33,652 nt of DNA, from NCBI GenBank assembly GCA_963771075.1, contig CAVYSE010000022.1:1-33652 (forward strand). The letters are read 5' to 3'. The position numbers and the translations under genes are program-made. Source of the stretch: a candidate division FCPU426 bacterium (GTDB taxonomy: Bacteria > Oederibacteriota > Muellerivitia > Muellerivitales > Muellerivitaceae). Numbering within the stretch: the first letter of the stretch is position 1; each line of letters begins with the position of its first letter. Below are positions 1-33,652 of the stretch, in pieces. The notes below the pieces were generated by a model. It was not told the origin of the DNA. It did no database searches and saw nothing but the letters and a program-made list of their open reading frames with translations.

Positions 1-1
1 C

Positions 2-2860
2 TTGGGAGAATCATCCGGCGGATTCATCTCGAATACGTGCGGCACCAATACCTGGGGGTTCGCCGTGACATTCAACAGCGGCTTCCCGGGAGAAAATGTC
101 TATACCAGCACCCCCGCAAGTTGGTCGGTCACCTTTACGGGCGGGTTTTACTATTTCAACCCAAGCGGATGCAATAATTGGATCAATTCGAACGCGGCCA
201 GCATGGTCTATGCTTCGGGAGCAAGCATCGCGCTTTCCAACACGGTGAGCGTGACACTCCCCTGTTACACGCCGACCTGGACCTATACCCTTACCCAAAC
301 ACCCACCAAAACTTCCACGGTCGCTCCGACCCCGACGAACACCTATACGGCCACCCTGACCCGCACCCCGACGCCGGTATTATCCACGGCCACCTATACC
401 CCGACCGCTTCCGCTACGCCGACCTATTCAACCACCCGCACCAACACGGCCACCAACACCCCGACCACAACCTCCACGGCGACCTTGTCACCCACAAGGA
501 CCCCGACCCCCACCTCGACCCTTTCCGCGACCTCCACGGCGACAAATACCTTGACCCTCACCCGAACCTTCACGTTGACCTATACCAATACACCTACCGC
601 CACTAACAGCCAAACACCTTCGGTAACCCCTACGAAAACAAACACGGTCACCGCCACGAACACCAATACGGTTGTTTTTACTTCCACCTTCACGAACACC
701 CCGACGGCGAGCAATACTCCCACTCAATCAATGACGACGACCCGCACCCACACCACGACTTCCACTAATACGGCCACTGCGACCTCGACGAATACCGCTA
801 CCTTGACCGCTACCAACAGCCCCACGGCGACGTCTACCCGCACCAACACCAACACGGTGACATTCACGGCGACGGGCACGAGCACCCTTACCGCAACCAA
901 TACCCTCACTTCGACCTTGACCCTGACGCGCACGAATACGGCGACGGCTTCACCTAGCCCCACGGCCACCTTTTCATCCACGAACACCGCGACGGCCACT
1001 CAAACTTACACTGCCTCGGCGACCCGCACGCCGACGATCACCACCACGGTCACGGTCAGCTTGACCGCAACGGCCAGCCCGACCGTCACTTTGACGCCCA
1101 CTTGGACCCAAACCTTCGTCCTTACACCGACGATCACCAACTCCCCCACCGTGACCCTGACCCGGACCCACACGGCGACCTCGACGAATACGCCTACTCC
1201 GACAGCCACCTTTTCTTCCACCCCTTCCTCTACCGCGACATTGACCCCGACGAAATCCAATACCAGCACACCCTCGGTGACATCGACGAACAGCTACACG
1301 GCGACAGGTACATCCACCCTCACGGCGACCACGACGAATACCCTGACCCGCACCCCGACGATAACCTCCACGGTCACCTTCAGTTCGACCCCTTCGGTCA
1401 GTTCGACCGCCACCCTCACGCCAACCTGGACCCAAACCTTTGTTCTCACTCCCACCATCACCAACAGCCCAACGGTGACCGTGACCAATACAGTGACGAC
1501 CACCTTGACCCGCACCAATACCCCCACCCCTACCTTGACGGCCACCAATAGCAATACCTGGACCAGCACGGCGACCACGACCCCGACCAGCTCGGCTACC
1601 TATTCTCGTACACCGACCGCCACCTCCACCGTCACCCTGACGACGACTTGGACCCAAACCTTCGTCCTCACTCCCACCATTACCCTTACCTTTACTTTGA
1701 CCCCAACCTTGACAGCGACCGCATCCTGGACCACCACTTTCACGCCGACCATCAGCAGTACCCCGACGAGTACTTCCCAGTTCACCCTGACCATCACCCT
1801 AACCCCTACCCTGACGAATACCACGACCGGGACCGCTACCTGGACCTATACGCTAACCAACACGAATACCTTTACATCGACTTTAACCCCAACCGCAACG
1901 GCTACATCGACCAGTACGGCTAGCTTGACCCCTTCCGTGACCGCGACCTGGACCGATACCTTCCTGTTGACGGCCACGGTGACAGACACCCCGACCTCAA
2001 CCGCTTCTTGGACGGAGACGGATACTCCCACCGGCACCAACACTTCGACCGAAACCAATACCCCGACCCCCACTCCCACGGATACGGGTACTTGGACCCA
2101 AACCAACAGCCCGACGGAAACGGAGACTTTAACCCCGACGCTTACGGCCACTTGGACTGAAACTTTTGTGTTTACCCCGACGATTACGGACACGCCAACC
2201 CTTACGATGACACCCACCTTAACGGAAACCCCCACCCCCACCTGCACCTTGACTTTGACGAACACATCCACCCCGACACCCACCGCGCCGGCCACTTTCA
2301 CTCCCACCTGGAGCTTCACTTCCACCTCGACGCCGACCTCCACGGCCACCGCGACCTTTACCTTCACGCCCACGGTGACTCCCACCTCCACCGCTACCCG
2401 AACCTATACCCAGACCCCGACACCCACCCATAGCCCCACCCCGAGCTTTACGCCCACCGGGACCTCAACGGTGACCTTGACGGCGACCTTCACCCTCACC
2501 TTAACGGCCACTTCGGTGAATACGCTGACTCCCGCGCCGACGCTGACGGCGACGGTGACGGGGACACCCTATCCGACGGGCTTTTTCGTGGACAAGAACC
2601 TGTTTTATCCTCCGCAGCAATCAGTATCGATCCGCGTGTCGGTGAACAACTATCCGGGGGAATACACGGTGAGGATCTACAACACGGCGGGGGAAGTGGT
2701 GAGGAACCTGACGAAACTGGAGTATGGAAGCCCCAACACGAACACTTACCCCTGGGACGGGAATAACGACTACGGGGAGATATGCGCGAGCGGGGTCTAC
2801 ATCATCTATCTCACCGAGCCCTACGAAAGACATTTGGCCAAGGTTTTGCTCGTTCATTAA
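2..2860 (+). CDS. 5'-truncated large Thr-rich surface/secreted protein with C-terminal FlgD-Ig-like (T9SS-CTD-like) domain
   Basis: Open frame from the window edge; ~770 aa of (T-X)n repeats; C-terminus [14 protein letters not shown]...WDGNNDYGEICASGVYIIYL...KVLLVH matches the FlgD-Ig/sorting-domain pattern. Confidence 0.85.
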   Translation: MGESSGGFISNTCGTNTWGFAVTFNSGFPGENVYTSTPASWSVTFTGGFYYFNPSGCNNWINSNAASMVYASGASIALSNTVSVTLPCYTPTWTYTLTQTPTKTSTVAPTPTNTYTATLTRTPTPVLSTATYTPTASATPTYSTTRTNTATNTPTTTSTATLSPTRTPTPTSTLSATSTATNTLTLTRTFTLTYTNTPTATNSQTPSVTPTKTNTVTATNTNTVVFTSTFTNTPTASNTPTQSMTTTRTHTTTSTNTATATSTNTATLTATNSPTATSTRTNTNTVTFTATGTSTLTATNTLTSTLTLTRTNTATASPSPTATFSSTNTATATQTYTASATRTPTITTTVTVSLTATASPTVTLTPTWTQTFVLTPTITNSPTVTLTRTHTATSTNTPTPTATFSSTPSSTATLTPTKSNTSTPSVTSTNSYTATGTSTLTATTTNTLTRTPTITSTVTFSSTPSVSSTATLTPTWTQTFVLTPTITNSPTVTVTNTVTTTLTRTNTPTPTLTATNSNTWTSTATTTPTSSATYSRTPTATSTVTLTTTWTQTFVLTPTITLTFTLTPTLTATASWTTTFTPTISSTPTSTSQFTLTITLTPTLTNTTTGTATWTYTLTNTNTFTSTLTPTATATSTSTASLTPSVTATWTDTFLLTATVTDTPTSTASWTETDTPTGTNTSTETNTPTPTPTDTGTWTQTNSPTETETLTPTLTATWTETFVFTPTITDTPTLTMTPTLTETPTPTCTLTLTNTSTPTPTAPATFTPTWSFTSTSTPTSTATATFTFTPTVTPTSTATRTYTQTPTPTHSPTPSFTPTGTSTVTLTATFTLTLTATSVNTLTPAPTLTATVTGTPYPTGFFVDKNLFYPPQQSVSIRVSVNNYPGEYTVRIYNTAGEVVRNLTKLEYGSPNTNTYPWDGNNDYGEICASGVYIIYLTEPYERHLAKVLLVH

Positions 2861-3161
2861 AGACTATAACAAAACCTAATTTCACCACAGGCCGCCTTTG
2901 GCGGCCACATGCCGACCTTCCATAAACCCATTAAGGAGGTCGGTATAGTCCAGCTATCTTTGGCCCTAAGGGACAGAGGCACAGAGAAAAATCTTTCTAA
3001 ATTCAAGGAATCTTAAACCCATTGTCCGGGTTTACTATGTCCCCTTTCGCCAATAAGGAGAAAGAAATTGGGACAATACCGACCCCCTTTTATGTTTCTT
3101 GGATGGTCGGCATGTGTCTCCGTGTCTCTGTGGTAAATATTGGGTTTTGATAGATTCTAAG
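2861..3161. mobile_element. MITE-like palindromic repeat, copy 1 (carries an extra ~70-bp internal hairpin module)
   Basis: Near-identical to 19082-19317; imperfect terminal inverted repeats CTATAACAAAACCTAATTTCACCACAG / CTGTGGTAAATATTGGGTTTTGATAG; non-coding. Confidence 0.75.
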
Positions 3162-3191
3162 AAGCCCAAACGAAAATGAACTCGAACCATC

Positions 3192-3223
3192 TGTAACCGG
3201 TTACGAACGCCGCAACCGGTTCA
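3192..3223. promoter_or_regulatory. Tandem LacI-family-like operator sites
   Basis: Perfect palindrome GTAACCGGTTAC (3193-3204) and a second AACCGGTT core (3214-3221) upstream of the 1455-aa gene. Confidence 0.45.
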
Positions 3224-3502
3224 AAAAAAATTATTTTTATTTATCGATTCCTTTATTTGAAATTTGATCGTTTAAAGCTCAACCCTCAAGTCCCACGTCA
3301 AACCAGCTTGCGACAACCCGCAGAAAATTTCCTTGGATCATGGCCTGTGAAAATATTTCGATGTAAGCGGTCCAATCTTCGGAATCTAGATTCGGAACTG
3401 GATAGAATCTCAAAAAAGGAGAATTGAACTTCTTCTTTAAAATTGATTGGGCCGCGAAGCGTAGGCTAAAACGTTTTCAGCATGGGGCCCCGAAGTGGAA
3501 AG

Positions 3503-6500
3503 ATGCGTTTGATAAATCGCTTTCAACATCTTCGTTTGGCAATCTTTTCATCCCTTGTATTCTTGGCCTTGTTTGGTTTTTTCCCTCGTCTTTCTTTTTC
3601 CCAGACCTGCAGCAACATGGCCTTGCCCGTTTCCGTCTTATGCGTAACCGTTTCACCGGCCAACCCCAATCCGGGCTCGCCCCTGACCGTCGTGGTGAAC
3701 TACTGCAGTAACGTCAATGGGGGCGGGGGCACGGAGATGGTCGTGGCCCTCAATGGAAACTCGAATCAAATTCAGGCTTGCGGGCAGGGAAACCAGTATT
3801 TTCTTGTGGACCAGCACGGCATCAACGTGAATGACACGAACCCCAATCCGGTGCCCTGTTGCGACATGGGGTGGTATGACGGCATCCTCAATTCAGGGGG
3901 GGGCTGTTCCAACCACTCGGTTACCTTCAACCTGACGGTTCCATTGGGCGCCAATGTGGGCGGTATTTATAATGTAGTCGTGGCCGCCGGGGGATACGGC
4001 AGCTTGACCTGCGGGTTCACTGGCAATAACAACGTAACCTCCGCACCCATCACCATTCCTTTACCGCCGCCTGGTTTGACGGCCGTCAAGGCGGCGGATG
4101 ACAACCGCTTCCCGGTCAATTCCGGCGACCTCATTTTGTTCCATATTGACTATAATTTCGTGAACACCAACAACCTTCAAATCTCCGATACGGTGCCAAC
4201 CTATACCACTTTGGTGTCGGCCGGACCCCTGGGTTCGGTCAGTGGGGCGGTTTCGGGATCAGGACCGGGAACCCCGGTTACCTGGAGCTTGGGAAACGCG
4301 GTTACCCACGTGACGGGTTCGGCCTGGATGTTGGTGAGGGTCAATTCGGGTTCCGCCGGGCCTCCTCCCGGTTGGGTCATGAACAACACCGCCGAGGCCT
4401 CCACCAATGAATTACCGGGCCCGCTGACAACCAACACGGTTTATGTCACGGTAGGTACGGGTTTCCAGGTGCAAAAAAGCCAGATTCCGGCCTCCGGTTT
4501 ATTAAATCCCGGCCAAAACGTTTCCTACATTTTGCAGTACAGCTATTCGGGATCAAGCCTGCAGTTTTACGACTCCTACCAGAATGACGCGGTCAATACA
4601 TCGGGAGCGGCCATCGCCGGTTACGATGGCACGCTTTACAACGTATCCAACAATGCCGCCACTTTTGGGGTGGCCACCGACTCCCAAAACCACCATTACA
4701 TCGTGGCCGACGCCTGCCCCTCCAACCCCATCAGTGTCACCTGTTCCAATTTCACGACCCTGCTTCGCGACAGCCCTCCCGTCAACCTGTGCGGCGGGGT
4801 TACGGTCGAGGGTGATTTGATGATCCCCGCCATCAACCCGCCCCAGGGGGCGGATGCCCACATCGTCTTGGCCGACAATAACGCCGCGACCCTAACGGGT
4901 AGCTACGGGGACGCTTACATGATGTCGATCTCCCTCGATGACAACCCGGGCAATTTCTATCTCCAAAAAAATTCCTCCGCTCCCAACGCGCTCACCTACC
5001 CGGTCACCCTTTCGGACGCCCAGATCGGCGTTACCATCACGTCCGGGGCTTGGTACACCGTCAAGTCCTCCCTGGTTTACAGCGGAACAACCCTCACCAT
5101 TTGTTCCAAGGTCTGGCCGACGGGGACGGCGGAGCCGGCCGCCTGGGCTTTCTGTTACGCCGATACGAATCCCTTGCCCTGTACGCCGCGGAACGGGGGG
5201 AGCTACCAGGTGGGATGGCAGGCCGACGGCACCGCCAACACCGATTATTACTCCAATTTAAAGCTGATCAGCCAGGATCCGGTGGTGGGTACCCAGGTCT
5301 GGGATACCGTACCCATGGGCGTGGTTTACGCGGGCCAATCCACCGCGGGGGCCCTGCAGGGAGGTGGAACCGTTAATTTCAACTCGGGTCCGACATTGGG
5401 CTGGAGCTTTCCGGGCACCCTTTTCAACAATCCCACGGGCGCGATCACCTGGTGGGGTACGGCCGAGTGCTCCTCCTCCGGGGCCGTGACCAATAGTTTC
5501 GACCTCCAGCCGCTCTCCCCGCCGGTGAGCGTCCTTGTTTCGAACTCCGTTACCTTGGCCATCGCCACTTGTACTTTCACCCCCACGCTTACTCCCACCC
5601 GTACCCCGACGGCAACTCCCACCCAAACACCCACCATCACTCCCACTTTTACGCCGACTCCTTCCTCTACTTGGACGCAGACTTTTACGCCCACCTCGAC
5701 CTATACCTATACCCCCACGCCGAGCCCGACCTTTACCCCGACACCCACTTCGACCTGGACTTCAACCTTCACTCCGACCCCGACCGCCACTTTCACCGCA
5801 ACCTTTACCCCGACCTTGACCGATACTTTTAGCCCCACGCCGAGTCCCACTTTCACTTGGACGGAAACCTTTACCCCCACGGTGACCATGACCGAGACCT
5901 TCACGCCAAGTCCAACCCCCACCTTGACCTTTACCCTGACCCCGACCCCCACCTGGACCCCGGTTTTCAGTTATACCTGGACCTCCACGCCGACTTCCAC
6001 GAATACTCTCACCGTTACGCCCACCCCGACCCAAACCGATACATCCACCCCCACCCTCACCTCGACCTGGACTCCCACCGTAACCGCGACGCCAACGCAA
6101 ACCCTTACGTCAACGCCCACCCCGTCATCAACGCCAACCTTTACCCTAACCTTTTCGTTCACACCTACCGATACGGCCAGTTCCACCCCGACCTCGAGCC
6201 CTACCCAGACCCCGACCTTCAGTTCCACCCCCACGGCGACGCTCACCTTTACCCCAACGAACAGCATGACCGATACCCTGACCCCCACCCCCACCGCCAC
6301 CCCGACCCCGACCTCCACTCCTTCCTTCACCTTGACCGAAACCACCAGCTTTACACCGACGGTGACGGCCACTGCCACCTATTCTTCCACCTCGACGGGA
6401 ACCTTTACCGCGACAGCCACCTTGACTCCCACATCTACCCCGACCTGGTCTTCCACGATGACTTCCACCTTCACGCCCACCACGACCTTTACCGCGACCC

Positions 6501-7849
6501 TCTCCTTCACATCCACGGCGACCCCGACCGCCACCGCTACGCCTCCCGGCGTCATGACGCTGGGAAAGACCGCCTCCGAAGTGGTCGCCCAAGTCCTGGA
6601 TATGGTGACTTTTGACCTTTCCGTTACCTTAACGGGAAGCCCGGTCTCGGGGGCGGTGGTGAGCGACAGCCTTCCGGCGGGGGAGTCCTTCCATGCCTGG
6701 GGGACTTCACCTCCAGGAACGACCTACCAGTCGGCCGGCAGCCTCCTGACCTGGAACCTTCCCCCGCTTTCTCCCGGCGTTTACGACCTGACCTATACCG
6801 CATCCGTGAACAGCACCTTGATTTCGGGGCAATCGCTCCTGAACCGGGCCTGGCTGACCTATCCCGTGGGAGCGCCGGTGACGGCCCAGGCCGAGTTGAC
6901 GGTGGTTGGATCCTACACCCTTCGGGCGGGGGTCTATAACGAGGCGGGAGAGCTCATCCAAACCCTGACCTTTACCCAATCGGGCCAAAACACGCTGCAG
7001 ACCAACCTGGCCATCAACGATTTTTCAGTGGGGCCCTCAACGATCGTCTCCTACCCGGGGCAAACGGAGATCATCGCGGGGGGAGTCACCCTTGCTTCCT
7101 GGAATGGGAATGGACAAGACGGCAACCCGGTCCCCAACGGGAATTACTACATCTCACTGCAAAGCATCACCCCCACTGGGCAGGTAACCACGGTTACCCG
7201 GCAAGTCGCCGTCAACCGGGTGATAAACAAGGTCACCATTCAAATTTTCAACGAGGCGGGGGAGGTGGTCCGCAATTTATATACCTATACGAGCGGCCCC
7301 GTGGCCAATAACAATCTCCAGGTTTCCCTTTCCACCACCGCTTTTGAACCCACTAGCGGCGAGGGATCAGGCAACCTGCCGACCCAGGTTACGATCACCC
7401 TCAATAACGGCACGACCGAGATTTGGAATGGGCAGGCAGATGATGGGGCGATCGTGCCCACGGGCCGGTATTTCGTGGTGGTGCATTCCCAGGATGGGCT
7501 GGGAGGGGAATTGGTCGTCACCCGGCTTGTGACCGTGATGTCGGAAAACGCGGAGCAGGGACTGGGCAATTTAACCGCCCTGCCCAATATCGTGAACGCT
7601 TCATCGCCGGGGGGATACAACGTCACCTTTACAACCCATTCCTCCCAGACCATGACCCTTACTTATCGGATTTATGACATCGCGGGGGAATTGGTGAGTT
7701 CGCGAATAACGGGTCCGGCGGGAATGAATATTGCGGTCTGGGACGCCTCGCTTGTGGCGAGCGGTTGTTATTTAGCGGTGGTAGAGGCGTTGAATCTCCA
7801 GGGCGGATGGGTGGGTCGGAAAACCCTCAAGGTGGTGGTCGTTCACTAA
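3503..7849 (+). CDS. Large secreted multidomain protein: signal peptide, Cys-rich N-domain, DUF11-like repeats, Thr/Pro linker, three FlgD-Ig-like C-terminal modules
   Basis: ORF 3482..7849, start at ATG 3503 or 3482; hydrophobic leader ending ...SFSQ; DUF11-like motifs (K.A......GD.I.F.I, ISDTVP, VSDSLP); repeated YN.AGE.(I/V) and WNG...G.Y motifs; ends KVVVVH. Confidence 0.85.
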
Positions 7850-7886
7850 GGCCGGAAAATTCCAGATATACCTGATCCCGAAAAAG

Positions 7887-7921
7887 AAAAGGCCTCCAGC
7901 GGCGATGCCGGAGGCCTTTTT
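7887..7921. terminator. Bidirectional intrinsic terminator between convergent genes
   Basis: AAAAGGCCTCC...GGAGGCCTTTTT hairpin with A/T tracts on both sides. Confidence 0.8.
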
Positions 7922-7933
7922 GAGTTAAAGAAA

Positions 7934-8542
7934 CTATTTCAGGGCGTTGATGAAGCTTTGCAGGGAAGTGTTGGAGGGGTTCAGGGCCAGGGCTTTGGTA
8001 AAGGCGTCGCGGGCCTGGTCCTTTTGCCCCATATAGTAATAACAGGTCCCCTCGCCCTGGAAGGCGGCGGAGGAATTGGGGTCCAGGCTGGCCGCAGCCT
8101 GGTAATACTTCAGGGCGTTGGCGTAATCCTTCGTTCCCATCATCTGGTTAGCCGCGTTCAGGTAGGGATCGGCTTTGCTGGCGGTGGCGGGAGCGGCGGG
8201 CGCTGTCCCGGCAGAGGCCGCGTTCGCGGCGGCCCCACCCGGTGCCAAGACGGTGGTCGTTTGACCCCACACCGAAACGAAACCGGTAATCATGTTCAGG
8301 ATGTCATCCAGGAAATTTGCCTGCGTTTGGATGGTGTAGTTGGTGGTCAGGCCCTTGGCCTTGGCCATTTGTCCGCCATCCACATTGGTAATGGGAACCA
8401 GCCCCCAAAGGATATACCACTGGCGGTCGCTCGCGACCGGGGTGTCACCGCCGGTACCAATCGTGTGATTCATCGTATAACAGCCTGAGAGGGAAAGGCC
8501 CATCATCAGCAGGCAAAGAAGCATTCCTGTCATCTTTCGCAT
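7934..8542 (-). CDS. Lipoprotein with Bor/Iss-like N-terminal domain and C-terminal TPR domain
   Basis: Lipobox LSGC; QWYILWGL...YTIQTQANFLD is Bor-like; Ala-rich linker; TPR helices (ALKYYQAAASLDP, G.CYYYMG...A.DAFTKALALNP); GGAGG RBS. Confidence 0.7.
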   Translation of the reverse strand: MRKMTGMLLCLLMMGLSLSGCYTMNHTIGTGGDTPVASDRQWYILWGLVPITNVDGGQMAKAKGLTTNYTIQTQANFLDDILNMITGFVSVWGQTTTVLAPGGAAANAASAGTAPAAPATASKADPYLNAANQMMGTKDYANALKYYQAAASLDPNSSAAFQGEGTCYYYMGQKDQARDAFTKALALNPSNTSLQSFINALK

Positions 8543-8664
8543 GATTCCTCCAGAGCGGACTGATTTGAAACGTTTTTATTATACCCCTCTTTTATATATG
8601 CCGTTTGAAAATTAAGCGTTCCTTAAGGGTTTGTCCTTCGAAGGGACTTGAGGCTTGAGAAAAG

Positions 8665-8862
8665 TCACTTGAAGTAAAGGCCGAATTTTTTAACCTGAAA
8701 CTCGTTGAGCTTGACCTTCTCGAAAACGACATAACCTTTTTCGTTGAACTCCTCGGCCATTTGCTTGAGGGCCTTCATCTTGTTTTCGTCCGTAAAGACT
8801 CCCAAAATCTGGCCCCCGCCCCTTTGGCCGAAGACGACCGTGACTTCCGAACCTTTTTTCAT
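8665..8862 (-). CDS. Small hypothetical protein (65 aa)
   Basis: ATG with AAGGA RBS; host-like codon usage. Confidence 0.6.
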   Translation of the reverse strand: MKKGSEVTVVFGQRGGGQILGVFTDENKMKALKQMAEEFNEKGYVVFEKVKLNEFQVKKFGLYFK

Positions 8863-8884
8863 GGCGGCTTTCCTTTCACAAACA

Positions 8885-8917
8885 AAAAACCCCGGATTCG
8901 AGTGAACCCGGGGTTTT
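8885..8917 (-). terminator. Intrinsic terminator of the aldolase gene
   Basis: Minus strand CCCCGGGTTC-ACTC-GAATCCGGGG followed by a T tract. Confidence 0.7.
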
Positions 8918-8939
8918 GAAATCCATCCTCTGAGAAAAA

Positions 8940-10009
<1,070 letters not shown>

Positions 10010-10141
10010 GATGCCATCCTTCGCTTCGATTTTTCACCCAATTAGGCCCCTTTCCCCTTCTTAGGAAGCCATAAAAGTCTTTCCTTAATACAGAATAAAA
10101 AAGGATTAAGCAAGTCAAAGTTTGGCTTTTAACCAGATGGG

Positions 10142-10495
10142 TTATTTCCAAGCTTTTTTAAATTCTTCTTCCTTAAAGCCAACGGTCGCCCGCTGGGGGG
10201 CGATGACCAGCGGGCGCTTGATCAATTTCCCGTTTCTCGACAGAAGGTCGAGTATTTCTTCATCGGTCATGTTCTTTATCTTCGCTTTAAGGTTCAAAAG
10301 CCGGTATTGCTCCCCGGAAGTATTGAGTAGATCGGTGATTTTACGGCCGCTTAACGAGAGCGCCTTTTTCAACTCGGCCTTGGTAGGGGGGTGAAGGGTG
10401 ATATCCAAAATTTCCAGTTCTTGCTTATGGGCCGCCATCCACTTTTGGGCTTTGCGGCAGGTCGAGCAGTTTGGATAATGATAGAACTTTGGCAT
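10142..10495 (-). CDS. ArsC/Spx-family (YffB-like) protein
   Basis: YHYPNCSTCRKAQKW CxxC motif, NTSGEQYR, LIKRP; the start at ATG 10495 gives 117 aa. Confidence 0.85.
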   Translation of the reverse strand: MPKFYHYPNCSTCRKAQKWMAAHKQELEILDITLHPPTKAELKKALSLSGRKITDLLNTSGEQYRLLNLKAKIKNMTDEEILDLLSRNGKLIKRPLVIAPQRATVGFKEEEFKKAWK

Positions 10496-10544
10496 CGTCT
10501 TTACCCTTTCGAGTTTTGAAAAGAACATAAAGGATGGGAAATCC

Positions 10545-11318
10545 ATGATCAAGACTTCTTCTGTTCGGATCTGGCCCGCATTTTTTGCCATTTGGTTGAT
10601 ATCCACAACTGGATCGAACGCCCAGGATTCAAACGGCCCGGCTACGGCCTCCCAGTTGTTCCTGGCCCAGGTTCAAGGCGCGGTCACCGTTATCCACGGG
10701 GATGCCCCCCAAGCCGCGGCCCCTCCCCAGGAATTATTCGAGCAGGACCGGATCGTGACGGGCCTGAACTCCAAGGCTTACCTGGAATTCCAAAACGGAG
10801 GCATTGTGGAGGTGGGCCCTTCCACCGATGCGACGGTTTCCAAATTGGAAATAACCGGTGATGATTTCAAGGCGAAGTTCCTGCTGGCCTTAGGCAAGCT
10901 CAAGGCAAAGGTGAAAAAGCTGACGACAGCTACCTCCACTTTCGAGATCGATGCGGGGGGATTGGTAGCGGGGGTCCGGGGCACCGTGTTCGGGGTGGAT
11001 TACGACCCCACCCAGAAACAGGTGGCGGCAAAAACATTTGAGGGAAGCATTTACACCCAGGTCGGTGGCAAGGAACAGATCGTCAACAAGGGGATGTCGA
11101 TGCTGGTGGGTAAAAAGGGAATTCCGATCCTGGGACCCTTAACGGGCGCGGATATCGCTTCGTTCAAGAGCTTTGATGACGCGGCGGGATTATTGGAACA
11201 AAAGAAGGAAGAGTTGCTCAATGGGCTCAAGGAAAAAGCCAAAATCCACACGGGCATCCTTCCCGAAAAACAGGAAAACGACCTGAACGACGCCATCCGC
11301 AATAAACTTCCTTTTTAA
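10545..11318 (+). CDS. Secreted FecR-domain protein
   Basis: Signal peptide; D.IVTG.NS.AYLEF.NG and AGVRGTVFGV...FEGSI FecR motifs. Confidence 0.8.
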   Translation: MIKTSSVRIWPAFFAIWLISTTGSNAQDSNGPATASQLFLAQVQGAVTVIHGDAPQAAAPPQELFEQDRIVTGLNSKAYLEFQNGGIVEVGPSTDATVSKLEITGDDFKAKFLLALGKLKAKVKKLTTATSTFEIDAGGLVAGVRGTVFGVDYDPTQKQVAAKTFEGSIYTQVGGKEQIVNKGMSMLVGKKGIPILGPLTGADIASFKSFDDAAGLLEQKKEELLNGLKEKAKIHTGILPEKQENDLNDAIRNKLPF

Positions 11319-11373
11319 GGAACCACCCAAATAATCACCGTGCCTCTGGGGTGAAAGAATTTTAGCGGATCAC

Positions 11374-12357
11374 ATGAAAATGAATAATAAAACCGAACGA
11401 TCAAAGAAATCACAAAAATCGAGGGATTTTCGGGTGGCCTGTTTGGGCAATGTGCTTGTGGACATGCTGGTGAAACCCGTAAACCGGCTCCCGCCTCCCG
11501 GTGGGCTTTTACCGGTCGACTCCGTGGAAATGGCCATGGGGGGCTGCGCTTCCAACACCGCCATCGCCTTGAGCCGGCTGGGAGTCCCCGCCGCTTTATG
11601 GGGCAAGCTGGGAAGGGATACCTTCGGCGCTTACTCCCTCGAAATGCTCCGGAAAGACGGGGTGGATACCCGTTCAGTGATCCAAGACCCCAATGTCTCC
11701 ACCTCGGCCACCCTGGTACTGGTGGATTCCATGGGTCAAAGGTCATTCCTCCATTCCATGGCGGCCAATGACCATATCCGGTTCCAGGACGTACCCCTCC
11801 GGCTTCTTTCATCCTTTCAACACCTCCATATAGGAGGCTATTTCCTCTTTCCCGCCTTGGATGGCAAGCCGATGGCTCGGATTCTTCAAAGGGCCCGGCA
11901 AGAGGGAGTTACCACCTCCCTGGATACGGCCTGGGACTTGGAGGGGCGTTGGATGAAAGCGCTCAAACCCTGCCTGCCCTATTTGAATTACTTCATGCCC
12001 AGCGAGAGGGAAGTAAGGATGCTGTTGCCCCGGTTCACCACGGGGCAATACCGGCAAGCCGCGGCGGAGTTCCTCAAGATGGGGTGCCGGACGGTCATTA
12101 TTAAACGCGGTGAAAAGGGTTCTTATCTATTGAATTGGGATAGGGTGGAATTAAATATACCGGCTTTTCGGACAAAAGTGGTGGACACGACAGGCGCGGG
12201 GGATTGTTTTTGCGCCGGCTTCATCAAGGGCCTTTCGTTGGGCTGGGAATTAAGGGATTGCCTCAGGCTCGGCAACGCGGCGGGCGCCTGCGCGGTGAAG
12301 GCGCTAGGGGCAACCGCTGGGATAAAAGATTTTAGACAGTTACTCGACTTTGGATAA
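11374..12357 (+). CDS. PfkB-family carbohydrate kinase
   Basis: GGCASNTA..LSRLG and VDTTGAGDCFCAG signatures. Confidence 0.92.
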   Translation: MKMNNKTERSKKSQKSRDFRVACLGNVLVDMLVKPVNRLPPPGGLLPVDSVEMAMGGCASNTAIALSRLGVPAALWGKLGRDTFGAYSLEMLRKDGVDTRSVIQDPNVSTSATLVLVDSMGQRSFLHSMAANDHIRFQDVPLRLLSSFQHLHIGGYFLFPALDGKPMARILQRARQEGVTTSLDTAWDLEGRWMKALKPCLPYLNYFMPSEREVRMLLPRFTTGQYRQAAAEFLKMGCRTVIIKRGEKGSYLLNWDRVELNIPAFRTKVVDTTGAGDCFCAGFIKGLSLGWELRDCLRLGNAAGACAVKALGATAGIKDFRQLLDFG

Positions 12358-12514
12358 TTCTGAAAAGCTAGTCGTGGACTATCTCCCCCCTTTGAAAAAG
12401 GGGGGCAGGGGGGTATTAGCCCTTGCTAACACGGACTAAAAGGCTAACTCCCCCCTGTTCCCCCTCTTTCAGAGGGGGATACAGGCTGTAATCCGCAGAT
12501 TCGCCAAAGTCGAG
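12343..12514. mobile_element. 172-bp MITE with 11-bp terminal inverted repeats and a 7-bp target-site duplication
   Basis: TIR CTCGACTTTGG (12343-12353) / CCAAAGTCGAG (12504-12514); flanking direct repeat ACAGTTA (12336-12342 and 12515-12521); internal CCCCCCTTT..AAAGGGGGG REP-like hairpins. Confidence 0.8.
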
Positions 12515-12546
12515 ACAGTTACAAGTTATTTTAAAGTTGCCACGTT

Positions 12547-12647
12547 GAAATCCACGGCCAAGGCTGGGGTTGAAAGGCAACCGTGCCGAAGGCACGGCAA
12601 GCGAAGCTTGGGCTACCTGGAACCCCAGGCTTGCCCGAGGGGGTTTC
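12547..12647. repeat. Branched palindromic (REP-like) element
   Basis: Outer stem 12555-12571/12621-12637 encloses the hairpins CCGTGCC-GAA-GGCACGG and CAAGC-GAA-GCTTG. Confidence 0.55.
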
Positions 12648-12800
12648 CACCAAAGACGCTATTGGATTTCGGCGGGGTCACTCATTTGTCGGTTGGGTTG
12701 TTTAACGCGGTACTTGAGATTGGATCTATGATTTTACCCATATCTTCCATCCGCTTGAGTTTTATAATACGCCCCGGTTCAAAGACATTTGGGAGGCCCC

Positions 12801-14465
12801 ATGAAAAGCAATGTTTCGATCCTTCAGGAAAACCGTCTCAACTTTAAGCCCACTTTGCCCAAGGTCTTGAACCAGAAACCTTCCAAGATCGGATACAAGT
12901 CGGGCAAGCCTTCTCAGTCCATCAGCGACCAGGAGGCCATTTGGAAACTTTTTCCCATGACCTACGGCCAGCCCGAGGTGTTTTTCGGGCCCGGCAAGGC
13001 CCCGGCATCTTTGTTGAAGCCCATCAAGGTGGCGGTGGTCCTTTCGGGCGGCCAGGCTCCTGGGGGCCACAATGTGGTGGCGGGTTTGTTCGACGGTTTG
13101 AAGAAACTGAACAAGAAAAACACCCTCAACGGTTACCTGGGCGGGCCCTCCGGCCTGATGGATAACGAGAAGATCGAGATCACGGAAGAATTGCTCAAGG
13201 GATACCGCAACACCGGCGGGTTCGACATCATCGGTTCGGGCCGCACTAAGTTGGAAACCCCCGAGCAATTCGGGAAGGTCGAGGCCAACCTGAAAAAGGC
13301 CGGCATAACCGCCCTGGTGGTGGTCGGTGGGGACGATTCGAACACCAACGCGGCGGTCTTGGCCGAGTATTTCAAGGCCCAAGAATCCAACATTCGGGTC
13401 ATCGGCTGCCCCAAGACCATCGACGGGGACTTGAAGAACGAACAAATCGAGGTCAGCTTCGGCTTCGACACCTCCACGAAAATCTATGCCGAATTGGCGG
13501 GTAACGTCGGCCGGGACACCCTCTCCGCCAAGAAATATTGGCATTTCATCAAGGTCATGGGCAGGTCGGCCAGCCATATCGCCCTGGAAGTCGCCCTGAA
13601 GATCCACCCGAATATCTGCCTGATCTCCGAGGAGGTCGCGGCTAACAAGTCGACCCTGGACGAGATCACGACCGAAGTGGCCAAGGTGGTCGCCGCCCGC
13701 GCGGAGAAGAAGCGCAATTACGGGGTGGCCATCGTTCCCGAGGGATTGCTGGAATTCATCCCGGAGATGAAGAAGCTTATCGGGGAATTGAATGACCTTT
13801 TGGCCCAAAACGCCGAATTTGAAAAGCTGGAACTGCCGGAAGACAAGGTTTCCTACGTCAAGCACAAGCTTTCGGCCGAATCCAAGGGCGCGTTTCATTC
13901 CCTGCCCCACTCCATCCAAGTCCAGCTCCTGGCCGACCGGGACCCCCATGGCAACGTCCAGGTCTCGAAGATCGACACCGAAAAACTTTTGTTGGAAACG
14001 GTGGCCTTGAGGCTGAAAGAATGGAAGAAAGAAGGGAAGTACAACGGCAAATTCTCGGGCCAGGGCCATTTCTTCGGATACGAGGGCCGTTGCGGCGCCC
14101 CCTCCAATTTCGACGCCAATTACTGCTACGCCCTGGGCTACACCGCCTCCCTATTGGTGGCGGGCGGGTTCACCGGCTATCTTTCCAGCGTGCGCGATCT
14201 CTTGAAGCCTGCTTCCCAGTGGAAAGCAGGTGGAGTGCCCTTGACCATGATGATGAATTTGGAGCGGCGCCATGGGAAGGAAAAGGCGGTCATCCAAAAG
14301 GCTTTGGTTGATCTCAAGGGAAAGCCCTATAAGGCTTTTGAGGCCCTGAGGAAGAAATGGGCGATGGAAGATGATTTCGCCAGCCCGGGCCCGATCCAAT
14401 ATTGGGGTCCCGCCGAAGTGGCGGACGTGGTACCCGAAACCCTGCGGTTGGAGCGGGGGAAGTAA
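12801..14465 (+). CDS. pfp: Pyrophosphate-dependent 6-phosphofructokinase (long clade)
   Basis: SGGQAPGGHNV, GGDDSNTNA (Asp typical of PPi-dependent enzymes), PKTIDGD, MGRSASH, GYEGR; GGGAGG RBS before ATG 12801. Confidence 0.95.
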   Translation: MKSNVSILQENRLNFKPTLPKVLNQKPSKIGYKSGKPSQSISDQEAIWKLFPMTYGQPEVFFGPGKAPASLLKPIKVAVVLSGGQAPGGHNVVAGLFDGLKKLNKKNTLNGYLGGPSGLMDNEKIEITEELLKGYRNTGGFDIIGSGRTKLETPEQFGKVEANLKKAGITALVVVGGDDSNTNAAVLAEYFKAQESNIRVIGCPKTIDGDLKNEQIEVSFGFDTSTKIYAELAGNVGRDTLSAKKYWHFIKVMGRSASHIALEVALKIHPNICLISEEVAANKSTLDEITTEVAKVVAARAEKKRNYGVAIVPEGLLEFIPEMKKLIGELNDLLAQNAEFEKLELPEDKVSYVKHKLSAESKGAFHSLPHSIQVQLLADRDPHGNVQVSKIDTEKLLLETVALRLKEWKKEGKYNGKFSGQGHFFGYEGRCGAPSNFDANYCYALGYTASLLVAGGFTGYLSSVRDLLKPASQWKAGGVPLTMMMNLERRHGKEKAVIQKALVDLKGKPYKAFEALRKKWAMEDDFASPGPIQYWGPAEVADVVPETLRLERGK

Positions 14466-14495
14466 ACCAAAGCATTTTTGGTCAAGATTTGCGAG

Positions 14496-14526
14496 AGGGC
14501 GGAAGAAATTCCGCCCTTTTTTATTT
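14496..14526 (+). terminator. Intrinsic terminator after pfp (identical to 20108-20137)
   Basis: GGGCGGAA-GAAA-TTCCGCCC-TTTTTT. Confidence 0.85.
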
Positions 14527-14571
14527 TGGGGTTAAAATCTTCGAGAAATTGAAGGTTGAATGTAAATGACC

Positions 14572-14594
14572 GGTTCGAGTCCAATCCTGGGAAT
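14572..14594 (+). repeat. Site A1: tRNA T-arm/acceptor-like putative attachment site
   Basis: GGTTCGAGTCCAATCCTGGGA, homologous to 20181-20201 and 14713-14727. Confidence 0.6.
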
Positions 14595-14712
14595 CTTTTA
14601 AGGACTCGAACTAATGGGAAAGGCTCATGGAAAACGGGATGTTTTCCATGAGCGGGTTTAAAAGGGGTACACAGGGGGTATTTCCCCTGTGGGAGCGAAG
14701 CGACGGGTTGAT

Positions 14713-14727
14713 GTCCAACCCGGGGAG
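14713..14727 (+). repeat. Site A2 (right half of site A); also supplies the RBS of the next ORF
   Basis: GTCCAACCCGGGGAG, matching 20188-20201. Confidence 0.55.
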
Positions 14728-14736
14728 GAATCAGAA

Positions 14737-15303
14737 TTGAATAAACAAGTCTTAATATTTATTTTATTTTTTCCGCTTTTTTGTTTTTGTTACGGAGGTG
14801 AAATTGAGCCACCCTCAAATTTTTATACGGATGAAATAACCCGAGTAATATTTCCTGGCGCGTTTAATTTACGTGACGATGGAGCTATAAAGGGCACCAC
14901 CAAAAAAAGGGACGACAAGCGTAGCTTTCTTGAATATCAAGTAAATGTTGATTTTCCAGCAGAACAACTTATTTCGTTTTATCAGAAAAAATATAAAGCT
15001 CTCGGATATGAATTTAAAGGCGGGTCAAAATGGAATCTTACGGACAATAATTCGATGACTAATGTTTCTCCAAGACCATGTGTATTTGAAATTCATGAAG
15101 TCTGGGGGAATAAAACCAAAAAAAGGGAAGCCGTTGTAATTATCAGATACTTATCTGCTTTTCCATCTTCCGGAAATCAAGTCGATTGTTCTGACAAACC
15201 CGATAATTCCATAGCCTGCGTTTGGATTGGATCTTTCATCCAAGGGGATTTAAAGAAGATGGCAGAAGCTCAGGAAAGAAATGTTGGTGGCCAATCCCGT
15301 TGA
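14737..15303 (+). CDS. AT-rich hypothetical exported protein (cassette 1)
   Basis: TTG start 8 nt after GGAGG; hydrophobic N-terminus LIFILFFPLFCFC; composition differs from the flanking core genes. Confidence 0.65.
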   Translation: MNKQVLIFILFFPLFCFCYGGEIEPPSNFYTDEITRVIFPGAFNLRDDGAIKGTTKKRDDKRSFLEYQVNVDFPAEQLISFYQKKYKALGYEFKGGSKWNLTDNNSMTNVSPRPCVFEIHEVWGNKTKKREAVVIIRYLSAFPSSGNQVDCSDKPDNSIACVWIGSFIQGDLKKMAEAQERNVGGQSR

Positions 15304-15335
15304 GAGTCATGTTGCCGTTTTACAAGGAATTTAAT

Positions 15336-15362
15336 GGTTCGCAAATCGTTTAATCTGGGGAG
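15336..15362 (+). repeat. Site B1: inter-cassette repeat
   Basis: GGTTCGCAAATCGTTTAATCTGGGGAG. Confidence 0.8.
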
Positions 15363-15378
15363 CTAAAAATAAAATTTT

Positions 15379-16050
15379 ATGACTTATAACCTAAGCAATT
15401 TTACATTTGAGGAATGGTTGAAATTTGTTTTTGACCATCCCGTTATTGATAAAACTGGGTTAACGCATAAACAACAGCATTGGTATCTCCAAGGTGAATG
15501 GTATTCAACACCTTGGGATGGTTCTCAACAGATCGAATTTTGTATCCAGCTATTTGAACGTCCTTCAGTCGTTAAAGCCGAATATTCATGGGAGCAAATT
15601 GAGGAAGGTTTGCGGTTTTTAAACAATGAAATTGTTCTTTACTTGCTTCATGACACGAACCTGCCATGGCCCAAGCGGAAAAAACTTATCGAATCAATGA
15701 AAGATCTATTTTCCCAATTATTGAAAGATAATCCGATTAGTACGTGTAGGTTTATGTGGTGGGATGGGCTCTGTTATGACTACTACCTAAAAAAAGGAGT
15801 CGCGGAAAACGAGGATGATTTAAATGTCCAAAACACTATTTTCGATACGTTGAAAGGTATTTTGAATATTGAATCATTAAGATGTCAGGTTGCCGCATTA
15901 CATGGGATTGGCCATCTCATGCACAAGGAAACAACGTCTGTAATTAATGGGTTTTTGGAAAAACATTCTGATTTACCAAAGCATATCCAAGAATACGCAA
16001 AGGCATGTATCAAAGGGAAGATGGACCCTTGGGAACCAATGACTGACTAA
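15379..16050 (+). CDS. AT-rich hypothetical protein (cassette 2), helical/HEAT-like C-terminus
   Basis: 223-aa ORF with W..FVFDHP, FMWWD and AALHGIGHL motifs. Confidence 0.75.
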   Translation: MTYNLSNFTFEEWLKFVFDHPVIDKTGLTHKQQHWYLQGEWYSTPWDGSQQIEFCIQLFERPSVVKAEYSWEQIEEGLRFLNNEIVLYLLHDTNLPWPKRKKLIESMKDLFSQLLKDNPISTCRFMWWDGLCYDYYLKKGVAENEDDLNVQNTIFDTLKGILNIESLRCQVAALHGIGHLMHKETTSVINGFLEKHSDLPKHIQEYAKACIKGKMDPWEPMTD

Positions 16051-16137
16051 AGTGGACCGAAAAACAGGGTTTAAATATGTTTTTTTAAAAAACTTCTCTT
16101 TTAGAATTACTTAAGAGCGAATTATCTCGAATCTCAG

Positions 16138-16164
16138 GGTTCGCGAATCGTTTAATCCGGGGAG
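16138..16164 (+). repeat. Site B2: inter-cassette repeat
   Basis: GGTTCGCGAATCGTTTAATCCGGGGAG. Confidence 0.8.
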
Positions 16165-16224
16165 ACGTTTGGAAGTTTTGACCCATAACCCCGGTTGGAT
16201 TCTAAAGCGCAGAGGTGTGGAAAT

Positions 16225-16259
16225 AAAAAACCCCTTCCAGCTGGGGAAGGGGTTTTTTT
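16225..16259. terminator. Bidirectional intrinsic terminator
   Basis: AAAAAACCCCTTCC...GGAAGGGGTTTTTTT. Confidence 0.8.
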
Positions 16260-16271
16260 ATGACCCTATTC

Positions 16272-16730
16272 TCAATCCATGGCGCCAGCCATCATCCGTT
16301 TTTCCATTTCCTCGGGCGAAACATCCTCGATGTGGGTGGAAACCATCCACTTGTGTCCGAAGGGGTCTTCCAACGCGCCCGAACGGTCGCCGTAGAACTG
16401 GTCCTTCAGGGGGCGCAGTTCCTTAGCGCCCGCCTGGAGGGCCTGGCGGAAAATCTTATCCGCGTCCTCGACGTAAAGCATCAGGCTGGAGGGGGAACCG
16501 CCCAGGCTGTGGGGGCCCTTCATATCCCCGGTCTCGTCGGCCATCATGATGGTTGAGTCGCCGATCATGATTTCAGCGTGCATGATTTTTCCCCCGGGCC
16601 CGGGCATGCGGAATTTCTCACGCGCCCCGAAAGCCTTCTTGTAGAACTCAATGGCTTCGGCGGCGTCGTGAACCATTAGGTGCGGCGTGGCAGTATGGTA
16701 CCCATCCGGTATTGGTTTTGCGTTTGGCAT
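16272..16730 (-). CDS. VOC/glyoxalase family protein (PhnB-like)
   Basis: PIPDGYHTATPHL, AIEFYKKAFGA, DQFYGDRSG.LEDPFGH.W; GGAGG RBS. Confidence 0.9.
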   Translation of the reverse strand: MPNAKPIPDGYHTATPHLMVHDAAEAIEFYKKAFGAREKFRMPGPGGKIMHAEIMIGDSTIMMADETGDMKGPHSLGGSPSSLMLYVEDADKIFRQALQAGAKELRPLKDQFYGDRSGALEDPFGHKWMVSTHIEDVSPEEMEKRMMAGAMD

Positions 16731-17139
16731 GACAACCTCCCCTGTTTAATCCGACCCAAGCATCCTGAACCTTCCCGGGGTGGGAATACAAATAACGGAC
16801 CGTGAATTTCCAGGAAATTTACCTTGGCCTTTTCTGTGGAAATCCGCAAGGAGAATGATCCCCTATTCGAAAAGGGATAATGAGAATCTTGAATCCATTC
16901 AGGGAAAACGGTTTGATTCGCGTTTGGCTAACACTCCGAAGTTCCGTTACGGTTGGGTAGGGGCCACCCGATGCCAAGAAACATGACGAAACTCCCCTTT
17001 GCATGAAGTAAAGACCTAGACACAATTATGAAAACCCTTTCAGCCTAACGAATCCGGTTTGAAGGCCGAAGTGAATGGGTCATAATTGTTTCCGCATTAA
17101 GCGGTGTTGATTAAGCCAATCAATCAAAGGTGGTTATCT

Positions 17140-19041
17140 ATGGTTAGCCGTCTCAAGAACATTGCCTCGAAGCCTTTCTACATCCTCACTTGCCTGGCGC
17201 TGTTGATGTCATTCTCTTGGGTGAGCCGGTCGGTGGCAGGGGACGACATTCCCGCTCCGCCCGACTCGGTGGTCCTGGTGCACCCCACGCCCCTGGTCGC
17301 CCCGAGGACCCATGCTATTCCGGCGGGCGGCGAGTCCCTCTTTCCAAAGCCGGGCATCGACATGCTTCCGGTGGGCGACCTGGGTAAAGGATATGGAACT
17401 TCCGAGAAGGTTCAGGTGGAAGGCCAGCCATTTAAGGAAGCCCTCCTTTTAACCACCTTGAAAGAGACCTCCCAGAAATGGGACGTGAACGCGGATTGCC
17501 CGATCCCCCAAGCGACATTCCAGGGCGATGTGATCCTGGCCGAGTTCTGGCTGAAGGCCACCCAGAGCCGGGTGGAAAGTGGCGAGGCCAAGACCGAGTT
17601 CGTATTTGAGCGTCTCGGCGATCCCTGGACCAAGGCGGTGGAATACGCCATCCCGGTCGGACCGCAATGGAAGAAATACTCGATTCCCTTTGAGTGCGTG
17701 GAAGACCTGCCCGCCGGGAAGGCCCATATCTGCTTCCGGATGGGATACGGGCCGCAGGCTTACGAGCTGGCGGGCCTTAAATTGACCAATTATGGGACGA
17801 CGAAAAAAATTGACGACCTACCCAAGACCAAGTCCACTTATGAGGGAATGGAACCGACCGCCCCTTGGCGCAAAGAAGCCCAGGCGCGTATTGAAAAGTT
17901 CCGTAAGGGGGATTTGAGCGTGGTGGTCAAGGACGCCCAGGGGAACCCGGTTTCCGGCGCCCAGGTTTTGGTGGATATGAAACGCCAGGCCTTCGGCTTT
18001 GGTTCCTGCGTGGTCGCGGGCCGGCTGGCCGGCACGGGCCCCGACAACGATCGCTACCGCAAGGAAGTGGAGCGGCTGTTCAACAAGGTGGTTTTCGAGA
18101 ACGACTTGAAGTGGGGCTTCTGGGAACAGGGCGCCACCAACAGCGGTGGCTGGAGCCGCCAAAGCGTGCTGGATTCCCTCAAATGGCTCTCCGACCGGCA
18201 CATCGCCGTGAGGGGCCACAACATGGTCTGGGGCGGCTGGCAATACATTCCCGCCGACGTCCAACAGGTGAAGGGCGATCCCAAGGCGCTGGAGAAAGCC
18301 ATCGAGCACCGGATCCAAGACGTGGGCACCGCCATGAAGGGCAAGGTGGTGGAGTGGGACGTGGTGAACGAGCCTTACCCCGAGCACCAGTTGACGGACA
18401 TTTTCGGGAAACAACAACTGGTCACCTGGTACAAGAAAGCCCGGCAGGCCGATCCCACGGCCCTGCTTTTCGTGAACGATTACCCCACGCCGGATAACGA
18501 GGGCCACTTGGCCGGGGATGAGGCGGTGATCAAGCTTTTGCAGGATAACAAGGCGCCCCTGGGCGGATATGGGTTGCAGGGGCATATCGGCGGTTCGCCC
18601 TGGTCCATGCCGGACCTTTTGAAGACCCTGGACCGGTTCGGGGCCTATGGCATTCCCGTGGAGATCACCGAGTTCGATACCCAGATCATGGATGACGAAT
18701 TGGACGCCCAGTTCATGAAGGATTTCCTGACGGCGGTCTACAGCCACCCATCCACGAACGGTTTTATCATGTGGGGCTTCTGGGACGGCGCCCAGTGGAA
18801 CCACAAGGCACCCATCTTTAATGAGGATTGGACCGAGAAGCCGTCGGGCAAGGCCCTGGAACAGCTGATGTTCCACGACTGGTGGACTAACGCGAGCGGC
18901 AAGACCGACGCGGAGGGTTCCTACCAAACGAGGGGTTTCACCGGGGATTATGAGGTAACGGTCAAGTCCGGCGGCAAGACGGTAACGGTGCCCGCCCAAC
19001 TGACCAAGGAGGGGCTGACCCTTCCCGTGGTCTTGAAATAA
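17140..19041 (+). CDS. Secreted GH10 endo-1,4-beta-xylanase with N-terminal carbohydrate-binding (CBM4/9-like) domain
   Basis: ENDLKW, RGHNMVW, WDVVNEP (acid/base Glu), GLQGH, ITEFD (nucleophile Glu), WGFWD; signal peptide. Confidence 0.9.
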   Translation: MVSRLKNIASKPFYILTCLALLMSFSWVSRSVAGDDIPAPPDSVVLVHPTPLVAPRTHAIPAGGESLFPKPGIDMLPVGDLGKGYGTSEKVQVEGQPFKEALLLTTLKETSQKWDVNADCPIPQATFQGDVILAEFWLKATQSRVESGEAKTEFVFERLGDPWTKAVEYAIPVGPQWKKYSIPFECVEDLPAGKAHICFRMGYGPQAYELAGLKLTNYGTTKKIDDLPKTKSTYEGMEPTAPWRKEAQARIEKFRKGDLSVVVKDAQGNPVSGAQVLVDMKRQAFGFGSCVVAGRLAGTGPDNDRYRKEVERLFNKVVFENDLKWGFWEQGATNSGGWSRQSVLDSLKWLSDRHIAVRGHNMVWGGWQYIPADVQQVKGDPKALEKAIEHRIQDVGTAMKGKVVEWDVVNEPYPEHQLTDIFGKQQLVTWYKKARQADPTALLFVNDYPTPDNEGHLAGDEAVIKLLQDNKAPLGGYGLQGHIGGSPWSMPDLLKTLDRFGAYGIPVEITEFDTQIMDDELDAQFMKDFLTAVYSHPSTNGFIMWGFWDGAQWNHKAPIFNEDWTEKPSGKALEQLMFHDWWTNASGKTDAEGSYQTRGFTGDYEVTVKSGGKTVTVPAQLTKEGLTLPVVLK

Positions 19042-19081
19042 CTTTTTAGGCCGGTGAAATAGGACGAGTGGTGAGGTTAAG

Positions 19082-19317
19082 AGACTATAACAATAACTAA
19101 TTTCACCACAGGCCGCCTTTGGCGGCCACATGCCGACCTTCCATAAACCCATTAAGGAGGTCGGTATAGTCTAGCTATCTTTGGCCCTGAGGGCCAAAGA
19201 GACAGAGGCACAGAGAAAAACCTTTCTAAATTTAAGGAATCTTAAACCAATTGTCCGGGGTTACTCTGTGTCTCCGTGTCTCTGTGGTAAAAATTGGGTT
19301 TTGTTAGAGATTCTAAG
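19082..19317. mobile_element. MITE-like palindromic repeat, copy 2
   Basis: Near-identical to 2861-3161 without its second internal module; imperfect terminal inverted repeats. Confidence 0.75.
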
Positions 19318-19337
19318 TCTTTACTAAAGGACGGATT

Positions 19338-20081
19338 ATGAGCATTGAATCAACCAAAGGTAAATGGGCCCTCGTCACCGGCGCGAGCCGGGGGGTGGGC
19401 AAACAGGTCGCGATGGCTTTGGCGAAGCTGGGCTGCCATGTGGCGCTTCACAGCCGGGAAGCCAGCCATACCGACGCGATTGCCAAGGAAGCCAAGGCGC
19501 TGGGGGTCCAGGTCATCCAGGTTTCGGGCGAATTGTCCGACCAGGCCCAAGTGGACGCCCTGCTGGAGTCGGCCCTGAAAGGGGCGGGCCGGATCGACAT
19601 GGTGTTCAATAACGCGGCGGTCATGACGCCCTGGCGGCAGAACCCCTGGGAGACCACGGCGGATGATTTCCGAAAGAGTTTCGAGGTCAACGTCATCAGC
19701 CTCGCGAGGATCTGCGGCAAATTGGCGCCGCCCATGCTGGAACGCAAATGGGGAAGGATCGTCAATGTCACTTCCGGCATCATGCATACGCCTGAGCTGA
19801 CCGCTTACGCCGTATCCAAGGCGGCGGTGGACAAGTTCGTGCGTGACTTCGTCCCCACCTTGAAGGGAACGGGGGTCATGATGAACCTGTTGGATCCGGG
19901 CTGGCTTCGCACGGACCTCGGCGGGCCCAACGCCCCCAATACGGTGGAAAGCTGTATCCCGGGGGCCATTGTCCCGGCCCTGTTGGACGACGGGATCAGC
20001 GGCCGTTTTTTCCGCGCCCAGGACTACGCAGGGTTAAGCCTGGCGGATGCGCTTAAAAAGGCGGCCGAAGTAAAGAACTAA
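19338..20081 (+). CDS. Short-chain dehydrogenase/reductase
   Basis: TGASRGVG, NNAA, YAVSK, PGW.RTD. Confidence 0.92.
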   Translation: MSIESTKGKWALVTGASRGVGKQVAMALAKLGCHVALHSREASHTDAIAKEAKALGVQVIQVSGELSDQAQVDALLESALKGAGRIDMVFNNAAVMTPWRQNPWETTADDFRKSFEVNVISLARICGKLAPPMLERKWGRIVNVTSGIMHTPELTAYAVSKAAVDKFVRDFVPTLKGTGVMMNLLDPGWLRTDLGGPNAPNTVESCIPGAIVPALLDDGISGRFFRAQDYAGLSLADALKKAAEVKN

Positions 20082-20107
20082 CAAGGGATTATTAAAAGAA
20101 TTTTGAG

Positions 20108-20137
20108 GGGCGGAAGAAATTCCGCCCTTTTTTATTT
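20108..20137 (+). terminator. Intrinsic terminator after SDR (identical to 14497-14526)
   Basis: GGGCGGAA-GAAA-TTCCGCCC-TTTTTT. Confidence 0.85.
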
Positions 20138-20180
20138 GGGGGAACCAGTTTTAAAGGGTTTAAAATAAACGCAATCATTC

Positions 20181-20202
20181 GGTTCGAGTCCAACCCGGGG
20201 AT
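20181..20202 (+). repeat. Site A3: tRNA T-arm/acceptor-like putative attachment site
   Basis: GGTTCGAGTCCAACCCGGGGA. Confidence 0.65.
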
Positions 20203-20222
20203 GCATTCAAATAGGAGTTACT

Positions 20223-20630
20223 GTGAAGAAAAAGACACTAAAAACATTTCTTGTCTCGCTAACAATTAAACATTCAAGGAAAAGCCTAAGCGAACTTTCT
20301 GCCGCAATAAAACTACCGTATTCAAAAGGTTCTTGTAATAAGGGTGACTTAATCCATGGGAATAAAAAAGCTAAGAATACCGTTTGGATTTATTACGTCA
20401 ACACAAAGAAAATTAAGACATTGGATAAGTGTATCGAAAAACTAATTTTTTCGTTTAATCATTCATCTCTTAAGGCGTCTAGGTCGGTCCCAAGAGATTG
20501 GGATGCCCATTTAGACGTTGCCGTGTTATATAAAACTTATACTTGTTCTTTAGTAATTCAGGCAAAACAATTGAAGTGGTTCTCGATTAGGAACATTGGC
20601 CTGTCAATAAGCTGTTATCCGACATCTTAA
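20223..20630 (+). CDS. AT-rich hypothetical protein, DUF4279-like (cassette 3)
   Basis: AGGAG RBS and GTG start; VSLTI...KGD...W...LSISCY pattern resembles DUF4279. Confidence 0.65.
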   Translation: MKKKTLKTFLVSLTIKHSRKSLSELSAAIKLPYSKGSCNKGDLIHGNKKAKNTVWIYYVNTKKIKTLDKCIEKLIFSFNHSSLKASRSVPRDWDAHLDVAVLYKTYTCSLVIQAKQLKWFSIRNIGLSISCYPTS

Positions 20631-20653
20631 GCTCGAATTACCTGAAATTTGAT

Positions 20654-20680
20654 GGTTCGAAAATCGTTTAATCCGGGGAG
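20654..20680 (+). repeat. Site B3: inter-cassette repeat; GGGGAG serves as RBS for the ORF at 20689
   Basis: GGTTCGAAAATCGTTTAATCCGGGGAG. Confidence 0.8.
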
Positions 20681-20688
20681 TCTTAAAA

Positions 20689-21069
20689 ATGGAAGAAATT
20701 GTGGCAATTAAAGTAACCCACGGAAAAGGAAAAAAGGATTTTTTCCTAACTTGGGGAAGAACTTTTGATCCGGTTGAACACGCACAACTTTTACATGCAG
20801 TTGGTAAAAATCTAAAAAAATATGGAATTAAAAATATCAAAAAGTTACTTCTTCTAGATAGTTTGAAGGAAGTGTTTAGGGAGAGATATTTTTTTGAGCA
20901 CTATTTCTTAATGGCGCAAAAGAAAATTCCCTTTGGCAAGGGCTATAACCGTTGGCGAAAAGCGATGAATAAAAAGATAACGCAAGGTTATGAAATTTAT
21001 AAGATCAGTGATTACCGTCCAATAAATAAAACCTTATCCAGGGAAATAACCTTAAAACAACGAAATTGA
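20689..21069 (+). CDS. AT-rich basic hypothetical protein (cassette 4)
   Basis: 126-aa ORF with ATG 8 nt after GGGGAG; FLTWGR.FDPV motif. Confidence 0.7.
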   Translation: MEEIVAIKVTHGKGKKDFFLTWGRTFDPVEHAQLLHAVGKNLKKYGIKNIKKLLLLDSLKEVFRERYFFEHYFLMAQKKIPFGKGYNRWRKAMNKKITQGYEIYKISDYRPINKTLSREITLKQRN

Positions 21070-21070
21070 T

Positions 21071-21085
21071 GGTTCGAAAAACGTT
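21071..21085 (+). repeat. Site B4: left half of site B closing the array
   Basis: (AAATTGAT)GGTTCGAAAAACGTT; the right half has diverged. Confidence 0.6.
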
Positions 21086-21141
21086 CGGAATGGTGAACCA
21101 CTCTTCTTCGTAAACCGGCCCTTTTTCAGCCCTTTTTCGTA

Positions 21142-21170
21142 TTGCCTTCAAAAACCCCCTGGCCTATACT
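21142..21170 (+). promoter_or_regulatory. Sigma70-type promoter of the rpsF operon
   Basis: TTGCCT-N17-TATACT. Confidence 0.65.
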
Positions 21171-21237
21171 TCACCTCCCCTGGAAGCAGTTTTCAGGGTA
21201 TTAAGTTCCCGCCATCGGGCCCCAAACCCAACGCAGG

Positions 21238-21308
21238 AACCCTGCTCCCTTCCATTAATAAGGAGAGGGAGCTACCCCCGCACCTTGCGGGGAATCCATA
21301 GGGAGGTA
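21238..21308 (+). promoter_or_regulatory. S6:S18 ribosomal-protein leader RNA
   Basis: CCCT-GCTCCC...GGGAGC...AATCC-AT-AGGGAGGT: a stem pairing into the SD, with an unpaired CC just upstream of rpsF. Confidence 0.6.
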
Positions 21309-21312
21309 GTGC

Positions 21313-21825
21313 ATGAGCCAGCTTAAGTACGACGTCATTTACATCCTGGACCCCAACTCATCCCCGGATGAGATCGCGGCCGTTTCCACGAAAGTGGAAC
21401 AGATCGTGGCCGAATCCAAAGGGACCGTCCTCAAGAAGGAAGAGTGGGGCAAACGCCGCTTGGCCTACATGGTGCAAAAGCACCGCGACGGCCACTACGT
21501 TTTCTTCCACGTCCAGGTTTCCACCGAAGCGGTGGCCGAGTTGAACCGTAACTTGCGCCTCCTCGAAAAAGTCATCAAATTCATGATCGTGCGCGACACC
21601 ATCAGCCACCTGAAACCGCGTCCCAAGCCCATTCGCAAGGCACCGGAGGAAGGCGCCTCGGTTCGTCCCCACGCCCCCACCCGGCATTCGGGCCCCTCGG
21701 CACCGGCCTCGTCCGGCCCGTCCGCCCCGGTCGCTTCCACCCCGGTCCCCGCGGCTCCGGCCCCGGCCCCTGCACCTGTTGAAACCGTTGTACCCACGGC
21801 CCCGGTCGCTCCGGCCGGAGAATAA
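21313..21825 (+). CDS. rpsF: 30S ribosomal protein S6 with Pro/Ala-rich C-terminal extension
   Basis: YDVIYILDP, WGKRRLAY, G.Y, ELNRNLRL..VIKFMIVR. Confidence 0.93.
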   Translation: MSQLKYDVIYILDPNSSPDEIAAVSTKVEQIVAESKGTVLKKEEWGKRRLAYMVQKHRDGHYVFFHVQVSTEAVAELNRNLRLLEKVIKFMIVRDTISHLKPRPKPIRKAPEEGASVRPHAPTRHSGPSAPASSGPSAPVASTPVPAAPAPAPAPVETVVPTAPVAPAGE

Positions 21826-21853
21826 CCCTTACCGTTTTGATTAGGGGGTTGCC

Positions 21854-22285
21854 ATGCCTGACCTGAACAAAGTGTTTCTCATGGGGCGCCTGACCAAGGA
21901 CCCCGAGCTTCGCTATACCGCCGGGGGAGCCGCCGTGGCCAACCTGCGCGTCGCGATCAACCGGGTCTATTCGCTCCAATCGGGGGAGAAAAAAGAGGAA
22001 GTCTGTTACGTCACCGTCGTGGTTTGGCGCAAGACCGCCGAGGCCGTCGGTGAGTACCTGAAAAAGGGTGACCCCCTTTTCGTGGAAGGCTACCTGCAGA
22101 GCCGTTCCTGGGAAACCGAAGACAAGCAAAAACGAAGCACGATGGAAGTGGTCGCCGACCGCATCCAGTTCCTGAACCGTGGAAAAAGCGGAAGCGGCGA
22201 GTCCCCCGCCCCGTCGGAGGAAGAAGGGACGCCGCAAGGCGGGCCCGCGGCCTCCACCGGCACCGAGGAAGACATTCCCTTTTAA
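21854..22285 (+). CDS. ssb: Single-stranded DNA-binding protein
   Basis: [20 protein letters not shown]-terminal EDIPF. Confidence 0.96.
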
Positions 22286-22347
22286 CGGCTGAGACGGGCC
22301 GCTTGGCCCCGAACCACCCATTACCGCAACTTTTAAGGAGATTGAAA

Positions 22348-22662
22348 ATGGAAGAGAGAAAAGAAAGACCCCACCACTCCGAGGGAGGACGCCGCGAAGG
22401 CGGTCCCGGAGGAGGACACCGTGAGGGAGGCGGCCCCGGAGGCCGTTTCCGCCGCCCGCGCCGCAAATCCTGCCGGTTCTGCCAGGACCGCGTGGTCGCG
22501 ATCGACTATAAGGACTACAACCGCATCCGCACCTTCGTTTCCGACCGGGGCAAGATCGTGCCCAGCCGCATGACCGGCACTTGCGCCAGCCACCAACGGG
22601 AACTCACACAGGCCATCAAGCGGGCCCGCAACATCGCCCTCCTGCCTTTCGCAACCGCCTAG
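22348..22662 (+). CDS. rpsR: 30S ribosomal protein S18 (Zn-binding type)
   Basis: [41 protein letters not shown]. Confidence 0.95.
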
Positions 22663-22682
22663 GGGCGGAAAGGGAGCCGTTC

Positions 22683-23465
22683 GTGGATTGGGTGCTCGCC
22701 TTTTTGTTTTTGATGCTGCTTTTCGGGGCCATGACGACCCTCAGCGGGTTGGCGATCCTGTTCGCTTTGCTGAGGGGGGCCAGGCCCAACACGGCGGTCC
22801 TGGCCGGTTCCCTCGCTTGCGCATTGTTCTTCCTGTCCCTCTTCGCGGTTCTTTTGAACGGGAAGATGGGTTGGAAGGATATCCAAACCACGCTTCGAAC
22901 TTCCTCCGAACAAAGCGTCCAGGCCCAAATCGCGGCTTGGAAGGCCCAGGGCGTCTCCCAGGATAAGTTGGATGAATTCAAGGACGAGGCGGACCGGTAC
23001 CTGCCCTCCGTGCTGCGGGTTTACCCGTCCCTATTCGCCTTGGCCAGCGCCTGGCTCGGCTTGTTTTCCTACTACCTGATCCCGTTTTTTTTCCGCCGGT
23101 TCATCACCCGGGTCCCCCGACCCATGCCTTTCCGGCAGTGGATCATTCCCGAACCGCTCATCTTTTGCTTCATCGCCGGGGCCCTCCTGAACGTCGGGTC
23201 GAAATGGGTCGAAATGCCCGGGTTTGAATGGCTGGGGATCCTCGGCAATAACCTGATCGTTTTTTTCGGGGGAGTTTACATCATGGGCGGTTTCAGCATC
23301 ATTTCCTACTACCTCCAGAAATGGAACGTTCCCATCCCCTTTCGGTTCCCGATCTATATTTTCCTGGCCGTTTACTTTTTCGTGCCGCTTTTTTGCCTAG
23401 GCCTATTGGACGTTTGGATGGACCTGCGTAAGATCAAAACACCACCCCTGGAGAGAACCGTATGA
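22683..23465 (+). CDS. DUF2232/YybS-like membrane protein
   Basis: Multi-TM protein between rpsR and rplI; PFRQW..P and LGLLDVWMDLRK motifs. Confidence 0.8.
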   Translation: MDWVLAFLFLMLLFGAMTTLSGLAILFALLRGARPNTAVLAGSLACALFFLSLFAVLLNGKMGWKDIQTTLRTSSEQSVQAQIAAWKAQGVSQDKLDEFKDEADRYLPSVLRVYPSLFALASAWLGLFSYYLIPFFFRRFITRVPRPMPFRQWIIPEPLIFCFIAGALLNVGSKWVEMPGFEWLGILGNNLIVFFGGVYIMGGFSIISYYLQKWNVPIPFRFPIYIFLAVYFFVPLFCLGLLDVWMDLRKIKTPPLERTV

Positions 23466-23905
23466 AAATTCTTTTGACCCAAGACGTTCCCAAGATCGGC
23501 AAGAAGGGAGAGGTACTGGAGGCCAAGGAAGGGTACGCCCGCAATTTCCTCATACCCAACGGCCTGGCGGTAGCGGCCACCGAGAGCGCCATGCGGGAAA
23601 TCGCGGCCCAGAAAAAGGCCCTGGAACGCAAGAAGGAAAAAGAAAAGGAAGCCGCCCAGGCCTTAGGGGCCAAATTGAAGGGCTACACCATCACGCTCCG
23701 CCACAAGGCGGGGGATGAAGGCAAGCTGTTCGGTTCCATCACCGCCGCCGAGATCTCCGAGGCCCTGAAGGCCAAGGGGTTCGACATCGACAAGAAACAG
23801 ATCGTGCTCGACGACCATATCCGCCTCGTCGGCCACCACGACGTCACGGTCAAGCTTCACCCCGAGGTCACGGCCACCGTGCCGGTGGATGTGATGAAGG
23901 CTTAA
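23462..23905 (+). CDS. rplI: 50S ribosomal protein L9
   Basis: MKILLTQDV..IGKKGEV...GYARNFLIP; GKLFGSIT. Confidence 0.97.
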   Translation: MKILLTQDVPKIGKKGEVLEAKEGYARNFLIPNGLAVAATESAMREIAAQKKALERKKEKEKEAAQALGAKLKGYTITLRHKAGDEGKLFGSITAAEISEALKAKGFDIDKKQIVLDDHIRLVGHHDVTVKLHPEVTATVPVDVMKA

Positions 23906-23985
23906 TTTTTCCAGCGGATGGACTGTTGGAAATTCCACTAATCCCCGTTGATTCGACCCATCCACGTCTTAATGGTAGGTAGTTA

Positions 23986-24097
23986 ATGGTCAAACCCCTG
24001 GCTGACTTCGGCACTCCCCTGGAAATACTTGATTGGTTCGGATATGTACCTGGCCACCATTCGGGAGATGGAACAGTACCTATACGGGGCCGCATAG
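23986..24097 (+). pseudogene. 3' remnant of an EcoAI/EcoEI-type type I restriction subunit (hsdR C-terminus)
   Basis: Translates as VKPLADFGTPLEILDWFG/frameshift/YLATIREMEQYLYGAA*, recognisable as the EcoEI_R_C tail pattern P...FGTP.EI...FGG...Y...I.E.E..LY. Confidence 0.55.
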
Positions 24098-24163
24098 GCA
24101 AACCAACATCCAACGCAAAGCCGCAAAGGCGCTAAAAAAGGTCACCCATAGGGTTTAAAGACA

Positions 24164-24660
24164 AATTTTATAACGCCGTTATAAAATTGGAAGAATAGGC
24201 GGGGTGAATTAGTAGTAATACTACTAATTCAAATAAGGGAATTTGGCAGGTAGGGTGGCATGGGGGGTGAATTAGAGGAATTTCCTCTAATTCAATCAAG
24301 GGAATTCGGTTTAAAACCCGGGTTAAGGTTTTAATTGGCCGCAGTGCGGCCAATTGGCGGGTTTGTTGGATGGTTAGCTGGGTGAATTGATCGCAGTGCG
24401 ATCAATTCAAATAAGGGAATTTGGCATAAACCCCAGGAAGGGGGGTGAATTAGCGGCCTGGCCGCTAATTCAAATATGGGAAATTGGCAGCAAGGCGGGT
24501 ATCGGGGGTTGAATTGATACGATTCGTATCAATTCAGGTAACGAAAAATAAGGGAAATCTTAATGTTTTGCAGATTCTGCAAAATTTCAATATTCCCCTT
24601 ATATTTTGTCCCCCCATTCCGGGCCTTTGGAAATGGGTTTTATAACGCCGTTATAAAATT
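24164..24660. repeat. Array of nine variable-arm perfect palindromes with semi-conserved flanks
   Basis: Palindromes at 24164-88, 24206-30, 24269-93, 24333-55, 24384-408, 24447-71, 24511-35, 24566-84 and 24638-58. Confidence 0.9.
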
Positions 24661-24668
24661 CTGCCTTG

Positions 24669-24740
24669 TTTTTCTCTGTGTCTCTGTCCTCCTTAGCCCT
24701 TTGGACTAAGGGTATCAGGGGACTATACCGACCTCATTAA
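24669..24740 (-). repeat. Partial inverted, diverged copy of the 2861/19082 repeat
   Basis: Reverse complement TTAATGAGGTCGGTATAGTCC...CTAAGGAGGACAGAGACACAGAGAAAAA aligns with 2931-2991. Confidence 0.65.
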
Positions 24741-24782
24741 ATACTTAATTCATAACTAAACTCCTTCTTGAAATTTAACAAC

Positions 24783-24824
24783 TGTGGTAAAAAAAATACC
24801 ACATGTGGTAATATTTATACCACG
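24783..24824. promoter_or_regulatory. Tandem operator for the XRE regulator
   Basis: Two abutting TGTGGTA-N7-TACCAC(A/G) inverted repeats directly upstream of the RBS. Confidence 0.65.
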
Positions 24825-24844
24825 CCAAATCATGGAGGATGAAC

Positions 24845-25225
24845 ATGAGTTTCGGTGATTACATAAATAATTTACGGATACAGCAGAAAAAGACTTTGAG
24901 GCAATTCTGCATGGAGAACAGCCTTGATCCGAGTAATTGGAGCAAGGTGGAAAGGGATGTGAATCCACCCCCTAAAGATGAAGCTGTCTTGGGGCAATGG
25001 GCCAAGTATTTTGGCATCAAACCCAAGACCGATGAATGGAATCAATTCATGGATGAGGCCAGGATAGCCAGGGGAGAAATACCCCGGGACATCATGAATG
25101 ACGAAAAAGCCGTAGCCCTTTTGCCGGCATTTTTTAGGACAGTTCGGGGTGCTGAAATTGGCGAAGCCGAGATTAAAAAACTGATCGAGAAGATCAGAGA
25201 GGCCAATACCCCGGATGAACGGTGA
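24845..25225 (+). CDS. XRE-family HTH regulator
   Basis: FGDYINNLR...TLRQFC....DPSNWSKVER...PP; GGAGG RBS. Confidence 0.85.
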   Translation: MSFGDYINNLRIQQKKTLRQFCMENSLDPSNWSKVERDVNPPPKDEAVLGQWAKYFGIKPKTDEWNQFMDEARIARGEIPRDIMNDEKAVALLPAFFRTVRGAEIGEAEIKKLIEKIREANTPDER

Positions 25226-25847
25226 ACTCCATTATCTTTATCTCCCCGAAATCCACGCTCGGGTCGAGGCTTTTCGTGCCGGTCTGGATCATGACCTTCA
25301 GGCATTGCCCATTGATGTCACCTTTATCGCGGAGATAAATTTGAGGCTTAAACCCATCCCGCTCAAGGGTCTTTGGGAGGATTTGAATATCGATGCCGCC
25401 CTAACCCCTGATTTAAAGGGGTTTTATGTCGATGAAAAGTCCTATGAGTGGGTTCTTGAACGGGTTGAAAACCACCATTGGTTGGAAAATCGGTTGAGGT
25501 TCTCCGTGGCCCATGAAATAGGCCACTATATTTTGCATGGTGATGTTCTCAAAGGGTTACAGTTCAATAATATTCATGAATATTTGGCTTGGAGGAACGC
25601 CAAACGAACCGGAGCTTCCCCTGAGTACCAGGCGGATGAGTTCGCGGGACGGCTCCTGGTGCCAAAGCCTTTGTTGTTCTCGGAATATGACCATATCACC
25701 AAGACGGTCGCACAAGAACACGGCGATTGGCGGAGGATTGAAGGAACGCGGGAAAAAGTCGCGAGAAAATTAGCCCCGCGATTCGGCGTCAACTTTCAAG
25801 TGATCGAAACAAGACTGGATAGGGAAGGGATTTGGCCTACCGAATAA
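25215..25847 (+). CDS. ImmA/IrrE-family Zn metallopeptidase
   Basis: R.RFSVAHEIGHYILH, EYQADEFAGRLLVP, LA.RFGV. Confidence 0.9.
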   Translation: MNGELHYLYLPEIHARVEAFRAGLDHDLQALPIDVTFIAEINLRLKPIPLKGLWEDLNIDAALTPDLKGFYVDEKSYEWVLERVENHHWLENRLRFSVAHEIGHYILHGDVLKGLQFNNIHEYLAWRNAKRTGASPEYQADEFAGRLLVPKPLLFSEYDHITKTVAQEHGDWRRIEGTREKVARKLAPRFGVNFQVIETRLDREGIWPTE

Positions 25848-25988
25848 GAGGAATGTGGACAACTGTGAATAGTGTGCATAACTTTTCTTTCTAAATAAAA
25901 ATAAAAAATAATTTTTAAAAAATTCTATCGTGACTTTGGAAATGACGGATAGAATGCGCACCTAACGAATTTTTTGCCTGGAGTTTAC

Positions 25989-27384
25989 ATGGAAGTTGCC
26001 CGTAAAAGTTTTCCCCTCTCTCCCTTCGCCAACAGCCAATCCGAGTTCCGCGTTCCGCCCCAAGACCTGGAAGCCGAGCAGTCGGTCCTGGGCGCCATGA
26101 TGCTTTCCTCCGACGCCATCCGGGCGGTGATCCCCGTCTGCCACGAGGAGGACTTTTACCGGGAGGCGCACCGGAAACTTTACCACGCCATCGTGGTGCT
26201 GGACGACCGCAAGGAACCGGTGGACATCATCACCCTCACCAACGAACTCAAACGCATGGGGGATTTCGACACCGTCGGGGGAGTCACGGCCCTGACCACA
26301 TTGGTCGACCGGGTGCCCACCGCCGCCAACGCCGAATATTACGCCCAGATCGTCAAGGAAAAGTCCTCCGCCCGCAAGCTAATCACCGCCGCCACCCAGG
26401 TGGTCGCCGACGCCTATTCGGACGCCATGCCCATCAAGGAACTGTTGGACGACGCGGAACACCGGATCTTCGAGGCCACCGAGCTTCGTGAAAGCAAGGA
26501 CTTCGACAGCATCAAGGACCTGATCGGCAATTCCTTCGAGTACGTCAACACCCTCACCGACCAGCAGCAGCACATCACGGGCGTGCCGACCGGTTTTTAC
26601 GACCTGGACGACCTGACGGCGGGTTTCCAGCCCGCCGAAATGATCGTCATCGGGGCCCGGCCCTCGGTCGGCAAGACCTCCCTGGCCCTGAACATCGCCC
26701 AGCACGCCTGCATGGGCACGAACCAGTTGAAGAAGAAGATTCCCGGTGGGGTTTTTCTCCATCGAAATGACGGCCAAGCAATTGGCCCTCCGCCTGCTTT
26801 GTTCGGTGGCCCGAATCGACCTGAAAAAGGCCCGGTCGGGTTACCTGAGCGACCAGGAACGGGCTCGGTTGGTCGGGGTCACGGGCCAGTTTTATGAGGC
26901 CAAGCTCTTCATCGACGATACTTCCTCCATGTCGGTGCTGGACCTCAAGGCCAAGGCCCGCCGTTTGAAGCGGGAACAAGGCATCGGCATCCTGATCATC
27001 GACTACCTCCAGCTCATCCAGGCGGGCATCCGCGACGGCAACCGCGAGCAGGAAATCGCCTACATCTCCCGCAATTTGAAGGCGCTGGCCAAGGACCTGG
27101 ATATCCCGGTGGTGGTCCTGTCCCAGCTTTCCCGGCCGGTGAAGGGCGCGGAGGAAAAAAGACCGGTCTTGTCGGATCTTCGCGAGTCGGGCGCCATCGA
27201 GCAGGACGCCGACGTGGTCATGTTCATCCACCGGGAATCGGCCGGGCAGGACGGCGAAAAACCCATGTTCAAGTACGAATTGGTCCTCGCCAAACAGCGT
27301 AACGGCCCCACCGACAATATCGACGTGGTCTTCCGCAACCAATACACCACCTTCGAATCGGCATCGAAAGTTTCCGAACGATGA
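25989..27384 (+). CDS. dnaB: Replicative DNA helicase (one +1 frameshift near 26743, probably a read error)
   Basis: PPQDLEAEQSVLG, Walker A GARPSVGKT, FFSIEM, IDYLQL, LSQLSR, DLRESGAIEQDAD, KQRNGP. Confidence 0.95.
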
Positions 27385-28502
27385 GGTCCAAAACCCCGGC
27401 CTGGGCCGAAATATCCCTCACCGCCCTCAAGAACAATTTCAAGGCCCTCTCCAAGATCGCCCGGGGTTCCCATGTCCTGCCGGTGGTGAAGGCCAACGCC
27501 TACGGCCATGGGGCGGTGCCGGTTTCCCAGGCGCTCCTCCAAGCCGGGGCCAAAAGGCTGGCCGTGGCCACGGTGCAGGAAGGGGCGGAACTGCGGGCTT
27601 TCGGGATCGATTGCCCTGTCCTGGTCTTGACCCCCACCCTGAAAGAGGAAATCCCCGACCTCCTGGAAAACGGGCTTATCCCCCAGGTCAGTTCCTACGG
27701 AGGAGCCTTGGAACTGGCCCGGATCGCCAAGAAAATGAAAACCGGCCCGGTTCCCATTCACGTCAAGCTCGATACCGGCATGGGCCGGGTGGGGGTGAAG
27801 ATTCACCGGATTTTGGATGAAATAAAAGCCATCCGAAACATCCCCGAATTGAGGGTCGAAGCCCTCTATACCCACTTGGCCACCGCCGATTGGACCGACC
27901 CCAAATACGCCTGGAAACAGATTACCCAGTTCAACCAGGCGTTGGAACACCTCCGCCAAAAAGAGGGTTTTTTCCCCATGACCCACGTGGCCAACAGCGC
28001 CGCGCTCTTGACCTATTTTCCCCAGTCCGCGGGCACCTGGGTGCGGCCCGGCATCGCCCTTTACGGCATCTATCCCAATCCGGCCTTTAAGAACAAGGTC
28101 GACTTAGCCCCGGTCATGCAGGTCAAGGCCAAGATCATCCATTTAAAGAAGATCGAAAGGGGCCAATCGGTCAGTTACGGCCGTACCTATACCGCCCGAA
28201 AGAGCGTGGTGGTGGCGACCGTGCCTTTGGGCTATGCTGATGGGGTGCACCGGAACCTTTCCAACAAGGCCCCATTCCTGATGGGCGGCCGGAAGGTGCC
28301 CCAAATCGGCACCGTTTGCATGGACATGCTCATGCTGGACGCCACGAAAGCGCGGGGGGCCAAGGTGGGGGATGAGGTTGTCTTTTTCGGCCGGCAGGGC
28401 CAGGCCGTAATCGGGGTGGAAGAACAGGCGGCCCTGGCTGGGACCATTTCCTATGAGCTGCTTTGCGCGGTAGGTGAAAGGGTGTCACGCCTTTACGTTT
28501 AG
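27381..28502 (+). CDS. alr: Alanine racemase
   Basis: VVKANAYGHG PLP lysine, KLDTGMGRVG, HVANSA, GYADG, CMDM, TISYE. Confidence 0.96.
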   Translation: MRSKTPAWAEISLTALKNNFKALSKIARGSHVLPVVKANAYGHGAVPVSQALLQAGAKRLAVATVQEGAELRAFGIDCPVLVLTPTLKEEIPDLLENGLIPQVSSYGGALELARIAKKMKTGPVPIHVKLDTGMGRVGVKIHRILDEIKAIRNIPELRVEALYTHLATADWTDPKYAWKQITQFNQALEHLRQKEGFFPMTHVANSAALLTYFPQSAGTWVRPGIALYGIYPNPAFKNKVDLAPVMQVKAKIIHLKKIERGQSVSYGRTYTARKSVVVATVPLGYADGVHRNLSNKAPFLMGGRKVPQIGTVCMDMLMLDATKARGAKVGDEVVFFGRQGQAVIGVEEQAALAGTISYELLCAVGERVSRLYV

Positions 28503-28541
28503 TTCCACTGGTTATTGGACCCTAGTCAGGGGAAATATCGA

Positions 28542-29237
28542 TTGAAAAAAATCATAACCAACCTATATCGATGTTGTTCCGTCCCGATCCTGGCTTTTTA
28601 TGTCGTGAGCGGCCATTCACTCGCGGAGCCGGTCCTTCGCGCCGCCGAAATGGATCTGCCCCCGATCTCGAATCCGAAAGTGGCCCAGGGAATCCGAACC
28701 TGGCTGAAAAAAGAATACAAGCGCCAGCGCAAAAGCTGGTCGGGGAAGACTTTCCCCTATGAGCCCCAGGTGGAGGTGGTGGGCCATTCGGGGAGGACCG
28801 AGAGCGTCGTGATCCGCCTGGAGTGTTTTGGGAAGGCCCAGTCCCGTTGGATCTTCAGCACCTATACCTACGACGTCAAAAACAACGTAAGGATCAAGTT
28901 GCCGGACCTTTTTATCGCCGATTCGGATTGGAAGAACGTCCTTTGGCCCTGCGTGGTCAAAAAGGCCTCCCGGACCTTTGATGGAAACCAATTCGGCGGG
29001 AAGCATCCCCGCACGGACCGATATTATGATTCCTTCTCCTTGGACGACCAGACTTTAAAGCTTTATTTCGACCAAGGCGTTATTGCTTCCCCGGCCCAGG
29101 GCCCGTTGGAAGTGGATGTACCCCTGTACCAGATCGGCCCCATCTTGAACCCCGAATTCCAGCCCTTGACTCCCGGCCCCCGGCATTTTGGGATGGCGGC
29201 TACCCGGGAGAAGCCGACAGGTTCTTTGAACAAGTAA
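28542..29237 (+). CDS. DUF3298/RsiV-like exported protein
   Basis: TYTYD......L.DLF and F.LDDQTLKLYFDQG.IA..AQG..EV.VP; start codon uncertain. Confidence 0.6.
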   Translation: MKKIITNLYRCCSVPILAFYVVSGHSLAEPVLRAAEMDLPPISNPKVAQGIRTWLKKEYKRQRKSWSGKTFPYEPQVEVVGHSGRTESVVIRLECFGKAQSRWIFSTYTYDVKNNVRIKLPDLFIADSDWKNVLWPCVVKKASRTFDGNQFGGKHPRTDRYYDSFSLDDQTLKLYFDQGVIASPAQGPLEVDVPLYQIGPILNPEFQPLTPGPRHFGMAATREKPTGSLNK

Positions 29238-29346
29238 GGGATCCGCGTTGGCCGTCGATAGTCCCAAGTGTTTATGTTAATCTTTCCCTGCCTCAGGCCT
29301 TTTTTAGACGACAACCCCTGAAAGACAATGATTAAAGGTGCCTTTC

Positions 29347-30138
29347 ATGCATTTGAAGCTTTTCATACGCCGGATCGGCGCCCAGACCATCTACTTTATC
29401 GAGGAGATGGGACATTTGCTCCATCTCACCCTCCGTATCAATTTCTGGATGTTGAAAAAACCCTACGACCTGCGGTTGATCCTCCAACAAATGGTTCGGG
29501 TGGGTTTCGATTCGATCCCCGTGGCCATGACCACCGCCTTTTTCACCGGTATGGTGGTGGCGCTGCAATCGGGCTACACCCTGGAAACCAAGATGAAGGG
29601 AATTTCCCAATTCTTGGGGGCGGTGGTCTCCCTTTCCCTCGTGCGCGAACTGGGGCCGGTCCTGACCGCCATGGTCCTGGCGGGCCGCATGGGTTCGGCG
29701 GTGGCGGCGGAAATCGGCACCATGCAGGTCACTGAACAGGTGGACGCCCTGCATACCCTGGCGGCCAACCCGGTCAAATACCTGGCGGTACCGCGGTTCC
29801 TCGCCTTTTCCTTCATGATGCCCCTGCTGACCATCTTCGCCGATTTCACCGGTTGGACGGGCGGCCTCTTTGTTTGTACCCTCAAGTTCACTTCCTCCAC
29901 CGTCTATATCGACGCCACCCAACAGGCCGTGGAAACATCCGATATCGTCGGAGGATTGGTGAAGGCGCTGGTTTTCGGCAGTATCATCGCGGTGGTTTCA
30001 TGCCGGCAGGGATTCAACACGACCAACGGGGCGGAAGGCGTGGGCCGCGCCACGACCAACGCGGTGGTCTATTCCTTCATGTCCATTTTGGTGTCGGACT
30101 ACTTCCTGACGGCCATCTTGACCACCCTGAAAATATAG
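29347..30138 (+). CDS. mlaE: MlaE-family ABC transporter permease
   Basis: RELGPVLTA..LAGR.GSA.AAEIGTMQVTEQVDAL; GAEGVGRATT. Confidence 0.92.
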   Translation: MHLKLFIRRIGAQTIYFIEEMGHLLHLTLRINFWMLKKPYDLRLILQQMVRVGFDSIPVAMTTAFFTGMVVALQSGYTLETKMKGISQFLGAVVSLSLVRELGPVLTAMVLAGRMGSAVAAEIGTMQVTEQVDALHTLAANPVKYLAVPRFLAFSFMMPLLTIFADFTGWTGGLFVCTLKFTSSTVYIDATQQAVETSDIVGGLVKALVFGSIIAVVSCRQGFNTTNGAEGVGRATTNAVVYSFMSILVSDYFLTAILTTLKI

Positions 30139-30145
30139 GAATTCC

Positions 30146-30785
30146 ATGGTTCCCGTCATCCAACTTAAAAAAGTCTCCAAGCGATTCGGCAAGTTCGTGG
30201 TCTTGAACGAAATGGACCTGGAGGTTTTCCCCGGGGAGACCCTGGTCATCATCGGGCGCTCCGGGGTGGGGAAGAGCACCATCCTGAAGCACATCTCGGG
30301 GCTGATGACCCCGATTCGGGGGAAGTGTGGGTGGAAGGCCAGAAAATTGAACGCATGGCCGAAAACGAGCTCAACGAAATGCGGAAGAAAATGGGAGTGG
30401 TGTTCCAGGGAGCGGCCCTGTTCGATTCATTGACCGTGTTCGAGAACGTGGCTTTCCGCCTATTGCGGAATTAGAGATGCCCCGCGAAAAGGCCATGGAA
30501 GTTTGCCGCCAAAAACTGGAACTGGTGGGCCTCCAGGACGAGGTGGCCTTCCGCAAACCTTCCCAACTCTCGGGCGGCATGCGCAAGCGGGTGGGGCTGG
30601 CCCGCGCGATCGCCGTCGACCCGGAGATCATCCTTTACGATGAACCCACTTCCGGGTTGGACCCGGTAGACTTCCGAAGCCATCAACGAGTTGATCTTGG
30701 ACATGCAACGGAAGCTCTCCGTAACCTCCATCGTGGTTACCCACGATATGCAAAGCGCCTACAAGGTGGCGAACCGGATAGCCAT
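30146..30785 (+). CDS. mlaF: MlaF-family ABC ATPase (frameshifted by read errors, cut off by the fold-back)
   Basis: [37 protein letters not shown]. Confidence 0.85.
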
Positions 30786-33652
30786 GATCAACTCGTTGAT
30801 GGCTTCGGAAGTCACCGGGTCCAACCCGGAAGTGGGTTCATCGTAAAGGATGATCTCCGGGTCGACGGCGATCGCGCGGGCCAGCCCCACCCGCTTGCGC
30901 ATGCCGCCCGAGAGTTGGGAAGGTTTGCGGAAGGCCACCTCGTCCTGGAGGCCCACCAGTTCCAGTTTTTGGCGGCAAACTTCCATGGCCTTTTCGCGGG
31001 GCATCTCGAAATCCCGCAATAGGCGGAAAGCCACATTTCTCGAACACGGTCAATGAATCGAACAGGGCCGGGGCTGGAACACCACTCCCAGTTTCTTCCG
31101 CATTTCGTTGAGCTCGTTTTGGGCCGTGGGGAGAACTTTCTGGCCTTCCACCCAGGCTAACCCGAATCGGGGGTCATCAGCCCCAGATGTGCTTCAGGAT
31201 GGTGCTCTTCCCCACCCCGGAGCGCCCGATGATGACCAGGGTCTCCCCCGGGGAAAACCTCCAGGTCCATTTCGTTCAAGACCACGAACTTGCCGAATCG
31301 CTTGGAGACTTTTTTTAAGTTGGATGACGGGAACCATGGAATTCCTATATTTTCAGGGTGGTCAAGATGGCCGTGAGGAAGTAGTCCGACACCAAAATGG
31401 ACATGAAGGAATAGACCTGCGCGTTGGTCGTGGCGCGGCCCACGCCTTCCGCCCCGTTGGTCGTGTTGAATCCCTGCCGGCATGAAACCGCCGCGATGAT
31501 ACTGCCGAAAACCAGCGCCTTCACCAATCCTCCGACGATATCGGATGTTTCCACGGCCTGTTGGGTGGCGTCGATATAGACGGTGGAGGAAGTGAACTTG
31601 AGGGTACAAACAAAGAGGCCGCCCGTTCCAACCGGTGAAATAGGCAAAGATGGTCAGCAGGGGCATCATGAAGGAAAAGGCGAGGAACCGCGGTACCGCC
31701 AGGTATTTCAACCGGGTTGGCCGCCAGGTTGTGAGTGACCTGCATGAGCTGCATAAATTTCGCCGCCACCGCCGAACCCAGAGCCCAGACCCATGGGCGG
31801 TCAGGACCGGCCCCAGTTCGCGCACAAGGGAAAGGGAGACCACCGCCCCCAAGAATTGGGAAATTCCCTTCATCTTGGTTTCCAGGGTGTAGCCCGATTG
31901 CAGCGCCGCCCCCTACCGGTGAAAAAGGCGGTGGTCATGGCCACAGGGGATCGAATCGAGACCCACCCGAACCATTTGTTGGAGGATCAAGCGCAGGTCG
32001 TAGGGAAATTTCAACATCCAGAAATTGATACGGAGGGTGAGATGAAGACAATGTTCCCATCTCCTCGATAAAGTAGATGGTCTGGGCGCAATTTCAGCGT
32101 ATGAAAAGCCTCAAATAATGAAAGGCACTTTTTAATCATTGTCTTTTTCAGGGGTTGTCGTCTAAAAAGGCCTGAGGGCAGGGAAAGATTAACATAAACA
32201 CTTAAGAAAGGGACGGCCAACGCGGATCCCTTACTTGTTCGAAGAAACCTGTCGGCTTCTCCCGGGTAGGTTCGGCCGTCCCAAAATGCCGGGGGCCGGA
32301 AGATCAAGGGCTGGAATTCGGGGGGGCCATGCGGCCGATCTGGTACAGGGGTACATCCACTTCCAACAGACCGGGGCCGGGGAAGCGATGACGCGCGGTC
32401 CGAATAGAAGCTAAACCTGGTGCATCCAAGGAGAAGGAATCGTGATCTCAGTTCCGTGCAGAGATGTTTCCCGCCGAATTGGTTTCCATCAAAGGTCCGG
32501 AAATGTTCTTTTTGACCACGCAGGCCAAAGGACGTTCTTCCAATCCGAATCAGCAAAAAAGGTCCGGCAACTTGATCCTTACGTTGTTTTTGAGCGTGAG
32601 TAGTTATAGGTGCTGAAGATCCAACGGGACTGGGGGTTGCGAAACCTCCGGGCGGATCGCGACGCTTCTGAGTCCTCCCCGAAATCGCCCACCACCTCCA
32701 CCTGGGGCTCATAGGGGAAAGTCTTCCCCGACCAGCTTTTGCGCTGGCGCTTGTATTCTTTTTGGGCCAGGTTCGGATTCCCTGGGCCACGTTTCGGATT
32801 CGAGATCGGGGGCAGATCCATTTTCGGCGGCGCGAAGGACCGGCTCCGCGAGTGAATGGCCTCGGCGACATAAAGGCCAGGATCGGGACGGAACAACATC
32901 GATATAGGTTGGTTATGATTTTTTTTTCAATGGACAACTCAACTAGGGTCCAATAACGAGTGGAACTAAACGTAAAGGCGTGACACCCTTTCACCTACCG
33001 CGCAAAGCAGTTCGTAGGAAATGGTCCCGGCCAGGGCCGCCCTCTTCTTCCACCCCGATTACGGCCTCGCCCTGCCGGGGCCAAAAAAGACAACCTCATC
33101 CCCCACCTTGGCCCCCCGCGCTTTCGTGGCGTCCAGCATGAGCATGTCCCATGCAAACGGTGCCGATTGGGCGCTCTTCCGGCCGCCCATCAGGAATGGG
33201 GCCTTGTTGGAAAGGTTCCGGTGCACCCCATCAGCATAGCCCAAAGGCACGGTCGCCACCACCACGCTCTTTCGGGCGGTATAGGTACGGCCGTAACTGA
33301 CCGATTCCCCACGATCTTCTTTAAATGGATGATCTTGGCCTTGACCTGCATGACCGGGGCTAAGTCAACCTTGTTCTTAAAGGCCGGATTCGGATGGGGG
33401 TCCCATAAAGGGCGATGCCGGGCCGCACCCAGGTGCCGGCGGAGGGGCTGAAATTAGTAAGAGCGCGGCGCTGTTGCACCAGCGCTGGGTAGTGGGAAGA
33501 AACCCTCTTTTTGGCGGAGGTGTTCCAACGCCTGGTTGAACTCAGGGTAATCTGTTTCCAGGCGTATTTAGGGGTGGGTCCAATCGGCGGTGGCCAAGTG
33601 GGTATAGAGGGCTTGGAGCCTGAGACTGGGGATGCTTCGGATGGCTTTTATT
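30786..33652 (-). other. Error-rich inverted copy of ~27821-30696 (fold-back chimera)
   Basis: 30786 GATCAACTCGTTGATGGCTTCGGAAG is the reverse complement of 30671-30696; the mirror continues through mlaF, mlaE, DUF3298 and alr with many indels. Confidence 0.92.

Follow-up and report, generated by a model that had tools for sequence, protein, structure and literature searches.

One-gene cassette arrays at tRNA-Asn-derived sites in a candidate division FCPU426 bacterium: probable integron-like use of large serine recombinase sites

What can set single AT-rich genes in a row, all in one orientation, each closed by the same kind of short site, with neither an attC site nor an integrase gene at hand? 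The question is raised by two short arrays between pfk and rpsF in an uncultured soil bacterium of candidate division FCPU426 (genome G000; 4.39 Mb, 96.7% complete). The DNA analysed, called here the window, is one entire contig of this genome (G000:C22, 33,652 nt). A sequence-only reading of the window had taken array 1 for a gene-capture system built on two versions, A and B, of a tRNA-mimic site. On re-reading of the window sequence, its layout and all coordinates of the array 1 features were confirmed (Table 1). The AT-rich, single and co-oriented ORFs that it described between the sites are two forward ORFs with a GC content of 0.37, compared to 0.57-0.62 in pfk and in the VOC, GH10 and SDR genes.

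The answer that we consider likely is that one-gene cassettes without an enzyme of their own are stacked at attB arms derived from tRNA-Asn by a visiting large serine recombinase (LSR). Gene capture at tRNA-mimic sites, as proposed earlier, was supported in that sense; A and B, on the other hand, would be attB- and attP-type arms, not two versions of a tRNA mimic.

The two arrays of the window

Table 1. Coordinates of the features of the window and of further loci named in the text; arm types are predictions from site geometry
Feature	Position	Strand	Remarks
pfk (phosphofructokinase), host gene	12789..14465	+	PF00365; left anchor of the insertion hotspot running to rpsF
pfk terminator, host	14493-14520 (duplicated stretch to 14531)	+	second copy before array 2, about 20105-20137 (duplicated stretch 20096-20142)
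A1, ectopic tRNA-Asn 3' arm	14572-14592	+	attB-type left arm; core G|A at 14591|14592
134-bp hairpin repeat	14592..14725	+	folds; homologs in 25/31 family genomes
A2, degenerate outer motif	14706-14725; core 14713-14726	+	crossover point 14725|14726; duplicate from the hairpin repeat
Cassette 1, 635 bp	14726..15360	+	single ORF 14737-15303, 188 aa, hydrophobic N-terminus, without Pfam family
B1	15336-15362	+	attP-type left arm; core at 15360|15361, with the outer motif 19 nt away
Cassette 2, 802 bp	15361..16162	+	single ORF 15379-16050, 223 aa, family of unknown function, without Pfam family
B2	16138-16164	+	attP-type left arm, closes array 1; core at 16162|16163
Inverted half-site	16189..16202	-	inner part of an A arm, degenerate; 26 nt to the right of the B2 core
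GC-rich block between the arrays	16272..20081		VOC/glyoxalase (-), GH10 (+), SDR (+); relatives have it elsewhere
Array 2, same build	20181..21095	+	A 20181, cassette 3 (135 aa), B 20654, cassette 4 (126 aa), B-type arm 21071
Hairpin repeat, further loci	G000 C11:241600-241800; loci L307-L335		folds, homology
B arms split by a palindrome	L110, L116, L131, L137, L148, L149, L156, L042, L068, L212, L222, L298, L341		
Related tyrosine integrases	G000 C7:97500-98650, C7:108100-109230, C3:383200-384320, C27:55300-56420		

In A1, 14 nt separate the outer motif from the G|A core, and a mirrored motif lies 15 nt to the right of the core. The conserved flank of B1 extends about 27 nt farther upstream, and its opposite strand reads as the C-terminal tail of an LSR. 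The claim that A2 is another A-type site was right as to the position, while the site itself is a degenerate duplicate that comes from a separate hairpin repeat. The ORF of cassette 1 most likely starts at the TTG at 14737, 11 nt past the A2 core, rather than at the GTG at 14689. For the inverted half-site to the right of B2, the chance expectation, computed post hoc, was about 0.0002 per 60-bp strand.

A terminator comparable to that of the window is found 3' of pfk in G002 and G003. In the window the pfk terminator is duplicated ahead of array 2, and, given this copy, the block of VOC, GH10 and SDR genes may have entered along with array 1. The last B-type arm of array 2 is joined to the upstream region of rpsF.

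Array 1 was covered in part by contigs from four public runs on soil and bog samples, at a depth of about 1-6. B1 was crossed by a single contig of run X2 and B2 by one of run X4, with zero letter differences; since these contigs cross the two sites unchanged, array 1 is not an assembly artefact. One public-run contig had one altered letter in the outer motif of B1 at a depth of 4.3, possibly an error. No joints at the sites, either circles or skips, were seen in the contigs of the four shallow runs. Mismatches are present in each of A1, A2 and B1, and array 1 may therefore be a relic.

ARAGORN found no tRNA in the window, Rfam gave no match near the gathering score between positions 12000 and 27000, and no plus-strand promoter was found ahead of array 1. 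None of the four cassette ORFs of the two arrays was assigned a family by Pfam; in the ESM Atlas the cassette ORFs fell into unnamed clusters only, cassette 2 at 0.96-0.98. Cassette 2 has two non-self homologs (67-69%), and its sole homolog in the family (G012, 31%) lies at a locus without a detectable B site. A homolog of cassette 1 was absent from all five relatives searched, and neither cassette of array 1 was found elsewhere together with sites.

The right end of the window (27821-33652) forms a single long inverted repeat around a centre near 30740; its halves are 85-100% complementary and broken up into many pieces, and it is probably a long-read fold-back artefact. Near it, dnaB (25974-27384) is split across two frames. 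Five 40-nt palindromic repeats with fixed arms and a variable centre (24199-24546) are placed between rplI and a gene pair, HTH and IrrE/ImmA-like. An intergenic repeat is present in two copies, 2861-3040 and 19082-19269 (126 nt at 94% and 79 nt at 90%); it is multi-copy, since the second copy had a depth about ten times the background in public runs. Two long Thr/Pro-repeat proteins are encoded at 2-2860 and 3482-7849, the latter with FlgD-like and secretion-tail matches below the curated cut-offs.

Sites A and B and their common core

A tRNA ending in site A had been predicted, and it is tRNA-Asn: the site A 21-mer is the 3' end of the only tRNA-Asn gene in G000. At up to two mismatches this 21-mer has six non-tRNA copies in the genome; the other tRNA 3' ends tested (42, from 46 genes) have zero or one such copy each. 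The 21-mer was also found in 28 of the 30 other family genomes, with at most seven copies per genome. Flanks, retrieved for most places, defined 104 unique sites, namely 66 ectopic sites, 31 true tRNAs and 7 tRNA halves or tRNAs cut by a contig end.

The columns of ectopic A were analysed in 64 sites, with the two extra-family sites excluded. Identity to the tRNA begins sharply at GGTTCG, in the T arm, and fades past GGGG|A, in an alignment whose 21 matched columns were partly fixed by the search itself. By upstream homology the ectopic sites form 47 groups, i.e., they occupy at least 47 flanking contexts. A TAAAAT-like hexamer stands upstream in 23 of the 64, compared to 3 on the opposite strand, without a clear -35 box. 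We rejected the idea that the HTH gene preceding some A sites is a bounded cassette, as no left boundary was found. Also rejected was an origin of ectopic A arms as chimeras of a B flank and a tRNA, as the upstream columns are without the B consensus.

The hairpin repeat that separates A1 from A2 occurs family-wide, mostly directly behind tRNA genes (Asn, Val, Glu, Tyr, Leu, Ser). It ends in a degenerate copy of the 3' end of its tRNA, from the T arm onward, and is at times in tandem. The repeat is one lead to the origin of the ectopic 20-nt A arms. A loose pattern for the repeat ends produced matches that were largely noise.

For site B, a matrix search gave 7 sites in G000 compared to 0 in the reversed genome; in the genome and the loci together (5.4 Mb) there were 77 unique sites compared to 0 in the control. 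In the left arm, the outer motif GGTTCG and the G|A core are separated by 14 nt in A and by 19 nt in B. The earlier description of B as A with a 5-nt insert and C>T changes did not hold beyond the offset. The inner letters of B differ across the family (the commonest form ends GGAATGGGGAG), and the 5-nt offset is constant; GGTTCG and the offset are conserved at 0.88-1.00. In large serine recombinases the zinc-ribbon motif is 5 bp nearer to the centre in attB than in attP (PMC3783163, sections available to us). The 5-nt offset between A and B is, on sequence grounds, this attB/attP signature, with GGTTCG as the zinc-ribbon contact predicted from the arm geometry. The symmetry of the sites would place the crossover dinucleotide at G|A. 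The two ends of the element in G014 have just 9 nt in common, around G|A.

The right arms are less regular. A mirrored motif to the right of the core is present in 11 of the 64 ectopic A sites, at 14-17 nt in 7 of them and at 20-21 nt in 4; these four are LSR-side arms. An empty site in G001 (L062) is symmetric, 14+14. At B junctions a mirrored outer motif was found on the right arm in only 2 of 77; otherwise it occurs beside LSR genes and in some empty sites. A cassette circle would therefore be a one-armed attP. Excision between two B-type junctions would be a non-canonical reaction for an LSR, by the account in the part of PMC3783163 that we used.

The 77 B arms share one conserved LSR tail of 17 codons, L-P-x-x-N/Y-D-L-R-T-I/V-K-F-E-V/I-I-R, mostly followed by a stop (at codon 18-19 in 48 of 77). 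In 15 distinct sites from several genera a palindrome of about 25-45 bp is inserted in the B arm at the same point; the palindrome may abolish the function of the site, or it may be the sign of a REP-like parasite of the site.

Genes begin close to the core. A true gene start was found 4-22 nt to the right of it in 35 of 78 B sites and 25 of 77 ectopic A sites, compared to 2 and 0 in the respective controls and 0 of 27 tRNAs. The core GGGG|AG is predicted to serve also as the ribosome-binding site (RBS) of the right-hand gene. Among 46 tRNAs, just Asn and one Arg have a word similar to the Shine-Dalgarno sequence in the last 14 nt. If a B core recombined with the RBS of the gene upstream of it, an exact forward one-gene unit would be excised, and the unit would be without a mirrored right arm, as is observed.

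In the proposed mechanism, A would be the chromosome-side (attB) arm and B the element-side (attP) arm of an LSR family that targets the 3' end of tRNA-Asn, with strand exchange at G|A of GGGG|AG. A cassette would span the interval from one core to the next B core, and its circle would have the B arm joined to the cassette's own start. A passing integrative element would provide the LSR in trans, and the enzyme would insert the circle at A. Since A would be rebuilt on the left, insertions would stack with the newest first, as at an integron attI.

Arrays in the family and the enzyme that could build them

Many arrays with strain-variable content had been predicted, and such arrays were found across the family. 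The B motif is present in 23 of 31 family genomes and in 2 of 68 other genomes of the phylum; one of these two, G039, has its array directly behind tRNA-Asn. The sites are not local to the window, and the cassette content is not fixed. Where at least 1 kb could be read from an ectopic A, a B site followed downstream on the same strand in 24 of 63 cases (4 training sites, 20 outside the training set), compared to 0 on the opposite strand, 0 upstream and 0 in reversed sequence. At true tRNA-Asn loci, B was found within the 1-5 kb read in 0 of 26. Arrays have one to five B sites, with five consecutive ones on a single contig of G005. An exact scan across GTDB gave five stretches, including L077 (Krumholzibacteriia; an ectopic A and two B) and L080 (Latescibacterota; three B), and a metagenome scan gave matches in three short contigs.

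The units that end in B (63 unique) are small and uniform: 60 are at most 1.3 kb, the median is 561 bp and the GC content is 0.37. The longest ORF is forward in 59 of the 63, and 62 unit proteins fall into 60 families. By eye, some loci have cassettes similar to toxin-antitoxin genes.

The junction between a sugar-transferase and an epimerase gene (30 loci retrieved, 25 readable) is an empty site in two genomes and a filled one in five, where the inserted genes are unrelated. In G008 and G024, A stands by itself, 31 nt ahead of the ATG. G000, G004 and G030 have A farther upstream, then an unrelated gene, then B 36 nt ahead of the ATG, so that the two sites, at -31 and -36 of the same ATG, differ by the same 5-nt offset. 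G001 and G027 are filled as well, with B split by the palindrome. Four genomes (G009, G012, G019, G028) have gaps of 8-24 nt without a site, and the sites are decayed in G003 and G023. The proposed model gives no account of G013, G017 and G021, where a gene is inserted without a detectable site. The remaining loci were uninformative. At five of these loci (L231, L232, L240, L252, L253) the first codons are duplicated ahead of the real start.

The pfk-rpsF distance also varies, from less than 350 bp in G014 and G024 to within about 2 kb in G004, G026 and G027. In G001 a single AT-rich gene lies there, with no sites around it; in G002 the gene encodes 594 aa and is flanked by decayed site look-alikes (by eye); and G003 has an A site, an unrelated ORF and a B site before rpsF.

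One cassette, with a gene for 136-153 aa, was found in three genera, at a different locus in each: in G000 (C23) it directly follows A, in G005 it is the second unit of an array, and in G016 it lies within an array. Its homology runs from a few bases past the left core up to the B core. A unit with Sel1 repeats has different neighbours in G001 and G002. Separately, at two loci of G000 (C5:104630-106020 and C24:88610-90020) the same element, with a 389-aa transposase, interrupts the gene that comes first after an ectopic A.

A recombinase whose 3' end abuts B, another expectation of the sequence-only reading, was found in relatives and is a serine recombinase. A B pattern matched in 7 of 61 related genomes (control 0), and in G023 and G024 site B coincides in part with the 3' end of a gene in convergent orientation, whose product has resolvase, recombinase and zinc-ribbon domains (PF00239, PF07508 and PF13408). 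The LSR gene ends on the core; in G014 and G024 this is the core of an ectopic A, and in G023 that of the true tRNA-Asn. Whole elements in these three genomes consist of an A arm with the LSR 3' end, cargo and then a B arm. This B arm adjoins the start of a host gene in G014, and the LSR of the next element in G023 and G024. In the best 120 of 488 LSR homologs, 88 end in W..xxDSN, the reverse reading of the tRNA arm; 1 fits the B-reading pattern, with a few more by eye.

Such elements could also have produced the arrays by decay. Successive whole elements would have lost the recombinase and most of the cargo by deletion, each ending as a cis-mobilizable remnant of one gene and its B arm, and single-gene units would never move alone. 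The whole elements and their tandems, the LSR coding tail kept in the B arms with its early stop, and the junction right arms without a mirrored motif are all in line with scars of this kind, and accretion followed by decay to CIMEs is known (PMC5704250, in the part seen). We regard this as unlikely, since random decay would neither place gene starts within the 4-22 nt to the right of the core nor leave nearly all unit genes forward. Also, the same unit, with the same two ends, would not be expected at three loci in three genera.

Movement of single cassettes by an LSR needs an enzyme, and few genomes have one. The tRNA-Asn type of LSR was found in 4 of 31 family genomes: intact in G014 at about 258995-260820 of C4, with one stop in G024, cut by contig ends in G023 and decayed in G001. 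The G000 assembly has no full-length LSR. Because no intact LSR of this type is present in the assembly, the action in trans is what we infer. A PF07508 gene of any kind is present in 13 of 31 family genomes and absent from the array-rich G005, G006, G025 and G016, one of which is 99% complete in 5 contigs. Neither B pattern matched in viral contigs, which also had no close relative of the LSR; integrases of annotated phages are only about 30% identical to it. Both LSRs scanned were without DUF4368.

G000 does have a short serine recombinase, a 289-aa frame without a zinc ribbon at about 80000-80870 of C8, and three pieces of the same gene. Relatives of equal length are found in G004, G020, G024 and G027. 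A second cassette system of G000, with a palindrome of 28-30 bp, is headed by the short serine recombinase (e.g., C8:80000-83700, C4:72300-76700, C28:107700-108800).

It is improbable, even slightly more so than decay, that sites of LSR origin are now worked by this G000-encoded short enzyme (281-329 aa frame). The gene and its three pieces each end at a palindromic site, which has 86 matches compared to 5 in the control and the same G|A core. A few junctions (L112, L154, L182, L220) are hybrids, with an A or B arm and a palindrome arm meeting at G|A, and the enzyme would have no need of the right-arm motif that the junctions lack. Still, it has no domain that could read the outer motif, although B has kept both GGTTCG and the 5-nt offset. 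Besides, hybrid junctions are rare, and the short enzyme too is missing from G005, G006, G025 and G016.

It is very improbable, and largely refuted, that a tyrosine recombinase system (integron, dif module or tRNA-island integrase) or an insertion sequence builds the arrays: the unit boundaries are at G|A, 20 nt off the T arm, the IntI cut-off was reached in none of the family genomes, neither array has an attC-like pair, and the eight tyrosine recombinase matches in G000, four of them beside tRNA sequences, are all off the contig of the window, which has no PF00589 gene. The ectopic A arms do start sharply at the T arm, a known crossover region of tyrosine integrases (PMC4383910, in the part consulted), and for this reason a tyrosine integrase may have seeded the A copies. 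Four related tyrosine integrases of G000 (366-371 aa; Table 1) each face a tRNA gene or a tRNA fragment.

Relation to known systems and meaning

An integron consists of the tyrosine recombinase IntI, attC sites (R''...R', recombined as a folded bottom strand) and a platform site with an upstream cassette promoter. TIGR02249 scored above the cut-off in 0 of 31 family genomes, and a crude scan of both strands for RYYYAAC...GTTRRRY pairs at 33-135 nt found none in either array, which agrees with the earlier statement that attC is absent. Like integrons and CALINs, the arrays are rows of co-oriented, AT-rich, mostly unknown one-gene cassettes of 0.2-1.3 kb behind a platform site, with variable content and without a local enzyme. 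Unlike integrons, they have no IntI and no attC; the sites are of a double-stranded serine type, each genome has many short arrays, and the site itself provides the predicted RBS. By the IntI and attC tests the arrays are not integrons, as far as sequence comparison can tell, though they are integron-like in working.

The att systems of large serine integrases, as modelled on Listeria LI/A118, have the three-domain enzyme, the 5-bp attB/attP offset, a short common core and hybrid left and right junctions in common with the sites described here (PMC3783163, in part). Here, however, the target is a tRNA 3' end with dozens of ectopic copies, and the cargo is tandem single genes without the enzyme, with mostly one full arm per junction.

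In the tandem accretion of ICEs and IMEs with CIMEs, enzyme-less units also keep att sites, stand in tandem with intact elements and form chimeric junctions; the units described here differ in that they are uniform single genes starting from the core and recur at unrelated loci (PMC5704250, in part). Another difference from CIMEs is that the present sites occur in at least 47 flanking contexts and not at one locus. The composite islands of SCC show a likeness of the same kind as ICE and IME accretion does.

A tRNA 3' fragment marks the island end in tDNA islands as well (Islander, PMC4383910, in part), while in our arrays the fragment is the left, upstream anchor and no tRNA is found upstream. 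The traits of tyrosine-integrase tDNA islands (intact tRNA, displaced fragment, internal integrase) were not found in the window. According to the Islander paper (PMC4383910), no serine integrase was known in 2014 to have a tRNA gene as its target. In the available parts of two papers of 2026 (PMC12884075 and PMC13626063), neither tRNA targeting by serine integrases nor arrays of this kind are addressed. Multi-targeting LSRs, where one LSR cluster uses many chromosomal sites, are the closest in that respect (Durrant et al., PMC10083194, in part), whereas the targets described here copy 20 nt of a tRNA almost exactly and are no loose pseudo-sites. The main text of that paper nowhere contains the word tRNA (PMC10083194). 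In a search of mostly open-access main texts, we found no published description of LSR cassette arrays. What is most likely new here is the turning of LSR att sites and accretion into dispersed, integron-like arrays.

A further-reaching version is possible, and we put it forward tentatively. As the targeted end of tRNA-Asn resembles a Shine-Dalgarno sequence, we propose that the LSR may take RBSs for crossover cores. It would excise single genes at their start, plant tRNA-derived pads in operons and drop genes there ready for translation, with hosts keeping several pads and relying on visiting elements for the enzyme. The arrays would then be a chromosome-dispersed counterpart of the integron that works with a serine recombinase.

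With an attP that appears to have one full arm and a left junction that is reused, the system may offer a direct test of the directionality rules of LSRs. The serial stacking of genes would profit from such an LSR, whose 20-nt target is known, regenerates and also gives an RBS. If the account is true, arrays of this kind would be missed by finders based on attC sites and tyrosine integrases. Cassette-wise gene capture would also have arisen twice in evolution, here through serine chemistry on double strands where integrons use folded single-strand sites. For the family itself, the 60 unrelated families of cassette genes make up a new pool of accessory genes.

Follow-up and report, generated by a model that had tools for sequence, protein, structure and literature searches.

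Binding sites inside the gene of the protein that reads them are known from parS within spo0J of B. subtilis and from the lambda O gene with its ori iterons; these have a single fixed specificity each, with no diversifying family and no mixed arrays elsewhere. Clustered intergenic palindromes are known as REP/BIME elements, whose stems are constant within a family, and regular units as CRISPR arrays. It has long been asked how a DNA-binding protein and its target can evolve in step and still fit each other, a question examined to date with a handful of pairs such as ParB/Noc. ParB–parS and Noc–NBS combine a ParB_N domain and an HTH with a palindromic site, and in Caulobacter ParB, as described by Jalal et al. 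(2020, PMC7383237), R173 bonds guanine and Gln at this position reads adenine. Staphylococcal oriT mimics are presented in PMC8136818 as cis copies of sites for a diversifying trans-acting DNA-binding protein, SmpO, of which there are several subtypes and in which a single residue can switch specificity. The aba element of BstA, in the account of Owen et al. (2021, PMC8585504), is a DNA element within its own locus that is cognate-specific and works as DNA, in trans when multicopy. A survey of orphan proteins with the ParB-CTPase fold (PMC12704722) describes genes outside parAB that are fused to lineage-specific domains and tied to mobile DNA; its main text contains neither "palindrom" nor "transmembrane".

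The array analysed here lies at 24164–24660 of a contig of 33,652 nt (the window, contig C22 of genome G000; relatives are numbered G001, G002, etc.), and its units match a site inside the genes of a ParB-like family. It works like parS/NBS clusters and oriT mimics, and lies outside ParABS, with its ParA and fixed site, and outside CRISPR and REP. The family has in common with ParB and Noc the fold, the palindromic site, the Arg–G preference at the R173 position and, as in the account of Jalal et al. (PMC7383237), a second helix behind the HTH that also appears to track the site. Unlike parS, with its fixed even consensus of 16 bp, the family site is 15 bp long, odd-centred and hypervariable (76 distinct arms among the gene sites), sits at a fixed codon and has a one-sided A-rich flank; at most 13 family matches per genome occur beside a separate canonical parAB/parS, and the arrays mix specificities. 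Unlike in ParABS, no neighbour or partner gene, parA included, recurs among the ORFs listed in 20 loci (all-against-all BLAST). Compared with the oriT mimics, the specificities number in the dozens, as many as nine sites keep helical phase and an HTH takes the place of an RHH; no relaxase, nic site or conjugation/mobilisation gene recurs near family genes or arrays (98 array neighbours scanned). BstA–aba illustrates how the array might act as a sponge or antidote, although aba is not reported as a palindrome in the text of PMC8585504 that we consulted and heterotypic arrays occur only in the ParB-like case. In contrast to REP/BIME and CRISPR, the stems vary and the flanks are constant, the units keep helical phase, the motif also belongs to protein-coding DNA, and there is no RAYT or cas link among the Y1 loci and window proteins scanned. 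New is a heterotypic, phased intergenic array that turns over, and a literature search (mostly outside subscription journals, supplements excluded) yielded no description of such a system; one paper retrieved, PMC13371061, concerns an mRNA structure, going by the part consulted, and has no bearing on the array.

The array is real and beyond chance: a scan of 24100–24700 identified nine odd-centred perfect palindromes with arms of at least 9 bp, while 1000 dinucleotide shuffles of the same segment gave a mean of 0.006 and a maximum of one. Five of the units are indeed perfect palindromes, as the first-pass annotation of this DNA had described them, but their length is 27 bp (13+1+13, TGAATT-N7-n-N7'-AATTCA) and not 25 bp. 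These are, all on the plus strand, site 2 (24205–24247, centre 24218, palindrome 24205–24231, arm AGTAGTA, with the AAATAAGGG flank 13 nt from the centre), site 3 (24268–24310, centre 24281, palindrome 24268–24294, arm AGAGGAA), site 5 (24383–24425, centre 24396, palindrome 24383–24409, arm GATCGCA), site 6 (24446–24488, centre 24459, palindrome 24446–24472, arm AGCGGCC) and site 7 (24510–24536, centre 24523, arm GATACGA). Four further sites have no assigned strand. Site 1 (24164–24188, centre 24176) has the core arm TATAACG and a flank of the AAAATTGGAAGAATAG type; site 9 (24638–24660, centre 24648) is identical to it and forms the 23-bp direct repeat 24166/24638. Site 4 (24333–24355, centre 24344) has the arm GGCCGCA, and site 8 (24566–24584, centre 24575, arm TTGCAGA) lies within a longer imperfect inverted repeat (24541–24609). 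The sixth unit, the short unit and the bracketing repeat noticed earlier thus stand where they had been placed.

Support from sequencing data, which the earlier reading presupposed, comes from contigs of four public runs that reproduce most of the stretch with zero substitutions: 23700–24236 (from a run that may be the window's own source sample), 24344–24494, 24463–24696 and 24361–24526 (one gap in the last); positions 24237–24343 are uncovered among the 30 pieces listed of 59. Heptamer-like short repeats bracket the array, of the CGCAAAG type on the left (24113–24137) and of the CTCTGTG type on the right (24673–24697). A promoter and terminator scan gave matches at chance level only.

A series of regular units whose flanks are constant and whose middles vary, beside a regulator pair, resembles an inside-out CRISPR-like array of hairpin RNAs, as had been suggested from the letters alone, or a set of operators of the downstream XRE. 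We regard either as barely credible. A one-base loop makes a poor RNA hairpin; an Rfam scan of 20000–28000 gave five weak matches, none near the gathering score; and no cas gene was found among the 33 window proteins scanned. The variable parts are self-complementary, and they are swapped in place with no addition at an end, contrary to an inside-out CRISPR. Co-variation of the cores with a DNA-reading helix and spacing at the 10.5-bp B-DNA period indicate duplex DNA and speak against processed hairpin RNAs. The XRE, for its part, separates from the array in relatives: G008 has an XRE homolog without an array, and G001 an array without this XRE adjoining, so the XRE was rejected as the cognate protein.

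The array had at first been taken for a feature of this locus, but its unit recurs elsewhere in G000 in singles and clusters and is present in 11 of 30 genomes of the same bacterial family and in none of 30 outside it (in-gene copies included). In G000, the centre of a perfect palindrome with 7-bp arms falls exactly 13 nt ahead of AAATAAGGG in 19 cases, compared with none at eight other offsets. Species-representative genomes yielded 28 pattern matches, three of them palindromic and 25 due to chance; four matches in viral contigs were not palindromic, and 38 candidate viral stretches contained no ParB-like relative.

Dispersal as singles and clusters would also be expected if a Y1 (RAYT-like) transposase had spread repeats of the REP/BIME type. 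G000 has 20 Y1_Tnp matches, and the ends of the 320-aa Y1 elements lie within 1.5 kb of five of ten ParB-like genes, against 16% of random places. Nevertheless, we consider this origin very improbable: the stems of the array are hypervariable; none of the 20 Y1 genes is flanked by these palindromes, or by a constant stem, among the entries listed, so that Y1 transposases were rejected as RAYT partners; and the nearest site to a Y1 gene, among the sites listed, is 4.1 kb off. Moreover, the motif has linked genes, the ParB-like genes located elsewhere in the genome, and does not represent the scattered REP/BIME family without a linked gene that the first-pass annotation had set against its own reading.

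Other repeats were noticed in G000. About 17 Y1 genes (317–326 aa; C6:1580, C2:48927, C3:235646, C21:77113 and others) lie between short terminal inverted repeats, which is unusual for the IS200 type. A second dispersed family of odd palindromes has variable arms between GTCC and GGAC (C1:54672, C3:98688, C15:5884 and C22:19178, the last at 19178–19200 of the window). Paired CCCCC-N-GGGGG hairpins about 75 bp apart, a conventional REP-like family, occur at 12386–12478 of the window and in about ten other places, and five more odd palindromes, differently flanked, are clustered at C12:14359–14628.

In four loci of the ParB-like family the unit lies inside ORFs of 570–740 aa that have a ParB N-terminal domain and an HTH. 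Together with the AAATAAGGG flank it reads I-x-x-m-x-x-N-S-N-K-G-I-W, the central base being the middle of the central codon; the 15-bp palindrome occupies one fixed codon position about 60 bp behind the recognition-helix codons. Fold tests gave PF02195, an HMM match to Spo0J (1vz0, E 2e-15) and a Foldseek match to Noc/ParB (E 3e-8). By these assignments the family is one of lineage-specific, expanded, orphan ParB/Noc-like proteins with a predicted ParB_N domain and HTH, often with a second ParB module or a membrane segment. It has matches in 18 of 31 genomes, with a maximum of 13 in G000, and comprises 61 close homologs and 272 representatives (best 150 listed). A hydropathy rule places a hydrophobic segment beyond residue 300 in 27 of the 61 homologs. 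The proteins may use CTP; Box II (GE-R-R) is kept, Box I has changed from NP-x-QPR to P-x-NPG and Box III from ENLQR to DNDVR. The canonical parAB genes of G000 are separate from the family genes, and what we take to be canonical parS occurs twice on C27, away from the family sites. PADLOC gave no match among five ParB-like proteins tested, and the ESM Atlas contained generic ParB clusters only.

The palindrome is well kept within the genes. Zero or one arm mismatch was seen in 44 of 51 aligned gene copies, and four of the other seven are degenerate second modules; 68 of 76 protein sequences allow a perfect palindrome, compared with 16.2 (maximum 26) in column shuffles. The flank codons are fixed (ATT 31/33, TCA 26/26, AAG 37/37, GGA 31/32, ATT 27/27 and 30/31), whereas Ile elsewhere in these genes is encoded by ATC (24/25, 29/32 and 30/32), and a wider window for codon fixation, chosen beforehand, gave only 0.76 vs. 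0.65 (a weaker p of 0.015). AT-rich codons in the flank as opposed to C-ending codons elsewhere indicate that the constraint acts on DNA. Some genes have multiplied their own site in frame with a 42-bp period, and the copies differ at arm positions 6–7. A single ORF in the database strings together gene fragments that bear different sites, which shows a possible route to mixed arrays.

We analysed co-variation of residues and site bases in 75 homologs of less than 90% identity. The top links joined residue −31 to base 1, −20 to base 4, −21 to base 2, +17 to bases 7 and 6, and −20 and −17 to base 3. All fall in the HTH or the next DNA-facing helix of the DNA-binding domain and are absent from the codons nearest to the site, which argues against mere linkage. 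With one exception, the pairings follow known chemistry: Arg at −31 goes with G (51/51); at −21, Arg goes with G (17/17), Asp, Glu or Asn with C (5/5), and Leu, Pro, Val or Ile with T (28/29); at −20, Pro goes with A (16/17) and Glu with C (11/11). The exception is Lys at −21, which pairs with T in 14 of 17 cases and is unexplained by a simple code. In the alignment with Spo0J, residue −21 falls on the Arg of G-K-x-R, the position of R173 in Caulobacter ParB; the alignment of +17 with G201/R204 of ParB has an uncertain register.

Leave-one-out prediction in homologs of less than 70% identity gave 65/74, 65/75, 45/68 and 67/71 correct bases, against 54, 46, 16 and 52 when the commonest base was taken and 44, 38, 20 and 46 when the nearest homolog was used; residue −19 predicts base 5 less well than the commonest base (49 vs. 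54 of 75). Changes of core bases on the tree are almost as frequent as when the labels are shuffled. When 36 disjoint pairs are compared in 1295 tests, the link of −20 with base 4 alone comes close to significance (p 4e-5); neither −31 nor −21 survives correction by itself, and the non-contact columns 70, 19, 30 and 85 rank in the top ten. As the site bases track DNA-reading residues and not phylogeny, each ParB-like protein probably binds the palindrome in its own gene. The proposal of a library of operator-like sites or decoys is supported, and the array units have the motif of the in-gene site.

Alignment shows that the array of G001 is orthologous to that of the window, with the scaffold kept and the cores changed. 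In the four aligned units we counted 11 two-sided compensated changes (two pairs at site 3 and three at site 6 among them) and one one-sided change, in agreement with the earlier claim that more than point mutation keeps the arms perfect; other G001 copies provide one-mismatch intermediates. Arms differ at 11 of 26 positions and the scaffold at 31 of 184 (p 0.007). Template switching, described in PMC5941160 as perfecting inverted repeats in bacteria, may contribute, but alone it would be expected to run at about the neutral rate and not to outpace the scaffold; faster change in the cores than in the scaffold therefore implies selection for new addresses or copying from genes.

Array cores and gene cores have a common positional profile. 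Fifteen of 47 array cores equal a gene site, and exact left-arm matches are in modest excess (10 vs. 5.3 in a column shuffle, p 0.014). The arm of site 2 recurs at C24:143208 of G000 and as the left arm within a G021 ParB-like gene, the arm of site 5 in a G021 array and the core of site 1 in a G018 cluster, and true gene-fragment arrays exist. In G000, which is 97% complete, a single one of the nine sites, site 4, comes within one base of the site in a resident gene, that of the C1 and C7 paralogs; its difference at position 6 is also seen among tandem sites within single genes. Most sites are therefore without a known partner in this genome, and in seven relatives the type-A sites listed seldom equal resident gene sites (by inspection).

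These matches with the genes might mean that the units are donor cassettes, from which ParB-like genes diversify by gene conversion of the five palindrome-coded residues. On either side of the core the units agree with the gene, and they read in its frame; one array unit and a gene site have even a mismatch in common (L022 vs. L161). However, the units lack the helix codons that must change along with the site, many have in-frame stops in the flank, and helical phase is not needed by donors. In addition, a modelled family member (pLDDT 83) has the residues coded by the palindrome where the post-HTH helix ends and in a low-confidence loop. Such a role thus appears remote.

The centres of the window sites are spaced by 42, 63, 63, 52, 63, 64, 52 and 73 bp, or 4, 6, 6, 5, 6, 6, 5 and 7 helical turns. 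In 25 clusters, 72 of 80 spacings in the range of 20–200 bp are within 1.5 bp of n × 10.5, with a best period of 10.55; for the 38 distinct distances p is 2e-8, related arrays being non-independent draws. Clusters ahead of small winged-HTH genes are more weakly phased (R 0.54, n 17). The layout of the array appears to serve proteins that sit on duplex DNA along one helical face.

Phasing also bears on the view that the array is neutral debris, that is, fragments of broken ParB-like genes without present function whose palindromes are perfect by template switching only, a process documented for bacterial inverted repeats (PMC5941160). Arrays do hold gene-derived flanks and true gene fragments, a resident partner is absent for most sites, and the spacings of 42, 63 and 84 bp preserve the reading frame as well and might derive from in-gene repeats. 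Out-of-frame spacings (52, 73, 94, 104, 115 and 136 bp) are phased too, however, so that the phase is more than inheritance from coding repeats; the cores diverge faster than the scaffold, where homogenisation alone would give a roughly neutral rate; and in the window the scaffold has outlasted both hsdR and hsdM. We therefore find debris improbable.

The history of the locus can be followed in the relatives. The array does not belong to a defence-type island, as first assumed, but to a 2-kb insertion in the operon rpsF-ssb-rpsR-DUF2232-rplI-dnaB-alr, which holds a remnant of hsdR, the array and a CapH/CapP-like pair of XRE and IrrE genes. The left border of this insertion hot spot is rplI (ribosomal protein L9; 23462–23905, plus strand; Pfam PF01281/PF03948). 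It is followed by the frameshifted 3' remnant of hsdR, a type I restriction subunit (23983–24097, plus strand; tblastn identities of 90% and 86% to the G001 HsdR C-terminus). To the right of the array are two GTGGTA-N8-TACCAC inverted repeats (24784–24823, no strand assigned), separate from the array and probably the operator of the XRE, and the present neighbours, the genes of XRE (HTH_19, weak CapH) and of the IrrE/ImmA peptidase (CapP-like; 24839–25847, plus strand). In G002 and G003 rplI and dnaB are adjacent with no insert; the same hot spot contains hsdR-array-hsdM in G001, and a Panacea gene with the XRE homolog and no array in G008. As the last 115 bp of hsdR are kept in the window, the array is the leftover of an hsdR-hsdM cassette and formerly sat between the two genes as in G001. 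The hsdR of G014 is 91% identical yet has no array; the restriction cassette does not require it, and a fixed part of the restriction locus was rejected. Across genomes, arrays often adjoin toxin–antitoxin, restriction or small winged-HTH genes (descriptive counts without a background control).

Several observations concern the surroundings. In G014, two unrelated tandem repeat tracts lie 3' of the hsdR homolog, where the array would be (L211). The rplI hot spot of G001 (L072:476–12771) contains type I restriction–modification, DarT-DarG and a fused XRE-IrrE gene, and this genome carries three near-identical copies, probably from co-assembled strains. In the window, dnaB (25974–27384) and an ABC ATPase gene (30146–31022) are each split across two frames, probably by assembly indels, since dnaB is intact in relatives.

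Taken together, the array is best explained as a docking platform with many addresses, composed of putative sites for homodimeric orphan ParB-like proteins that would be mostly non-resident variants; we give this reading a probability of roughly 0.78. Each ParB-like gene carries a presumed private 15-bp site with the constant AAATAAGGG flank inside its coding sequence, and the two arms would be read by a homodimer. A protein and a site located in one gene could mutate and recombine as one unit and so diversify into many private pairs. Selection for symmetric binding, together with correction by template switching and copying of gene fragments, would keep the arms perfect. Intergenic arrays may have been built from site-bearing fragments of different genes and then trimmed, and whole-turn spacing would allow several dimers of different specificity on one DNA face. 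The adjoining cassette, originally hsdR-hsdM, could then be bound by any variant that enters or resides in the cell.

The purpose of such a platform may be to recruit or titrate non-resident variants and thereby to protect or switch the adjacent cargo, in the manner of oriT mimics or of aba, which we place slightly below even odds. DNA-to-membrane tethering via membrane-anchored paralogs, to which binding on one face would be suited, seems unlikely, and some other purpose rather more unlikely still. A broader proposal, tentative and with the odds leaning against it, is an adaptive cis-element in which a phased array picks up the private sites of self-addressed ParB-like genes in circulation and keeps them current, and by which a defence or cargo cassette would sense, soak up or hitch-hike on incoming variants; the array would then be a DNA record of arms-race specificities with a simple residue-to-base code. 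If arrays are adaptive sensors or sponges, they are a new kind of element. Mixed arrays in helical phase hint at a so far undescribed level of conflict or cooperation between ParB-like genes and nearby restriction, toxin–antitoxin and regulator cassettes. At least 75 natural variants with a presumed site in the same gene constitute a matched protein–DNA set for the evolution of recognition. Because single residues predict single bases in distant homologs, the code is directly testable, and it might yield many orthogonal ParB–site pairs for locus labelling.

Related arrangements were seen in other genes. In distant family members (P0088, P0143, P0152 and P0104) the site peptide, located behind the HTH, is repeated in tandem and in frame. 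In G008, an ORF6N gene (L020:2532–2960) that adjoins an array has two perfect odd palindromes in its coding sequence, which suggests that another family may follow the self-site rule as well. Small winged-HTH genes are often preceded by array-type sites, some with outer inverted repeats of their own; at least two palindromes are found upstream in 8 of 22 such genes, a count without a background control. The family of these proteins (L088:7002–7469, L186:4635–5207, L188:4034–4501), present in 13 of 31 genomes, has an N-terminal GFLKxLFG-like amphipathic stretch, which resembles the membrane anchor of MinD.
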